Below, one piece after another: positions 1 to 64,000 of a stretch of DNA of 64,000 nt (positions within the stretch are counted from its first letter, which is position 1; every line of letters begins with the position of its first letter). Position numbers and translations under genes: made by a program. The notes beneath the pieces are model-generated. The model saw nothing but the letters and a program-made list of their open reading frames with translations, did no database searches and was not told the origin of the DNA. The stretch lies in the NCBI GenBank assembly GCA_965215125.1, contig OZ244052.1:192001-256000 (forward strand), read 5' to 3'. This DNA comes from an uncultured candidatus Porisulfidus sp. (GTDB lineage Bacteria; Pseudomonadota; Gammaproteobacteria; Poriferisulfidales; Oxydemutatoraceae).

Positions 1-3000
1 ATCACCATTAACATCGGCAGTTGAATAGCTATTGATAATCGAATTATTACCGAATTGTCCCGCTAATCCACCCACATTATTGGTTCCTACTACCGTACCA
101 TCACCGTAACTATTGGTAATTAATCCATTGCCAATTCCGACTAAAGCACCGACTCCCGCCGTTCCCCGTACATTGACATCTGCATGACTATTGATGATGC
201 TACTGCCGGAGTTCGTATTACCGACTATTCCGCCTATTCTAAAACGTCCCGATATGTGGCCGGATACCGAACTATTGGTAATTTCCCCGTTGCTAACACC
301 CGCTAGACCTGCCACTCTATCCTGCCCATGAATATTGACATTTGACAAATTGACATAATCAATTTTAGTCGAGCGTCCCGATATCGTACCAAACAAGCCA
401 ACTCTGCTTTGATTTCTTCGATCAATTCGTAAATTGTAAATCGTGTAGTTATTTCCCTTGAAGGCACTCGTAAAATCGGATATCGGCTGCCAATTTGCAT
501 AAGAACTTAAATCTACATCGCCTAGCAATTCATAACCTATACAAATATCGTCGGGACATCCTCTGGTAGACTTATTCTTATCCGATGATTCCTTAAAACC
601 GCTCCCATCCGGTGCATAACGAACTGCATCCAAAGCACCCGCCGAACGAATGTCTATATAACCATCGTCATCTTGATCTATATCCACGGCGGTTAGCCCG
701 GTATAGCGATTGACCGAGATTCTATAAGCGATATATGACTTGCCGTCTATTGCAAGGTCAATCGTGATTTGTTTATCGTTATCCACCGGTAGATCGGAAA
801 TTAATTCGCCGCTGTTTATATTCTTTTTATAATTCGGATCGGCATCGCTACCGATAATAATCGTAGGTGTCGAATAGCTGTGCGATAACAACGGGATTAG
901 CGTGAGCGTCGTCGTTTGTGGATATACCGTTAGTTTATAATCGTGTTCCAACATCGGGTGCAGTCTCGGATATAATGCGGCATCGGCTTCTACGCCGTCT
1001 ATAGATTCTTGTATCTCCAAACTTACTAAATTGAGATGCTGTCCGTCTATTAATTGACCTCTCATATCGCAGCGGATCCATTTTTCAGAAATAGCGGTGC
1101 TACATAAATCGTTGTCGTATTTGATTGCCGGATATTGTTCGTCGTTGCCGAAATCCCAATCGTTGTTGCTCCATTGATAATAAACCTCGGTCGAGGTACT
1201 GCCTGCCGCAGTCGGCATTCGGAGGGCTTCGGTGCTAACCGCCGACGCACCGCTACTGCTACTGTCGGTTATACCACTCACCGTGCTATCGCTATAACTA
1301 TTCCCGATTGAAGCCCCGTTGGAATTACCGACCAAACCGTCGATTAAAGACCTCCCGGCAACCGTAGCGACCGCATAGCTGTCGTTAATATTCACATTAC
1401 TATCGGCTTTGCCGACCAACCCCCCTACTTCCCTGTTCGCACTTACCGTAGCGATTGCATAACTATTGCTAAGTTGCGAGTAGTTATTCATAATACCGAC
1501 CAAGCCGCCCGCTTGATCGGAACCGCCACGAACATTGACGAATACATAACTATTCGTGATTCCGGAAATCTGCAATTCTTGACTTTCCAAAAAACCGACC
1601 AAGCCGCCGACACCTTCGTTGACCACCTCAACTTCGCCGGTCACGAAGCTATTGCTTATTCTCGATGAACTTGTTGCATGACCGGCGATGCCGCCGACAT
1701 TCCATAAACCCGATACATTAACATTCAACAAACCGATATTATCAATAGTCGCACCCGCAACTTTAGAAAAAAGCCCTGCCGGTAGTGCGGTGATATCGTT
1801 CACATATAGATTGGATATCGTGTAGCCGTTGCCGTTAAATATAGCGGTAAAAGGCTGTGTTTCGTCTCCGATCGGCGGCCAGCCTTGCCCGCCGGTCCAG
1901 GCATTTTTATTAGCCGGATTCTGTGTATCACGATAACTGGTGTGGTCCAGAAAATCCAAGTCATCGATCAGCTCATAACCTATACACCCACTCGCTACGG
2001 CGCAACCCGAAGTATCCGGGGAACCTCCGGGGCCGGCTACATAAGCACTGCCGTCCAAACGATAGCGTATCGCGTGTAAATCTTCCAAATTGTGAATTTC
2101 TATTAAGCCGTCGTTGTCGTAATCTATATCGCTATTATCGTATATACCGTCGTCGTCAAAATCTTTATCAATATTAATAAGATATCTCAGCGAGGCATTG
2201 CCGACTGTAGCATCCGCCGTCGTGATAATCGTAATCGTCGTATTAAACGACGGATCTACGGGGATCGTATAAGTTCGTGTACCGCTACTGGAGATTATCG
2301 AAAAGTCGGCATCCGCCGAACTCGTGATGCGTATCATCACCCAATCGGGATGCTCGGGCACCGGCATCAATTGAATATGCCGATTGTCAAAAAGAGAACG
2401 GATTTTATAATTAAAAATATCCTGCCTGAAATTCGGTTCCAAATGCGACTCGGACAAAGGTAATTCTATATCGATCAAAGTCGGGATGATTTCACGAAGG
2501 AGCATAACAGTATAGGTACGGGTCGTCTCACCGGGCGCGGTTATCTCTATCACGATAGAATTGAAACCTTCTCTTAACGAGATATTTTCCGATAATGTAC
2601 GGTCGGCGGTATATTGATCCTCGTTCACATTGAGCTTGATGCTTGCATCGAGACCTGCTGCCTGCATCGTAATCACGACAGTTTCGGTTGAATTGGAAAC
2701 CGTCGCTCTGTATGCGCTGTTAAGTGTATCAAACCGTGGGCTGAAATTCTTTACCGGTGCTATCGTCAAAGCGGTTAAGTACGAACCCGGCGGGCGGTGT
2801 AGTTGACCCGGAAGTAAAGTACCGCATATCGGTAATATCACCGTTGTATCGGTTGTGGCACGACACGCCGGGTCGGCTTCGTCGCCTATTGCATATTTGA
2901 TACCCGGGTATTGCGCCGCAGAACCAAAATCCCAATCTGCATCGCTCCAGTTGAGATAGATATCACCTGCGCTGCTTCCTGCGGTTCCGGTTTTGAGTTC

Positions 3001-6000
3001 GGCAGTTGTTTTGGCTATACCGCTACTATTATTCGTCGGTATATCGGGGTTGATAGTCCTATTCCAGTAGCTATTATTCGCCGTAACAAAATACGGAATA
3101 ATCCCGCCGCGTTGACTACCTTGTACTCTACCGATAGCATAAGAATTAACAACTCTATCAAATTCGGTCAAAGGTAAATCACCGACTATGCCGCCGCTGC
3201 GTTGATGGCCGGTGACATCTACGGCTGCATAGCTATCGGTAATCGTAACGAGATTTAAGTAGCCAACCAATCCTCCCAGTCGATTAGAGCTATCGTTCCT
3301 TTGTGTTACAGTGCCTATGGCATAACTGTTGTTAATCGGAGCGTCGGTGGACCCGATCAAACCACCGACTCGATTATTTCCCATTAACTCGATCGTTGCA
3401 TAGCTGTTGATTAAGCCGCCTGTTCTATATAGGATACCGGCGATTCCTCCTATATATGCGTTGCCGACGATGCGACCCGATACCGAACTATTATTAATCT
3501 TGCCGCGACCGTTAGCTACTAAACCGGCAACCTGATTCCATCCCCGAACATTTACACTCGCCAGATTGACATAATTAATTTTAGAGTCTTCCGATATCGA
3601 GGCAAACAGGGCAACATCGTTTTGCTCACTTCTGTTTATAGATAGATTGGAGATCGTATAACCGTTGCCGTTGAATACAGTATTGAAATTTGCTATCGGT
3701 TGCCAATTTGCATAAGTACTCAAATCCACATCGTTTGCCAATTCATAACCTATACAAATATCGTCGGGGCATCCTCTGGTAGACTTGCTCCTATCCGCCG
3801 CTTCTCTAAAACCGGTGCCGTCGGTTTGATAACGGAGTGCCGATAATCCGTCGGGTGAACGAATATCTATATAGCCGTCGTCATCGCTATCTATATCGAT
3901 AGCAGTCAGGTCGGTGTAATAGTTTATTAAAATACCGTGTGAAACGAATGGTTTCTCGTCCACATGCAAGGCAACGACAATCTTCGCACCGTTATCCACC
4001 GGAACACCCGAAACGCGGCCACCGCTTGCCACCGCCGATTCGTAACCCGCATCGTTGCCGATAACGATAGTCGCCGTCGAGTGGGTTTTAGACAAAGTCG
4101 GAATTAGGGTGACGGTGGTCGTGCGATCATAAACCGTCAAAGTATAATCGTCTCTGAATAGACTGAGCTGCTCCGGAAATAGTAGCGAATCAAACGCTTC
4201 ACCGTCTATGTGCTCTATGATTTGCAAATCTACCAAACTCAGGTGTTGTCCGGATAACGATTCACCTTCGAAATCGCAGCGCACCCACTTTGTGGGAATA
4301 GAAATATCGCATAAATCGTTATTGTATTTGACTGCCGGATATTGTTCGGCATCACCGAAACTCCAGTTGTCGGTACTCCATTGATAATAAATTTCGGTGG
4401 CGGTACTGCCTGCCGTAGTCGGCATTTGTAGTGCTTCGGTGCTAACAGCCATCCTACCACCTGCGATGCCGCTGATGGTGCTATCCCAATAACTATTACC
4501 GAGCAAAGTACCATTAGAATTACCGATCAGCCCACCCAGCATAGTATTTCCTTGCACGATCGGAATTGCATAACTATTATTGATTTGAGCATCGCCATGA
4601 CCTCTGCCGACCAAACCACCCAACTCTCGGTCTCCGATTAGATTGCTTATCGCATAACTATCGTCTATTGAAGTCGTGCCGTTCATATTGCCGACCAAGC
4701 CCCCCACCAAACCGGTATCCGAAACTATCTCGGCAACCACATAACTATTCTTAATTTCGGATTTCTCGGATGTCATCGCTTCCAATGAACCGACCAAACC
4801 GCCGGCACTTCTATTAGCCGTCGCAATATCACCGGTCACGAAACTATTGCTTATTATCGAAGCATCGCTTGCTCGACCGACAAGCCCTCCGGTATCCCAC
4901 GCCCCGGTGATCTTTACATTCAATAAACCGACATAATCGATTATCGCTCCCGAAGTCCGAGAAAAAAATCCTATCGGAAATCCGCTCGTGTTATAAATAA
5001 ATAAATTAGAGATTGTGTAACCGTTGCCGTTGAAGATGCCCGTATAAGGTTGCGCGCCGGTACCCAAGGGAAGCCATCCTCCTCCGGTGGTCCAAGCTAT
5101 TTTATTAGCCCTACGAGTTATCGCATCACGATAACTGCTATCGTCCAGAAAATCCAAATTTTTGGTGAGCTCGTATCCTATACAACCACTTCCGGTGGCA
5201 CAACCGGTCGTGTCTTTGGGTTCTCCGGCGCGAATAACATAACCGCTACCGTCTAATTGAAAACGCATTCTATCCAAGTCTTCGAGACTGTGAACCTCTA
5301 TCAAACCATCGTTGTCGTCGTCTACATCCATTCCGTTGGGAATGCCGTCGCCGTCGCTATCCTGTACAACATTGATTTGATAGACCACCGAAATAGCGGT
5401 GCTTACGATAGCGGTACTTACGGTGATCGTAATCGTCGTATTGGACAATGTATCCAGGGGAATCGCTGCGCTTCGAATACCACTCTCGGCAGCGAGAGAA
5501 AAATCGGGATCCGCCGAGCTCGTGATATTAATGCTCGCCGAGGCGGTACTGCTTAGCGTAGCGATCAAACTAATATCACTTATATCAAGAGAAGTATGCA
5601 GACTATAATTAAATACACTGCTCTCAAAATTCGGCTGCAAGTTCGCATCGCTCAAAGATAAATCCAGATCACTCAAAAAAGCGATATCGGCACCCCGATT
5701 AGGTCCGGTGACCAGTAGCGTATATGATTTTGTAGAAAAACCGTCACCCGAGGTCGATTTTATCTTAATATCGTTTATGTATTGATTGCCGTCTAAATTA
5801 ACCGCTTGACTCAAACTACCGATTCCTTCGCCGAAGGTGTCCGGGGTGCAGGTGCCGCAAGTTCCGGTAATGACTGCATTCTTGTGTGCCGCTTCCGCTT
5901 TGACTACGACATTTCCGGTAGAGATACGCACAATATAACTACCTTGCTCGCTGTCAAAACCTTTTACTAAATTGATCTCCGACTCGCTTTCGTATAACTC

Positions 6001-9000
6001 CAGTTTTGCCAATGCCGCCTCGCTACCCGCTTCTCTGGTCACCGCCAAAGTATAGCTTCGGGTTGTCGTTTGATCCGGCGATGTCACTAAAATTACAACC
6101 GTCTTTAGTTCCCCTGCGTCCGCCAGTGCGACATTCACCGTAGCGGTGTTCACTGTCGGAGGATTACCGTCTATCGCGATTGTCGCCTCGCTCTCGCCGG
6201 CCTGCGCATCGATGCCGAGTATAGTCGTTTCAACCGGCATACTGACTTCATAATGACTCAGACGAGGCTGAAACTCAAACGGTAAATTGCTGGGTGGTGA
6301 CAACTTGATATAAGCCAAGTCGGCATTATCGCTTTGCGCTTCGGCACGAATGATTTTCAGTAGATAACGCCTGCTTATTTCTTTATCCTCGGAAGTCACG
6401 ACCACACTGACAGTCGTAGTTTGCCCGGCACCGAGATCGGTAATCTCGGTATTGGCTTCCCTATTTATAATATCTACGGGTATTCCGTTTATCGTAATAG
6501 TAGCATTTTGATCGGCAACTCGCGCGGTCAACAAAACCGAAATCACACTGTTGCCGAACGATACGGTACAATCGGTGTTGCAACGCTCAAAATCTAAATT
6601 ACCGGGCGTTATCGATAAATCCTCTAGATTCGCATTATTGTTAAGCCTATGTATTTCTATGATACTGGATTGCTCGGAACCGTCCACGGCGCGCACCGTA
6701 ATCGTTATTGATCTTGTTCCGGTGCGCAAATCGAATTCCATTTCGCGTACACCGGTCGTGAAGTTGTCTCCGTCTATGCTCAACTCTGCACCGACATGAG
6801 CAGCCTCGGCTATCAGCGTAATTACATCCTCGCCACGCTTGACTCCTGCGCGATACCTTATAATTTCCTCATCTTCATCGGTAGAGATTCGTTGCAAATC
6901 AATCAGGCGCGTGCCTGCTTTTAAGCTCAATCTTCTCAAGCTTGCATCGTCGGCACCCGGCCCCCGATAAGTAACCGGTCTGGATCCGACAAAATTGCGA
7001 AAACCTTGTCCATCCGTATAGCCAATCCATACACCATAGCGACGATTGGGGCTTACATTTCTAAGCGAGTAGGTGCTACTGGTCGCACCCGCTATAGGAA
7101 ACGAGAAATCAGTATTAGGCAAGTAGATTTGCCAGCTATATCTAATAGAAGGATTCGGACTTACGCCATCGGGATCCTCGGACAAATCAAGTTTCACAAC
7201 ATAATTTTCACCTTCCTGCACCGGAGCACCCACAAAGATAACGCCGTTTTGAACTTTCTCAATTTCCAACTGTATTTTATTAGTGGCAATTATGTTGCGA
7301 TACTTTAATTTCAAGACTAAATCCAGATAACTATACTGAGCAGTCGGTCCCTGAACTAGGTTTGTGGGTATCGTCGGCAACTGCAAAGTAGCATTGGTTT
7401 TTATCGTATCCTGCAACAAATTGATGCCCGATAAATCAATCCATTCATAACTTATATCCTCACTACTGTCTTCGATTTCCATAGTGGCTTCGCCGGGGAA
7501 TGTTGCCCATATATCATAACCTCCTATAAGCCGTTCACCGGAAGCACCTTCGGATATTGTATAGCTGTCGTCTAGCTGATGATAAGGAGTAGCGAAGCTC
7601 GGAACGATATTAACCACATCCAAATTATAGAAAAGGCGAATCCTTTGATACGGCAAAAAAGTTGTATCCCTATGGTACATACGCAAGAGGTTGATATCAC
7701 GAATAATGGTATACGGTTGCCCGTTATCGACCACATTACGTTCTATACTCATATAACTAAGGGTTTCGGGATTTTCTACAAACGGAGTGACTTCGACTCG
7801 TCTCTCGGTGCCGCCGACGACGATGGAGTAATTGCCTACATTACTTCTAATCCTCGGCAATACTAACCGATTCTCATCCACAGCAATTTCTTGCAATCCC
7901 ATACGCTGATATCCCAGCAGTTTTGTGCAACTACCGGGATCGGCTTCAACCGCACATTCCGAATTCCTAATCGCAGGATAGTGTCTATCGCTACCGAAAT
8001 TCCAATCGCTAATAAGCCAATCTCTATATATTCCGGTGGCGGTGGTCGGTGTTTTAAGTTCCGCGCTATTCTTGCCTCTGCTATCATTCTCGTCGGATAT
8101 TCCGCTAAGTTCGGTATCCCAATAGCTATCTTCTACTAGGGCTTTGTTGATTTCAAAACCGATTAAGCCACCTCTGGGATGATTTCCCGAAACTTTACCG
8201 GTTGCATAGCTATTTTGGATATTACTTATATTAAAGCCCACCAAACCACCGATATCGCCGATCGGACCGGTCGCTCTTATATTACCTATCGCATAACTAT
8301 CTCGAATAACACTGTTATCTACATTAATACCTGTCAATCCCCCGATCAAACTGTATGCGGTTATAGGTATACTCGCATGGCTATGGGCAATAAGACTGCC
8401 TCGGGTATTGCCTCCGACCAAGCCGCCCACATATTGGCTTTTCCCCGAGCATGTTATAACGGTAGACGGTGTGGTATTTATGAACGATAGGTTCTGTATG
8501 TACGCGAAACTATAGTCTATGATCCCACCGTCGTTGCGGCCGACTAGACCACCGAACCATTGCCCGCCGTCGCAAATTATTTCGGGACGATCTACGAAGC
8601 TGTTGCTAATGGTGCCCGAATTTCTACCGACCAAACCACCGAGATGGCTGTTGCCTCTTATATAAGCGTCGAAAGCCGCAACACGAGAGATATGTCCGGC
8701 GTTATTTGCCGCTAAAGCACCGGCCTCTATACTGCCGATAATGATCGGTCTATTAAAAACCATATGGCTGATTTTTGCATCCTCACCGATTTCCCCGAAA
8801 AATCCTGCAGAGGTTCTATTGTACACCCACAGACCAAAGAGTCTTTGACTATTACCGTCGAATACAGCGTTGAATTTATTATCGGCAGAGCCGATCGGAG
8901 GCCATCCGAGAACGGCCGATTCTTCCGGAAAAAATACCCGTGGCCAAAGCTTTCTATTCTCCAGTCTCCAATAATAACGTCCCACTTGTGCAACCGTATC

Positions 9001-12000
9001 GCTCGCTTCCCCTATATCTAAAGTTCTAACCATCTCATAACCGCGGCATTTCTCTATGCCATCGACCAAGGGACAACCTGCGCTAAGTAGAACCGCAGTG
9101 CTACTCGCTCTATAACCGGCACCATCCATCTGATAACGCATCACATTAAGCTCATCTACATATCTGAGTTCGATCAAACCGTCGCCGTCTTCGTCCACAT
9201 CCAATTGATGCGGCAATACACTCTCGCAACTCGGGCGGCCGCTTCCGCTACATGCAGGTAGTGCGGTGTCGGATCCCGGCGCATATCTAAGAAATGGATA
9301 TCTAGGATAGCTTTCCTCCGGGCTACCGAATTTCCAATCCTCATTCCTCCAGGTACGGTAAGTCGTCCCTTCTAAGCCACCATTACTTTGAGATGTTTGC
9401 AGTTCTTTGACAAATCTAGGACTGCCATTGAAAGAGTCAAGAATAAATTGCGGTTCAACATTCCAATGACAATTACCCGAAATGCCGTCGTGATTGGATC
9501 CAATCAGCATCTTACCCACATGATTATAAAAATCGGTATACGGTTCTACCAAGCTGAGACCTGTAAAGTAGCATTTATTAAGTTCTGCCCTATTCGCTCC
9601 GATCACACCACCGATTTGTCTACGTCCGAATACATTAGCCCTAACATAGACATCGCTGATCGTCGCACCGTCGTCGTTAAGGCCTGTGAGGCCACCGACT
9701 CGATAATTTTCTCCTACACCTCTGACTTCACCCATCACATAACTGTTGATAATATCGCCTCCGTTGTTCCAACCGACCAAGCCACCTACTCGGGTATTCC
9801 CGGTCCGCCGACCGATTGCGAAGCTGTTGGCAATCACTCCGCCGTTGTTCCATCCGATTAATCCACCTACATTATTTCGCCCGTTAATGTCGATCTGTAG
9901 CAAACCGATATTAAAGATAGTACTGGCACTCGTAACACCGAATAAAGCGATATAATCGCTATCCGCTCTGTCTATCATAAGATTGAAAATCGTATGGCCG
10001 TTACCGTCAAAAATAGCTCTAAAGGGTTGACGACCGGTTCCTATCGGATTCCAGCCTGCCCCGGTAGTCCAAGCGGTTTTATCCGACTGGTTCAGATAAT
10101 CCGCTTCATCTAAAAAGTCCAAATCCGATCGTAGTTCAAAGCCTTTGCAGCCACCGTTCCGAGGGCAACCGGTTGTATTCTTAACATCTTCGGCATCTTC
10201 CATATAACCGCTGCCGTCTAAGTTATGGCGGATTGCGTTCAACCCGTGCAAACTATAAATTTCTATCAACCCGTCGCCGTCGGCATCTATATCGCCGCTA
10301 TCGAGAATACCGTCGCCGTCGGCATCTCGCCTGACATCGATTCGATATATCACCGAGTCCTCTCCGCGATCCAAGCTCGTTGTTACGATGATCGTAATAA
10401 TCGTAGCAGCACTCAAATTCAACGGGATTGCATCGCTTTGCATACCGCTTTGCGCATTAATAGAAAAGCCGCTATCCGCCGAACTCAAGATATTGATGGT
10501 GACCGATTCGGTACTCGCCAAGGTCGGTGTCACTTGCAACTGTCGTATCCCCAGAGGTGCGTTGAGTATATAGTCGGATAACTCACCTTCAAAACGCGGT
10601 TGCAAATAAGCATAATCCAAAGATAATTCTAAATTTTCTAATCGTTGCGCACGATCGGACTCTCTAATCACCGTCAAGTGATAGCTCTTCATCGTCGTTC
10701 TATCGGGTGATTCTACGGTAATCGTAATTGGGGTTTCTTGCTCTATGTCCGCTAGCATGATATCCGCCGTGGCGGCACGAACAGACAAAGGCCGATTGTT
10801 TATTGCAACAAATCCCTGACCCTCGCTCGCTTGCGCATGCACTCGAAGTATTCGTGTCGGAGTAGAAACACCGATCCGGTATTGATCGATGTCGCGACTA
10901 AACATAAGCGGTAAATTACCGGGTGGCGATATTTGCAGGTCGGCGAGATCGGCATTATCGCTTCGTGCGACTGCCCGAACTATGCCGAGCCTATAGGTCT
11001 TCGTCGTCTCTCTATCTGCGGCGGTTACCACGATAGTAACGATATTCTCAATATTTACGGCTAAATTAGCGACATCCGTACTCGCAACACCATCTCTCAA
11101 TACGGCAGGCACACCGTCTATAGCGATACTCGCCTCTCTATCGGCAATTTCTGCCGTCACCGAAGCCGCATTAATACTATTATCTACGGTGATGGTACAG
11201 TCGGTATCACAGCGACTAAAGTCCAAGTTGCCCGGGATTACCGCTAAATCCCTTAAATTCGCATTATTACTTTTCCTACGCTTCACTGCAACGGTATAAG
11301 TTTGTGTATTTCCGTTCGGGGCACGCGCTTCTATCTCTATCAGGTTCGTACCGACTTCCACACCGATATCCACCGTTCGCTCATTCAATAAAAAGTGATC
11401 TCCGTTTATGCTCAATGCGGTAAGATTATGGCGAGTTGCCACTACCAGCGCAACAGTATCTATGTTGTTCACAACCTCTGCTTCGTACCGAGTTGCCGTA
11501 CTTTCTATGGTAAAAGACGGAGTCAAAGCAACGACATCACCATCCGCTCTCAATTCCAACTTTTCCAAACCTATATCTTCGGAGTTCGGATCGTTATAAG
11601 TAATCGGAAGTGATACAAGCCGTTGCGAATAATTTTGCCCGTCTGTATACTCAACCCATACGCGATATTGATTATCTTGAATCGCATTCGCAAAAAGATA
11701 ATAGGAATTCGTCCCATTTTCTATATCGCGCCAAGGTTCCGAATCGGACGCACGGGTCTGCCATTGGTATTCGAGCCTCGGGTTCGGACTAACTCCGTCC
11801 GGATCTTCCGACAGATCGACGGCAATTCCGTATCGGTCGGGCTCTATGAACGGAGCCTCCAGCGAAATGGAACCATTGTTAGCTTTAATAACCCTCAAAG
11901 TGATCGTTCTATTGCTACTCGTTTCACGATAGCGTATATTCAAACGTAGTTTAATATCGCTCAATTCGATATTCTCCGGGATCATAGCTACGGGTATTTG

Positions 12001-15000
12001 AGGCACCATCAAATTAATCTGCCGAGTATCCACCGTCGATAAAATATCGCTGCCCGACAAATCACTCCATAAATAGCTCAGATGCATGCCGGCGGAGATT
12101 TCCTCAAAAGCATCTCTATCAAATACAGTGGATATTCTGCCAAGTAACAATTCGCCTTCCAACTCGGAATCCAAAACATCGCCCTCGGTGATTGAAATGA
12201 TGCCACCTTCGTCCAGCTCCTCGTTGTTATAATTAATTTTGGTAATCATCCTATTTATATAAAATGTAAGAGAAACACTTCTACTTCTATGCGAAACGAA
12301 ATTGAAGTTGGATTTTTGTATGTCTATACGAAATTCGTCAAAAACTCTAAACCTATGTGTTTGCCGATCGTCTAAATCAGTATTTCTGATTCTCATAGAA
12401 TAAAGCCTACTCGGATCGTCTACAAAAGGCGTTACTTCAATTTCCCTTTGGCCTTCCGGAACAACTATATCGTAGATTGCCCGCGGCGGCCTGAGCTGCG
12501 GGACTAAGGTATTATGCGGTGGCAAAAGCAATGCCTGCAATGTCAAACGTTGTGCTCCCAATAATTGCATACACGCGTCGGGATCAACTTCGTTCACACA
12601 AACAGGAGACTTGATTACCGGATATTGTAAATCGCTACCGAAATCCCAATCGACATGATGCCAATTCGTGTATATCTCGGTTGCAGTGGTCGACTTTTTA
12701 AGCTGTTCGCCAGGCAAGCCCGTACCGCCGGCACTTTGCGATAATCCACTCAGCTCGGTATTCCAATAGCTATCTATTACCGAACCATTTTCGTCCGTAG
12801 AACCGACCAAACCGCCTATAGCATCCCTTCCCGACACCTTTCCGATCGAATAGCTATTAGCAATTCTGCCGGTATTAACACCGACCAAACCACCGACCTG
12901 ACCGGAAGAAGCTCCGAGCGTGCTGATTGCTTCCACATCCTCGAGTGCATAACTGTTTTCAATATCGCTCCCCTCGCTATTGAGACCTACCAAGCCACCT
13001 ATCGAACTCCCCCCCGTTACCAACACTTGCGCAAAGCTGTGGGTGACCGTACTATTCTCGGTATTGCCTCCGACCAAACCACCGATATACCGACTTCCTT
13101 CCGAGCAGAATATCCTGTTGAAGTATCTATCGAATGTATGGACATAACTATAGGAGAGCATCGCACCTTTATCGTTGCGCCCTACTAGACCACCGTGCCA
13201 TTGTCCGGCACCGCATCTCATGTCCAAATCGTTTATAAAGGTATTGTGTATAGTGCCGTTATTCGTACCGACTAAGCCACCGACGAGGCTATCCCCTTCT
13301 ACAAAACCGAAATAAAGACCGATTTCACTAACACTGCCCGAGTTACTAGCCGCTAAAGTACCGACCTCGGTACCACCGACAACCCTCGGAAATAAAAAAA
13401 GAACACCGTTGACTTCGGCATTCCTACTTATGTCTGCAAAAAATCCGGCAGCCGATCGATTATCCAACCATAAATCATGGAGGCCATATCTATTGCCTTC
13501 AAATACTGCATCTAAGCCATCACCGGCTAAACCGATCGGTGGCCATCCCGAACCGACACGTTCTCGCGGTGACCAAAGATGTCTATTTTCAATGTTCCAA
13601 TAATAATAGTCTATCTCGGTATCGTTATCGTCTATACCTCCGAAACCCATCTCTCTAGCAAGTTCATAACCTCTGCATTTTTCTATGCCGTTGACGACGG
13701 GGCAACCTTTGCCGACTAAGGTCGCCGAGCTGTTCGCTCTATAACCCATACCATCCAACTGATAACGCATCGCATTAAGTTCCTCTATATATCTGAGTTC
13801 TATCAAGCCGTCGTTATCTTGATCTATATCAAATTGATCGGGCAACATACTCCCACAGCGCGGCATTTCCGTTGTGCTACAAACCGATAAACCGGCGACG
13901 GAACCTGTCTTATATTTAAGCATCGGGTATTGCGGATAATTATGCTCTATGTTGGCGAATTCCCAATCGTCGCTACTCCATGTGTAGAATATACTATCCG
14001 AATCACTATCTTGACCGACTTGTGTTTGAAGGCTTTTAGTAACCGCAGCACCGTCAAGAGAGTGTGTACCCTGAACGGAATCAAAGTTAAATTGACTCTC
14101 AAAATTCCAATGGCTCATGTTTATTGTCCCTCCCTGATTGGATCCTGCGATGCCACCGCCGAGATTTTGAAATATATCTACAGACGGCGTAACCCGACTG
14201 ATACCGGTGGCATAACTTTTAGTAATATCGGCACTGTTTACCCCGACTATGCCACCGACCTTATCTCGCCCGCTCACATTGCTTCGGGTGTAGCAGTTAA
14301 CAATTCTACCATCCCTACTATTCATGCCCGTCAAACCGCCGGCGTCGCCGCCTGCCGCTACAGCTTCGATCTCCCCCATCGCATAACTATTGTGAATCTC
14401 ACCACCGTCATTCCAACCGACCAAAAGTCCAATCCGATTATTCGCGACCAGCCGACCGATTGCATAGCTGTTAATAATCGTGCTACGGTCACTCCGTCCG
14501 AGCAAACCTCCTACGATGTATCTACCGTAGACTTCTAGATTCAATAAACCGACATTAATGATACCGGCTTGACGCGCGAGACCGAATAAAGCAACACGAT
14601 CGCTCTGCCGTCTGTCCATCCTTAGATTGGAAATCGTATAACCGTTACCGTTAAAGATACCCGTAAAGGCTTCCGAAGTGGTTCCGATGGATTGCCACCC
14701 TTCCCCGCTAGTCCAAATAGCTTTGTTATCAACAAAACGATAACTTGAATCCTCCAGAAAGTCCAAGTCTCCGGTTAATTCATAGCCGATGCAACCACTC
14801 GCAGGACATCCTGCGGTAACTTTGATTTGTGAGTCGCTACCGCGTCTATAGCCGCTGCCGTCTAGTTGATAACGGATCGCATTCAGTTCCTCCAAAGTGC
14901 AGATCTCTATCAGGCCGTCACCGTCTTCGTCTATATCCGATGCGCCTCCCAAATCGTCTTCGTCGGCATCGCTGTCTTCTTCATTTATAACGCATAGTAT

Positions 15001-15096
15001 TTGAGAGTCGGGATCTTCTTGCGCAATCGCATATTGACAAAGCACCATCCCTCCCAACAACAAAGCCATACGTAAAAGCTTTTTGGATAGTTCCAC
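1..15096 (-). CDS. Giant secreted surface protein/adhesin (>5,032 aa, 3' end outside window) with GLUG-type repeat modules and cadherin-like beta-sandwich domains
   Basis: GTG start at 15096 with AGGAGG about 9 nt upstream and a Sec-type signal peptide (MELSKKLLRMALLLGGMVLCQYAIA-Q). The same frame reads GLUG-like text (SIINSYSTADVNGD) at positions 1-42. About 8 copies of a DxDxDGLIEI..L.AIRY.LDG.GY..GCP...C.GYEL module occur near 14930, 13810, 10290, 9180, 5320, 3880, 2120 and 670. Absence from the ORF track is consistent with no in-frame stop before the window edge. Confidence 0.85.
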   Translation of the reverse strand, partial: MELSKKLLRMALLLGGMVLCQYAIAQEDPDSQILCVINEEDSDADEDDLGGASDIDEDGDGLIEICTLEELNAIRYQLDGSGYRRGSDSQIKVTAGCPASGCIGYELTGDLDFLEDSSYRFVDNKAIWTSGEGWQSIGTTSEAFTGIFNGNGYTISNLRMDRRQSDRVALFGLARQAGIINVGLLNLEVYGRYIVGGLLGRSDRSTIINSYAIGRLVANNRIGLLVGWNDGGEIHNSYAMGEIEAVAAGGDAGGLTGMNSRDGRIVNCYTRSNVSGRDKVGGIVGVNSADITKSYATGISRVTPSVDIFQNLGGGIAGSNQGGTINMSHWNFESQFNFDSVQGTHSLDGAAVTKSLQTQVGQDSDSDSIFYTWSSDDWEFANIEHNYPQYPMLKYKTGSVAGLSVCSTTEMPRCGSMLPDQFDIDQDNDGLIELRYIEELNAMRYQLDGMGYRANSSATLVGKGCPVVNGIEKCRGYELAREMGFGGIDDNDTEIDYYYWNIENRHLWSPRERVGSGWPPIGLAGDGLDAVFEGNRYGLHDLWLDNRSAAGFFADISRNAEVNGVLFLFPRVVGGTEVGTLAASNSGSVSEIGLYFGFVEGDSLVGGLVGTNNGTIHNTFINDLDMRCGAGQWHGGLVGRNDKGAMLSYSYVHTFDRYFNRIFCSEGSRYIGGLVGGNTENSTVTHSFAQVLVTGGSSIGGLVGLNSEGSDIENSYALEDVEAISTLGASSGQVGGLVGVNTGRIANSYSIGKVSGRDAIGGLVGSTDENGSVIDSYWNTELSGLSQSAGGTGLPGEQLKKSTTATEIYTNWHHVDWDFGSDLQYPVIKSPVCVNEVDPDACMQLLGAQRLTLQALLLPPHNTLVPQLRPPRAIYDIVVPEGQREIEVTPFVDDPSRLYSMRIRNTDLDDRQTHRFRVFDEFRIDIQKSNFNFVSHRSRSVSLTFYINRMITKINYNNEELDEGGIISITEGDVLDSELEGELLLGRISTVFDRDAFEEISAGMHLSYLWSDLSGSDILSTVDTRQINLMVPQIPVAMIPENIELSDIKLRLNIRYRETSSNRTITLRVIKANNGSISLEAPFIEPDRYGIAVDLSEDPDGVSPNPRLEYQWQTRASDSEPWRDIENGTNSYYLFANAIQDNQYRVWVEYTDGQNYSQRLVSLPITYNDPNSEDIGLEKLELRADGDVVALTPSFTIESTATRYEAEVVNNIDTVALVVATRHNLTALSINGDHFLLNERTVDIGVEVGTNLIEIEARAPNGNTQTYTVAVKRRKSNNANLRDLAVIPGNLDFSRCDTDCTITVDNSINAASVTAEIADREASIAIDGVPAVLRDGVASTDVANLAVNIENIVTIVVTAADRETTKTYRLGIVRAVARSDNADLADLQISPPGNLPLMFSRDIDQYRIGVSTPTRILRVHAQASEGQGFVAINNRPLSVRAATADIMLADIEQETPITITVESPDRTTMKSYHLTVIRESDRAQRLENLELSLDYAYLQPRFEGELSDYILNAPLGIRQLQVTPTLASTESVTINILSSADSGFSINAQSGMQSDAIPLNLSAATIITIIVTTSLDRGEDSVIYRIDVRRDADGDGILDSGDIDADGDGLIEIYSLHGLNAIRHNLDGSGYMEDAEDVKNTTGCPRNGGCKGFELRSDLDFLDEADYLNQSDKTAWTTGAGWNPIGTGRQPFRAIFDGNGHTIFNLMIDRADSDYIALFGVTSASTIFNIGLLQIDINGRNNVGGLIGWNNGGVIANSFAIGRRTGNTRVGGLVGWNNGGDIINSYVMGEVRGVGENYRVGGLTGLNDDGATISDVYVRANVFGRRQIGGVIGANRAELNKCYFTGLSLVEPYTDFYNHVGKMLIGSNHDGISGNCHWNVEPQFILDSFNGSPRFVKELQTSQSNGGLEGTTYRTWRNEDWKFGSPEESYPRYPFLRYAPGSDTALPACSGSGRPSCESVLPHQLDVDEDGDGLIELRYVDELNVMRYQMDGAGYRASSTAVLLSAGCPLVDGIEKCRGYEMVRTLDIGEASDTVAQVGRYYWRLENRKLWPRVFFPEESAVLGWPPIGSADNKFNAVFDGNSQRLFGLWVYNRTSAGFFGEIGEDAKISHMVFNRPIIIGSIEAGALAANNAGHISRVAAFDAYIRGNSHLGGLVGRNSGTISNSFVDRPEIICDGGQWFGGLVGRNDGGIIDYSFAYIQNLSFINTTPSTVITCSGKSQYVGGLVGGNTRGSLIAHSHASIPITAYSLIGGLTGINVDNSVIRDSYAIGNIRATGPIGDIGGLVGFNISNIQNSYATGKVSGNHPRGGLIGFEINKALVEDSYWDTELSGISDENDSRGKNSAELKTPTTATGIYRDWLISDWNFGSDRHYPAIRNSECAVEADPGSCTKLLGYQRMGLQEIAVDENRLVLPRIRSNVGNYSIVVGGTERRVEVTPFVENPETLSYMSIERNVVDNGQPYTIIRDINLLRMYHRDTTFLPYQRIRLFYNLDVVNIVPSFATPYHQLDDSYTISEGASGERLIGGYDIWATFPGEATMEIEDSSEDISYEWIDLSGINLLQDTIKTNATLQLPTIPTNLVQGPTAQYSYLDLVLKLKYRNIIATNKIQLEIEKVQNGVIFVGAPVQEGENYVVKLDLSEDPDGVSPNPSIRYSWQIYLPNTDFSFPIAGATSSTYSLRNVSPNRRYGVWIGYTDGQGFRNFVGSRPVTYRGPGADDASLRRLSLKAGTRLIDLQRISTDEDEEIIRYRAGVKRGEDVITLIAEAAHVGAELSIDGDNFTTGVREMEFDLRTGTRSITITVRAVDGSEQSSIIEIHRLNNNANLEDLSITPGNLDFERCNTDCTVSFGNSVISVLLTARVADQNATITINGIPVDIINREANTEITDLGAGQTTTVSVVVTSEDKEISRRYLLKIIRAEAQSDNADLAYIKLSPPSNLPFEFQPRLSHYEVSMPVETTILGIDAQAGESEATIAIDGNPPTVNTATVNVALADAGELKTVVILVTSPDQTTTRSYTLAVTREAGSEAALAKLELYESESEINLVKGFDSEQGSYIVRISTGNVVVKAEAAHKNAVITGTCGTCTPDTFGEGIGSLSQAVNLDGNQYINDIKIKSTSGDGFSTKSYTLLVTGPNRGADIAFLSDLDLSLSDANLQPNFESSVFNYSLHTSLDISDISLIATLSSTASASINITSSADPDFSLAAESGIRSAAIPLDTLSNTTITITVSTAIVSTAISVVYQINVVQDSDGDGIPNGMDVDDDNDGLIEVHSLEDLDRMRFQLDGSGYVIRAGEPKDTTGCATGSGCIGYELTKNLDFLDDSSYRDAITRRANKIAWTTGGGWLPLGTGAQPYTGIFNGNGYTISNLFIYNTSGFPIGFFSRTSGAIIDYVGLLNVKITGAWDTGGLVGRASDASIISNSFVTGDIATANRSAGGLVGSLEAMTSEKSEIKNSYVVAEIVSDTGLVGGLVGNMNGTTSIDDSYAISNLIGDRELGGLVGRGHGDAQINNSYAIPIVQGNTMLGGLIGNSNGTLLGNSYWDSTISGIAGGRMAVSTEALQMPTTAGSTATEIYYQWSTDNWSFGDAEQYPAVKYNNDLCDISIPTKWVRCDFEGESLSGQHLSLVDLQIIEHIDGEAFDSLLFPEQLSLFRDDYTLTVYDRTTTVTLIPTLSKTHSTATIVIGNDAGYESAVASGGRVSGVPVDNGAKIVVALHVDEKPFVSHGILINYYTDLTAIDIDSDDDGYIDIRSPDGLSALRYQTDGTGFREAADRSKSTRGCPDDICIGYELANDVDLSTYANWQPIANFNTVFNGNGYTISNLSINRSEQNDVALFASISEDSKINYVNLASVNVRGWNQVAGLVANGRGKINNSSVSGRIVGNAYIGGIAGILYRTGGLINSYATIELMGNNRVGGLIGSTDAPINNSYAIGTVTQRNDSSNRLGGLVGYLNLVTITDSYAAVDVTGHQRSGGIVGDLPLTEFDRVVNSYAIGRVQGSQRGGIIPYFVTANNSYWNRTINPDIPTNNSSGIAKTTAELKTGTAGSSAGDIYLNWSDADWDFGSAAQYPGIKYAIGDEADPACRATTDTTVILPICGTLLPGQLHRPPGSYLTALTIAPVKNFSPRFDTLNSAYRATVSNSTETVVITMQAAGLDASIKLNVNEDQYTADRTLSENISLREGFNSIVIEITAPGETTRTYTVMLLREIIPTLIDIELPLSESHLEPNFRQDIFNYKIRSLFDNRHIQLMPVPEHPDWVMIRITSSADADFSIISSSGTRTYTIPVDPSFNTTITIITTADATVGNASLRYLINIDKDFDDDGIYDNSDIDYDNDGLIEIHNLEDLHAIRYRLDGSAYVAGPGGSPDTSGCAVASGCIGYELIDDLDFLDHTSYRDTQNPANKNAWTGGQGWPPIGDETQPFTAIFNGNGYTISNLYVNDITALPAGLFSKVAGATIDNIGLLNVNVSGLWNVGGIAGHATSSSRISNSFVTGEVEVVNEGVGGLVGFLESQELQISGITNSYVFVNVRGGSDQAGGLVGIMNNYSQLSNSYAIATVSANREVGGLVGKADSNVNINDSYAVATVAGRSLIDGLVGNSNGASIGNSYSDSTVSGITDSSSSGASAVSTEALRMPTAAGSTSTEVYYQWSNNDWDFGNDEQYPAIKYDNDLCSTAISEKWIRCDMRGQLIDGQHLNLVSLEIQESIDGVEADAALYPRLHPMLEHDYKLTVYPQTTTLTLIPLLSHSYSTPTIIIGSDADPNYKKNINSGELISDLPVDNDKQITIDLAIDGKSYIAYRISVNRYTGLTAVDIDQDDDGYIDIRSAGALDAVRYAPDGSGFKESSDKNKSTRGCPDDICIGYELLGDVDLSSYANWQPISDFTSAFKGNNYTIYNLRIDRRNQSRVGLFGTISGRSTKIDYVNLSNVNIHGQDRVAGLAGVSNGEITNSSVSGHISGRFRIGGIVGNTNSGSSIINSHADVNVRGTAGVGALVGIGNGLITNSYGDGTVVGTNNVGGLAGQFGNNSIINSYSTADVNGD

Positions 15097-15512
15097 CTCC
15101 AGAGCCCCCTCCTGTGAAAATGGTTAGATAATTATTATTGCCGTAATCCTGGTTTTTGTCAATATAATTTGCAATGCCGGATACATATTAGATAACGCAC
15201 GAACGACAAATCCGATGTACCGGGTATGTATAAATGCAAAAAATGAAAATGATATGTTTGTTTCACCTTCTAGGTAATTTATTATATGTTGCGACTTAAT
15301 TTACAAAAGCATTCAGGATTACCGCCAAACCTATACATTCCGAAAGAAAACCTGCTAGACATAAGACCAGAAGGTGATTTTTGTAAGACCACGATAACCG
15401 TACGTGACGCACCGGCACAATCAATACATTCATCCATCAAATTTATGGTTTACACATTCTGAAGGCGCAGGCATTTGCAGCATTGTGTAATGCATGCATT
15501 AGCCAACGCGCC

Positions 15513-15564
15513 GAGGTTCTGCGCACGGTCACGCCGATTGACCTGCCGGCTCAATCGGCGGTTC
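15513..15564 (+). repeat. Family A hairpin element (GCCGATTGA-loop-TCAATCGGCGGTTC)
   Basis: Near-identical copies at 20001, 32816, 43263, 44471, 46288 and 51507. Confidence 0.8.
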
Positions 15565-15591
15565 CGGGTTCAACCGCCTGGTGTGGGGCTA

Positions 15592-16209
15592 TTAGGGCTT
15601 GGTGTCGCGATGTTTCAGTATTTTATCCACGATGCCGTATGCGAGTGCTTCTTCTGCGTCCATAAAATTGTCGCGCTCGGTGTCGCGGCGGATTTTAGCT
15701 ATGGTTTGTTTAGTATGTTTGCTCAGTAGCTGATTTAGTTTCTCTCGTGTTTTGATGATTTCTTTGGCATGTATATCTATGTCGGTGGCTTGACCTTGAA
15801 AAGCCCCCATCGGCTGATGAATCATTACTTTGGAGTGAGGCAACAGATGACGTTTACCGCGAGTGCCGCCCGCCAATAGGACTGCCCCCATGCTTGCCGC
15901 TTGTCCGACGCATAATGTACTGATCTCGGAGCGTGTAAATTGCATCGTATCGTAGATTGCGAGACCTGCGGTCACCGAACCGCCCGGCGAGTTGATATAA
16001 AGAGAGATTTCCTTATCCGAGTTTTCCGATTCCAAAAATAGAATTTGGGCGATAATCAAGTTCGCTATATGGTCGTTGATAGCACCGACGACAAAAATTA
16101 CGCGCTCTTTGAGTAATCGCGAATAGATATCGTAGGATCGCTCACCGCGAGCGTTTTTTTCTATTACGATGGGTACTAAATTTAATGCGGTTTCTTCGTA
16201 TTCGTTCAT
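15592..16209 (-). CDS. clpP: ATP-dependent Clp protease proteolytic subunit
   Basis: [38 protein letters not shown] and ERDNFM motifs. Lies downstream of tig. Confidence 0.98.
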
Positions 16210-16220
16210 AAGCTAACTCC

Positions 16221-17516
16221 CTATTGTGTTTTTTTCATATCTATAAGTTCGTAAAACGAGTATTTTTTTTCGCTTAGATTGGTTTTTTCAATCACATACT
16301 CGATGACTTTATCTTCTAGTACCATCGCCTCCACTTTACGGTATGCATTCGCATCGCTACGGTAGTAGTTTTTTATGTGCTCGGGTTCTTTGTAGCCTTC
16401 GCCCAATTCCTCAATTTTAGCTTCGCACGCACTGCGATCGGCTTTCAAATTATTTTTTTGACTAATATAAATAAACAGAATATTCAAACAAACTTGCCGA
16501 TCGGCAGTTTCTTCAAATAGCTTATCGGGTATGTCCTTAGCGGCATATTTCGTATCACCCTTTGCAAAGGCCTCCTTCATTTTGTCGATTCGCTCCTTGA
16601 GCAGTACCGGAGGTGCTTTTATATTGCCGTGAGTCAGCATTGCATTTTCTACATTGGTACGGCGTAGTTGCGAGAGTTTTCTTTTCAATTCCCATTCCAT
16701 GCCCTCGCGCAACGAGCTACGCAAAGTATCCACTCCGCCCTCCTTAATGTTGCACGCTTTGAAAAAATCGTCGTCCAGTTCGGGTAAAATCGGTTTTTCA
16801 ACCAACTTTAAGCATACTTTACAACGCGTATCCGCTTTATCCGATGCCACGGTTTCTTGCTCGGTGTCTCCCTCAAAATCGATTTCTTTTTCTTCACCTG
16901 CGCGCATATTTTCAATCTGCTTATCGAAATGCTCGCCTATCGGATTCGAGCCTAAGACATAGCTTTCATCGTCATTCAATTCGCTAGCTTTCTCACCGGT
17001 TTCGATAGCACCTAAATTAATAGTCACCTTATCACCGACGCACGCCGGTCCGTCTTTGACTTGCCATTTAATATGATTCTTGCGCACCCGTTCCACCATA
17101 GCATCTATATCCTGTTCGGTAATTTCGCAAACCGGCTTTTCAATCGTTATACTTTCATAAGTATTTAACTGCAAATCGGGCATCACTTCTATATAAACCG
17201 TGTAGTTGATGCCTTTGTCCGTGTCTATCTCTATATCTTCAAAAGAAGGACCGCTTAAGATATGAAAATCGTGTTGTTTCATTACTTCTTTATAGTTCTC
17301 GTACATTAAGGCACCGGCAGCCTCGCTTCTTGTCTCGGATCCATAATAACGCTTGATTATTTCCAGCGGTGCTTTGCCCGGTCTAAAACCTTTGATCTTG
17401 GCGGTGGTAGAGAGTTTGCGGAGCTTTGCGTCGATCCGCTCGTTTAAATCCGCAGCCGGAATATCAATATACAGTTTGCGCCCGAAAGTATCTATTTCTT
17501 CTATTCTACAATTCAT
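16221..17516 (-). CDS. tig: Trigger factor
   Basis: GFRPGKAP ribosome-binding motif, 431 aa, tRNA-Leu-tig-clpP order. Confidence 0.95.
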   Translation of the reverse strand: MNCRIEEIDTFGRKLYIDIPAADLNERIDAKLRKLSTTAKIKGFRPGKAPLEIIKRYYGSETRSEAAGALMYENYKEVMKQHDFHILSGPSFEDIEIDTDKGINYTVYIEVMPDLQLNTYESITIEKPVCEITEQDIDAMVERVRKNHIKWQVKDGPACVGDKVTINLGAIETGEKASELNDDESYVLGSNPIGEHFDKQIENMRAGEEKEIDFEGDTEQETVASDKADTRCKVCLKLVEKPILPELDDDFFKACNIKEGGVDTLRSSLREGMEWELKRKLSQLRRTNVENAMLTHGNIKAPPVLLKERIDKMKEAFAKGDTKYAAKDIPDKLFEETADRQVCLNILFIYISQKNNLKADRSACEAKIEELGEGYKEPEHIKNYYRSDANAYRKVEAMVLEDKVIEYVIEKTNLSEKKYSFYELIDMKKTQ

Positions 17517-17558
17517 TAAACCGATATGTCTTGAACGATTATTATAGCCCTAAAACGA

Positions 17559-17641
17559 TGCGGAAGGAGAGACTCGAACTCTCAAGGGAATATCCCACTG
17601 GCACCTAAAGCCAGCGCGTCTACCAATTTCGCCACTTCCGC
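17559..17641 (-). tRNA. tRNA-Leu(TAG)
   Basis: Reverse complement GCGGAAGTGGCGAAATTGGTAGACGCG...CTGGC-TTTAGGT-GCCAG...GTTCGAGTC...TTCCGCA. Long variable arm. CCA not encoded. Confidence 0.93.
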
Positions 17642-17693
17642 ATCGCTTAAAAATAGCTTATTATAATTGATTATTCCGACGATAACCGATTCC

Positions 17694-18581
17694 ATGCGCT
17701 TATTTCTGCTTTTTCTATTTTCCGTATTGCTTGCAATCCTAGTCAGTAGCTTGGTCGCACAACCGCTCTATAAATTATTAGGTGTTGATGGTCTGATCGA
17801 TTTCGACAATTTTGGGAAACGGTTGGCAATGCTGGCAATTTTATTGACGATTGTCGCAATACTCAAGTTCAAAGGCATACTAGATTATAAGAATGTAGGC
17901 TGGTCGGTGAGTGAAAGCCAAACACGACGCGGATTATTATTCTACGGCTTCGTCATAGGTATACTGATGATGCTACCTGTCACTTGGCTGTTTCATCTAA
18001 GCGATCTTCGGGTTTTGAATCTATCACCGGACTTCGCATGGAATACATTTGCAATCAAGTTCGCATCGCTATTACTCGCCGCCTTTGCGGTTTCTTTAAT
18101 AGAGGAAACTTTTTTCAGAGGTATTTTGTTTGAGGGTTTTCTAAAAGACCAAGAGCCGCTATCCGCAGTACTATTGACTGCCTTGTTCTTTGCGGTGATA
18201 CACTTCGCACGCATCAAGGGAAGCGAATTGCCCGCCGACGCACCGTGGTATTACGGCTCGGTGATACTTTCCGACAGCATCGCAACGCATTGGCACGGCG
18301 ACTACGCCGCAACCGCACTCAGCCTTTTCTTAGCCGGCGTATTGCTGGGCATCGTGCGCTTAAAGACCGCAAGCGTATGGGCTTGCATAGGTATACACAG
18401 CGGATGGATATTGACTCTGAAGGTGGATAAAAAATTATCCTATTTCAACGAACAATCGGATTGGCATTTCTTGGTCGGACCGTACGATTCGTATAACGGT
18501 TGGGCAACCGCCGGCTGGTTGGCGATTATTTTTTTCGTCTACTTTGCTATGACTACTTATAGAAAAGCTAACGGTTCATAA
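17694..18581 (+). CDS. CPBP (CAAX/Abi) family intramembrane glutamic endopeptidase
   Basis: EETFFRG, FFAVIH and HSGW motifs in a multi-TM protein. ATG start chosen at 17694 (the track starts at 17667). Confidence 0.85.
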   Translation: MRLFLLFLFSVLLAILVSSLVAQPLYKLLGVDGLIDFDNFGKRLAMLAILLTIVAILKFKGILDYKNVGWSVSESQTRRGLLFYGFVIGILMMLPVTWLFHLSDLRVLNLSPDFAWNTFAIKFASLLLAAFAVSLIEETFFRGILFEGFLKDQEPLSAVLLTALFFAVIHFARIKGSELPADAPWYYGSVILSDSIATHWHGDYAATALSLFLAGVLLGIVRLKTASVWACIGIHSGWILTLKVDKKLSYFNEQSDWHFLVGPYDSYNGWATAGWLAIIFFVYFAMTTYRKANGS

Positions 18582-18873
18582 TATTGCTTTTATAGAAATA
18601 CCACCGCTTGCCCATCAGCTGTCTCACCGCTGCGTCGTTGCGATAGCGTCTGCGTAATAAGCGATACACAAAATAAGGGATATTATAAAAAACAAACGCT
18701 AGAAAAATCATAACCAAACCCACAATCACTTTATATTCATCCAGCAAAGGAATCTCCGCCCACCAAAAGGCAAGTCCTACCAGACATATAACGGCAGCCA
18801 GTGATAGTGTGAAACAACGGTTGTAGTAGTCGTGTTCGCGTTTGAGACGTTGCAATAATTTTATGGAATCCAC
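18568..18873 (-). CDS. Small hypothetical membrane protein (2 TM)
   Basis: 101-aa ORF with two hydrophobic segments, co-oriented with the upstream gene. Confidence 0.6.
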   Translation of the reverse strand: MDSIKLLQRLKREHDYYNRCFTLSLAAVICLVGLAFWWAEIPLLDEYKVIVGLVMIFLAFVFYNIPYFVYRLLRRRYRNDAAVRQLMGKRWYFYKSNIMNR

Positions 18874-18899
18874 CTTTGCTATATCCCTCGCTTTTATTG

Positions 18900-19376
18900 C
18901 TACCGCTTTTGCAAATAATCGGTTAACAATGCTTTGGTATACGCGTAAGCATAAGGCTGTTTGCTGGCACGAGGTCCGGCGATATTCAAAGTCTCGGGTT
19001 GAACACGGCGAGTAAAGCCGAGTATTTCGTCAACCGCCGACGAGAACTGCACGGCATTTGCATCTATCGTTAAAAATGGCTTGTTTTCTTGATTGCAAAA
19101 TTCAACCGTCAATTCGGTGCCACCTTCCAATTGATCAAAATAGATAACCACAGTCACATCGCTGTCCGACACATTGCGCATAGTACGCCGAATATAATCC
19201 CCTCCCGCAAGTTCTTCTAGAGGATAGTGCGAATCAATCACGCCGTCTTCGGCTAAGCGTCCTTCGGGACACCATCCCCCGCAAGGTATCCCCAACTCTA
19301 ATGCAACATCCAAAGCCGCCCTGTCCACACCCGTTTGTCCACCGGAAATAATGGTGATATCTCTTTTTATAGCCAT
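18900..19376 (-). CDS. Putative molybdenum carrier / SLOG-family protein
   Basis: IISGGQTGVDRAALD, GGWCP.GR.AEDG, RT..NV.DSD, GGT.LT and LNIAGPRAS motifs. Confidence 0.85.
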   Translation of the reverse strand: MAIKRDITIISGGQTGVDRAALDVALELGIPCGGWCPEGRLAEDGVIDSHYPLEELAGGDYIRRTMRNVSDSDVTVVIYFDQLEGGTELTVEFCNQENKPFLTIDANAVQFSSAVDEILGFTRRVQPETLNIAGPRASKQPYAYAYTKALLTDYLQKR

Positions 19377-19480
19377 GGTGTTTATTTTACAATACCCCCC
19401 AATAAGGGCAGACCATTCGCCTTTAGCAAGGGCATGTTAACCCTTCCCTAGAGCGGGGGAACAGGCAAAGGGGTGGCCCA

Positions 19481-19501
19481 TTCCCCTCCTGTGGAGGGGA
19501 A
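19481..19501. repeat. Family B palindrome (TTCCCCTCC-N3-GGAGGGGAA)
   Basis: Perfect inverted repeat. Related copies near 20057, 24519, 32790, 44417 and 51445. Confidence 0.7.
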
Positions 19502-19520
19502 TAGTTCTCCCGAAACCAAA

Positions 19521-19859
19521 AGGTGAGTTGGTCTATAAGCCGGGTTCTGTTTCGACAGCCATCCATCTGGGATATATGTCGCCATATACCTCTAGCGGTT
19601 TACCCGAGAGTCTGCGCGGGCAACGCTTAACGCTCTCCTATTCAACCTTGCTCCAAGTGGGGTTTACCCTGCCATCGATGTTACCATCGGTGCGGTGTGC
19701 TCTTACCACGCCTTTTCACCCTTACCTCCGAAACGAGGCGGTATCTTTTCTGTGGCACTTTCCATGGACTTGCGTCCTCCAGATGTTATCTGGCACTCTG
19801 CCCTGCGGAGCCCGGACTTTCCTCTATGTATTGCCCATAGCGACTGTCCGACCAACTCT
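19521..19859 (-). ncRNA. rnpB: RNase P RNA (type A)
   Basis: Reverse complement contains GAGGAAAGTCCGGGCTCC and ACAGAACCCGGCTTA. The ends GAGTTGGTC and GACCAACTC pair as helix P1. Confidence 0.95.
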
Positions 19860-20000
19860 ACACAAGCATAACATACTTGGGATTTTGTCGCTTGCTTCGG
19901 CACCATCTGGGTCATCATAATTCGGTGGGTAAACGCGTTAATCATGCAGATACGACACAACCACCCCATGGAAAGGCTTTACATTTTGTACTATGTATCA

Positions 20001-20085
20001 AGGTTCTGCACAATGTCGCGCCGTTTGTGCTACTGCAACAAACGGCGGTTCTGTTGCGCCTGCCACCCCTCCAAAGGAGGGGAAT
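20001..20085 (+). repeat. Variant family A hairpin followed by partial family B element
   Basis: AGGTTCTGCACAATGTCGC-GCCGTTTGT...ACAAACGGC-GGTTC, then GCCTGCCACCCCTCCAAAGGAGGGGAA. Confidence 0.7.
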
Positions 20086-20103
20086 GGATTGGTGTGAGCA
20101 CGG

Positions 20104-20175
20104 TGCCGAGGAGAGGACTTGAACCCCCAACCTTCGCATTACAAGTGCGCTGCACTACCATTGTGCTACCTCGGC
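20104..20175 (-). tRNA. tRNA-Thr(TGT)
   Basis: Reverse complement GCCGAGGTAGCACAATGGTAGTGCAG-CGCA-CTTGTAA-TGCG-...GGTTCAAGTCC...CCTCGGCA. Confidence 0.92.
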
Positions 20176-20210
20176 ATGGGTCGTTCACCGCAAACCCGTA
20201 TTTCAATATA

Positions 20211-23200
20211 TCAACGGGTGGGTCTATATTCTATTCTAAGGCCTAAAATACCCGGGACACTTTTTATGCTTTCAAACATCTCTTTGCTAGGTTCCACTTT
20301 ACACGATTCGGATAGCACCATTCTGGTTTCGGCATCGGCATTACGAAATATGATATAAACCTTGCATCCTCCGGAGGGCTTCATAAATGGTTGCATCGAT
20401 GCAACCAGTTTATCGACCAACTCGGCTTTTGGAGATGAATCATCCAGACTGCCGGTATCCCATACGATGCTAAGATTTTTAGCAAACGATTGTTCGGCTT
20501 GCTCGAGCGTCATGATTCTTGAAGCTCGCCAGCGATCGTTTTTATTTTGAATATCGTAAGCCGCTTTATACACACCGACGACAACGATATCTTTATAAGA
20601 GAGCTTGTCTTTGCAGTTCTTATAATCGTTATCGAAGAGCGATAAATTGAGTCTATCGGTGCCGTCGTCGAGCGTGAAAAATGCAGCCGATTTCCCCTTT
20701 TTCTCTTTTTGCTCTTCGGATCCGTTATTTTGCCGGTTCGGAGATCTTCTATAAACAACCTTATGCTTAACCTTGTCCAATGTACCGGCAAGCCAAACCG
20801 CTTCTTTAGGGTCGTGCCTCGATGTTCTGATTGCTTGCTTGAAGTCATTGAGACTTTGATAATCAACGATGTTTTTTATTTTGTCGCTACATCTTGAAAC
20901 AGGATGTGCCGTCATATAAAAACCCAAACTGTTTTTTTCTTTCTCTAATAGTTGCGCTTCGGTTATAGTCTCGGTATTTTTATCGGGCATCTCGGAGACG
21001 GTATACGAAGCGTGCGTCTCGCCGAAGATACTCGCTTGACCCGCCTCGTTATCCCGGAAAGTTTTATCCGCCAAATCATAGACACTTTCCAGAGATTGCA
21101 GTGCCGAGGCTCTATCGGGTTCTATCTTATCAAAGGCACCGACCGATATTAGCAATTCGATTGTATTAGTTCTGAGTTTCGGCACGAGGCGGCGGCAAAA
21201 GTCCGTCAAAGATCGATAATCTCCTTCAGCTTCGCGTTCGTCTACGATGACTTTGATCATCTCATAGCCGACTTGGCGTATTGCGCCCAAGCCATAGAGT
21301 ATTTTCCCTTCTTCTATTTCCTTAAATTCGTAGTCCGAGCGGTTGATATCGGGCGGCACTATCGTCAATCCCAAGTTGCGACACTCACTCAGCAAATCTA
21401 TAATTTTGTCGGTATCCGACATCTCCGATGTCAATACCGCTGCCATAAAAGCACCGCCATAATTGCTCTTGAGCCAAGCGGTCTGATAGGCTACGAGTGC
21501 ATAAACAACCGAATGTGATTTATTGAAACCGTAATCGGCAAAATGGTCTATCAAACCAAAAAGTTTGGTTGCAACGCCGCGAGTCACACCGTTTGCCATC
21601 GCACCATCGACAAAAATTGCTCGCTGCTCCGCCATTTCTTCGGGAATTTTCTTACTCATTGCACGTCGCAAAATATCGGCTTCACCCAAAGTATAACCGG
21701 CGAGTACTCTCGCAATCTGCATAACCTGCTCTTGATACAAAATGACACCGTAGCTGGTACTTAATATCGGTTCTAATAACGGGTGTTGGTATTCGAATTC
21801 CTCACCGTGCTTACGGTTCGCATAGCTGTCGCCCATGCCGGCTTGCAACGGGCCCGGACGGTAGAGCGCAACGAGGGCGATGATATCTTCAAATTTATCG
21901 GGTTTTAATTTTTTGATTAAACGACGCATGCCATCCGACTCCAGCTGAAACACTGCAATTGTTTCGGCATTTTTCAACAAGCGATACGTCTTAAGGTCGT
22001 CCAACGGTATTTGCGAGATTTCGGGAACCGAGATACCGCGACGCTGAAGGTTCGCCAAAGTTTTGTTGATAATGGTTAAAGTTTTAAGCCCTAGAAAATC
22101 AAACTTCACCAAGCCTACTTTTTCTATATCTTTCATATCAAAGTGCGTTGCGGCATTTGGATGGTCGGCTTCTTTGTATAACGCAGTGTAATAGGTTAGC
22201 GGAGCGGGTGCGATGACTATACCGCCGGCGTGTTGGCCGACATTTCTAACCAAATTTTCTATATCCAAAGCACGATCAAACACCCTTTTGACTCTCGCTT
22301 CGTTATCGTAGCGTTTTTTCAGTTCGGGAGATTCTTCAAGGGCTTCGCTTAATTTGATATTCAAGCGCGACGGTATCAGCTTGACGATGTCGTCGCCCAG
22401 ACCGTAAGCATAGCCCAGCACGCGGGTCACATCGCGTATCGCCGCCTTAGCCCCTAGACTGCCGAAAGTGATAATCTGACCGACATTGTCTCGCCCGTAT
22501 CGCTCGACGACATATTGGATGACGCGATCCCGACCTTCTATGCAAAAATCAACATCCAAATCCGGCAACGATATGCGGTCGGGATTTAGAAAACGCTCAA
22601 AAAGCAGGTCGTATTTCAGAGGATCTATCTCGGTAATCCCCAACGCATAAGCGACCAAAGACCCTGCTCCCGAACCTCGCCCCGGACCGACCGGAATGTC
22701 GTTACGTCTGGCCCATAGGATAAAATCGGCAACGATTAGAAAATAACCTTCATAACCCATATCACTAATTACTTTCAGTTCTGCTTCCAGACGCTCGGTG
22801 TATGCGGCTTGATCCAAGTCGATATTTTTATCCAAGTAGTCCTTCAAACCTACGGAGGCATCCTGTCTTAGCTTATCTTCTACACTAATCTGCGCTTCCA
22901 TGGGAAAAGACGGTAAGTGTGTTTGCCCTAATTGAAGTTCTAGGGTACAGCGTTTCGCTATTTCTATACTGTTTCGTATCGCACTCGGTATGTCCTTGAA
23001 TGTTGCCGCCATCTCGTCGGCACTTTTGAGATATTGTTCGGGGCTGTATAAATCTTGTTGACGATGTTTATCGTTCAGAGTACGACCTTCGGCAATACAA
23101 ACCTTAATTTCGTGCGAATTAAAATCTTCTTTGTTCAAAAAACATACATCGTTGCTGGCAACCACCGGCAACGCCGCCCGTTTAGCCAATTTGATTGCCT

Positions 23201-23744
23201 TTGCCACATAATCGCTCTCGTTTTTTCGTTGGGTGTACTGGAGCTCCACATAAAAGCGATCTTTGAATACCGAAGTCCAAAATTCCACCAAGCGATCCAC
23301 CTGTAGGGACTCGTTTTTCAATAACGCCTGTGCGAGCGCACCTCGCAATGCACCCGAGAGTACCAACAACCCCTCGTTGTAACGTTCTAAATCCTCCCGT
23401 TTTACCGCAACTTTTGTGTCTCCGTGATTTGCCAGATAGGCGGTGGAAACCAAACGTGTTAGATTGCGGTAGCCGCGTTCATCCAAACATAGAACAACGC
23501 ATTGATCTCCGGCGGGTGCGGCGGCATCCGCGTGTATAGATAATTCGCATCCGATAATCGGTTTTATTCGGTGTTCAATCGCTTGAGTGTAAAACTTGAT
23601 TACCGCAAAAAGATTATTGGCATCGCTTATTGCAACCGCCGGAAGTTGCATTGCATTGGCTTTTTCAAAAAGCGCAGGTATACGCAATACACTGTCCTTA
23701 ATAGAGTACTCGGTATGTAAATGTAAGTGTACAAACTGGTTCAT
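20211..23744 (-). CDS. dnaE: DNA polymerase III alpha subunit
   Basis: FVHLHLHTEYS PHP domain, GPGRGSGAGSLVAY, PDLDVDF, KFDFLGL and YGFNKSHS motifs. Confidence 0.98.
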   Translation of the reverse strand: MNQFVHLHLHTEYSIKDSVLRIPALFEKANAMQLPAVAISDANNLFAVIKFYTQAIEHRIKPIIGCELSIHADAAAPAGDQCVVLCLDERGYRNLTRLVSTAYLANHGDTKVAVKREDLERYNEGLLVLSGALRGALAQALLKNESLQVDRLVEFWTSVFKDRFYVELQYTQRKNESDYVAKAIKLAKRAALPVVASNDVCFLNKEDFNSHEIKVCIAEGRTLNDKHRQQDLYSPEQYLKSADEMAATFKDIPSAIRNSIEIAKRCTLELQLGQTHLPSFPMEAQISVEDKLRQDASVGLKDYLDKNIDLDQAAYTERLEAELKVISDMGYEGYFLIVADFILWARRNDIPVGPGRGSGAGSLVAYALGITEIDPLKYDLLFERFLNPDRISLPDLDVDFCIEGRDRVIQYVVERYGRDNVGQIITFGSLGAKAAIRDVTRVLGYAYGLGDDIVKLIPSRLNIKLSEALEESPELKKRYDNEARVKRVFDRALDIENLVRNVGQHAGGIVIAPAPLTYYTALYKEADHPNAATHFDMKDIEKVGLVKFDFLGLKTLTIINKTLANLQRRGISVPEISQIPLDDLKTYRLLKNAETIAVFQLESDGMRRLIKKLKPDKFEDIIALVALYRPGPLQAGMGDSYANRKHGEEFEYQHPLLEPILSTSYGVILYQEQVMQIARVLAGYTLGEADILRRAMSKKIPEEMAEQRAIFVDGAMANGVTRGVATKLFGLIDHFADYGFNKSHSVVYALVAYQTAWLKSNYGGAFMAAVLTSEMSDTDKIIDLLSECRNLGLTIVPPDINRSDYEFKEIEEGKILYGLGAIRQVGYEMIKVIVDEREAEGDYRSLTDFCRRLVPKLRTNTIELLISVGAFDKIEPDRASALQSLESVYDLADKTFRDNEAGQASIFGETHASYTVSEMPDKNTETITEAQLLEKEKNSLGFYMTAHPVSRCSDKIKNIVDYQSLNDFKQAIRTSRHDPKEAVWLAGTLDKVKHKVVYRRSPNRQNNGSEEQKEKKGKSAAFFTLDDGTDRLNLSLFDNDYKNCKDKLSYKDIVVVGVYKAAYDIQNKNDRWRASRIMTLEQAEQSFAKNLSIVWDTGSLDDSSPKAELVDKLVASMQPFMKPSGGCKVYIIFRNADAETRMVLSESCKVEPSKEMFESIKSVPGILGLRIEYRPTR

Positions 23745-23771
23745 AATCAATATCCGATGTTTTTTGTCGGT

Positions 23772-24422
23772 TCACAATTCGTTTCTCTCGTCCAAGGGCA
23801 GCGACACTTGAGTAATCGCTTCGCGCACTTTAACCCAACTCATTCTATGCAAAGCGCAACTACCGTGGTTCGTTAGTGCGAGCTTGTGCTTGCGGGTTGC
23901 ATAGCCTTTGTGTTCGGCAAAATGATACGACGGATATTTATCCGCCAACAGTCGCATCTGCCGATCCCGCGTTGTTTTAGCCAAAATAGAGGCTGCTGCA
24001 ATACACGTCGTTCGGTCATCTCCGGCAATAATCGCATTGCACGGAATATCGCTTTGCGGACAACGATTACCGTCTATCAATACGCGCTGCGGTTTAGGAT
24101 CTAAACCTTCTATCGCCCTTTGCATCGCCAGCAGCGTTGCGTTGAGTATGTTTACGCGATCTATTTCATCGCTATCGGCACTGCCTATAGCCCAAGCACG
24201 CGCACTGTCTTTGATTTTATCGGCAAGATACTCGCGGCGAGCCGGCGATAACTTTTTCGAGTCTACGCAACCGTCTATGGTTTGCTCGGAAGCCAAAATA
24301 ACCGCAGCGGCAACCACCGGTCCCGCCAAAGCACCGCGTCCCGCTTCATCTACACCGGCGATATAGGTCTCGGCGAAGCGCGGGATCGCTTGATGCCTCA
24401 AGATAACATTCTTATAATTCAC
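23772..24422 (-). CDS. rnhB: Ribonuclease HII
   Basis: GVDEAGRG, DSKKLS, IAAASILAK and HKGY motifs. Precedes dnaE. Confidence 0.97.
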   Translation of the reverse strand: MNYKNVILRHQAIPRFAETYIAGVDEAGRGALAGPVVAAAVILASEQTIDGCVDSKKLSPARREYLADKIKDSARAWAIGSADSDEIDRVNILNATLLAMQRAIEGLDPKPQRVLIDGNRCPQSDIPCNAIIAGDDRTTCIAAASILAKTTRDRQMRLLADKYPSYHFAEHKGYATRKHKLALTNHGSCALHRMSWVKVREAITQVSLPLDERNEL

Positions 24423-24518
24423 GGTTTATTCTTGCGTTTTTTGTATTGGCAAGAAACTATTATAATGCGTTCACCCATTTAATTTATGATTACATAATAA
24501 CCACCCGTAGAGGCGACC

Positions 24519-24590
24519 ATTCCCCTCCACAGGAGGGGAATTAACCACCCCGTCAGGCACAGCCTGCCACCCCTCCACAGGAGGGGAATG
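24519..24590. repeat. Family B REP-like element with two CCCCTCC-N3-GGAGGGG palindromes
   Basis: TTCCCCTCCACAGGAGGGGAA...CCACCCCGTCAGGCACAGCCTGCCACCCCTCCACAGGAGGGGAA. Confidence 0.75.
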
Positions 24591-24598
24591 TACTGTCT

Positions 24599-24892
24599 CT
24601 ACGGATGATAATCGTAATAATTTTTTGCCAGATATTCTACGACGATGTGCGTTTGTTTTTCGCTCCAATCGAGTTTGAGTTGATCTTTACAATAACGCAC
24701 ACGCTGTTTCAATTCTTCGTAATTTTTAGCAAGGCGATCCTTGCGTGTATATAAAACTTTTGCGTCACCGCTTACCATTTGCTCGTGACAAGCAACACAT
24801 TCGGCGTTATAGTGCGGTGGTATGTTATCGTTTGCGGCTACGGCTACATTGAGTGCGGAGCATATAATCGCACAAAGAATTTTTTTAATCAT
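24599..24892 (-). CDS. Small periplasmic monoheme c-type cytochrome
   Basis: Signal peptide, CVACH heme motif, YTRKDR...L...V..C pattern. Confidence 0.8.
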   Translation of the reverse strand: MIKKILCAIICSALNVAVAANDNIPPHYNAECVACHEQMVSGDAKVLYTRKDRLAKNYEELKQRVRYCKDQLKLDWSEKQTHIVVEYLAKNYYDYHP

Positions 24893-24918
24893 TGCTTTTT
24901 CATTTATAATGAATCTTT

Positions 24919-25476
24919 ATGGCGGTTGATAAGTTTAACCTAATTTGGATAGATCTTGAAATGACGGGTCTAGATTGTTTCTCTGATTATATAATAGAGA
25001 TTGCAACTATAATCACGGACAAAGCATTAGATATTATTGAAGAAGGACCGGCACTGGTGATTTACCAGTCCGAAAATATACTTGAACAGATGGATAAGTG
25101 GAACAAAAAACACCATACCGCTTCGGGCTTGTTGGACGAGGTCAGACAAAGTGATATCGGCATCGCGGAAGCCGAAGCACAAACGCTCGAATTTCTAAAG
25201 AAACACATTTCCGCGAATTGCTCCCCGATGTGCGGCAACAGTATATGCCAAGATCGCCGCTTTCTAGCTCGCCTGATGCCCGAACTCGAAAGATTTTTCC
25301 ATTACAGAAATTTGGATGTCAGCACACTCAAAGAATTGGCCTCTCGCTGGGCTCCTGATGTCGTCTATCAAAGTAATACAGTTACCAGCCATCGCGCAAA
25401 ACAAGATATCTACGGCTCTATAGAGGAACTCAAGCATTATAGAGAACATTTTATACAAGCAACCGCGAGTACTTGA
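24919..25476 (+). CDS. orn: Oligoribonuclease
   Basis: LIWIDLEMTGLD, CGNSICQDRRFL and FHYRNLDVSTLKEL motifs. Confidence 0.97.
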   Translation: MAVDKFNLIWIDLEMTGLDCFSDYIIEIATIITDKALDIIEEGPALVIYQSENILEQMDKWNKKHHTASGLLDEVRQSDIGIAEAEAQTLEFLKKHISANCSPMCGNSICQDRRFLARLMPELERFFHYRNLDVSTLKELASRWAPDVVYQSNTVTSHRAKQDIYGSIEELKHYREHFIQATAST

Positions 25477-25929
25477 TTGATGCAAAACGAGGCAAATAAA
25501 ACATTTTGGTGGCGTAAGCGGGCAACCGTCATACAATGCAAAGACGGTTTTGCAACGGTGCGCATGCACGCCGACAACGACGGTTGTGAAGGCTGTGGCG
25601 GATTTAAGCAAAATATCTGCGCACTTTATACTTTTGGTTCCATTTTTTCACGGCATCGCGATATTTGGCAAGTGCCCACGAAGCATCTTTTTGAAAGCGG
25701 AACCGAAGTGCAACTTGCCGTTCATTCGGATATCTTGCTAAAAATTGCTGCATTTTGCTACGGCTTACCCGTAGCAATACTAGTCATTACTGCGACTGTC
25801 ACTCATTTGCTGTTAGGCATAGAATGGCTAACCGCCTTAATAGGACTGGGTAGCGTCGCTGCCTCGTATCTATGGATAAAACGGTGGCTGTTTTCTCTTG
25901 ACTTATTCGGCATTCAGTTAACCCGATGA
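25477..25929 (+). CDS. rseC: RseC/MucC family membrane protein
   Basis: CxxC....C cluster, YGLP followed by two TM segments, directly upstream of degP/mucD. Confidence 0.7.
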   Translation: MMQNEANKTFWWRKRATVIQCKDGFATVRMHADNDGCEGCGGFKQNICALYTFGSIFSRHRDIWQVPTKHLFESGTEVQLAVHSDILLKIAAFCYGLPVAILVITATVTHLLLGIEWLTALIGLGSVAASYLWIKRWLFSLDLFGIQLTR

Positions 25930-27314
25930 CCCGATATTTATATATCCTTATTGCCGTTCTAATCTGCCCACCGCTATCGGCACAGACTGCGCTACCGGAT
26001 TTCTCCGAGCTCGCCGAGCGCGCAGCACCGGCAGTCGTCAATATCAGCGTTATCAATAAACCTCGCAAAAGAACACTTAAAAAACCAGAAGAGTTTCCCG
26101 ATAATATCCCATGGGAAGACTTTATAGAAAAATTCATGCCACCCGATGAAATACCGCAACCGCCCAATAAAAATTCGGTAGGATCGGGTTTCATCATCAG
26201 CTCCGACGGAGAAATTATTAGCAACTATCATGTCGTCAAAGATGCAGATCAAATCATTGTCAAATTAAACGACCGTCGCGAGATGGGCGCCGAGGTTATA
26301 GGCTTTGACGAACTCAGCGATGTTGTGCTTTTGAAAATAGATGCCGAGAATTTACCAACCCTCGCGATGGGGTCATCCGAGTCCTTAAAAGTCGGACAAT
26401 GGGTGCTTGCCATCGGTGCGCCTTTCGGCTTTGATTATACGGTTACCGCCGGCATCGTCAGTGCCAAAGGGCGTAGCTTGCCGGACAGCAACTATGTACC
26501 TTTCCTGCAGACCGATGTTGCGATTAATCCGGGTAACTCGGGTGGCCCGTTGTTCAATTTAGACGGCGAGGTCGTCGGCATCAATTCTCAAATTTATAGC
26601 CGAACCGGCAGTTATTCCGGTTTATCCTTCGCGGTGCCTATAGACCTCGCACTCAATATAGTCGAGCAATTAAAAGATACCGGTGAAGTCGTGCGCGGTT
26701 GGCTGGGCATCTATATACAAGAAATCACCGGCGACCTATCCGAATCTTTTAATCTAGACAGACCCATAGGCGCATTGGTCAGTCGCGTCATCAAAGACAG
26801 TCCGGCGGAGAAAGCCGGTATAGAAGTAGGCGATATCGTATTGCGTTTCAACGATATGGAGATTGAGTCTTCCTCTATGCTACCGCCTATGGTCGGTAGT
26901 GTGTCGGCAGGAGAGGAAGCGATTGTAGAAATACTGCGAGACGATCAAATAATCGATATAGAAGTCACGATTGAACGGCTACCCTCGGATTCGACTGTAG
27001 CAATGGGTGCAAATATAAAACCCCAAAACTCCGAGATACTCGGCATGACATTGGAGGAACTGGATTCGGAACAAAGAGAAAAACCAAACTTCAAGGAAGG
27101 CGGTTTGGTTGTAAAGAGTATAGAAGACGGTGATGCCAAAAAAGCAGGCATACAAGAAGGCGATATATTGATTATGCTGAACAACCAACGTTTTGAAACA
27201 GTAGAACAGTTTGAAGAAATCGTAGACGAACTCCCCAAAGATCGTTTTGTTGCGTTGCTGGTAATCAGAGGTAGTGAAAATCCGTTGTTTATCGCACTGA
27301 AATTGTCCGACTAA
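25926..27314 (+). CDS. DegP/DegQ (MucD-like) periplasmic serine protease with 2 PDZ domains
   Basis: GSGFII, NYHVV, QTDVAINPGNSGGPL motifs and two PDZ-like regions. Confidence 0.95.
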   Translation: MTRYLYILIAVLICPPLSAQTALPDFSELAERAAPAVVNISVINKPRKRTLKKPEEFPDNIPWEDFIEKFMPPDEIPQPPNKNSVGSGFIISSDGEIISNYHVVKDADQIIVKLNDRREMGAEVIGFDELSDVVLLKIDAENLPTLAMGSSESLKVGQWVLAIGAPFGFDYTVTAGIVSAKGRSLPDSNYVPFLQTDVAINPGNSGGPLFNLDGEVVGINSQIYSRTGSYSGLSFAVPIDLALNIVEQLKDTGEVVRGWLGIYIQEITGDLSESFNLDRPIGALVSRVIKDSPAEKAGIEVGDIVLRFNDMEIESSSMLPPMVGSVSAGEEAIVEILRDDQIIDIEVTIERLPSDSTVAMGANIKPQNSEILGMTLEELDSEQREKPNFKEGGLVVKSIEDGDAKKAGIQEGDILIMLNNQRFETVEQFEEIVDELPKDRFVALLVIRGSENPLFIALKLSD

Positions 27315-27322
27315 GATAAGCC

Positions 27323-28126
27323 ATGCGTGTCGGTTTTTTGAAAATAATTTTCTTATTCGTGATACTCACATTCATTCTATGTTCACAAGCACAAGCACAA
27401 AAGAACCGTCCACAGAATGAGCAGACGAAACAGATGCAACAAATACCGGCGACCGCCGATAAAAGCGTAGAAAATTATCATCGGCGAGGCATCGTGACGG
27501 CCAAAAACCGATTGAAAATAAATAGTCAAATAAGTGCAGCCGTCTCTAAATTACATACCGAAGAAGGTGCACAATTCAAGAAAAACGACTTGCTGATCGA
27601 GTTTGATTGCTCTATAGAACGCGCCGCACTTGAGGAAGCCAGACTCTCGCATGAAGTTGCAAAGTTTGACTATGATAAAAAACAACGCGAAGCCGAAGAG
27701 ATGCCGGTATCACCACAATCTTTGGAATTACTAAAACTGAAAACCGAACTTGCACTGACAAAACTTAACCATATACGCGAGCGTACGAAAAACTGCCGAT
27801 TACTCGCCCCGTTTGCCGGGCGCGTTCTCAAAATACTGGTGCGTGAATACGAAACCTCCGCCGCACTCGCACCGGTTATGGAAGTCGTCGATAATCAGCC
27901 TTTTTATTTCCGAGTCTTTTTGCCGTGGAAATGGCTGAAAAAACTCTCAATCGGCGATCCGGTAAAAGTTGATATAATGGGTAAAAACTACCCTGCCGAG
28001 CTAGCCGATTTATCACAGGAAGTTGATCCGCTTGACCAGAGCGTTAAGGCTTTGCTCAAATTCAAATCACAGGATGGATTGAAACTAGGCATGAATGGTA
28101 TTGCAAAATTCAATGTACTGAAGTAA
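27323..28126 (+). CDS. HlyD/RND-type periplasmic adaptor protein
   Basis: Lipoyl-like halves (EGAQFKKNDLLIEFDC; LLAPFAGRV) flanking a coiled coil, plus VDPLDQSV. Confidence 0.75.
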   Translation: MRVGFLKIIFLFVILTFILCSQAQAQKNRPQNEQTKQMQQIPATADKSVENYHRRGIVTAKNRLKINSQISAAVSKLHTEEGAQFKKNDLLIEFDCSIERAALEEARLSHEVAKFDYDKKQREAEEMPVSPQSLELLKLKTELALTKLNHIRERTKNCRLLAPFAGRVLKILVREYETSAALAPVMEVVDNQPFYFRVFLPWKWLKKLSIGDPVKVDIMGKNYPAELADLSQEVDPLDQSVKALLKFKSQDGLKLGMNGIAKFNVLK

Positions 28127-28139
28127 AAATAAGCAGACG

Positions 28140-29024
28140 ATGAAATTACCCGAACTTAAAGCACAACACTACGAACTACTGTGGATAGGCCTCGTTTCGA
28201 TAGTTGTCCTCGTCTCAATCATTATCATAATAAAAGACGATTTATTCAAAGAAGGCGTTATAGAAGATAATTGGGAAATCGTCAACGATGAAACTTCCAG
28301 CCATAACGACAAAGTGGAAGCCCTGAAATACTTGCTGATACAAAAGGAGCCGGTCGGCGACAAACTTGACTTCTCCGTAGCGAAACATATTTTTCAGGGC
28401 ATAGATCTTTCACCCGAAACACTGGAAGCTAAAAAGGGTGTCGGCTTGGAACGTATATATCTTAAGCAGGTAAATCTCTCCGAGGTAAACTTGTCCGATG
28501 CAAACCTAAGCGATGCGGTTCTCTCCGAGGCAAATCTCACCGCCGCCCGTCTACACGATACAAACCTCACCGGTGCCGACCTCTCGGGAGCTAATCTATC
28601 GAGAGCAAACCTCTCCGGTGCAAACCTCTCGGGAGCGAACCTTAGCGGTGCCAATCTTTTTGCGACCGACCTCACCGCCGCCAATCTCAGCAATGCCGTT
28701 TTCTCCGATGCGAATCTTTTTGCCGTGAATTTTAGTGCAACAAATCTCGCCGATACGATACTAGACGAGGGAACGGTGATTGACCACCCATGGTCATGGG
28801 AATCTTCCGGCGAACAACATCCCGAAGCCTTCCTTCCGATAGGAATTCCTAAAAATTGGGAGACGGTTCTGAAGCCCGATTATCTATGCAAAACATATAG
28901 TAACCTTGTGAACATTGAGACTACAAAAAAGGAAATTAAACAAAAAATGGAAAAACGCTGTAGACCTTATGTGCCACCGCCACCACCGCCGGTAGAACCT
29001 CAACCCGACATTAGAACCCCCTGA
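28140..29024 (+). CDS. Membrane-anchored pentapeptide-repeat protein
   Basis: N-terminal TM, tandem A(N/D)LSG repeats, Pro-rich C-terminus. Confidence 0.85.
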   Translation: MKLPELKAQHYELLWIGLVSIVVLVSIIIIIKDDLFKEGVIEDNWEIVNDETSSHNDKVEALKYLLIQKEPVGDKLDFSVAKHIFQGIDLSPETLEAKKGVGLERIYLKQVNLSEVNLSDANLSDAVLSEANLTAARLHDTNLTGADLSGANLSRANLSGANLSGANLSGANLFATDLTAANLSNAVFSDANLFAVNFSATNLADTILDEGTVIDHPWSWESSGEQHPEAFLPIGIPKNWETVLKPDYLCKTYSNLVNIETTKKEIKQKMEKRCRPYVPPPPPPVEPQPDIRTP

Positions 29025-29170
29025 TTTGTCGGAACCATAGGGTGTCATTCTGCACCGACCCCATCATTCGCTCTACCCGATTATGGTTACCCCAAATTGG
29101 GTGTCGCAAGCCTTCCTCTACAACTCTTCGGAAATATTGAAGATAAAGCCAATGCGTTGTGGTACCGGGA

Positions 29171-29812
29171 TTATTTACCGATTTCCGCTTCTACTTCGGT
29201 CAGACTTTTACGAAAGGCAGGACGCTCAAAAACGCGCCTGGCATATTGACGGATCGGGCTACTGTTCTTTTTAGGCAGATCAACATTCAAGCTGGATAAA
29301 CGCCACAAGATAGGTGCTATGCTGCAATCCAGTATGCTGAATTCATCATCCCAGAAAAAACGATTTACTTTGAATGCGTCGGCATGGGCTATTAACATTT
29401 CTTGCATTGCTTTTTTCGCCGTGTTCGCTATTCTCCTGCTGGGCGACGACAATTTTTTCACTTGATTGTACCAGTCGTGTTCTAAGTGGTACATTGCCAT
29501 CCGAAAGTTGGCGCGTGAAATTGGATCGGGTGGAATCATCGGTGGATGCGGATAACGTTCATCTACATATTCCAATATAATACGCGGTTCGTATACGGTG
29601 ATGTCGCGATCGACCAGTGTAGGCACCGAGTTATAGGGATTGACCTCGGCAAGTTCCGGCGGTTTGTTGGTTCCGTCAACGATAATCGTTTCGTAATCAA
29701 GTTCTTTTTCGGCTAACAGAAAACGAACACGATGGCACTGCGGACACGAAGGCGCAGAATAGAGTTTTAGGGTAAATTGTCTATCGAGGAGCGAGTAGTT
29801 ATTTCTCGACAT
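29171..29812 (-). CDS. sspA: Stringent starvation protein A (GST fold)
   Basis: LYS...CHRVR..LAEK, NPYNSVPTLVDRD and EYVDERYPHPP motifs. Lies after petC. Confidence 0.93.
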   Translation of the reverse strand: MSRNNYSLLDRQFTLKLYSAPSCPQCHRVRFLLAEKELDYETIIVDGTNKPPELAEVNPYNSVPTLVDRDITVYEPRIILEYVDERYPHPPMIPPDPISRANFRMAMYHLEHDWYNQVKKLSSPSRRIANTAKKAMQEMLIAHADAFKVNRFFWDDEFSILDCSIAPILWRLSSLNVDLPKKNSSPIRQYARRVFERPAFRKSLTEVEAEIGK

Positions 29813-30566
29813 CTTTCCAGTATTCTTGTTTTAGCAAATAGACTACCGCCAATAAACCGAGCAAGAATAAAATAACCCAAATGCCGACACTTTGACGTTC
29901 CAGTTTTGCCGGCTCCGCCAGATAACTCAAAAAAGTAACTATGTCCCTGACCACTCTGTCGTACTCTTCCGCCGACAAAGTGCCGGGCTTGATCAATTCA
30001 AAATCGGCAATGATTTGTCTCTGGTTGCCGTTTTCATCGGTGATAGTCTCGTATACCGGCTTTTGCCAGCCTTGTAAATCCCACATTACATGCGGCATGG
30101 CAACATGCTGGAATATTGCGTTGTTGACTCCCATAGGGCGCGTGTCGTCCAAATAGAAAGCCTTGAGATAAGTATAGAGCCAGTCCTTGCCTCGTGCGCG
30201 AGAGACCAAGGTTAAGTCCGGCGGCACCGCGCCGAACCAACTACGCGCACCTGCGTCGGGCATCGACACCACCATCAAATCTCCGACTTTGCTGTCGGTG
30301 AATATAAAATCTTCTTTCACCAACTCTTCGCTCAACCCTAAATCGCGGCCGACCCATTTATAGCGCGCATAGCGAGAACTATGACAGCTTAAACAATAAT
30401 TGACAAAGTATTTTGCGCCGCGTTGTAGCGTGTTGCGGTTATGTATGTCTATTTCTATACTCTGCAACGGATACCCTTGCGAGACCGCTGCACCGACATT
30501 GGATGGCGTCGCCGGCAAAAATAGCACTGTCAATGCGACAAACGATAGACGAAAATGCCACCTCAT
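29799..30566 (-). CDS. petC: Cytochrome c1
   Basis: CLSCH, PPDLTL and MPHV motifs with a C-terminal TM. The ATG overlaps the petB stop (ATGA). Confidence 0.95.
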   Translation of the reverse strand: MRWHFRLSFVALTVLFLPATPSNVGAAVSQGYPLQSIEIDIHNRNTLQRGAKYFVNYCLSCHSSRYARYKWVGRDLGLSEELVKEDFIFTDSKVGDLMVVSMPDAGARSWFGAVPPDLTLVSRARGKDWLYTYLKAFYLDDTRPMGVNNAIFQHVAMPHVMWDLQGWQKPVYETITDENGNQRQIIADFELIKPGTLSAEEYDRVVRDIVTFLSYLAEPAKLERQSVGIWVILFLLGLLAVVYLLKQEYWKDVEK

Positions 30567-31972
30567 GCGTGCACTCTTTCGGGTTCGGGTTTGTCCTCCG
30601 ACCATTGAGTAAAACTTTTCATCGTCGGCAAAAGTAGTTGTATTGATAGATAAACTACCGGAATAAACCATGAATAGATAACTAACTCGGGGGTTTGGTC
30701 ATAGATCCTCTGCGCATCGTAAATGCTGATCAAGGCAACCCAAAATACCAGCCATCCCCTATTGAATAAATTAGAGCGCGGTTTGCTATGCATCCACAAT
30801 ATAAAGAAAAACAAAAAGTAAAGCTCGCTGAAGCGCACCGCCATCTCGGTGCGAAACGGGTTGACCGATAAGGTTCCCAAATAACCCAAGTAGATAAAAA
30901 CAACCACAAATACGGCAAGGTTGAGTTTATGCAAAACACTGCGATAGCGAACCGACTTAACCGGATTTTTATCTATCCACGGCATAAAGAATAAGATGAT
31001 AATAGACGCACCCATCGCCAGTACACCGTACCACGGGTCGGGGATCGCACGCAACACCGTATAGAAAGGTGTGAAATACCAAAGCGGTGATATATGCTCG
31101 GGTGTCACCAGAGGATTCGCCTCTATGAAGTTGTTATGCTCCAGAAAATAACCGCCCATCTCCGGGATATAAAATACGACGATAGAGAAAAACAGCAAGA
31201 ACACGACCAAACCGACGATATCCTTGACCGTGTAATAAGGATGAAACGGGATGCCGTCTACGGGCTTGCCGTCGGCAGCTTTGTTTTTCTTAATCTCAAT
31301 CCCATCGGGGTTGTTGGAACCTACCTCGTGGAGTGCAACGATATGCATGAAAACCAAACCTACCAGTATCAACGGAAATGCAATCACATGAAAAGCAAAA
31401 AAACGATTGAGCGTTGCATCCGACACAACATAGTCACCGCGTATCCAAATTGCCAAATCCTCACCGATATAAGGAATAGCCCCGAACAAATTGATGATGA
31501 CTTGCGCACCCCAATAAGACATCTGCCCCCACGGCAATAGATAACCCATGAACGCTTCCGCCATCAAAGCGACATAAATGAACATCCCGATAATCCACAG
31601 CAACTCACGCGGTTTTTTGAACGAACCATACAATAATGCACGAAACATATGCAGATAAATAACAATGAAAAATGCCGATGCGCCCGTGGAGTGCATATAG
31701 CGAATCAACCACCCCCACTCTACATCACGCATGATATATTCAACCGACGCAAAAGCACTCGCCGCATCGGGTTTGTAATGCATGGTTAGAAAAATACCGG
31801 TGAATATCTGTAGTACTAATATAAATAATGCAAGCGAACCGAAGAAATACCAAAAGTTAAAATTCTTGGGCGCATAATAACCGGCAAGATGGTCTTGCCA
31901 TATTTTACTCAGAGGGAAACGCTCGTCTATCCAACCCAAAAGACCGGTCGTCTTCTGCTCGGTCTGCTCCAT
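30563..31972 (-). CDS. petB: Cytochrome b
   Basis: RYMHSTGAS, GYLLPWGQMSYWG and PLWYF motifs. Confidence 0.97.
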   Translation of the reverse strand: MEQTEQKTTGLLGWIDERFPLSKIWQDHLAGYYAPKNFNFWYFFGSLALFILVLQIFTGIFLTMHYKPDAASAFASVEYIMRDVEWGWLIRYMHSTGASAFFIVIYLHMFRALLYGSFKKPRELLWIIGMFIYVALMAEAFMGYLLPWGQMSYWGAQVIINLFGAIPYIGEDLAIWIRGDYVVSDATLNRFFAFHVIAFPLILVGLVFMHIVALHEVGSNNPDGIEIKKNKAADGKPVDGIPFHPYYTVKDIVGLVVFLLFFSIVVFYIPEMGGYFLEHNNFIEANPLVTPEHISPLWYFTPFYTVLRAIPDPWYGVLAMGASIIILFFMPWIDKNPVKSVRYRSVLHKLNLAVFVVVFIYLGYLGTLSVNPFRTEMAVRFSELYFLFFFILWMHSKPRSNLFNRGWLVFWVALISIYDAQRIYDQTPELVIYSWFIPVVYLSIQLLLPTMKSFTQWSEDKPEPERVHA

Positions 31973-32578
31973 CTAAGCTTTCTCCTTTTCCGATTCGCCG
32001 ATGACAATCTTGTCGTCGGCAGCATAGCGATACGGTGGGACTTCCAAATTCTTAGGTGCCGGTACACCGCGATAAACACGCCCCGCCAAATCAAAACGCG
32101 AACCATGACATGCACAAAAGAAACCACCTTCCCATTTAGCACCCAAATCTTCCGGCGCAATATCGGGCCGGTAAGTCGGCGAACATCCGAGATGCGTGCA
32201 TATTCCGACCAATACCAAAAACTCCGGCTTGATCGATCTGTATTCGTTATGCGCATACTCCGGCTGCTGCGGCTGATCCGAATTGGGATCACGCAACTGT
32301 GGCTCCACATCCTTTAAGGTCTGCAACATCTTCTTGGTTCTGTTGACTATCCATATCGGCTTACCGCGCCACTCTTCACGCACCATCTCACCGGGCTCTA
32401 TCTTGCTTAAATCAACCTCAACAGGCGCACCCGCCGCTTGCGTTTTAGCACTGGGCTCCATAGACTTCACAAAAGGAACAGCCGTTGTGACTATTCCTAC
32501 TCCTCCTACTATCTGTGCACTGGAACTTAAGAAACGTCGACGCGTAACGTCAACTTTATCATCATCATCGGTAGGCAT
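31973..32578 (-). CDS. petA: Rieske iron-sulfur subunit of the bc1 complex
   Basis: Tat RRRFL signal, CTHLGC and CACHGS motifs. Confidence 0.97.
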   Translation of the reverse strand: MPTDDDDKVDVTRRRFLSSSAQIVGGVGIVTTAVPFVKSMEPSAKTQAAGAPVEVDLSKIEPGEMVREEWRGKPIWIVNRTKKMLQTLKDVEPQLRDPNSDQPQQPEYAHNEYRSIKPEFLVLVGICTHLGCSPTYRPDIAPEDLGAKWEGGFFCACHGSRFDLAGRVYRGVPAPKNLEVPPYRYAADDKIVIGESEKEKA

Positions 32579-32789
32579 TGTATGACTCTCTGTTTTTAAT
32601 GTTTATATCAATAACTCTTGGGGGGGGTTAGCTAAACCAGCCTACACATCGGTAGACCATCACACCATAATTAGTTAGGCGCAGTGGCAAATGTCAAAGC
32701 ACTTAACACCATATACTGGAGATTGCCACTGCTAGTTATATTAACTAATACGGGATTATAGCACAATAGCGGGCGAACTGCATATATTC

Positions 32790-32991
32790 ATTCCCCTCCT
32801 TGTAGGAGCAGAATAGAGCCGCCGATTGAGCCAGTAGGTCAATCGGCAATTTTGATGTCCGCCCTTAGGGTGGCAAGCTCCGCCTGACGGGGTGGTTGCG
32901 TCGTGGGGCTGTTGGAAAAGTATCCACGAACTGTAGGGACGGTACATTCCCCTCCTTCGGAGGGGTGGCAGGCGCAGCCTGACGGGGTGGT
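32790..32991. repeat. Cluster of family B elements with a nested family A hairpin (32816-32847)
   Basis: TTCCCCTCC..., GCCGATTGA...TCAATCGGC, and two GCCTGACGGGGTGG copies. Confidence 0.7.
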
Positions 32992-33102
32992 TGCACCGGC
33001 ACGATTAACACATCCCCACCCTACTTTAGCAAACACTTCGGGTACACTCCCCAAACAATTTGCTATACTATTGCTACAAAAAAATTGGCAAGGTTCGGAA
33101 TA

Positions 33103-33267
33103 ATGAAATATAGTTTTATCATAATTTTTGCGTTAGCACTTGGAGGATGCACACCCTTTTATGATTTCAAATATCATGAAACAAATAGTAGCCCAGCCCG
33201 TGTGTGCTATAGTAAATATATCGCCGGCGAACCTATCGGAGATTTTTGCAAAAATAAAATTCATTAA
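33103..33267 (+). CDS. Small putative lipoprotein (54 aa)
   Basis: MKYSFIIIFALALGG-C lipobox and two further Cys. Confidence 0.55.
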   Translation: MKYSFIIIFALALGGCTPFYDFKYHETNSSPARVCYSKYIAGEPIGDFCKNKIH

Positions 33268-33362
33268 AAGTTTTAGTTTCTGTTTCAGTCCCTAGGTGAG
33301 TTGTTATACTGTTGCTACTTTTTCAACAGCCCCATTTCCCTTTTCTACTTTGGTTTAGAGCG

Positions 33363-33466
33363 ACGCAACAAAAAAGCCGCCCGTAGGCGGCCTTTCGAAT
33401 GTTGCGTATATTCACACTTATTAATCCTGATACAAAAATCGTTAATGTGAAATCCCTAATTCAATT
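33363..33466 (-). ncRNA. Predicted tracrRNA
   Basis: Minus strand reads ATTGAATTAGGG-[20 nt]-GTATCAGGA-TTAAT, complementary to the crRNA repeat GTTGTCCTGATACCCCCTAATTCAAT. It is followed by stem-loops and a U-tract and lies divergently upstream of cas9. Confidence 0.8.
33370..33391 (-). terminator. Intrinsic terminator at the tracrRNA 3' end
   Basis: Minus strand GCCGCC-TACG-GGCGGC-TTTTTT. Confidence 0.8.
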
Positions 33467-33471
33467 TTTCC

Positions 33472-33500
33472 AGCGTAGCACACCTTGAATTAAAAAGCAA
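33472..33500 (-). promoter_or_regulatory. Putative sigma70 promoter for tracrRNA
   Basis: Minus strand TTGCTT-17 bp-TACGCT with an extended TG, about 6 nt upstream of the anti-repeat. Confidence 0.55.
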
Positions 33501-33570
33501 TTTTTCTTTGCGATTTAGCATGTAACCGTATTTATAGTTATAATAGCAGGTTTCATAAATGGATAACCAA

Positions 33571-33579
33571 TAAGGAGGT
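33571..33579 (+). promoter_or_regulatory. Ribosome-binding site of cas9
   Basis: TAAGGAGGT, 8 nt before the ATG at 33588. Confidence 0.8.
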
Positions 33580-33587
33580 ATATCGTC

Positions 33588-36500
33588 ATGGGAATTAAAT
33601 ATCGCTTAGGGCTGGATGTCGGTGCCAATTCACTCGGCTGGAGTGTGCTGAAACTAGACACGGATGATAAACCTTATAAAATAGAAAATGCCGGTGCACG
33701 CATTTTCTCCGACGGACGAGAACCTAAAGGTCATAGTACCTTGAAGGCAGTCAGGAGAACAGCACGATCTGCCCGCCGAAATAGAGACAGATTCAAACAG
33801 CGACAAACGTATCTGATAAAGGAACTGGAAAAAGCTAAATTGTTTCCGCCGGAATCCGATACTGCGACGCGCCATGCTATACAAAAACTTGACCCTTTAG
33901 AATTGCGGGCTAATGCGCTGCATGAAAAGCTAGACCCCTACCATATAGGTCGTGCATTATTTCATATAAATCAACGTCGCGGTTTTAAGAGCAACCGCAA
34001 AGACACCAGCAAAGAAACTAGGAGCGGTAAGGTCAGTAAATCCGTGATGGCACTATTCAAGAAAATGGGTTTAGTCCAACAAAGTTCTATCCTCGATGAA
34101 CCAGAAAAGCTCTCTGAAGAACAAAAAAAATGGATCCGACAAGAGGAAGCCAAACAAAAGAAAGAAGCGATCACTAAATTAAAAGATTCAGATATTACTT
34201 TCGGTTCGTTTTTGTGGGAACGACGCAAACAGAACCCGCCACAGGCAACCCGTGCTCGTCCCAACGTAGATGGCAAGTTATACGATCTTTATCCGACCCG
34301 AGATCTATTAGAAGACGAATTTGACAAAATCTGTGCTAAACAACAAAAATATCACCCAAAACTTTTAAGCGCGGAAGTCGTCAAACATTTGAGAAAAATT
34401 ATATTTTATCAGCGACCCTTGAAACCCCAAGAGCGCGGCAAATGTGCTTATATGTATAAGGCAGGAGAACTCCGCGCTTTCCGAGCAATGCCGAGCTTTC
34501 AACGCTATCGCATCTATCAAGAAGTTAATAACTTGGAATGGGCCGGTCCGAGACAACCATATCGTTTGAGAGATTACCCCGAAGCAAGGGATGCCGTCGT
34601 GACACTATTAGAGAAACCTACTACTAAAAAAGGCAATGTCACCTTTACTAAAATTAAGAACGTACTTAAAGATCTAGGAGTCGCAGAAGGCGAGTTCAAA
34701 TTAAATTACGAAACCTTGAAAAGAAAAAAAACAAAAAGTAAAAAAAACGAAAAGCAAAAAAAAGACTCGTCAGGTTTGGACGGCAATCTCACCTCTAATA
34801 TTATGCAAAAAGAGGATTGCATCGGAGCGCAATGGCATGATTGGCCCGTAGAAAAACAAGACTCATTCGTTGAATTGATATTAAATGACAAACTCAGCGA
34901 TGCGGAAGTCCGAGATAAGCTAATGAAAGAATACGAACTCTCTCAGGAAGTAGCTACAGTTTGTCTTGAGGCGCACTTGAAAGAAGGCACGGCTCACCTA
35001 TCCTTAAAAGCTGCCAAATTGCTCACGGAAAAAATGAAAAATGAATATTGTGTGCAATCCAAAGCAGTGGAGCGTGTCTCGGAAGAGCACAACGACTTTG
35101 TTAGTCCACTTAGATCTACCGAAGAGGGAAAATTATTAGAGCGATTACCCTATTACGGAGAGTTTTTTCAAGATGGCAAACATATAATTGAGGGAACCCT
35201 AGATAGAGAAGATGAACACGATGCCTTAAAATTTTACGGAGGTGTGACCAACCCGACGGTACACATCGCCTTGAACCAAATCCGCAATGTAATCAATGAA
35301 CTGATAAAACGATATGGGAAGCCGTCCTCCATTGTCATTGAACTAGGTAGAGAGTTACCTGTCGGTGAAGAGGAACGTAAAGAAATAGAAAAAGAGCAGA
35401 AGGAGAATCAAACGAATAATGAAAGAATTGATACAGAACTTAAGGAACTCGGACAGTTTATAAATAGGGATAACAGAATCAGGTTTCGGCTTTGGGAAGA
35501 ATTAAACAAGGATCCTGCCGGACGCAAATGCCCATTTACAGGCAAAACCATCGGTATTCATGACATATTTAGTGATGAATTTGAAGTTGAACACCTTATC
35601 CCTTTTAGCAGATCATTAGATGATAGTTTCTCTAATAAAGTATTGTGCTCAACACAAGCAAACCGAGACAAAGGGCAAAAAACTCCATACGAAGCATTTG
35701 GCGACAGTCTCGGTGGTTACAGCTGGAATGAGATTTTTGAACGTTCTAAAAGGTTGCCCGATAGCAAGCAGTGGCGATTTGAAAAAGACGCTATGAAAAA
35801 GTGGCAACGCAACGAGTCCGATTTCCTAGCCCGGCATCTAAACGACACCCGATATATCGGCAGATTAACCAAAGATTATCTTAAAGCTATCTGTCCATAC
35901 AATGAGATTTATGTTGTCACCGGAAGATTGACTGCCCTTTTACGTGGTCATTGGGGGTTAAACAGTATCCTAAACGAGATACGAACCGATGAGGAACTTA
36001 AAAGGCTTGGACAAGAGGCTAGTAAAGATAATAGAGTTAGGTATTGGCTTTGGGAAGAATTAAACGAGGATCCCAATGGGCGTGAATGTCCCTTTACAGG
36101 GAAGACTATTATTAAAGATGACATATTTAGTGATGAATTTGAAATCGGATATCTCATTCCTGATAGTACATCAAAGGGCGACAGTTTCTCTAATAAAGTG
36201 TTATGTTCGACACAAGCAAACCAAGACAAAGGACAATGTACTCCATACGAGGCATTCGGTCATAGTCCTGACGATTACAACTGGAATAATATTCTGCAAC
36301 GCTCCGAAAGATTGCCTGAAAACAAGCAATGGCGATTTTTAGAAGACGCTATGGAAAAATGGCAGAGCAGAAATTTTGGTAGCAGCAGCTATAATAAAGC
36401 AAAGAAAAGCCGCGACGACCATAGGCATCATGCGATTGATGCCATTGTAATCGGAATGACTACGAGAAGTATCTTGCAACAAGTAGCAACGGCTGCCAAC

Positions 36501-37406
36501 CAATCCGAGGAGTTAAACCTTCCGTATTTATTTAATAAAAAAGAAAATGGTAAAAGCGCAATTGATCCATGGCTCGGATTTCGTGCAGATGTGAAAAACA
36601 TAATAGATAATATCATCGTTTCTCATAGAAAAAGGAACAAACAGTTAGGACAAGGTAGCACAAAGTTAGGACGCGATAGCACAAGCGGACAGCTGCACAA
36701 TAGTACTGCTTATGGCATAGTGACAAAACATGATAATAAAGAGAGTACGGTTGTAGTGCGCCGATCTATAGACAATTTAGTAGGCAAAAAAGAGGGACGC
36801 AGGAAAAGACTGGAATCCATTTGCGACAATTATTTAAGAGAACAATTTTTAGATGCGTTTGATGGCAATGGCAAGGAGGGTGTGATGATTCTAGCTAAAC
36901 AGAAAAATATCAGAGGGTTGCGTTGTATTCAAAATTTATCAATCATTCCTATTAAGGATAAAGAAGGACGGGAATATAAGGCTTTTCACGGAGATAGCAA
37001 CTGGGGATACGAAATTTACGAATACCCGAAAGGACATAAAAAAGCAGGGAAATGGGTAGGATTTCCCATTTCTACTCATGATGCCAATCAAAAAAACTTT
37101 CAACCGGGTTTAACCTTGCGCCGCCGCCATCACCTTCATCCAACCGCTAAACTTGTAATGCGTTTGCATGTCAATGACTATGTGGAAATTATCGGAGAAG
37201 ATGGTACACCGCAAATCATGCGTCTACAGAAAATTTCAAAAGGCTTAGATTTTATTCCTCCTAACGAAGCAAATGTCGCTAAGCGAGTAAAGAATAAAGA
37301 ATTAAAGTTCTTTAATAAGTCAGGCGGTAGCCTACAAAAGCTAAAAAGTCGTAAAATACATATTAGCCCGACAGGGCTTAAAAATTACGATGGCAATTGT
37401 AGCTAA
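33588..37406 (+). CDS. cas9: Type II-C Cas9 with an internally duplicated HNH domain
   Basis: RuvC-I YRLGLDVGANSLGW, Arg-rich bridge helix, QRRGFKSNRK, NPTVHIALNQ/IVIELGRE (RuvC-II), HNH EVEHLIPFSRSLDDSFSNKVL, RuvC-III RDDHRHHAIDA. A second HNH-like copy lies at aa 799-926. Confidence 0.97.
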   Translation: MGIKYRLGLDVGANSLGWSVLKLDTDDKPYKIENAGARIFSDGREPKGHSTLKAVRRTARSARRNRDRFKQRQTYLIKELEKAKLFPPESDTATRHAIQKLDPLELRANALHEKLDPYHIGRALFHINQRRGFKSNRKDTSKETRSGKVSKSVMALFKKMGLVQQSSILDEPEKLSEEQKKWIRQEEAKQKKEAITKLKDSDITFGSFLWERRKQNPPQATRARPNVDGKLYDLYPTRDLLEDEFDKICAKQQKYHPKLLSAEVVKHLRKIIFYQRPLKPQERGKCAYMYKAGELRAFRAMPSFQRYRIYQEVNNLEWAGPRQPYRLRDYPEARDAVVTLLEKPTTKKGNVTFTKIKNVLKDLGVAEGEFKLNYETLKRKKTKSKKNEKQKKDSSGLDGNLTSNIMQKEDCIGAQWHDWPVEKQDSFVELILNDKLSDAEVRDKLMKEYELSQEVATVCLEAHLKEGTAHLSLKAAKLLTEKMKNEYCVQSKAVERVSEEHNDFVSPLRSTEEGKLLERLPYYGEFFQDGKHIIEGTLDREDEHDALKFYGGVTNPTVHIALNQIRNVINELIKRYGKPSSIVIELGRELPVGEEERKEIEKEQKENQTNNERIDTELKELGQFINRDNRIRFRLWEELNKDPAGRKCPFTGKTIGIHDIFSDEFEVEHLIPFSRSLDDSFSNKVLCSTQANRDKGQKTPYEAFGDSLGGYSWNEIFERSKRLPDSKQWRFEKDAMKKWQRNESDFLARHLNDTRYIGRLTKDYLKAICPYNEIYVVTGRLTALLRGHWGLNSILNEIRTDEELKRLGQEASKDNRVRYWLWEELNEDPNGRECPFTGKTIIKDDIFSDEFEIGYLIPDSTSKGDSFSNKVLCSTQANQDKGQCTPYEAFGHSPDDYNWNNILQRSERLPENKQWRFLEDAMEKWQSRNFGSSSYNKAKKSRDDHRHHAIDAIVIGMTTRSILQQVATAANQSEELNLPYLFNKKENGKSAIDPWLGFRADVKNIIDNIIVSHRKRNKQLGQGSTKLGRDSTSGQLHNSTAYGIVTKHDNKESTVVVRRSIDNLVGKKEGRRKRLESICDNYLREQFLDAFDGNGKEGVMILAKQKNIRGLRCIQNLSIIPIKDKEGREYKAFHGDSNWGYEIYEYPKGHKKAGKWVGFPISTHDANQKNFQPGLTLRRRHHLHPTAKLVMRLHVNDYVEIIGEDGTPQIMRLQKISKGLDFIPPNEANVAKRVKNKELKFFNKSGGSLQKLKSRKIHISPTGLKNYDGNCS

Positions 37407-37435
37407 CACTCTACATTCAATAATCAATTTTTTGC

Positions 37436-38350
37436 ATGCCCGACCAAATCGTTGAAATTACGCAACCGGGTTATTGGTTGAGTAAGTCACGCGGATTTTT
37501 AGAAGTTCAAAGCAACGATGAAAACCAAATCGGTGGAAAGATACCATTAGATGATATTCTATCGGTTGTTATTTCTACTCCAGGATGTTCTCTATCAACC
37601 GTTCTCATAGATTACCTGAGTCGTCGCAATATCCCCATTACGATATGCGGAGCAAACTACCTACCCACAACACTTATCTTACCGATAGATGGTTACAATA
37701 GACAATTCCAAGTCATGCAAAGCCAAACCGATTTATCGGCACCGCGCCGGAAGCGCGCATGGCAAGCTATAGTCAGAGCTAAAATACAAAATCAAGCCGA
37801 TTTACTGGAGTTTGTCGGCAAAAATAATATGCAATTAAAACGCTTAATCTCAAATGTGAAATCCGGCGATGTGGATAATTGCGAAGCTCAAGCAGCACGC
37901 ATTTATTGGCAAAGTTTGTTCGGCGAAGATTTTCGTCGTGACCGCACTGCCACAGATTTGAATACTCCGCTCAACTATATTTACACGGTTATTAGAGCGT
38001 GTATTGCTCGCGGGATTAGCAGTGCAGGATTACATCCTACATTCAGCATACACCATAAAAATCCACAAAATGCATTCAACCTCGCCGATGATTTGATTGA
38101 ACCCTATCGCCCTATTGCCGATTGCTTTGTTTGGAAAAAATATTTCAATAAATTTGATCGACTGACCCCCGAAGTAAAAGCATCTTTAACAAGCATCGTA
38201 AATCTACAAATCCCTGTAGGAGACGAAGTATCCCCTTTATCGTTGGCTGCCATTAAGACATGCCGTTCTTTCGCAAGCTATTGCCTCAATGAAGCAACAA
38301 ATATCTTACTTCCTAAGCTACCTATGTCTTTAGAAATAGGGGCTTTATGA
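37436..38350 (+). CDS. cas1: Type II Cas1
   Basis: SGD..NCEAQAARIYW, LNY.Y and HH....NAFNLADDLIEPYRP motifs. Confidence 0.96.
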   Translation: MPDQIVEITQPGYWLSKSRGFLEVQSNDENQIGGKIPLDDILSVVISTPGCSLSTVLIDYLSRRNIPITICGANYLPTTLILPIDGYNRQFQVMQSQTDLSAPRRKRAWQAIVRAKIQNQADLLEFVGKNNMQLKRLISNVKSGDVDNCEAQAARIYWQSLFGEDFRRDRTATDLNTPLNYIYTVIRACIARGISSAGLHPTFSIHHKNPQNAFNLADDLIEPYRPIADCFVWKKYFNKFDRLTPEVKASLTSIVNLQIPVGDEVSPLSLAAIKTCRSFASYCLNEATNILLPKLPMSLEIGAL

Positions 38351-38691
38351 GTAGTAACCAAAACCATCTAAGCCCGTATCGCATTATGTGGTTATTTGTA
38401 ATGTTTGACTTGCCGGTAGGCACTAAAAAAGAGAGAGAGCAGGCAACAAAATTTCGTCAAGGGCTTCTTGATTTAGGGTTTGAAATGTCACAATTTTCGG
38501 TATACTTAAAATACTGTCCATCAAAAGAAAAATCGGAAGTAGTTAGTGACAAAGTCAAAGTTAAAATTCCGATTGGAGGTAAAGTAGATATTCTGATGAT
38601 AACCGATAAACAGTTTTCAGGCATGAAAAGATTTTATGCAAAAATCGAAATTAAAAGCAGTGCAAAACCGAAGCAGTTACATATCTTTTGA
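38347..38691 (+). CDS. cas2: Cas2
   Basis: YRIMWLFVMFDLPV, GFEMSQFSVY and ITDKQF motifs. No csn2 or cas4 follows, which indicates subtype II-C. Confidence 0.96.
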   Translation: MSSNQNHLSPYRIMWLFVMFDLPVGTKKEREQATKFRQGLLDLGFEMSQFSVYLKYCPSKEKSEVVSDKVKVKIPIGGKVDILMITDKQFSGMKRFYAKIEIKSSAKPKQLHIF

Positions 38692-38752
38692 TTATTTTTT
38701 TCTACGCAATATAGAAAAAAGTATCATCACAATAACTGCTTCGGCGTTGTCT

Positions 38753-39632
38753 GATTATACCATTGAATTAGGGGGTATCAGGACAACGTACATTGTGATG
38801 ACCTTGTCAAAAAAAAGGATTATACCATTGAATTAGGGGGTATCAGGACAACTCATAATCATCATCAAACAAACTATCGTCTGATTATACCATTGAATTA
38901 GGGGGTATCAGGACAACTGTGTAATAGTTATTAGCGAGATGCTCGTAGATTATACCATTGAATTAGGGGGTATCAGGACAACGCCTGGGTCATTATATAT
39001 CTAAGGAGATTAGATTATACCATTGAATTAGGGGGTATCAGGACAACCTAAATAGACCGGTAGTAAGCGGCGATCAGGATTATACCATTGAATTAGGGGG
39101 TATCAGGACAACACTATGACCCAGCTTTTGATTCACCTGATAGATTATACCATTGAATTAGGGGGTATCAGGACAACTATTTGTTGGAATGACTGGGTTG
39201 AGTTTATGATTATACCATTGAATTAGGGGGTATCAGGACAACTAGAAGGAGACGTTCAACTAGACGTACCTAGATTATACCATTGAATTAGGGGGTATCA
39301 GGACAACTTATCAACTTCAACTTCAACTTCAACGCCAGATTATACCATTGAATTAGGGGGTATCAGGACAACTATATTTTACTTCTTTGCATATGATAAC
39401 TCGATTATACCATTGAATTAGGGGGTATCAGGACAACTTGGTGAGCCTTCTCGTGCAAACTATTTTAGATTATACCATTGAATTAGGGGGTATCAGGACA
39501 ACTTATCAACTTCAATATCAACATCAACGCCAGATTATACCATTGAATTAGGGGGTATCAGGACAACTCCTTGCGCGCCATTAAGAACAGGGGGATTGAT
39601 TATACCATTGAATTAGGGGGTATCAGGACAAC
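38753..39632 (-). CRISPR. CRISPR array part 1 (repeats 1-14)
   Basis: Invariant 35-nt repeat GATTATACCATTGAATTAGGGGGTATCAGGACAAC every 65 nt with 30-nt spacers. Orientation inferred from the GTT start and tracrRNA complementarity. Confidence 0.98.
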
Positions 39633-39701
39633 AAACTGACCTTCCCCCATTTTCAGGGCCAAAACTTAAATGAGATCTGTATTATAAGTCACCTCTGTGC
39701 C

Positions 39702-39914
39702 TTATGCTAATAAAATCTTAAATAAAGCTAGATTTCCAAGCTCGCATTCCAATATGGGTTGGTTATTCTCGTTCAGTGGCAATTTAGACAAAATCCTATG
39801 TTGTTGCCTAAATTGAAGTCTTGCAACTAAAAAACCAGCCTCATAATGCGCCTTTAAGCGACGATCTCTAGTCGAGATGACCTCTACTAGCTGCTGATTT
39901 TTAGCTCGTTTCAT
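39702..39914 (-). CDS. Possible 70-aa passenger ORF within the IS
   Basis: ATG-started ORF between the transposase stop and the IS end. No recognisable motif. Confidence 0.3.
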   Translation of the reverse strand: MKRAKNQQLVEVISTRDRRLKAHYEAGFLVARLQFRQQHRILSKLPLNENNQPILECELGNLALFKILLA

Positions 39915-39935
39915 AACTACTAAACAAGCCTTACG

Positions 39936-40754
39936 CTACGCAACACGTGTGGCGAATGCTACCGGGGTCATATAATCTAATGAGCTATGCGGGCGTTCAT
40001 GGTTATAGTGGTATCGCCACTGTTCAATAATATGACGCACTTCCTGAAGGCTGCGGAACCAGTGCTGGTTAAGGCAATTGTCTCTAAACTTACCGTTCAG
40101 GCTTTCCACCAAAGCATTCTGGGTCGGTTTACCCGGTTGAATAAAGTATAGTTCCACGCCGCTATCTTGCGACCAGACCTGCATCTTTTTACTAGTGAAC
40201 TCCGGCCCGTTGTCGCAGACGATGCTTTGCGGACAACCTCGCTCGGCGATGAGTTGCTCTAAACATCTCACCACTTGCCCACTGCTAATCGAAAAACCAG
40301 CGAATTGACCGATCAGTTCGCGACTGTAATCGTCCATCACATTGAATATCCTAAACGACCTGCCGTCGCTTAACCGATCATGCACAAAGTCCATTGACCA
40401 GCGACAATTCACCTGTTCAGGCAATGCCTGCCGTTGCCTCGTGCGGATGAGCTTCTTGCGCAGTCTTTTGGGTACTTGCAGTCTCGCTTCTTTGTAGATG
40501 CGGTGAACCCGTTTTTTATTCACTACAAAGCCTGCCTCTCGTAGCAAACGGTAGAGTAGCAAATAGCCATAGCGTGGATACTTGCTTGCCAACTCGCACA
40601 AGCGACTTCTAATCTCTGCATCACAACGCGGCTGTGTTCGATAGTGATAACTACTACGGCTTATCCCGACCAGCTCGCAACTGCGCCTCTCACTCAAACT
40701 CCAATGGGTATTCAGCTCTGCAACAACGCTTCTTTTGCTTGCCGGGGTCACCAC
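39936..40754 (-). CDS. IS3 OrfB (DDE integrase core)
   Basis: WSMDFVHD, CDNGPEF, PGKPTQNALVESLNGKFR and YNHERPHSSL motifs. Confidence 0.95.
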   Translation of the reverse strand: MVTPASKRSVVAELNTHWSLSERRSCELVGISRSSYHYRTQPRCDAEIRSRLCELASKYPRYGYLLLYRLLREAGFVVNKKRVHRIYKEARLQVPKRLRKKLIRTRQRQALPEQVNCRWSMDFVHDRLSDGRSFRIFNVMDDYSRELIGQFAGFSISSGQVVRCLEQLIAERGCPQSIVCDNGPEFTSKKMQVWSQDSGVELYFIQPGKPTQNALVESLNGKFRDNCLNQHWFRSLQEVRHIIEQWRYHYNHERPHSSLDYMTPVAFATRVA

Positions 40755-41011
40755 TTTTTTGATAGCACATCCTTGAGGGCGGTGATTTCTAATAGTTGCT
40801 CGCCGAGTAGTTTCTTGAGTCGGTTATTCTCCGATACAAGGTTCTTTAATCGCTTGGCATCATTGACTTCTAACCCGGCATATTTGCTACGCCAGTTGTA
40901 AAAGGTGCCATGCGCTATACCGAGTTCTCGGCAAATGTCCTCTGTGCTGCGACCTGCCTCGTGCGATTTGATCGCACCGATAATTTGCTCTTCTGTATAT
41001 CGTTTATTCAT
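40748..41011 (-). CDS. IS3 OrfA (HTH) with -1 frameshift signal A6G at the orfA/orfB overlap
   Basis: KRYTEEQII...CRELGI...TFYNWRSKY...LSKKW, with AAAAAAGTGGTGA at the junction. Confidence 0.93.
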   Translation of the reverse strand: MNKRYTEEQIIGAIKSHEAGRSTEDICRELGIAHGTFYNWRSKYAGLEVNDAKRLKNLVSENNRLKKLLGEQLLEITALKDVLSKKW

Positions 41012-41118
41012 TTTGAAACCTCCTGTTGTTTACTAATTTAACTGGAAATCTCATCTTTGTCATGGCCCAGTTTTGGGGGGTAAGGTCAAAACCCCGACAA
41101 GACCAACCGTAAGCCTAA

Positions 41119-43168
41119 GATTATACCATTGAATTAGGGGGTATCAGGACAACTAGTGTTGCTGAACTAATGCTTGCTTGAGAGATTATACCATTGAATT
41201 AGGGGGTATCAGGACAACTTGCGGATAAAATTGTCTTCACAACTTGAAGATTATACCATTGAATTAGGGGGTATCAGGACAACTCGACCTCAATCGTAAC
41301 ATCAACACCATGCGATTATACCATTGAATTAGGGGGTATCAGGACAACTTCCAATATCGTACCTTGCGCTGCAGCTGCGATTATACCATTGAATTAGGGG
41401 GTATCAGGACAACTTGCTTCAATATAGCTATATAAGCATATGCGATTATACCATTGAATTAGGGGGTATCAGGACAACGAACAGCACCGACCGCCGGTCT
41501 AAATCTAGGATTATACCATTGAATTAGGGGGTATCAGGACAACGTGCATTGTGATGACCTTGTGAAAAAAAAGGATTATACCATTGAATTAGGGGGTATC
41601 AGGACAACTATTCTTTATCGTAGTTAGGCGGATATAATGATTATACCATTGAATTAGGGGGTATCAGGACAACTACAGTACAGTTGGCTGTATTAAATGA
41701 TTGGGATTATACCATTGAATTAGGGGGTATCAGGACAACTTTCGTGCCTATAAAGTGATATGGAATGAGGATTATACCATTGAATTAGGGGGTATCAGGA
41801 CAACGTAGGCGCCGTGCTTATTGGACGCGTTCCAGATTATACCATTGAATTAGGGGGTATCAGGACAACGTTTGGAAGTATGGTTTTGTTTATTTTAAGG
41901 ATTATACCATTGAATTAGGGGGTATCAGGACAACATATGGGTCCACTCGCCCCTTGCACATTCCGATTATACCATTGAATTAGGGGGTATCAGGACAACG
42001 GCGATAGTCTTTACTCTATTTTCGGTGCAGATTATACCATTGAATTAGGGGGTATCAGGACAACAATGGGACCGCCTGCAGATAAAGACGGTATGATTAT
42101 ACCATTGAATTAGGGGGTATCAGGACAACAATCTAAAATTATTTCCAATGTTTCACATGGATTATACCATTGAATTAGGGGGTATCAGGACAACTAATAA
42201 CGTCTCGATTCGTGATGTATATGCGATTATACCATTGAATTAGGGGGTATCAGGACAACAAACGGCTCCATGTCCCATAAAATTATAAGGATTATACCAT
42301 TGAATTAGGGGGTATCAGGACAACCAAGTTACGGTTACTAATCTATCTCAACATGATTATACCATTGAATTAGGGGGTATCAGGACAACGCGTGGGTCAT
42401 TATATATCTAAGGAGATTAGATTATACCATTGAATTAGGGGGTATCAGGACAACATGACCCCTATTCCGCCTTCCGCTGTTGCTGATTATACCATTGAAT
42501 TAGGGGGTATCAGGACAACTGCGGGCGCAAAGCCAGTATTTTAGACTCCGATTATACCATTGAATTAGGGGGTATCAGGACAACTAATAACGTCTCGATT
42601 CGTGATGTATATGCGATTATACCATTGAATTAGGGGGTATCAGGACAACTCGGCGGTACTGATCTCGGTTCATCGGTTTAGATTATACCATTGAATTAGG
42701 GGGTATCAGGACAACTTTCACTAATAAGCGTAATTTCAACGAGTTGATTATACCATTGAATTAGGGGGTATCAGGACAACGTTATCGGCGAGATATTCAT
42801 AACATTCGTCGATTATACCATTGAATTAGGGGGTATCAGGACAACATAACAATTATACATGGCGTTACAAGCAAAAGATTATACCATTGAATTAGGGGGT
42901 ATCAGGACAACTCGTCGACGACGGCAATTACATCAAGAGAAGATTATACCATTGAATTAGGGGGTATCAGGACAACTTCGTCTTATACCGCCACTTATAC
43001 CCGTTAGATTATACCATTGAATTAGGGGGTATCAGGACAACATCTATCGTAACATTTTCATGAATAGTGTCGATTATACCATTGAATTAGGGGGTATCAG
43101 GACAACTTGTTTCTCTTTCTGCATAAGCGCAAAAAATGATTATACCATTGAATTAGGGGGTATCAGGA
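41119..43168 (-). CRISPR. CRISPR array part 2 (repeats 15-46, last repeat truncated by an IS)
   Basis: Same 35-nt repeat with 30-31-nt spacers. The final repeat stops at ...TATCAGGA, where the IS begins. Confidence 0.98.
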
Positions 43169-44399
43169 TGACGTTCTCCCCAAATTTAGTACCAATGTTA
43201 AAGTCAGTTTTTCCGATAAACTAGAGAAGTTAAAAACATTACAGGAGAACCTAACATGAAGAGAACCGCCGATTGAACCAGTGGGTCAATCGGCGTGACA
43301 CTGTGCAGAAACTTAATGTGGTCAAACGAAGCCGGCATGAAAGTAGTAGATATCTGTCGTGATCTAGGCATCGCCGAGAAAACATTTTATCGCTGGCGCA
43401 GAAAGTATAATGGCATGGAAGTATCGGAAGCCAGACGCCTGAAAGAGCCTGAAGCCGAGAACGGCAAGCTCAAGAAGCTATTGGCTGAATCGGTGATGAA
43501 GTGTGAAACACTAGAGGAGGTTTTATCAAAAAAGTGGTAAAGCCGGCGCAGCGCAAGCAGATTGTCAAAGATCTAGTGGGTGCGGGTCGGCATAGTGAAC
43601 GCACCGCTTGCGAGTTGATTGGTGTCAGTCGCAGTGCTTATCGCTATCAAGGCAAGCCAGCCGATAAAGATTGCCAACTGGAAGCCGCATTATCGGAGAA
43701 GGCAAAGCAGTATCCGCATTATGGCTATAAGATGCTGCATGCTCTACTAAAGTGCGAAGGCCGGGTCGTCAATGTGAAGCGCACCTATAGACTTTATAAG
43801 AAGCTCGGGCTTGGATTGAGAACCAAGAAGCACAACAAGCTGTGTCGTCCGCGTTGCGTGCCGACAACACCGACTAGAGTGAATGAGTGCTGGTCAATGG
43901 ACTTTGTGCATGACCAGCTCAGCGACGGCAGACGCTTTCGGGTATTGAACATAGTAGATAACTTCAGCCGTGAATGTGTCGGGCAGATTGTTGATGTTTC
44001 AATTACCGGCCAACGCGTAGCAAACTATCTATCCGAATTGATAGAACGGCTTGGTGCAAAGCCGACACGCATCGTCTGCGGCAATGGCACCGAGTTTAGA
44101 TGCAAGGCCATGTTCCACTGGAGCCGAGACCAGCAGGTGGAATTGGATTTTATTCAGCCCGGCAAACCGACCCAGAATACCTTTGTAGAAAGTTTCAACG
44201 GTAAGTTCCGAGACGGTTGCCTGAACCAGTTCTGGTTTCGTTGAATAAAATAAGCAAGAGAGACTATAGAAGCCTGGCGCATAGATTATAATGAAGTCCG
44301 TCCGCACAGCGCATTGGGGTATCAACCCCCGAGTGTATTTGCGGAGGCAATAGCATGAAAACTGACATTGCAAGTGGTCCTAAAAATGGGGTAACGTCA
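43169..44399 (+). mobile_element. Degenerate IS3-family element
   Basis: TGACGTT...AACGTCA termini with no target duplication. Confidence 0.9.
43256..44358 (+). pseudogene. Inactivated IS3 transposase (orfA/orfB)
   Basis: orfA ATG 43256 hits an in-frame TGA within a family A element. orfB has CGNG instead of catalytic CDNG and a stop at 44242-44244, with the RPHSALGY remnant continuing in frame to 44358. Confidence 0.88.
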
Positions 44400-44522
44400 T
44401 CAACAGCCCCACGACGCCACCCCGTCAGGCTACGCCTGCCACCCCTCCAAAGGAGGGAAATTAAATAGTGAAGGTTCGGCACAATGTCACGCCGATTGAC
44501 CTACCGGCTCAATCGGCGGTTC
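44400..44522. repeat. Family B element followed by family A hairpin
   Basis: CAACAGCCCCACGACG-CCACCCCGTCAGGC...CCCCTCCAAAGGAGGG, then AGGTTC...GCCGATTGA...TCAATCGGCGGTTC. Confidence 0.75.
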
Positions 44523-45215
44523 ATTCATCTGTAATAAATAAAAGAATACCGAAACGGCACCGGCGGCAAAAATCATACTCATAATGACGATTTGATAGCG
44601 GACTGCTATCAACGGAGAAACACCGGCAAGTATTTGCCCGGTCATCATTCCCGGCAAAGAGACTAAACCTACCGCAAAAAATAAATTGAGCGACGGTATC
44701 AGCGAGGTTTGCAGTGCGGTTTTACGCGCATCGACATAACCGACATTGTTTTTTATCTCAGTATCAAATCGTTCGGCGGCAAGGCTTACCGAATTCATTG
44801 CATTCGCATAAATCATACCGGCTAGCGGAATTAAATATTGCGGTGTCAACCAACGATCAAGTTCCAAAACAAATTCCAGCGTAAAAAATAAAATCAAGGT
44901 GCCGCTCAGTGCGATTGCCGATAAAGATTTAAGATACAGTCGGAAGTTTTTGTGCGCCAAAGGACGCAGAGAAATCCACGCCGACACCAGTATCATCACA
45001 CACAATACTACGATGAGAATAATGTCGTGCTCGGCGGCGAACAGATAATTCAATAGATAACCGACCAACATCAGTTGGAAAAGCATCCTGCCGAACGCGT
45101 ATAAAGTCGTGCGTATTCCTATAGACCACCAATAGAATATAATCACGCTGACCAGCATCGGAATAAAACTCAACGCCAAATTGAATAACGAGATATTAGG
45201 AATCGTATTGCTCAT
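44487..45215 (-). CDS. UPF0014 / FetB(YbbM)-like ABC permease
   Basis: RM..QL.LVGY.L, IPLAGMI..NAM, and VGLVSLPGMMTGQILAG..PLIAVRYQI motifs. Confidence 0.88.
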   Translation of the reverse strand: MSNTIPNISLFNLALSFIPMLVSVIIFYWWSIGIRTTLYAFGRMLFQLMLVGYLLNYLFAAEHDIILIVVLCVMILVSAWISLRPLAHKNFRLYLKSLSAIALSGTLILFFTLEFVLELDRWLTPQYLIPLAGMIYANAMNSVSLAAERFDTEIKNNVGYVDARKTALQTSLIPSLNLFFAVGLVSLPGMMTGQILAGVSPLIAVRYQIVIMSMIFAAGAVSVFFYLLQMNEPPIEPVGQSA

Positions 45216-45251
45216 GATAAGCTCCTTTTGAATTAATGAAATTTTGGATAT

Positions 45252-46127
45252 TTATCGTGCGACTAGATCGCCGATCCATCGCCAGTAGTTTTCGCCGGCG
45301 CGGCGACTGATGCCGTGGTGCCCGACACCGTGTACCGTCCGAAATACTTTGTCGTCTATCGGATATTGTCGGTATAAATCGTATCCGTGTTCGAATGGAA
45401 TGATGTTATCCTCGGTACCGTGTATAACAAGCAACGGCATAGTCAAATTACGAACTTTAGATGCCGAGTCAAAAGGATTGTTCAACCCCGGAACCCAACC
45501 CAAGCCTTTGTCTTCCGCCATTCTTAAGCCACTATAAAACGGGGAAACTAAAATCAAGCCGCCGTAATCATTATCGGATACCAAGCTGTCCAAAGCCCCT
45601 ATAGCCACCGCACTCCCCAAGGATCGCCCGAAGATATAAGTCTGCGTAGTCGCAAAACCCAACTGTTCGGATGTGTATTTTAATGTAGCAATCGCATCTT
45701 CATAAACACCCGCCTCGGAAGGTTCTCCGCTACTTTTACTATAGCCTCTATAACTCACGATAAAAACATTGGCAAGTTCGGCTAATTTTAAGCTGTGCGA
45801 CAAACGCCAATAAATATGCGCGCCGTTGCCGTGGAAATAGACGATGAGTTTCCGTGTATTAGGATTAGGAAAAAATAATGCGTGCAATCTGACCTCGGGG
45901 TCGAGTGACTGAAAAAATAATTCCTCAAATTCGGTATCCTCACAATTTCGGTCTGCGACCCGATTAAAATATCGGCACACCGATACGTCGTCCGCTAGCT
46001 GCCTCGCCGGCGCAAATGCAATCGCCTCAAAAATGCTATCTCCACAACCCGATAACGGTAATACGGACAACATAAAAAGAGAAACGAGTATTATCTTGGA
46101 TACTATTGCCTTTACTTGAATTTGCAT
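45252..46127 (-). CDS. Alpha/beta hydrolase (ABHD13/BEM46-like), probable lipoprotein
   Basis: FHGNG, YRGY..S.G.PSE.G, GRSLG and IHGTEDNIIP motifs, LSGC lipobox. Confidence 0.88.
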   Translation of the reverse strand: MQIQVKAIVSKIILVSLFMLSVLPLSGCGDSIFEAIAFAPARQLADDVSVCRYFNRVADRNCEDTEFEELFFQSLDPEVRLHALFFPNPNTRKLIVYFHGNGAHIYWRLSHSLKLAELANVFIVSYRGYSKSSGEPSEAGVYEDAIATLKYTSEQLGFATTQTYIFGRSLGSAVAIGALDSLVSDNDYGGLILVSPFYSGLRMAEDKGLGWVPGLNNPFDSASKVRNLTMPLLVIHGTEDNIIPFEHGYDLYRQYPIDDKVFRTVHGVGHHGISRRAGENYWRWIGDLVAR

Positions 46128-46287
46128 ATTTTCAATATTCCTTCGGGCATATTATAGCCTGTTGCCGGTTCTAGCAGAGCACGCGACATCTTATATGTTC
46201 ATCTATTTAATTTATGGAAACCAAAACCATGTGGCGCAAGCGGTTAGTTTGTGCAGATACGACGCAACTGACCTACACAACCACGCC

Positions 46288-46339
46288 AGGACTCTGCACA
46301 ACGTGAGGTTGATTGACCTACCGGCTCAATCGGCGGTTC
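46288..46339 (+). repeat. Family A hairpin element (degenerate left arm)
   Basis: GATTGACCTACCGGCTCAATCGGCGGTTC. Confidence 0.7.
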
Positions 46340-46414
46340 CCCTTGTGTTTTTCCTTTATTATTGATATGCTTTATATCAAATTTTTGATAAACCTAAAGA
46401 CAAAAGAAAATCTT

Positions 46415-46720
46415 ATGAAATTATTTATTAGTACATTACTATTAGCACTTACGATAGCCTTGTCCGCTTGTGTCAGCGAAGAGGGTGCTCGCAAACACGC
46501 TGCAAAAGGACATGCAGATGACTCAAAAGTCGGCATGATGTCGGGAATGATGTGGAAAGCATTTGTCTACAACACAAATGCAAAAGAACAGATGGAGTTG
46601 GGGCATTTTGAGTCGCGTGACGAATGCCACGAAGCAGTGCAAGCACATATGGCCGGACACGAGCAACCTAAGAAAGGACATCTTGCCTCGGCTTGCGTAG
46701 TCGTAAAGGCCGATAACTAA
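46415..46720 (+). CDS. Small His/Met-rich lipoprotein
   Basis: MKLFISTLLLALTIALSA-C lipobox, GMMSGMMW, several His and a Cys pair. Confidence 0.7.
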   Translation: MKLFISTLLLALTIALSACVSEEGARKHAAKGHADDSKVGMMSGMMWKAFVYNTNAKEQMELGHFESRDECHEAVQAHMAGHEQPKKGHLASACVVVKADN

Positions 46721-46755
46721 AAGTTTTAGCTATTTTATAACTTGACACAAGCGAG

Positions 46756-47637
46756 TTACGCTTTGTGTGCTTGCTCGCTTACGATCTTAGCCATTGCCGA
46801 CGAATCAAGATCGGCATCGCCGCGTTCTACCAACGACCGCAGACAAGCGTACGCCCGTTTGAGGCCTTCTAAATCTATGCCTTTGCCGTCTACCGATTGG
46901 CAAGCAATTCTCAAGTCTTTGCAGTGCAAGCCTGCCTTAAACCCCGGTTTATAATCGTCGGAAAGCATACGCTGACCATGCACCTCAAGTATTTTGCTGT
47001 TCGCAAAACCACCCAGCAATGCTTTGCGTACTTGTCCCGCATCGACGCCTGCCGCTTTAGCAAACTCTATCGCCTCGGCGGTTGCCATAATGGTTTGTGC
47101 CACTAATAACTGGTTGCACGCTTTGGCAACTTGCCCTGCCCCGTGTTCACCGATACGGACGATATTGTCTCCGATGATTTGAAACACCGGTAAAACCCGA
47201 TTGAATATTGCTTCCTTACCACCAACCATGATCGACAACTTACCTTCTATCGCACCCTGCTCCCCACCCGAGACAGGCGCATCCAACATCTCAATGCCTC
47301 GCGTCGAGAGTACACTCGCAATCTCCCGCGTAACTTCGGGAGAGATAGTACTCATATCAACTATGACATCGCCGCGTGCCGCGCCGTCGGCAAAACCATG
47401 CTTGCCTAATATCACTTGTTCTACATCGGGTGTGTCCGACACCATAGAAAAACAAAGGCTTGCCTCCATAGCCGCACTCGCCGGTGTATCGCATAAAATA
47501 GCACCTTGTTCTATTAAAGGTTTGGCAACTTCAGGGCGGCGTGCGAAAATGGACACCGGATATCCGGCGGACAGCAATCTCCGGACTAGAGGCCGTCCCA
47601 TAATGCCGATACCGACAAAAGCAATTTTTTCGGACAT
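46756..47637 (-). CDS. NAD(P)-dependent beta-hydroxyacid dehydrogenase (2-hydroxy-3-oxopropionate reductase-like)
   Basis: IAFVGIGIMG, DAPVSGGEQGA and GAGQVAKACNQ motifs. Confidence 0.92.
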   Translation of the reverse strand: MSEKIAFVGIGIMGRPLVRRLLSAGYPVSIFARRPEVAKPLIEQGAILCDTPASAAMEASLCFSMVSDTPDVEQVILGKHGFADGAARGDVIVDMSTISPEVTREIASVLSTRGIEMLDAPVSGGEQGAIEGKLSIMVGGKEAIFNRVLPVFQIIGDNIVRIGEHGAGQVAKACNQLLVAQTIMATAEAIEFAKAAGVDAGQVRKALLGGFANSKILEVHGQRMLSDDYKPGFKAGLHCKDLRIACQSVDGKGIDLEGLKRAYACLRSLVERGDADLDSSAMAKIVSEQAHKA

Positions 47638-47671
47638 TTCTTAAATATGCAAATCTTTTATTGATTGTAAG

Positions 47672-48697
47672 ATGAAAACTTATTTTAACCAATTAGGCGG
47701 ATTATTAGAAAAAAAATTAGATTGTTTTTATCTAATATCCGGCGAAGAACCACTGCAACTGATGGAAGCCGGCGATCTCATCAGGTCGGTAGCAAAAAAA
47801 CAGGCCTATGAACAACGGCATCTATTTTTCGTAGACAGCGGTTTTGATTGGCAAAGTGTGGCACAACAAGCCGACAATCTCTCGTTGTTTTCACAACGGC
47901 GTATTATAGACATTCGCCTCGGTGCTACTAAATTGACCGGCAAAGGAAACGATTTTTTCAAGCGTGTGCTTGAAGCACCCCCGTCGGATGTGCTGTTTAT
48001 AGTGCAGGCATCCAAAGTAGACGGGCGTTCGGCTTGGGTAAAGCGGGTTAGCGAAAAAGCCGTGTGGATACAAGTCTATTCAAAGAACTATAGCGAAACT
48101 AAAAGCTGGTTGATAGAGAGGATGCTACGCAATAATCTCAATGCCGAAGACGGTGTCGTCGAGATTATTGCGCAACGCTCGGAAGGCAATTTGCTATCGG
48201 CAGCTCAAGAAATAGAAAAGCTGAAGCTGAATTACGAAAACAAAACGATTAGTCTGCAACAAGCCGAACAAGTCATCGGCGACAGCGCGCACTACAGTGT
48301 CTACGAACTTGCCGATGCCGCAGTATGCGGCGATGCCGAACGCGCATTGAGAATTCTCAATAGTCTACAAAGCGAAGCGGCACCCGAGCAGTTAATTTTG
48401 TGGTCGCTGGCAAATAATATACGCACCTTGATTAAAATGGAATATCGTATCGCTACGGGTGAATCTCCGCCGGTGGTAATCAATACCGTATGGAAAAGCA
48501 AGCAAGCAACATTCCGCAAGGCACTGCAAAGGAAATTAAGCAGCCGCTGGTTGGAGATGCTATACGCCTGCTACGATACAGATCTGGCGATTAAAGGACA
48601 ATCTTTGGAAGATAGTCGGCAACAATTACATCGCTTGGTGTTGACTATTTGTGGGGTACCCGTATTGGAGGAAAAACCAAATAGCCGTATACTATGA
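47672..48697 (+). CDS. holA: DNA polymerase III delta subunit
   Basis: [16 protein letters not shown] and [14 protein letters not shown] motifs. Confidence 0.92.
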
Positions 48698-48704
48698 GGG
48701 TGTT

Positions 48705-49976
48705 ATGAACGACCCACTATCTAAAAACACCGATTCTATTGCCGAGATCGGCAAACGCGTTAAAGCAAGCGCACCGTTCATTGCGAATGCCGATACTCGG
48801 ACAAAAAACCGAGTGCTTTCGGCAACCGCAGAAATTCTAATCTCAAAGCGCAACACCTTGATTGCAGAAAACAGCAAGGATTTGGAAGCTGCACGCGAAC
48901 GCAAAATCGGTGCCGCATTGATCGACCGTTTGGAACTCAACGCTGCGCGTATCGAGGCAATGGTAGAAGGCTTGAATCAGATAGCGAGCTTGGACGATCC
49001 GATCGGTGAGATCTCGGATTTATGCACGCGCCCGTCGGGCATACGCGTGGGACGTATGCGGGTGCCTTTAGGTGTCATCGGTATCATTTACGAGTCGCGA
49101 CCGAATGTAACGATAGACGCGGCAGCCCTGTGTATTAAATCCGGCAACGCCGCCCTATTGCGCGGCGGTTCCGAAGCGATACACTCTAATATCGCCATTG
49201 CACAGTGTCTATCCGAAGGCTTGCAAAAAGCCGGGCTTCCGGTAGACTGCGTGCAACTGATTCAAAAGCCGGGGCGCGAAACGGTGGGCGAAATGCTAAA
49301 GCTCGGTGATTGCTTGGACCTAATCATCCCGCGCGGCGGCAAAGCACTGATTGAGCATATTTGCCGAAACTCATCTATTCCGATTATCAAACATCTGCAC
49401 GGGGTCTGCCATGTTTATGTCGACGACGGTGCCGATTTAGAACAAGCATTCGCTATTGCGGTGAATGCCAAAACGCAACGATTCGGTGTCTGCAATGCGA
49501 TGGAAACCTTACTCGTTGCACAATCGGTAGCCGAGGCATTTTTACCGCGCTATGCACGCGAGATGGAAACACACCAAGTTGAAATGCGGGGTTGCGAGCA
49601 AAGTTGTGCCATTCTACCCGACATAAAGCGCGCCGGCGAAGCGGATTGGGGTGAGGAATATCTGGCACCTATACTTGCAGTTAAAGTCGTCTCGGATATA
49701 GAGGCGGCGATCGCACATATCAAACAATACGGTTCTCATCACACCGACGCTATCGTCAGCCGCGATTACACCCGCACGATGCGCTTTATTCGTGAAGTCG
49801 ATTCCAGTTCGGTGATGGTCAACGCCTCCACCCGCTTTGCCGACGGTTATGAATACGGACTGGGTGCCGAAATCGGTATCAGCACCGATCGCCTGCATGT
49901 ACGCGGACCGGTCGGGCTACAAGGATTGACGATACAAAAATATATCGTATTCGGGAACGGTCATATACGTGAATGA
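48705..49976 (+). CDS. proA: Gamma-glutamyl phosphate reductase
   Basis: [25 protein letters not shown] and [21 protein letters not shown] motifs. Confidence 0.97.
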
Positions 49977-50616
49977 GCAAACTCGCATTACGGCAATCTA
50001 CGGCGGTGCTTTTGACCCCGTTCACTTGGGACACATTAAAATCGCTCTGCACATCCTCGCCCAACCCGAAATCTCCCAACTTCGCCTACTACCGTGCTAT
50101 CTGCATCCGGATAAAAACGAACCCTATGCAACATCGGTACACCGCTACAATATGTTAAAACTCATCGCTAAAGACTCCTTAACCGTAGATCATTGCGAGC
50201 TGGAACGTCGAGGCGTTTCTTACACCATTGATACGGTAAAACATCTGCGCGCAACACTGGGAGCCGAGATGCCGCTGGCATTGGTACTCGGACTGGACAC
50301 TTATGTAACGATAAACAGCTGGCAAAGTGCCAAACAATTACCCTCGTTGCTACATTTGATAGTCGTCGCCCGTCCTAAAGCGAAGTTTGAGAACAGCAAT
50401 CGTAATAAAAGTTGGCAGCCGGTTGATACATTACAAGAAATGACACGCCATACGGCAGGTACGGTTCACTTCATGTCCGAGCCGTTAATAGACATATCCT
50501 CAAGCCAAATCAGAACGATGATCGCACAGGGCATACAACCTCGCTATCAATTACCGGGAGTAGTGTGGAGCTATATCAAAAGAAACCGACTGTACGATTA
50601 CAAAGAGTCGGCATGA
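49969..50616 (+). CDS. nadD: Nicotinate-nucleotide adenylyltransferase
   Basis: [17 protein letters not shown] and ISSSQIR motifs. Confidence 0.95.
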
Positions 50617-50972
50617 CATCCGAAGCACTAAAACAACTCGTGATAACCCAGCTCGAAGCCTTGAAGGCGCAAGACATCGTCGCCTTGGATATAAGCAACA
50701 AAACAACCGTCGCAGATTTTTTTATCATCGCCGGCGGCACCTCCACACGACACCGCCAAGCAACCGCCGAGCGTGTTATCGAAGCAAGCAAACTAAACGG
50801 TGTCAAAGTGCTGGGTTGCGAAGGTTTTGACGCCGCCGATTGGATATTAATAGACCTAGGCGATGTCGTACTACATATAATGAAACAAGCGGCACGCACG
50901 CGCTACGATTTGGAAAGTTTGTGGCAAGATACCGACACGCAAGCGCAGACACCGCATGCCGACACACATTAA
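50613..50972 (+). CDS. rsfS: Ribosome silencing factor
   Basis: KAQDIV.LD, WILIDLGDVVLH and YDLESLW motifs. Confidence 0.93.
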   Translation: MTSEALKQLVITQLEALKAQDIVALDISNKTTVADFFIIAGGTSTRHRQATAERVIEASKLNGVKVLGCEGFDAADWILIDLGDVVLHIMKQAARTRYDLESLWQDTDTQAQTPHADTH

Positions 50973-51429
50973 AATACTCGCAGTGGGTCGGCGCATGCCG
51001 TCGTGGGTCAGCGACGGAATTGCAGACTACCAAAAACGCATGCACGATATACGCATAGAGATACTGGAAATACCGCAAGTCAAACGTACGGCATCTCACC
51101 CCTCCGCTAACGCCATGCAACAGGAGTGTGCAAAACTACTTTCGGCAACACCGACGGATGCCTATCTCGTTGCGCTCGATCAATCGGGATTACCGCTCAG
51201 CAGCGAACAACTCGCCACACAACTCAAACAGTGGATGCAAAACCATCAAGCGGTTGCTTTTATGATCGGCGGCAGCGACGGTTTGGATAATCGCTGCAAA
51301 AAAGCAAGCCGCGCGATGTGGTCTTTATCCAATATGACACTCCCCCATGCATTGGCTCGGTTGATGTTAGTGGAGCAACTCTATAGAGCGTGGACAATCC
51401 TTAAAGATCATCCCTACCATCGTAGTTAG
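50956..51429 (+). CDS. rlmH: 23S rRNA pseudouridine-1915 N3-methyltransferase
   Basis: AVG.RMP.WV, IGGSDGL, WSLS.MTLPH and EQLYRA....HPYHR motifs. Confidence 0.96.
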   Translation: MPTHIKILAVGRRMPSWVSDGIADYQKRMHDIRIEILEIPQVKRTASHPSANAMQQECAKLLSATPTDAYLVALDQSGLPLSSEQLATQLKQWMQNHQAVAFMIGGSDGLDNRCKKASRAMWSLSNMTLPHALARLMLVEQLYRAWTILKDHPYHRS

Positions 51430-51444
51430 AGACTAATGGGCACT

Positions 51445-51578
51445 ATTCCCCTCCTATGGAGGGGTGGCCTATGCATTTTGCAATGCATGCGTTTAGCAGT
51501 TATGTTGAGGTTCTGAACAAAGTCACGCCGATTGACCTACCGGTTCAATCGGCGGTTCTATTCAGCCTGACAGGGTGA
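51445..51578. repeat. Family B element interrupted by a family A element
   Basis: TTCCCCTCCTATGGAGGGGTGGC-[family A, about 51473-51558]-CAGCCTGACAGGGTG. Confidence 0.7.
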
Positions 51579-51745
51579 TTATCATAATTATATAGCTCAT
51601 AGCAGCTGAGTTTTTGCAGTGCCGGTACTTTCTCAACAGCTCCACATTGCTACTTGAGGTTGTCATATACAGTATTTTACCAGTACACCGGATTACCAAT
51701 TATGCTACAATAAAGCTGTCAGTAGAAAACTCAGGAGAAATTAAG

Positions 51746-52024
51746 ATGAACACACACTTGAATGCGGCCCACCACCAGCAGGAAGTGACAAACAACAACA
51801 ATAATAGTTTTATTGATATATTGGCGGTGCTGTTAATCGGAGGTGTTGGCATGTTTATTGCCTTACTTGGCTTATATTTTGATAATCTTCCATTCTTGAT
51901 AGTAGGATATATAATCGCAATCGCTTCTGCTTGGTCTGCTATATCTAAAGCTGGAAAGTCTACTATTGAGTTTATGAGGGAATATCGGAATTATAAAGCT
52001 GAGAAAAAGAACAAAGATCAATAG
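51746..52024 (+). CDS. Small hypothetical membrane protein
   Basis: AGGAG RBS before ATG 51746, two TM segments and a basic tail. Confidence 0.6.
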   Translation: MNTHLNAAHHQQEVTNNNNNSFIDILAVLLIGGVGMFIALLGLYFDNLPFLIVGYIIAIASAWSAISKAGKSTIEFMREYRNYKAEKKNKDQ

Positions 52025-52039
52025 TGACGTTAATCCATT

Positions 52040-52128
52040 TGACGTTCCCCCATTTTTAGGATTACCCGCAAAGTTGGTATTCATGTTACTACTCTCACAG
52101 ATATATCAGTGATTGATACCCTGATACG
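52040..52128 (-). mobile_element. Eroded IS3 end fragment related to the 43169-44399 element
   Basis: TGACGTTCCCCCATTTTTAGGA...TTCATG...TTGATACCC aligns by eye with the reverse complement of about 44310-44399. Confidence 0.65.
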
Positions 52129-52181
52129 ATAGTTCACCAGGCAATGGTTATCGCACTGGCAGGCGAAGGCGAACATAGATT

Positions 52182-55100
52182 TTATTGAAGAAGGCCTTCT
52201 AAAAATACTTTGACATGTATCCTAATCGCTATATGGACACGTACCGAAACGGCCCCTCTACCGCCTAACCCGCCGCTGTCGGTTGCGGTGAATGTAATCA
52301 CCGCTTCTCCGCTCTGCTCGGCGGTTAGTGTAAAGGTGATACTCGTATTGGTCGTTATATCGTCGGTTTCCGCAGATGTCGTCACCGATACAATCGTTCG
52401 GCTCGACGACATCGCTTCCAATGTGACGATATCATCCACATCAAAATTATCATCCGCCACCGAGACAACAATATGAGCCGTACTATTCAGGGATAGTGTT
52501 TGATCCAATGACGGTGTAATCATAATTGTCGGTTTCGTATTCGCTTCTACTCGCACTTCAAATTCCTCCGAAATCCTTGAATTTGATAGACCTCTGCCGT
52601 CATTTACCGTCACCATAATCGTCGCACTACCGGCACCGACACCGCTAACTTCAAGTGTGCGGGTAGCACCATCGGTCGCAATAATCGTTGCGGTTGCAAT
52701 CAGGCTATTGCCGGTATCAATGCTTACACTAAGGCTATCGTCGTCGTCGGCATCGTTTATTGTTACATTCAGCGTAGTCTTTGTTCCTTCCAACAATCTG
52801 ATGGGTTGTTCGGGAATACCAATAATCGTCGGAGCCATGTTCCGCTCCACCGTCACCAAGACCGAAGCCGAAACCAACTCGGTGTGTTCATCGCTCACGG
52901 TGATATTGAGTGTTGCCACACCGGCTTTCAACCCTTTAATCTTTAGAGTTTGTGCGTCTCTTGTAACACTGCCGTTGGTCATTACCATCACACTGGTGGT
53001 CACCAATTCCACTACATCTTGGTTCTCATTCATTGCGGTTAGCGATAAAGTTAAGCTGTCGTCGGTATCGGCATCGGATACCGACACTGCAATAGCCTGC
53101 TCTCTGCCTTCCTTGACCGAGACTGTATTGTCAAAAGATGTAATCGTCGGAGGCGTGTTGACACGCACCGACACGGTTTTACTGTTTGTTGACTCGTTGC
53201 TGTCGGTTGCGGTGAATGTAATCACCGCTTCTCCGCTCTGCTCGGCAGTTAGTGTAAAGATGATACTCGTATTGGTCGTTATATCGTCGGTTTCTGCAGA
53301 TGTCGCCACCGATACAATCGTTCGGCTCGACGACATCGCTTCCAATGTGACACTATCACCCAAATCGAAATTATCATCCGCCACCGAGACAACGACATCG
53401 GTCATGTCATTCAACTGCATCGTTGGAACGGTGGGCGGTGTAATCATAATCGTCGGTTTCGTATTCGCTTCTACTCGCACTTCAAATTCCTCCGAAATCC
53501 TTGAATTCGATAGACCTCTGCCGTCATTTACCGTCACCATAATCGTCGCACTACCGGCACCGACACCGCTAACTTCAAGTGTGCGGGTAGCACCATCGGT
53601 CGCAATAATCGTTGCGGTTGCAATCAGGCTATTGCCGGTATCAATGCTTACACTAAGGCTATCGTCTACATCGGCATCGTTTATCACAACATTCAGCGTA
53701 GTTTCTGTTCCTTCCAACAATCTGATGGGTTGTTCGGGAATACCAATAATCGTCGGAGCCGTGTTCCGCTCCACCATCACCGAAACCGAAACCGGAGCCG
53801 ACTCGGTGTGTTCATCGCTCACGGTGATATTGAGTGTTGCCACACCGGCTTTCAACCCTTTAATCTTTAGAGTTTGTGCGTCTCTTGTAACACTGCCGTT
53901 GGTCATTACCATCACACTGGTGGTCACCAATTCCACTACATCTTGGTTCTCATCCATTGCGGTTAACGATAAAGTTAAGCTGTCGTCGGTGTCGGCATCG
54001 GATACCGACACTGCAATAGTCTGCTCTCTGCCCTCCTTGACCGAGACTGTATTGTCAAAAGATGTAATCGTCGGAGGCGTGTTGACACGCACCGACACGG
54101 TTTTACTGTTTGTTGACTCGTTGCTGTCGGTTGCGGTGAATGTAATCACCGCTTCTCCGCTTTGCTCGGCGGTTAGCGTAAAGGTGATACTCGTATTAGT
54201 GGTTATATCGTCGGTTTCTGCAGATGTCGTCACCGATACGATCGTTCGGCTCGACGACATCGCTTCCAATGTGACACTATCATCCAAATCGAAATTATCA
54301 TCCGCCACCGAGACAATAATATCGGTCATGTCATTCAACTGCATCGTTGGAACGGTGGGCGGTGTAATCATAATCGTCGGTTTCGTATTCGCTTCTACTC
54401 GCACTTCAAATTCCTCCGAAATCCTTGAACTTGATAGATCTCTGCCGTCATTTACCGTCACCATAATCGTCGCACTACCGGCACCGACACCGCTAACTTC
54501 AAGTGTGCGGGTAGCACCATCGGTCGCAATAATCGTTGCGGTTGCAATCAGGCTATTGCCGGTATCAATGCTTACACTAGGGCTATCGTCGTCGTCGGCA
54601 TCGTTTATTGTTACACTCAGCGTAGTCTTTGTTCTTTCCAACAATCTGATGGGTTGTTCGGGAATACCAATAATCGTCGGAGCCGTGTTCCGCTCCACCG
54701 TCACCGAAACCGAAGCCGGAGCCGACTCGGTGTGTTCATCGCTCACGGTGATATTGAGTGTTGCCACACCGGCTTTCAACCCTTTAATCTTTAGAGTTTG
54801 TGCGTCTCTTGCAACACTGCCGTTGGTCATTACCATCACACTGGTGGTCACCAATTCCACTACATCTTGGTTCTCATTCATTGCGGTTAGCGATAAAGTT
54901 AAGCTGTCGTCGGTATCGGCATCGGATACCGACACTGCAATAGTCTGCTCTCTGCCCTCCTTGACCGAGACTGTATTGTCAAAAGATGTAATCGTCGGAG
55001 GCGTGTTGACACGCACCGACACGGTTTTACTGTTTGTTGACTCGTTGCTGTCGGTTGCGGTGAATGTAATCACCGCTTCTCCGCTTTGCTCGGCGGTTAG

Positions 55101-58100
55101 TGTAAAGGTGATACTCGTATTGGTCGTTATATCGTCGGTTTCTGCAGATGTCGTCACCGATACGATCGTTCGGCTCGACGACATCGCTTCCAATGTGACA
55201 CTATCATCCAAATCGAAATTATCATCCGCCACCGAGACAACGACATCGGTCATGTCATTCAACTGCATCGTTGGAACGGTGGGCGGTGTAATCATAATCG
55301 TCGGTTTCGTATTCGCTTCTACTCGCACTTCAAATTCCTCCAAAATCCTTGAACTTGATAGATCTCTGCCGTCATTTACCGTCACCATAATCGTCGCACT
55401 ACCGGCACCGACACCGCTAACTTCAAGTGTGCGGGTAGCACCATCGGTCGCAATAATCGTTGCGGTTGCAATCAAGCTATTGCCGGTATCAATGCTTACA
55501 CTAAGGCTATCGTCGTCGTCGTCGGCATCGTTTATTGTTACATTCAGCGTAGTTTCTGTTCCTTCCAACAATCTGATGGGTTGTTCGGGAATACCAATAA
55601 TCGTCGGAGCCGTGTTCCGCTCCACCGTCACCAAGACCGAAGCCGAAACCGACTCGGTGTGTTCATCGCTCACGGTGATATTGAGTGTTGCCACACCGGC
55701 TTTCAGCCCTTTAATCTTTAGAGTTTGTGCGTCTCTTGCAACACTGCCGTTGGTCATTACTATCACACTGGTGGTCACCAATTCCACTATATCTTGGTTC
55801 TCATTCATTGCGGTTAACGATAAAGTTAAGCTGTCGTCGGGGTCGGCATCGGATACCGACACTGCAATAGTCTGCTCTCTGCCCTCCTTGACCGAGACTG
55901 TATTGTCAAAAGATGTAATCGTCGGAGGCGTGTTGACACGCACCGACACGGTTTTACTGTTTGTTGACTCGTTGCTGTCGGTTGCGGTGAATGTAATCAC
56001 CGCTTCTCCGCTTTGCTCGGCGGTTAGTGTAAAGGTGATACTCGTATTGGTCGTTATATCGTCGGTTTCTGCAGATGTCGCCACCGATACGATCGTTCGG
56101 CTCGACGACATCGCTTCCAATGTGACACTATCACCCAAATCGAAATTATCATCCGCCACCAAGACAACGACATCGGTCATGTCATTCAACTGCATCGTTG
56201 GAACGGTGGGCGGTGTAATCATAATCGTCGGTTTCGTATTCGCTTCTACTCGCACTTCAAATTCCTCCAAAATCCTTGAACTTGATAGATCTCTGCCGTC
56301 ATTTACCGTCACCATAATCGTCGCACTACCGGCACCGACACCGCTAACTTCAAGTGTGCGGGTAGCACCATCGGTCGCAATAATCGTTGCGGTTGCAATC
56401 AGGCTATTGCCGGTATCAATGCTTACACTAAGGCTATCGTCTACATCGGCATCGTTTATCACAACATTCAGCGTAGTTTCTGTTCCTTCCAACAATCTGA
56501 TGGGTTGTTCGGGAATACCAATAATCGTCGGAGCCGTGTTCCGCTCCACCGTCACCGAAACCGAAACCGGAGCCGACTCGGTGTGTTCATCGCTCACGGT
56601 GATATTGAGTGTTGCCACACCGGCTTTCAACCCTTTAATCTTTAGAGCTTGTGCGTCTCTTGTAACACTGCCGTTGGTCATTACTGTCACACTGGTGGTC
56701 ACCAATTCCACTATATCTTGGTTCTCATTCATTGCGGTCAGCGATAAAGTTAAGCTGTCGTCGGTGTCGGCATCGGATACCGACACTGCAATAGTCTGCT
56801 CTCTGCCCTCCTTGACCGAGACTGTATTGTCAAAAGATGTAATCGTCGGAGGCGTGTTGACACGCACCGACACGGTTTTACTGTTTGTTGACTCGTTGCT
56901 GTCGGTTGCGGTGAATGTAATCACCGCTTCTCCGCTTTGCTCGGCAGTTAGTGTGAAGGTGATACTCGTATTGGTCGTTATATCGTCGGTTTCTGCAGAT
57001 GTCGTCACCGATACGATCGTTCGGCTCGACGACATCGCTTCCAATGTGACACTATCACCCAAATCGAAATTATCATCCGCCACCAAGACAACGACATCGG
57101 TCATGTCATTCAACTGCATCGTTGGAACGGTGGGCGGTGTAATCATAATTGTCGGTTTCGTATTCGCTTCTACTCGCACTTCAAATTCCTCCAAAATCCT
57201 TGAACTTGATAGATCTCTGCCGTCATTTACCGTCACCATAATCGTCGCACTACCGGCACCGACACCGCTAACTTCAAGTGTGCGGGTAGCACCATCGGTC
57301 GCAATAATCGTTGCGGTTGCAATCAAGCTATTGCCGGTATCAATGCTTACACTAAGGCTATCGTCGTCGTCGGCATCGTTTATTGTTACATTCAGCGTAG
57401 TTTCTGTTCCTTCCAACAATCTGATGGGTTGTTCGGGAATACCAATAATCGTCGGAGCCGTGTTCCGCTCCACCGTCACCAAGACCGAAGCCGAAACCGA
57501 CTCGGTGTGTGCATCGCTCACGGTGATATTGAGTGTTGCCACACCGGCTTTCAATCCTTTAATCTTTAGAGTTTGTGCGTCTCTTGCAACACTGCCGTTG
57601 GTCATTACCATCACACTGGTGGTCACCAATTCCACTATATCTTGGTTCTCATTCATTGCGGTTAGCGATAAAGTTAAGCTGTCGTCGGTATCGGCATCGG
57701 ATACCGACACTGCAATAGCCTGCTCTCTGCCTTCCTTGACCGAGACTGTATTGTCAAAAGATGTAATCGTCGGAGGCGTGTTGACACGCACCGACACGGT
57801 TTTACTGTTTGTTGACTCGTTGCTGTCGGTTGCGGTGAATGTAATCACCGCTTCTCCGCTCTGCTCGGCGGTTAGTGTAAAGGTGATACTCGTATTGGTC
57901 GTTATATCGTCGGTTTCTGCAGATGTCGTCACCGATACAATCGTTCGGCTCGACGACATCGCTTCCAATGTGACACTATCACCCAAATCGAAATTATCAT
58001 CCGCCACCGAGACAATAATATCGGTCATGTCATTCAACTGCATCGTTGGAACGGTGGGCGGTGTAATCATAATCGTCGGTTTCGTATTCGCTTCTACTCG

Positions 58101-61100
58101 CACTTCAAATTCCTCCGAAATCCTTGAATTCGATAGACCTCTGCCGTCATTTACCGTCACCATAATCGTCGCACTACCGGCACCGACACCGCTAACTTCA
58201 AGTGTGCGGGTAGCACCATCGGTCGCAATAATCGTTGCGGTTGCAATCAGGCTATTGCCGGTATCAATGCTTACACTAGGGCTATCGTCGTCGTCGGCAT
58301 CGTTTATCACAACATTCAGGGTAGTTTCTGTTCCTTCCAACAATCTGATGGGTTGTTCGGGAATACCAATAATCGTCGGAGCCGTGTTCCGCTCCACCGT
58401 CACCGAAACCGAAGCCGAAACCGACTCGGTGTGTTCATCGCTCACGGTGATATTGAGTGTTGCCACACCGGCTTTCAGCCCTTTAATCTTTAGAGTTTGT
58501 GCGTCTCTTGCAACACTGCCGTTGGTCATTACTATCACACTGGTGGTCACCAATTCCACTACATCTTGATTCTCATTCATTGCGGTTAACGATAAAGTTA
58601 AGCTGTCGTCGGTGTCGGCATCGGATACCGACACTGCAATAGTCTGCTCTCTGCCCTCCTTGACCGAGACTGTATTGTCAAAAGATGTAATCGTCGGAGA
58701 GGCATTGACTCGCACCGACACGGTTTTACTGTTTGTTGACTCGTTGCTGTCGGTTGCGGTGAATGTAATCACCGCTTCTCCGCTCTGCTCGGCGGTTAGT
58801 GTAAAGATGATACTCGTATTGGTCGTTATATCGTCGGTTTCTGCAGATGTCGTCACCGATACAATCGTTCGGCTCGACGACATCGCTTCCAATGTGACAC
58901 TATCACCCAAATCGAAATTATCATCCGCCACCGAGACAATAATATCGGTCATGTCATTCAACTGCATCGTTGGAACGGTGGGCGGTGTAATCATAATCGT
59001 CGGTTTCGTATTCGCTTCTACTCGCACTTCAAATTCCTCCGAAATCCTTGAATTCGATAGACCTCTGCCGTCATTTACCGTCACCATAATCGTCGCACTA
59101 CCGGCACCGACACCGCTAACTTCAAGTGTGCGGGTAGCACCATCGGTCGCAATAATCGTTGCGGTTGCAATCAGGCTATTGCCGGTATCAATGCTTACAC
59201 TAGGGCTATCGTCGTCGTCGGCATCGTTTATCACAACATTCAGGGTAGTTTCTGTTCCTTCCAACAATCTGATGGGTTGTTCGGGAATACCAATAATCGT
59301 CGGAGCCGTGTTCCGCTCCACCGTCACCGAAACCGAAGCCGAAACCGACTCGGTGTGTTCATCGCTCACGGTGATATTGAGTGTTGCCACACCGGCTTTC
59401 AGCCCTTTAATCTTTAGAGTTTGTGCGTCTCTTGCAACACTGCCGTTGGTCATTACTATCACACTGGTGGTCACCAATTCCACTATATCTTGGTTCTCAT
59501 TCATTGCGGTTAACGATAAAGTTAAGCTGTCGTCGGGGTCGGCATCGGATACCGACACTGCAATAGTCTGCTCTCTGCCCTCCTTGACCGAGACTGTATT
59601 GTCAAAAGATGTAATCGTCGGAGAGGCATTGACACGCACCGACACGGTTTTACTGTTTGTTGACTCGTTGCTGTCGGTTGCGGTGAATGTAATCACCGCT
59701 TCTCCGCTCTGCTCGGCGGTTAGTGTAAAGGTGATACTCGTATTGGTCGTTATATCGTCGGTTTCTGCAGATGTCGTCACCGATACGATCGTTCGGCTCG
59801 ACGACATCGCTTCCAATGTGACACTATCACCCAAATCGAAATTATCATCCGCCACCGAGACAACGACATCGGTCATGTCATTCAACTGCATCGTTGGAAC
59901 GGTGGGCGGTGTAATCATAATCGTCGGTTTCGTATTCGCTTCTACTCGCACTTCAAATTCCTCCAAAATCCTTGAATTCGATAAACCTCTGCCGTCATTT
60001 ACCGTCACCATAATCGTCGCACTACCGGCACCGACACCGCTAACTTCAAGTGTGCGGGTAGCACCATCGGTCGCAATAATCGTTGCGGTTGCAATCAAGC
60101 TATTGCCGGTATCAATGCTTACACTAAGGCTATCGTCGTCGTCGTCGGCATCGTTTATTGTTACATTCAGCGTAGTTTCTGTTCTTTCCAACAATCTGAT
60201 GGGTTGTTCGGGAATACCAATAATCGTCGGAGCCGTGTTCCGCTCCACCGTCACCAAGACCGAAGCCGCAACCGACTCGGTGTGTGCATCGCTCACGGTG
60301 ATATTGAGTGTTGCCACACCGGCTTTCAACCCTTTAATCTTTAGAGTTTGTGCGTCTCTTGTAACACTGCCGTTGGTCATTACTATCACACTGGTGGTCA
60401 CCAATTCCACTACATCTTGATTCTCATTCATTGCGGTTAGCGATAAAGTTAAGCTGTCGTCGGTGTCGGCATCGGATACCGACACTGCAATAGTCTGCTC
60501 TCTGCCCTCCTTGACCGAGACTGTATTGTCAAAAGATGTAATCGTCGGAGAGGCATTGACTCGCACCGACACGGTTTTACTGTTTGTTGACTCGTTGCTG
60601 TCGGTTGCGGTGAATGTAATCACCGCTTCTCCGCTCTGCTCGGCGGTTAGTGTAAAGATGATACTCGTATTGGTCGTTATATCGTCGGTTTCTGCAGATG
60701 TCGTCACCGATACAATCGTTCGGCTCGACGACATCGCTTCCAATGTGACACTATCACCCAAATCGAAATTATCATCCGCCACCGAGACAATAATATCGGT
60801 CATGTCATTCAACTGCATCGTTGGAACGGTGGGCGGTGTAATCATAATCGTCGGAGCCGTGTTCCGCTCCACCGTCACCAAGACCGAAGCCGAAACCGAC
60901 TCGGTGTGTGCATCGCTCACGGTGATATTGAGTGTTGCCACACCGGCTTTCAACCCTTTAATCTTTAGAGTTTGTGCGTCTCTTGTAACACTGCCGTTGG
61001 TCATTACTATCACACTGGTGGTCACCAATTCCACTACATCTTGGTTCTCATTCATTGCGGTTAACGATAAAGTTAAGCTGTCGTCGGTATCGGCATCGGA

Positions 61101-64000
61101 TACCGACACTGCAATAGTCTGCTCTCTGCCCTCCTTGACCGAGACTGTATTGTCAAAAGATGTAATCGTCGGAGAGGCATTGACTCGCACCGACACGGTT
61201 TTACTGTTTGTTGACTCGTTGCTGTCGGTTGCGGTGAATGTAATCATCGCTTCTCCGCTCTGCTCGGCGGTTAGTGTAAAGGTGATACTCGTATTGGTCG
61301 TTATATCGTCGGTTTCCGCAGATGTCGTCACCGATACGATCGTTCGGCTCGACGACATCGCTTCCAATGTGACACTATCATCCAAATCGAAATTATCATC
61401 CGCCACCGAGACAATAATATCGGTCATGTCATTCAACTGCATCGTTGGAACGGTGGGTGGTGTAATCATAATCGTCGGTTTCGTATTCGCTTCTACTCGC
61501 ACTTCAAATTCCTCCGAAATCCTTGAATTTGCTATATCTCTGCCGTCATTTACCGTCACCATAATCGTCGCACTACCGGCACCGACACCGCTAACTTCAA
61601 GTGTGCGGGTAGCACCATCGGTCGCAATAATCGTTGCGGTTGTAATCAGGCTATTGCCGGTATTAATGCTTACACTAAGGCTATCGTCGTCGTCGGCATC
61701 GTTTATTGTTACATTCAGGGTAGTTTCTGTTCCTTCCAACAATCTGATGGGTTGTTCGGGAATACCAATAATCGTCGGAGCCGTGTTCCGCTCCACCGTC
61801 ACCGAAACCGAAGCCGAAACCGACTCGGTGTGTTCATCGCTCACGGTGATATTGAGTGTTGCCACACCGGCTTTCAACCCTTTAATCTTTAGAGTTTGTG
61901 CGTCTCTTGTAACACTGCCGTTGGTCATTACTATCACACTGGTGGTCACCAATTCCACTACATCTTGGTTCTCATTCATTGCGGTTAACGATAAAGTTAA
62001 GCTGTTGTCGGTGTCGGCATCGGATACCGACACTGCAATAGTCTGCTCTCTGCCCTCCTTGACCGAGACCGTATTGTCAAAAGATGTAATCGTCGGAGGC
62101 GTGTTGACACGCACCGACACGGTTTTACTGTTTGTTGACTCGTTGCTGTCGGTTGCGGTGAATGTAATCACCGCTTCTCCGCTTTGCTCGGCGGTTAGTG
62201 TGAAGGTGATACTCGTATTGGTCGTTATATCGTCGGTTTCCGCAGATGTCGTCACCGATACGATCGTTCGGCTCGACGACATCGCTTCCAATGTGACACT
62301 ATCACCCAAATCGAAATTATCATCCGCCACCGAGACAACGACATCGGTCATGTCATTCAACTGCATCGTTGGAACGGTGGGCGGTGTAATCATAATCGTC
62401 GGTTTCGTATTCGCTTCTACTGGAACTTTAATCGGCACCTCTTCAGACGGCGGCGGTCTGCCTTGATTGGGTATCACCGTGCCGTCGCTATATTTAAGCG
62501 CAGGATACTGCTCGGTGGTGCCAAAATCCCATGCTTCGTTACTCCAGCTTCTATATATCCCGGTTTGCATTGTGGGTCCTTGTAGTGCCATCGTTGTTAT
62601 ACCTTCGCCATCGTCACTTGTCTCTATTCCACTGGTATTTATATCCCAATAGCTGTTCGTGATGGAACCATTATTAATACCGACTAAACCGCCTACATTA
62701 TAATCTCCTGAAACAAAACTCGTCGCATAGCTGTTCGTGATAATGCTAAGTATATTAGTTCCGACTAAACCACCTGCATTTCCATTTCCTAAAACAGAAA
62801 CCATAGCATAGCTGTTCGTGATAGTGCCGCCTCTATTCCAACCGACTAAACCGCCAAGACTACTACCATTTCCTGAAACAGAAACCATAGCATAGCTGTT
62901 CGCGATAACACCGTAATTCTCACCAACTAAACCGCCTACATCGTTATCCCCTGAAACAGAACCCATAGCATAGCTGTACGTGATAGTACCATCTCGATTA
63001 AGACCGACTAAACCGCCTACTTCAAAATTCCCGATAATGTTGACACTTAGTAAACCAACATTAGTAATTTCAGCCCCACTGCCCGTGTAACCGAACAAGC
63101 CTATTTGGCGCGTACCACTTCTATCAATCGTAAGATTAGAAATCGTAAAACCTTTGCCTTCAAATTCGCTCCTGAAAGCATTAGAGAAAGAATCCCCAAT
63201 CGGCTGCCAACCTGCTCCCGTAGTCCATGTAATCCTGTTAGCTGTTGAACTATAGCTTTCATCGTCGTTAAAGTCTAAATCTCTCGTCAGTTCATAGCCT
63301 CTGCACACGTTATTAGGACAACCTACTGAAACCTCAAGTGCCGTCTCGCTTTCTCTATAGCCGGTCCCGTCCAGTTGATAACGTATCGCATTCAACTCCT
63401 CTAAATTATCAACCTCTATCAAACCGTCATCATCCCTATCAACATCTCCGTTAAACTCATAATAATTAAGATAGAGAGTATAAATAACAGTTTGCATTAT
63501 TGCACCCCCATTCTCAACCTCAATTGTGATTGTAGTTATCCCGTCGGTGTTTAACGAAATCATGCCACTCTCATCACCACTATCTATAGTTCTTGTCTCC
63601 TCGTTAGCCGTAATATAAACCTTAGCATCGAGATTTACTGTTATTGGTCTGAACTGTATTGTGCTTGCACTACTAACTAACGTCCCTCTGTAGCTCGGCA
63701 CTACCACATCAAAATCAGGCGATAAATTACCTTCCACTAATTGCAATTCCTTCAAGCCATCTCTCAGTACGGGCGACAACAAACTACCACAGACAGGTGG
63801 GTCTGTTATGGTATCATCCGTACTTGTTGTACGACATTCGCTACTATCCGTGTTAGGATTGTCGGTATATTTAAGGATTGGATATTGGCTGCCAGTGCCG
63901 AAATACCAATTCGTAGTACTCCATTCGTAATAGGGTTTGTTACTGTCTGTGTCTTGTGCGCTCCCTGCTATCAATTCCCCCCTGGTTTTACCCATGCCAT
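52182..64000 (-). CDS. Giant repetitive surface protein (>3,937 aa, 5' end probably outside window): GLUG-type module, cadherin-like domain and about 33 tandem Ig-like domains
   Basis: Uninterrupted ORF that begins mid-domain. It carries the same DxDxDGLIE..LEELNAIRYQLDGTGY module as the left giant gene and 924-nt tandem repeats. Confidence 0.92.
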   Translation of the reverse strand, partial: GMGKTRGELIAGSAQDTDSNKPYYEWSTTNWYFGTGSQYPILKYTDNPNTDSSECRTTSTDDTITDPPVCGSLLSPVLRDGLKELQLVEGNLSPDFDVVVPSYRGTLVSSASTIQFRPITVNLDAKVYITANEETRTIDSGDESGMISLNTDGITTITIEVENGGAIMQTVIYTLYLNYYEFNGDVDRDDDGLIEVDNLEELNAIRYQLDGTGYRESETALEVSVGCPNNVCRGYELTRDLDFNDDESYSSTANRITWTTGAGWQPIGDSFSNAFRSEFEGKGFTISNLTIDRSGTRQIGLFGYTGSGAEITNVGLLSVNIIGNFEVGGLVGLNRDGTITYSYAMGSVSGDNDVGGLVGENYGVIANSYAMVSVSGNGSSLGGLVGWNRGGTITNSYAMVSVLGNGNAGGLVGTNILSIITNSYATSFVSGDYNVGGLVGINNGSITNSYWDINTSGIETSDDGEGITTMALQGPTMQTGIYRSWSNEAWDFGTTEQYPALKYSDGTVIPNQGRPPPSEEVPIKVPVEANTKPTIMITPPTVPTMQLNDMTDVVVSVADDNFDLGDSVTLEAMSSSRTIVSVTTSAETDDITTNTSITFTLTAEQSGEAVITFTATDSNESTNSKTVSVRVNTPPTITSFDNTVSVKEGREQTIAVSVSDADTDNSLTLSLTAMNENQDVVELVTTSVIVMTNGSVTRDAQTLKIKGLKAGVATLNITVSDEHTESVSASVSVTVERNTAPTIIGIPEQPIRLLEGTETTLNVTINDADDDDSLSVSINTGNSLITTATIIATDGATRTLEVSGVGAGSATIMVTVNDGRDIANSRISEEFEVRVEANTKPTIMITPPTVPTMQLNDMTDIIVSVADDNFDLDDSVTLEAMSSSRTIVSVTTSAETDDITTNTSITFTLTAEQSGEAMITFTATDSNESTNSKTVSVRVNASPTITSFDNTVSVKEGREQTIAVSVSDADTDDSLTLSLTAMNENQDVVELVTTSVIVMTNGSVTRDAQTLKIKGLKAGVATLNITVSDAHTESVSASVLVTVERNTAPTIMITPPTVPTMQLNDMTDIIVSVADDNFDLGDSVTLEAMSSSRTIVSVTTSAETDDITTNTSIIFTLTAEQSGEAVITFTATDSNESTNSKTVSVRVNASPTITSFDNTVSVKEGREQTIAVSVSDADTDDSLTLSLTAMNENQDVVELVTTSVIVMTNGSVTRDAQTLKIKGLKAGVATLNITVSDAHTESVAASVLVTVERNTAPTIIGIPEQPIRLLERTETTLNVTINDADDDDDSLSVSIDTGNSLIATATIIATDGATRTLEVSGVGAGSATIMVTVNDGRGLSNSRILEEFEVRVEANTKPTIMITPPTVPTMQLNDMTDVVVSVADDNFDLGDSVTLEAMSSSRTIVSVTTSAETDDITTNTSITFTLTAEQSGEAVITFTATDSNESTNSKTVSVRVNASPTITSFDNTVSVKEGREQTIAVSVSDADPDDSLTLSLTAMNENQDIVELVTTSVIVMTNGSVARDAQTLKIKGLKAGVATLNITVSDEHTESVSASVSVTVERNTAPTIIGIPEQPIRLLEGTETTLNVVINDADDDDSPSVSIDTGNSLIATATIIATDGATRTLEVSGVGAGSATIMVTVNDGRGLSNSRISEEFEVRVEANTKPTIMITPPTVPTMQLNDMTDIIVSVADDNFDLGDSVTLEAMSSSRTIVSVTTSAETDDITTNTSIIFTLTAEQSGEAVITFTATDSNESTNSKTVSVRVNASPTITSFDNTVSVKEGREQTIAVSVSDADTDDSLTLSLTAMNENQDVVELVTTSVIVMTNGSVARDAQTLKIKGLKAGVATLNITVSDEHTESVSASVSVTVERNTAPTIIGIPEQPIRLLEGTETTLNVVINDADDDDSPSVSIDTGNSLIATATIIATDGATRTLEVSGVGAGSATIMVTVNDGRGLSNSRISEEFEVRVEANTKPTIMITPPTVPTMQLNDMTDIIVSVADDNFDLGDSVTLEAMSSSRTIVSVTTSAETDDITTNTSITFTLTAEQSGEAVITFTATDSNESTNSKTVSVRVNTPPTITSFDNTVSVKEGREQAIAVSVSDADTDDSLTLSLTAMNENQDIVELVTTSVMVMTNGSVARDAQTLKIKGLKAGVATLNITVSDAHTESVSASVLVTVERNTAPTIIGIPEQPIRLLEGTETTLNVTINDADDDDSLSVSIDTGNSLIATATIIATDGATRTLEVSGVGAGSATIMVTVNDGRDLSSSRILEEFEVRVEANTKPTIMITPPTVPTMQLNDMTDVVVLVADDNFDLGDSVTLEAMSSSRTIVSVTTSAETDDITTNTSITFTLTAEQSGEAVITFTATDSNESTNSKTVSVRVNTPPTITSFDNTVSVKEGREQTIAVSVSDADTDDSLTLSLTAMNENQDIVELVTTSVTVMTNGSVTRDAQALKIKGLKAGVATLNITVSDEHTESAPVSVSVTVERNTAPTIIGIPEQPIRLLEGTETTLNVVINDADVDDSLSVSIDTGNSLIATATIIATDGATRTLEVSGVGAGSATIMVTVNDGRDLSSSRILEEFEVRVEANTKPTIMITPPTVPTMQLNDMTDVVVLVADDNFDLGDSVTLEAMSSSRTIVSVATSAETDDITTNTSITFTLTAEQSGEAVITFTATDSNESTNSKTVSVRVNTPPTITSFDNTVSVKEGREQTIAVSVSDADPDDSLTLSLTAMNENQDIVELVTTSVIVMTNGSVARDAQTLKIKGLKAGVATLNITVSDEHTESVSASVLVTVERNTAPTIIGIPEQPIRLLEGTETTLNVTINDADDDDDSLSVSIDTGNSLIATATIIATDGATRTLEVSGVGAGSATIMVTVNDGRDLSSSRILEEFEVRVEANTKPTIMITPPTVPTMQLNDMTDVVVSVADDNFDLDDSVTLEAMSSSRTIVSVTTSAETDDITTNTSITFTLTAEQSGEAVITFTATDSNESTNSKTVSVRVNTPPTITSFDNTVSVKEGREQTIAVSVSDADTDDSLTLSLTAMNENQDVVELVTTSVMVMTNGSVARDAQTLKIKGLKAGVATLNITVSDEHTESAPASVSVTVERNTAPTIIGIPEQPIRLLERTKTTLSVTINDADDDDSPSVSIDTGNSLIATATIIATDGATRTLEVSGVGAGSATIMVTVNDGRDLSSSRISEEFEVRVEANTKPTIMITPPTVPTMQLNDMTDIIVSVADDNFDLDDSVTLEAMSSSRTIVSVTTSAETDDITTNTSITFTLTAEQSGEAVITFTATDSNESTNSKTVSVRVNTPPTITSFDNTVSVKEGREQTIAVSVSDADTDDSLTLSLTAMDENQDVVELVTTSVMVMTNGSVTRDAQTLKIKGLKAGVATLNITVSDEHTESAPVSVSVMVERNTAPTIIGIPEQPIRLLEGTETTLNVVINDADVDDSLSVSIDTGNSLIATATIIATDGATRTLEVSGVGAGSATIMVTVNDGRGLSNSRISEEFEVRVEANTKPTIMITPPTVPTMQLNDMTDVVVSVADDNFDLGDSVTLEAMSSSRTIVSVATSAETDDITTNTSIIFTLTAEQSGEAVITFTATDSNESTNSKTVSVRVNTPPTITSFDNTVSVKEGREQAIAVSVSDADTDDSLTLSLTAMNENQDVVELVTTSVMVMTNGSVTRDAQTLKIKGLKAGVATLNITVSDEHTELVSASVLVTVERNMAPTIIGIPEQPIRLLEGTKTTLNVTINDADDDDSLSVSIDTGNSLIATATIIATDGATRTLEVSGVGAGSATIMVTVNDGRGLSNSRISEEFEVRVEANTKPTIMITPSLDQTLSLNSTAHIVVSVADDNFDVDDIVTLEAMSSSRTIVSVTTSAETDDITTNTSITFTLTAEQSGEAVITFTATDSGGLGGRGAVSVRVHIAIRIHVKVFLEGLLQ
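52531..62420 (-). repeat. Intragenic tandem repeat, 924/927-nt unit (three Ig-like modules A-B-C): 10 full units plus one 624-nt A-B unit
   Basis: Anchor GGTTTCGTATTCGCTTCTAC recurs at 52531, 53455, 54379, 55303, 56230, 57154, 58078, 59002, 59926, 61477 and 62401, with a hybrid junction at 60853. Confidence 0.95.

Follow-up and report, generated by a model that had tools for sequence, protein, structure and literature searches.

In the genome under study (designated G000; one contig of 2.22 Mb), the sequence preceding a cas9 gene matches the CRISPR repeat in two blocks that lie much farther apart than they do in the repeat itself. This raises the question of whether the region specifies a tracrRNA and, if so, what role the intervening nucleotides might play. 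All coordinates given here, except those of named related loci, refer to the window, that is, the whole 64,000-nt stretch of DNA that was analysed. The original prediction described an anti-repeat split into a 9-nt block (33425-33433) and a 12-nt block (33454-33465) with 20 nt between them, which was exact to the nucleotide. Its statement that the same two blocks stand one base apart in the 35-nt repeat was likewise confirmed on the 46 repeat copies.

The genes and the array of the locus are arranged as follows:

33515-33544, plus strand: promoter-like site 5' of cas9, with 10/12 consensus matches.
33588-37406, plus strand: cas9, 1272 aa, type II-C, with the Pfam domains HNH_4 (two stretches), RuvC_III and Cas9_a.
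37436-38350 and 38347-38691, plus strand: cas1 and cas2, assigned by Pfam.
38753-43182, minus strand: CRISPR array of 46 repeats, with 35-nt repeats and 30-nt spacers.
~39634-41118, minus strand: IS3-family insertion sequence inside the CRISPR array, with two overlapping transposase ORFs.

Besides the CRISPR array, the locus contained cas9, cas1, and cas2 alone, with no ORF between cas2 and the array, which is the composition of type II-C. The insertion sequence cuts the array into 14 and 32 repeats, and all 46 repeats were identical except the outermost one. On the minus strand, the usual type II motif stands at the start of each repeat and an extended -10-like element at its end. The strand on which the tracrRNA terminator lies, together with the crRNA:tracrRNA pairing described below, indicates that the array is transcribed from the minus strand. 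The outermost repeat (43148-43182, cas2-distal) was degenerate at its cas-distal end and is the first repeat on the inferred transcription strand. In addition, the spacers of the pairs 38788/41544, 38983/42390, 39308/39503, and 42195/42585 were identical or 1-3 bases apart. Some of these near-identical pairs straddled the insertion sequence, and their presence points to duplication of array segments or to recurrent uptake of spacers from related targets.

The region upstream of cas9 could be divided into the following elements:

33472-33480, minus strand: candidate extended -10 element of the tracrRNA promoter, recognised by eye; a similar element occurs in the relatives G003 and G001.
33370-33470, minus strand: tracrRNA, with anti-repeat, nexus, and terminator in canonical order; the 5' end probably lies at ~33465-33470 and the 3' end would be the U-tract near 33370.
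33454-33465, minus strand: upper-stem half of the anti-repeat, an exact 12-nt match to the repeat forming 12 bp, paired in both the RNAduplex and the cofold predictions.
33434-33453, minus strand: 20-nt bulge on the tracrRNA side (the insert), unpaired in the predicted crRNA:tracrRNA duplex.
33423-33433, minus strand: lower-stem half of the anti-repeat, pairing over 10-11 bp with the repeat at its spacer-proximal end and including the exact 9-nt block.
33404-33417, minus strand: nexus-like hairpin of 4-5 bp after a short A-rich linker, with its 5' strand at 33414-33417 (RNAfold, -2.8 kcal/mol).
33370-33395, minus strand: terminator hairpin and U-tract, an 11-bp G+C-rich hairpin (RNAfold) followed by six U.

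Along the minus strand, the modules thus follow the order upper stem, bulge, lower stem, A-rich linker, small hairpin, linker, and terminator hairpin, and a 7-nt stretch beyond the tracrRNA 3' end, to 33363, could close an outer stem. The anti-repeat ends ~122-123 nt upstream of the cas9 start, in divergent orientation. RNAduplex predicted a crRNA:tracrRNA duplex of -29.6 kcal/mol with 22 core pairs. The consensus scans for promoters and terminators listed neither a minus-strand promoter of the tracrRNA nor its terminator; the absence of the latter from a simple scan is probably explained by the A-U extension of the hairpin, which consumes part of the U-tract. A search of the region 30000-45000 against Rfam, with E values up to 1, gave no family match save one unrelated chance match, which is no argument against a tracrRNA because these RNAs are too diverse. 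Thus, an anti-repeat outside the array, adjacency to cas9, a nexus following the lower stem, and a 3' Rho-independent terminator were all found, and, judged from its sequence, the minus-strand region 33370-33470 is a genuine tracrRNA of a type II-C cas9-cas1-cas2 locus. The divergent orientation relative to cas9 was observed in the window and in the other relatives; in one related locus, L045, the tracrRNA (465-569) also lies upstream of cas9 and on the same strand as this gene.

A better contiguous anti-repeat elsewhere in the genome, the finding that the original prediction had itself named as counting against it, was not detected anywhere in the 2.2 Mb. A blastn search of the whole genome, arrays excluded, found exact matches to the repeat of no more than 13 nt, and the 12-nt block of the anti-repeat was one of four 12-nt matches. 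An ungapped scan of the genome that tolerated G-U pairs, performed on both strands and with both repeat orientations, matched at most 28 of 35 positions, in hits scattered as noise. The genome-wide RNAduplex scan was made with minus-strand targets, while the plus strand was covered by blastn, by the ungapped scan, and by RNAduplex within the locus. Over the 36,933 minus-strand windows, the energies averaged -14.6 kcal/mol (SD 3.8), and the tracrRNA site ranked 69th, with -27.9 kcal/mol in the scan and -29.6 kcal/mol when fuller context was included. Within the 14-kb locus, the site gave the best duplex on either strand (-29.6 vs. -25.7 kcal/mol for the next one). Duplex energy alone does not single out the site; its position, colinearity, and homology do, since the 12-nt block is colinear with the 9-nt block, and the nexus-terminator module that comes next has homologues in the tracrRNAs of the relatives.

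This 3' module of the tracrRNA was homologous in nine relatives. When the nexus and the terminator were considered together across 10 relatives, 95.7% of the cells were paired, vs. 28-53% with the partners slid; changes on both sides were found at 7 of the 12 pairs, and the covariation score was reached by none of 500 shuffles. For the nexus hairpin alone, 97.4% of the cells were paired in the 10 relatives, with one compensatory pair and two pairs varying on one side, and in the terminator six of eight pairs were compensatory in the same sample. The tracrRNA of the relative G456 (locus L112, ~2719-2792, minus strand) had a much enlarged nexus hairpin of ~7 bp. This fits the statement in the accessible text of PMC6546382 that the nexus is an insertion hot spot; it is the nexus, and not the bulge, that is so called there.

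The length of the bulge was then compared among related loci. The nearest relatives by Cas9, G003 (90% identical) and G001 (83%), both possessed a 20-nt bulge on the tracrRNA side; in G001, the single base facing the bulge has been lost from the repeat, so that the bulge is purely one-sided. A contig scan of public genomes revealed no insert-bearing relatives beyond these two. Contigs of four public DNA runs contained the G000 allele in one case and the G003 allele in three, for which reason the known insert alleles number only three. A search of sequencing runs listed no RNA run that contains the locus. The metagenome scan yielded 50 related loci, the nearest of which was 54% identical. Further sampling took in all 53 genomes of the order, 400 genomes drawn from the class, and the orders to which three new hits belong; it yielded six more relatives (Cas9 48-57% identical), none with a 20-nt bulge. 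Eight distant relatives with Cas9 48-59% identical were available for comparison (G044, L045, G314, G282, G451, G456, G455, and G269), and the homologous bulge, where it could be read, had the following lengths:

G044: 4 nt.
G282: 4 nt.
G451: 4 nt.
G314: 10 nt.
L045: ~11 nt by a homology-guided reading; RNAduplex gave 4 nt and a poor lower stem.
G456: ~8 nt, inferred without its repeat.

By eye, the repeat of G314 was the most similar to that of G000 and likewise left one crRNA base unpaired.

A broader survey comprised the window and 36 related loci with arrays. A duplex was regarded as credible at -36 kcal/mol or better, which gave 30 loci, some of them near-duplicates; the window, G003, and G001 are not part of this set, and the duplexes of another four loci were weaker and unreliable. 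In 29 of the 30 loci with a credible duplex, no tracrRNA-side loop within the first 20 repeat positions exceeded 6 nt, and the remaining one, L065, showed a 10-nt loop that is doubtful, being located inside a coding region. Some relatives did have loops of 13-25 nt, only in the distal part of the upper stem, beyond at least 21 uninterrupted base pairs. The point of the original prediction that the insertion is unusually large therefore held up: the 20-nt bulge far exceeds those of the relatives. The length of this bulge varies within the Cas9 subfamily, and 20 nt, its extreme, is conserved in a small clade.

Other readings of the insert itself were tried and rejected. As a repeated or mobile element, it shared only chance 12-mers with the rest of the genome. 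As a promoter, it was spanned by a weak plus-strand match (9/12), and no convincing internal promoter was seen by eye on the minus strand. Its pairing with the 3' tail of the repeat amounted to merely 4-5 bp by eye, which is at the level of chance.

The predicted hybrid was weak in the insert-bearing genomes, with -28 to -30 kcal/mol vs. -37 to -61 kcal/mol in the relatives; the median given for type II-C systems is -39.4 kcal/mol (PMC6546382; Faure et al. 2018). Together with an array broken by an insertion sequence, this energy might be taken to mean that the anti-repeat is decaying or non-functional and that the system is on its way out. However, the same architecture was found in three diverged genomes, G000, G003, and G001, all of which have intact cas9, cas1, and cas2. 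Moreover, the 44 spacers of G000 and the ~46 spacers of G003 had none in common, and the array has kept its repeats uniform up to the outermost one. Since the cas genes are intact and the spacer sets of G000 and G003 wholly different, the CRISPR-Cas9 system appears to be active in the lineages that carry the 20-nt-bulge tracrRNA, and decay seems to us highly improbable.

The original prediction also proposed that the insert pairs with the nexus region and so forms a pseudoknot. The 6-nt complementarity on which this was based is present, insert positions 33446-33451 being the reverse complement of 33411-33416, and it forms part of a longer possible helix:

33412-33419, minus strand: proposed partner of the insert, forming 8 bp (one of them G-U) with 33444-33451 and overlapping the 5' strand and the loop of the nexus.

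Because the partner overlaps the 5' strand of the nexus hairpin, the loop-nexus helix could form only in place of this hairpin. The resulting scaffold would be pseudoknotted: in the Cas9-bound dual RNA, the loop would be paired with this partner, and the new helix would run alongside the lower stem. By geometric reasoning, the lengths are compatible with such an arrangement, an 8-bp helix with a 10-nt return linker lying beside a stem of 10-11 bp. The loop-nexus helix also dominated the predicted ensemble of G000 when the anti-repeat was blocked, and the local nexus hairpin to be displaced was weak in the insert clade (G000, -2.8; G003, 0.0; G001, -0.5 kcal/mol; vs. -3.1 kcal/mol in the outgroups). 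In G000, the energy of the loop-partner duplex was -8.4 kcal/mol, which was borderline above chance (shuffle p 0.05 for the loop and 0.02 for the partner).

The comparison of alleles gave a different picture. The duplex decayed to -6.3 kcal/mol in G003 and -5.3 kcal/mol in G001 (shuffle p 0.06-0.27), and the covariation check across related loci that had been suggested for the helix was negative: none of the eight proposed pairs covaried among the three insert alleles, and four of the eight were unpaired in at least one sequence. In G314, with its 10-nt bulge, the loop-nexus pairing was absent (-1.5 kcal/mol, p 0.89). The bulge of L045 found its best match at the same partner site, with which it can form 9 bp (p 0.04 and 0.11), and one position of the helix was changed on both sides between L045 and G000, as judged by eye; when both L045 and G044 were considered, the compensatory positions likewise amounted to one, again by eye only. 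Part of the L045 complementarity, in addition, is sequence that belongs to the lower stem in G044. The partner site itself is the 5' strand of the nexus hairpin, which, as shown above, is kept paired with covariation in 10 relatives; according to the accessible text of PMC6546382, a nexus is present in every one of these guide RNAs, and Cas9 buries the lower stem. Compensatory changes that keep both crossing helices, by which a conserved pseudoknot would be recognised, were not observed. Thus, the proposal of a pseudoknotted scaffold was not borne out by the comparison, and we consider it quite unlikely.

The same complementarity might act in the free tracrRNA. There, the loop would pair with the 5' strand of the nexus and enclose the lower-stem anti-repeat in the loop of a hairpin, and this alternative fold would either stabilise the RNA or gate its pairing with the crRNA. 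The minimum free energy structure of the free G000 tracrRNA contains the loop-nexus helix, a helix joining these regions is retained in the RNAalifold consensus of the three alleles, and the folds predicted for the free tracrRNAs of G044 and L045 likewise pair the bulge region with the 5' strand of the nexus. However, the minimum free energy folds of G003 and G001 are different, and the loop of G001 pairs better with the 5' leader, which is possibly untranscribed; covariation was not seen for this fold either, and AU-rich sequences pair readily by chance. We therefore regard such a role of the free fold as doubtful. In G001 (L032, ~4008-4017, minus strand), the sequence just upstream of the anti-repeat, whose transcription would depend on the start site, showed a perfect complementarity of 8 bp to the start of the loop, which was not present in G000 or G003.

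Co-evolution of the insertion with insertions in this Cas9 was another suggestion of the original prediction. Comparison of the Cas9 proteins revealed one extra segment:

35973-36371, plus strand: extra 133-aa segment of Cas9 (residues 796-928), located between the HNH-RuvC linker and RuvC-III and representing a degenerate second copy of HNH.

This segment was 69% identical to the first HNH copy (region 35400-35972), with the position of the catalytic His replaced, and in the alignment it was missing from the Cas9 of G044. Two Pfam HNH_4 stretches were found in G000, G003, and G001 (3 of 11 related Cas9s) and one in the other eight. None of the best 150 of 1909 library representatives matched the extra segment twice, and no Cas9 with two HNH domains was encountered in the literature search. 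The enlarged loop could accordingly be imagined as a binding platform for the additional HNH-like domain, RNA and protein having co-evolved. The 20-nt bulge and the second HNH_4 stretch do occur together in all three genomes, and the second stretch is found in 0 of the 8 other relatives, none of whose readable bulges exceeds ~11 nt. However, the three genomes form one clade and so represent a single event; bulges of 10 and ~11 nt exist alongside single-HNH Cas9s; and the AF2 model of Cas9 residues 590-1000, which cover the extra segment, had a mean pLDDT of 48, too poor for a fold search. Co-occurrence of the two insertions therefore stands (3/3 vs. 0/8 relatives), but one shared event does not prove co-evolution, and a binding platform seems rather improbable.

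A bolder combination of these ideas would be that the 20-nt loop now stands in for the 3' strand of the nexus, pairing 33444-33451 with 33412-33419 beside the lower stem. The product would be either a pseudoknotted scaffold read by the clade-unique, catalytically dead HNH-like domain or a switch that closes the free tracrRNA until the crRNA and Cas9 bind. We regard this combination as speculative and unlikely.

As the reasonably probable explanation, we propose instead that the tracrRNA is functional and that the loop is a lineage-specific enlargement of the bulge, most likely lacking a conserved base-paired partner. Two short helices would join the tracrRNA to each crRNA repeat, namely a guide-proximal lower stem of 10-11 bp and an upper stem of 12 bp, and the 20-nt loop would be located between them on the tracrRNA side, facing one unpaired crRNA base. 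Its place would be the normal position of the main bulge, which varies from 4 to 20 nt in this Cas9 subfamily and may have been extended in this lineage, and it would most likely extrude from the ribonucleoprotein without a conserved paired partner. In type II-C systems, promoters can be embedded in the repeats and processing by RNase III is dispensable (PMC5965381). With promoter-like elements borne by the repeats, crRNAs would probably be made here without cutting of a long duplex by RNase III; a promoter in each repeat would make this cutting dispensable, and a broken duplex would thereby be tolerable.

Scaffolds of guide RNAs set the compatibility between Cas9 and RNA as well as the design of single-guide RNAs. 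On the explanation preferred here, the locus would show a type II-C Cas9 that accepts a duplex in which a 20-nt loop separates two helices, each roughly one turn long. The series of bulges of 4, 10, ~11, and 20 nt marks the main bulge as tolerant of insertions, for example, of engineered aptamers or tags. Should the loop-nexus pairing be true, a Cas9 guide that does not belong to type II-D would contain a natural structural switch or a pseudoknot. A Cas9 with two HNH-type domains is a further offering of this clade.

In the accessible literature, pseudoknots of tracrRNAs are described only for the guides of Cas9d, IscB, and Cas12, and no description was found of a bulge this large at the position of the main bulge, although the supplementary tables of PMC6546382 may hold such cases. 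The literature search on large anti-repeat bulges and Cas9 returned one preprint, on a phage RNA. Many metagenomic tracrRNAs are stated to fold non-canonically (PMC10278012). The scaffolds of Cas9d (type II-D) and the omega RNA of IscB demonstrate that nucleases of the Cas9 family can use pseudoknotted scaffolds; however, as far as their published descriptions show, these scaffolds are different and larger and function with compact proteins, no homology with them was seen, and the pseudoknot considered here is without comparative support.

Like the type II-C systems of Neisseria meningitidis and Campylobacter jejuni, the locus combines a cas9-cas1-cas2 operon with a neighbouring tracrRNA and a central bulge of the duplex, such as that of the Neisseria crRNA:tracrRNA duplex (PMC3737331). 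A promoter-like element ending each repeat is another shared trait, here predicted from sequence (PMC5965381). Unlike in these two species, the bulge comprises 20 nt on one strand and is flanked by helices of just 10-11 and 12 bp, and the Cas9 is only distantly related to theirs. With the general architecture of tracrRNAs, as outlined in the accessible text of PMC6546382, the RNA of G000 shares all modules in their canonical order, including the A-rich linker between the lower stem and the nexus, whereas its main bulge is much larger and its hybrid much weaker than the type II-C median given there. The nearest Cas9 relatives outside the insert clade, G044, G451, G282, G314, and L045 (Cas9 53-59% identical), have a homologous lower stem, linker, nexus, and terminator and a bulge at the same position with its first three bases identical; unlike the 20-nt bulge of the insert clade, however, their bulges measure 4 to ~11 nt, and their Cas9s are single-HNH.

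Follow-up and report, generated by a model that had tools for sequence, protein, structure and literature searches.

We analysed a 64,000-nucleotide stretch of DNA (the window) and describe here the type II-C CRISPR-Cas locus within it (Table 1). The cas9 gene is directly followed by cas1 (of the NMENI subtype), cas2, and then the CRISPR array. The open reading frames upstream of cas9 match profiles for Rieske proteins and cytochrome b. The predicted Cas9 protein scores 695.7 bits against the Cas9 equivalog model TIGR01865 (the cut-off is 100). The gene content is that of a type II-C operon: cas1 and cas2 without csn2 or cas4 (small open reading frames were scanned in part), an array, and a putative tracrRNA. 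Overall, the array has 46 repeats of 36 nucleotides and is broken in two by an IS3-family element. The original prediction had placed cas1, cas2, a tracrRNA, and a long homogeneous array next to cas9. The neighbors are as predicted, with the tracrRNA present as a candidate anti-repeat, but the array is not continuous.

The strongest repeat:anti-repeat duplex has a predicted energy of -29.6 kcal/mol (anti-repeat at 33421–33490), and a GC-rich hairpin and a run of T can be read off the minus strand after the anti-repeat (at about 33365–33400). At gathering thresholds, Rfam has no family match between 30000 and 42000, and hence no curated tracrRNA match. Of the sequencing runs listed with this sequence, none is recorded as RNA.

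Table 1. Positions in the window of the cas9 locus and of the parts of Cas9 discussed in the text.
Feature	Position	Strand	Evidence or remark
Candidate tracrRNA	33360..33490	-	Anti-repeat 33421-33490; approximate ends
cas9, type II-C, 1272 aa	33588..37406	+	TIGR01865 profile match
HNH copy 1, canonical (aa 613-740)	35424..35807	+	Glu668-His669, Asn683, Asn692 intact
RuvC-III, N-terminal part (aa 741-794)	35808..35969	+	Separates the HNH copies; split Pfam RuvC_III; alignment to single-HNH L006
Insert absent from single-HNH Cas9s (aa ~795-930, about 136 aa)	35970..36377	+	HNH copy 2 plus short linkers
HNH copy 2, degenerate (aa 799-926)	35982..36365	+	
Gly854-Tyr855, replacing the catalytic Glu-His dyad	36147..36152	+	Alignment of copy 1 and copy 2
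RuvC-III catalytic motif (aa 945-952)	36420..36443	+	Invariant His948 and Asp951; 116-sequence alignment
cas1, type II, NMENI subtype	37436..38350	+	TIGR03639, 255.4 bits (cut-off 120)
cas2	38347..38691	+	TIGR01573, 55.8 bits (cut-off 24.5)
CRISPR array, block 1	38753..39632	.	14 identical repeats, 65-nt period
IS3-family transposase ORFs, inside the array	39936..41011	-	NF033516, 241.7 bits (cut-off 160)
IS3 orfB	39936-40754	-	
IS3 orfA	40748-41011	-	
CRISPR array, block 2	41119..43172	.	32 repeats, final one degenerate (2 mismatches)

Two HNH copies in one Cas9

The architecture of Cas9 is regarded as fixed, with one HNH domain nested in one RuvC domain. The window's Cas9 had been predicted to have two HNH domains, and a scan of the whole protein with Pfam's HNH_4 (PF13395) gives two passing stretches. 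Each copy also passes the 22-bit cut-off by itself (87.5 bits for copy 1 and 64.9 bits for copy 2). Aligned by BLASTP, the copies are identical at 89 of 128 positions (105 positives; E = 5e-66) without gaps, which is exactly the count that had been made by hand. At the nucleotide level, they are 73.7% identical across all 384 nucleotides. The spacing of 558 nucleotides between them was recovered by a direct-repeat search, which found a 300-nucleotide repeat (35469–35768 versus 36027–36326) at 76% identity. The alignment also bears out that copy 1 has Glu668-His669 where copy 2 has Gly854-Tyr855.

The second copy was said to lie between RuvC-III motifs that are normally joined by a short loop, so we measured the distance between the flanking motifs in other Cas9 proteins. 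Among 123 proteins, 8 had no recognizable motif and were left unmeasured, which leaves 115 relatives. The distance is 154–157 amino acids in the seven proteins with two HNH domains and at most 55 in the other 108. Pfam's RuvC_III match to the window's Cas9 is broken into two stretches. In single-HNH proteins such as P0008, P0009, and L006, by comparison, RuvC_III matches without a break and HNH_4 matches once. Alignment to L006 (from genome G044), which has a short loop at this site, shows a gap at the position of the insert, and the match to G044 includes only amino acids 4–796 and 928–1269 of the query. The RuvC-III catalytic motif begins about 15 amino acids past the end of the insert.

Judging from its sequence, the protein has the RuvC aspartate (motif I), glutamate (II), and histidine and aspartate (III), as well as the acid-histidine pair and two asparagines of HNH. 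In an alignment of 116 sequences, these residues (D10, E585, H948, D951, H669, N683, and N692) lie in invariant or nearly invariant columns. Because copy 1 and all of the RuvC catalytic residues are intact, this Cas9 should still cut both strands as usual.

We used AlphaFold2 to model amino acids 1–1200 (pLDDT 79.4, with a pTM of only 0.57). Compared to type II-C Cas9 structures with Foldseek, the model matches with a probability of 1.00, as is expected for a bilobed Cas9 fold. The fold is shared with Nme1Cas9, GeoCas9, and ThermoCas9 (6jdq, 8jtj, and 9ar4; E values of about 1e-32 and TM scores of up to 0.55/0.61). Systems of this kind likewise have the RuvC-I, -II, and -III and HNH catalytic residues, the gene order cas9-cas1-cas2, an array of 36-nucleotide repeats, and an upstream anti-repeat. 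In contrast to the window's Cas9, which has two HNH domains and a split RuvC-III, these three proteins have one HNH domain and a contiguous RuvC-III. For example, Nme1Cas9 has no counterpart to amino acids 795–940 (about 146 residues), most of which are the second HNH domain. In the 6jdq chain, the flanks of the insert are adjacent (query 794 aligns to 715 and query 941 to 716).

A search of the main texts of open-access papers found no description of a Cas9 with a second HNH domain, in agreement with the original prediction that none had been characterized. Judging by their titles and abstracts, the papers listed for Cas9 and two HNH domains concern Cap5, TasH, and SPARHA instead.

Distribution and origin of the duplication

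Repeats can, in principle, mislead assemblers, so the duplication might be an assembly or sequencing artefact, or else a very recent duplication that is not under selection. Nothing other than the repeat itself favors an artefact, and several lines of evidence weigh against it. First, 26% of bases differ between copy 1 and copy 2. Second, contigs from two studies bridge both copies: one (X1) has 0 differences from the window across 35000–36368, and another (X4), from a separate study, has 31 differences across 35000–36292; neither has indels or joints. Third, the search for the same insertion in homologues found it in seven distinct proteins, all seven of which have two HNH_4 stretches. Three of these are from closed genomes of one genus, and the other four represent further protein clusters. 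The two additional closed genomes from the genus encode full-length orthologues (90% and 83% identity) with matching synteny, cas1, cas2, and arrays. The three arrays have no spacer in common. As for a recent origin, the synonymous divergence (dS) between copy 1 and copy 2 is 0.8–1.7, which exceeds that between orthologues (0.18–0.57) and indicates that the duplication is old, as had been claimed. Given the divergence of the paralogues, the bridging contigs, and the recurrence of the architecture, we rejected both possibilities, whose combined chance we consider negligible.

Two HNH places were found in 5 of 271 Cas9-family proteins, and among the best 150 representatives matched by copy 2, none had two HNH stretches. 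A further search with copy 2 gave 9 proteins with E ≤ 1e-30 among 82 candidates, and the double-HNH proteins among them were the same 4. A scan of genome contigs gave 5 loci, and the 2 close ones were the same-genus genomes already counted. Domain architecture was not a selection criterion in these wider searches, so unrelated double-HNH Cas9s may exist elsewhere.

The seven copy 2 sequences form a single clade (support 100/100), whose stem has a length of 0.39 changes per site. This clade is nested within a larger one of 20 rows (100/96) that includes the single HNH domains and the copy 1 sequences of this lineage. We also considered the insertion of a homing endonuclease or another foreign HNH domain, and we rejected it because copy 2 has 70% identity with the canonical HNH domain of the same protein and is nested among the HNH domains of Cas9s from this lineage. 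The sequences show that, in an ancestor of this small clade, about 131 amino acids of Cas9 were duplicated, comprising its HNH domain and the end of the L1 helix. The duplicate was inserted 54 residues further along, into the loop of RuvC-III just ahead of the helix with the RuvC catalytic histidine and aspartate. At the protein level, both junctions of the insert are followed by Arg-Asn-like residues. These would fit a tandem duplication followed by a deletion, which we offer only as a suggestion.

Two single-HNH proteins, P0008 (1,128 amino acids) and P0009 (1,127 amino acids), are closely related to the double-HNH proteins. They are 83% and 76% identical to the window's Cas9, respectively, over the half of amino acids 600–1000 that the comparison covers. 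In place of the insert, they have a 22-residue acidic loop. In every tree, they group as sisters of P0005 and L005, which have two HNH domains, and they fall inside the double-HNH clade whether the tree is built from the N-terminal part, the C-terminal part, or the whole protein. Monophyly of the double-HNH proteins is rejected (AU test, p = 1.9e-8). At least one loss or replacement of the insert has therefore occurred within the double-HNH clade. As P0008 and P0009 are intact without it, one or more lineages can dispense with the insert. The closest relatives with a single HNH have an expanded and acidic loop at this site (net charge of -3 to -8), while the typical core is 8.5 amino acids with a net charge of -0.9. 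In terms of the distance between the flanking motifs, P0008–P0012 have 35–55 amino acids versus 20–29 in most relatives.

Active site, fold, and selection in copy 2

In six of the seven copy 2 sequences, Gly-Tyr replaces the catalytic Glu-His. Because the general-base histidine and the adjacent acidic residue are replaced, copy 2 of the window's Cas9 is very probably non-catalytic. The original prediction of a non-catalytic module thus holds for the window, with the caveat that copy 2 of P0007 retains Glu-His and has lysine at the metal-binding asparagine. That asparagine is kept in five of the seven sequences, including the window's (Asn878), and is lysine in the other two (P0007 and L004). 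The arginine that follows it is glutamine or histidine in all seven.

Could copy 2 be a third active site, cutting or nicking DNA in at least some members of the family? Every copy retains the beta-beta-alpha core as well as the Asn-Lys-Val-Leu and Asp-Lys-Gly motifs, and the Glu-His of P0007 means that some members might have residual activity. However, P0007 itself has lost the metal-binding asparagine, and in SpCas9, the equivalent change (N863A) inactivates HNH. Along with the Gly-Tyr of the other six proteins, copy 2 has lost several basic residues. We see only a very slight chance that it is a working nuclease.

Copy 2 is nevertheless predicted to fold. Modeled alone, it has a pLDDT of 91.6 and a pTM of 0.84, and its best match in the PDB is the HNH domain of GeoCas9 (7mpz; TM scores of 0.71/0.77 and an rmsd of 2.3 Å); the model leans towards the canonical HNH fold because the input alignment consisted of canonical HNH domains. 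In the model of 1,200 amino acids, the DSSP pattern of copy 2 mirrors that of copy 1, and amino acids 929–938 have pLDDT below 50.

Copy 2 has also become more acidic, with a net charge of -3 to -9 (versus -5 to +3 for copy 1). In 11 columns, it is fixed for a residue that neither copy 1 nor the nearest single HNH domains ever have. The long stem branch implies that it diverged rapidly at first.

The original prediction held that the duplication has been maintained, and that a dN/dS of about 1, together with a lack of effect from deleting the copy, would count against this. For three orthologue pairs, dN/dS in copy 2 is 0.140, 0.146, and 0.112 (upper bootstrap bounds of 0.31, 0.30, and 0.23), although these values are from only three genomes and rest on 7.7–18.2 non-synonymous changes. 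The corresponding values are 0.16–0.33 for copy 1 and 0.15–0.18 for the N-terminal 612 amino acids. There may be a short tract of gene conversion between the HNH copies, which could locally inflate the apparent constraint. Since its early divergence, purifying selection has maintained copy 2 as a pseudo-nuclease domain that is folded and HNH-like. We are nearly certain that the double-HNH Cas9 is real and selectively maintained.

Selection could act only on folding and solubility, to spare Cas9 from damage, in which case copy 2 would be a tolerated passenger on a permissive surface loop, with no role in interference. The varying length of this loop in the nearest relatives fits with this explanation, as does the nesting of the insert-less P0008 and P0009 within the double-HNH clade. 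But copy 2 is as constrained as the catalytic copy or more so, it has 11 fixed residues of its own, and its shift towards acidity is consistent. Rapid change on the stem and stasis thereafter look like a change in function rather than drift, and at least seven distinct proteins have diverged without losing the insert. We consider it unlikely that copy 2 is just a passenger.

Possible roles of the second HNH domain

If copy 2 has a role, then it is probably not to cut DNA. We propose that its effect would be an accessory one, either steric or electrostatic, with the domain anchored about 15 residues ahead of the RuvC catalytic motif by a flexible C-terminal linker. From there, it could alter the access of the displaced non-target strand to the RuvC site, its positioning there, or its exit. 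Alternatively, it might alter the docking of the true HNH domain. Taken together, an ancestral self-duplication of HNH, decay to a pseudo-nuclease, and an accessory action on RuvC and the non-target strand or on HNH docking is the joint explanation that we favor, with moderate confidence.

The more specific proposals are less certain. The stretch directly after the insert is presumably the one that contains R976 and H982 in SpCas9. In a published study, mutating either of these residues, which lie just before the RuvC catalytic histidine, loosened the positioning of the nick in the non-target strand (PMC12571883). That copy 2 specifically modulates RuvC and the non-target strand is a tentative idea, and we would not bet on it. 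It is somewhat more plausible, while still short of an even chance, that copy 2 is a built-in regulator of Cas9 in a broader sense: a mobile and acidic pseudo-HNH domain beside the RuvC catalytic helix, which would either gate the non-target strand, set its position, or vie with the true HNH domain for the docking site of the latter.

Another potential role is as a decoy or shield, in cis, against anti-CRISPR proteins that bind HNH. Judging by the titles of PDB entries, many complexes of type II-C HNH domains with AcrIIC1 or AcrIIC3 have been solved, so HNH is a frequent target of anti-CRISPRs, and binding of the inhibitor by a dead copy would not cost the protein any cleavage. On the other hand, AcrIIC1 contacts the catalytic residues of HNH, and these are missing from copy 2. 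Also, a mimic should avoid changes to its surface, yet copy 2 has diverged from copy 1 at 30% of residues, with a shift in charge of up to 10 units. We give the decoy a small chance of being correct.

The history of copy 2 resembles that of other pseudo-enzyme domains, with duplication, rapid early divergence, and lineage-specific losses of catalytic residues, and then purifying selection, though our search of the literature turned up no earlier report of such a domain in a Cas9. It is a clean case of the birth of a pseudo-nuclease, in which the active site decays by different routes in different lineages. It also resembles the ancestry of Cas9. In the ancestry of IscB and Cas9, the HNH domain was originally nested in the RuvC fold, and in both cases, the insertion of a whole HNH domain into a RuvC loop was tolerated. 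The insertion described here differs in that it is a second and later one, 54 residues downstream, that came from the protein's own HNH domain and whose active site has decayed.

The window's Cas9 accommodates an additional, complete domain derived from HNH at a distance of about 15 residues from the catalytic histidine of RuvC, and selection has kept it there. The site of the insert is a permissive position for domains of about 135 amino acids in compact type II-C Cas9s. Also, P0005 and L005 (with the insert) and P0008 and P0009 (without it) provide a natural comparison of a module on the non-target-strand side of RuvC. If copy 2 is indeed a regulator, then it would be expected to affect where the nick falls, how faithfully the enzyme cuts, how it turns over or releases its product, or how well it resists anti-CRISPRs. 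Nature would also have nested HNH in RuvC for a second time, repeating the step behind IscB and Cas9.

Two HNH copies in one Cas9

The window's cas9 encodes a type II-C Cas9 by all the tests that we applied. It scores 695.7 bits against the equivalog TIGR01865 (cut-off 100), and an AF2 model of aa 1-1200 (116 sequences; pLDDT 79.4, pTM 0.57) matches II-C Cas9 structures (Nme1Cas9-sgRNA, TM 0.55/0.61; ThermoCas9, E = 1.6e-32). The original prediction was that this protein contains two HNH segments, aa 613-740 (copy 1) and aa 799-926 (copy 2), which align without gaps at 89 of 128 identities, and BLASTP gave the same figure (105/128 positives, E = 5e-66). The underlying direct repeat in the DNA is 300 nt long at 76% identity, with a spacing of 558 nt; over the full 384 nt, the copies are 73.7% identical. 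Two matches to Pfam HNH_4 were expected, and we found two stretches, with each copy alone above the cut-off of 22 bits (copy 1, 87.5 bits; copy 2, 64.9 bits). The alignment also shows the predicted Glu668-His669 in copy 1 and, in the same columns of copy 2, Gly854-Tyr855.

Within the 1200-aa model, the helices and strands of copy 2 (block pLDDT 63-85) follow the order seen in copy 1. Its linker at aa 929-938 falls below pLDDT 50, as do the linkers around copy 1 (aa 589-593 and 744-751). Modelled alone, aa 790-940 reached pLDDT 91.6 and pTM 0.84, in a model that is biased to the HNH fold by its alignment of canonical HNH domains; the best PDB match is the isolated HNH domain of GeoCas9 (7mpz; TM 0.71/0.77, rmsd 2.3 Å). 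Copy 2 belongs to HNH_4 by descent and fold, yet it lacks the catalytic dyad.

Features of the cas9 locus (positions in the window)
Feature	Position	Strand	Remarks
GC-rich element	32790-33000		~60 nt, two copies; intergenic, between the Rieske gene and cas9, upstream of the tracrRNA candidate (read from sequence)
Candidate anti-repeat	33421-33490		pairs with both repeat ends
cas9 ORF	33588-37406	+	1272-aa protein
A-rich tandem repeat	34719-34763		within cas9, aa ~378-392
HNH copy 1	35424-35807		
HNH copy 2	35982-36365		
CRISPR array	38753-43172		46 repeats: 45 identical, last with 2 mismatches
IS3-family element	39633-41118	-	ORFs 39936-40754 and 40748-41011; splits array between repeats 14 and 15

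The original prediction also held that the duplication is not an assembly artefact, and we compared positions 35000-36800 with contigs from public sequencing runs. A single contig from run X1 covers 35000-36368 with no differences. In X4, a run from another study, 35000-36292 lies on one contig that differs by 31 substitutions and is free of gaps, and a second contig extends the match to 36800. Neither joints nor indels turned up in these contigs across 35000-36800. The window may itself derive from X1, which leaves X4 as the independent support. Furthermore, full-length orthologues of this Cas9 are encoded by two congeneric genomes, each closed in a single contig (G003, 90% identity; G001, 83%). 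With contigs and closed genomes in agreement, an artefact is close to inconceivable. The three genomes have the same neighbourhood (a Rieske gene upstream, then cas9, cas1, cas2, and the array), and their arrays have no spacers in common, which argues for live, independently evolving systems.

The window's array yielded 44 spacers, 43 of them unique (one 30-nt spacer is present twice). The G003 array is likewise interrupted by a transposase ORF (within L015 10527-11739), which has the opposite orientation and a different place of insertion. The two transposases share just 51% identity, and the IS elements therefore entered the arrays independently. The pairing of the candidate anti-repeat leaves ~20 nt unpaired mid-duplex, a bulge that is large by the standards of tracrRNA:crRNA duplexes. 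Within cas9, the A-rich tandem repeat codes for a low-complexity, Lys-rich part of the REC lobe, where aa 379-388 have pLDDT below 50. Its A runs could be prone to slippage, and its counterpart in G003 (L015 5193-5252) is longer.

Insertion site and distribution

Copy 2 was predicted to sit in a RuvC-III loop that is normally short, and this is where we find it. Alignment to the nearest single-HNH Cas9 with DNA (L006, from genome G044) shows that the insert (copy 2 and its linkers) starts directly after the conserved Gly-Leu-Asn-Ser-Ile-Leu of RuvC-III and ends about 15 residues upstream of the catalytic His/Asp motif (aa 945-952); G044 is matched by aa 4-796 and 928-1269 only. In Nme1Cas9 (6jdq), aa 553-794 and 941-976 of the query map to chain positions 472-715 and 716-750. 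Positions 715 and 716 are consecutive, whereas the window Cas9 has ~146 extra residues between them, which therefore have no counterpart in Nme1Cas9. The distance between the flanking motifs, both of which are needed for the measurement, could be determined for 115 of 123 relatives (not for the other 8); 7 proteins have 154-157 aa here, and the remaining 108 have at most 55 aa. Similarly, Pfam RuvC_III matches every double-HNH protein in two stretches and the insert-less sisters P0008 and P0009 in a single unbroken one.

Three further single-HNH relatives (P0010, P0011, and P0012) have low-complexity acidic expansions of 22-42 aa, rich in Asp, Asn, and Glu, in the same RuvC-III loop. The expanded acidic loop of the nearest single-HNH relatives has a net charge of -3 to -8 at the insert site (a typical core is 8.5 aa with a net charge of -0.9). 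In this Cas9 lineage, acidic insertions seem to be concentrated at this loop.

The original prediction called for a search of Cas9 homologues, and the insertion does recur. When aa 600-1000 were compared with 5.8 billion protein clusters, 4 of the 120 matches listed (P0004-P0007, 81-93% identical) spanned both copies and the remaining ones covered about half of the query. Together with the window's Cas9 and two genome-derived proteins that differ from those four, there are 7 distinct double-HNH Cas9s. Of the 53 genomes of the order, 3 contain two matches and 11 a single one; the other 39 gave none. With copy 2 as the query, 185,579 species genomes yielded only two close loci, and by their identity these are the same-genus genomes already counted. 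The 150 best cluster representatives that copy 2 matched all lack a second HNH stretch, and an additional "longer" search for double-HNH proteins gave no new double. Of 271 Cas9-family proteins retrieved, 5 have HNH at two places. Unrelated double-HNH Cas9s may exist beyond the clusters and genomes searched.

Origin and maintenance of copy 2

A tree of 57 HNH domains places all seven copy 2 sequences in a single clade (100/100), with a long stem of 0.39 changes per site. This clade groups with the copy 1 sequences and the single domains of P0008 and P0009 (83/71), within a 20-row clade of the lineage (100/96). The topology implies that copy 2 arose once, from the lineage's own HNH, and the long stem implies that change was rapid early and slow later. 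As predicted, the duplication is old: dS is 0.8-1.7 between paralogues versus 0.18-0.57 between orthologues, which places it before the three genomes diverged.

In the whole-protein tree without the insert, and also in separate trees of the N-terminal and C-terminal parts, P0008 and P0009 group as sisters of the doubles P0005 and L005 (the G001 cas9); a tree that unites the seven doubles is rejected (AU p = 1.9e-8). On these trees, the simplest reading is that the insert was gained once and later lost or replaced once. Alternatively, the insert may have spread by recombination between alleles; P0006, whose copy 2 groups differently from the rest of the protein, hints at this. Short gene conversion between the HNH copies is hinted at as well. 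At one synonymous Ser codon, L003 and L004 (the latter from G003) have AGT in both copies and L005 has AGC in both; L005 also has a 36-nt identical run between its two copies.

Pairwise dN/dS (Nei-Gojobori) of copy 2 is 0.140, 0.146, and 0.112 for three orthologue pairs (bootstrap upper bounds, 0.31, 0.30, and 0.23); the counts are small (7.7-18.2 non-synonymous changes, three genomes only). These values are not about 1, in line with the claim that the duplication is maintained, and we consider it unlikely that copy 2 is a passenger that is merely tolerated. The corresponding values are 0.332, 0.163, and 0.235 for copy 1, 0.15-0.18 for the N-terminal 612 aa, and 0.18-0.37 for the C-terminal part. 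For L003-L004, copy 1 has the higher ratio (0.33 versus 0.14). The G003 cas9 (L004; L015 4062-7856) has unusual substitutions in copy 1 close to the metal-binding Asn; one of them puts Arg in place of Gly in the Asp-Lys-Gly motif. In 11 columns, copy 2 is fixed for residues that are absent from copy 1 and the six nearest singles (e.g., Arg634Trp and Lys647Glu); 40 of 137 columns are invariant over both copies.

A putative accessory role

Gly-Tyr replaces Glu-His in six of the seven copy 2 sequences. The copy 2 of P0007 retains Glu-His and has Lys at the metal-binding Asn, and that of L004 has both changes. In nearly all canonical copies, an Arg follows this Asn; all seven copy 2 sequences have Gln or His instead. 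Judging from these residues, the active site of copy 2 is decayed along more than one route, and copy 2 should not cut DNA; residual nuclease activity, even with the Glu-His of P0007, is very improbable. The net charge of copy 2 is -3 to -9 (pI 4.6-5.5), versus -5 to +3 for copy 1. Given this acidic shift and the loss of basic residues, copy 2 probably does not bind DNA as a working HNH does. Copy 1 and all RuvC residues are conserved, so ordinary cleavage of both strands would be expected.

Copy 2 is anchored directly upstream of the RuvC catalytic helix. This region would correspond to that of R976 and H982 of SpCas9, just before the catalytic His. The acidic loops in the nearest single-HNH relatives suggest that an acidic module at this site is favoured in the lineage. 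R976A and H982A relax the positioning of the non-target-strand nick by SpCas9 (PMC12571883). Copy 2 may be a steric or electrostatic accessory that modulates access, positioning, or release of the non-target strand at RuvC, or the docking of HNH1. We favour this accessory role, tentatively, over the other readings; that copy 2 is a decoy for anti-CRISPRs is improbable.

The original prediction knew of no characterised Cas9 with this architecture, and our search of the main texts of openly available papers for a Cas9 with more than one HNH domain found nothing relevant. A second HNH in Cas9 would surprise a Cas9 specialist. Its distribution is narrow, and because natural insert-less sisters exist, the role of copy 2 is directly testable.
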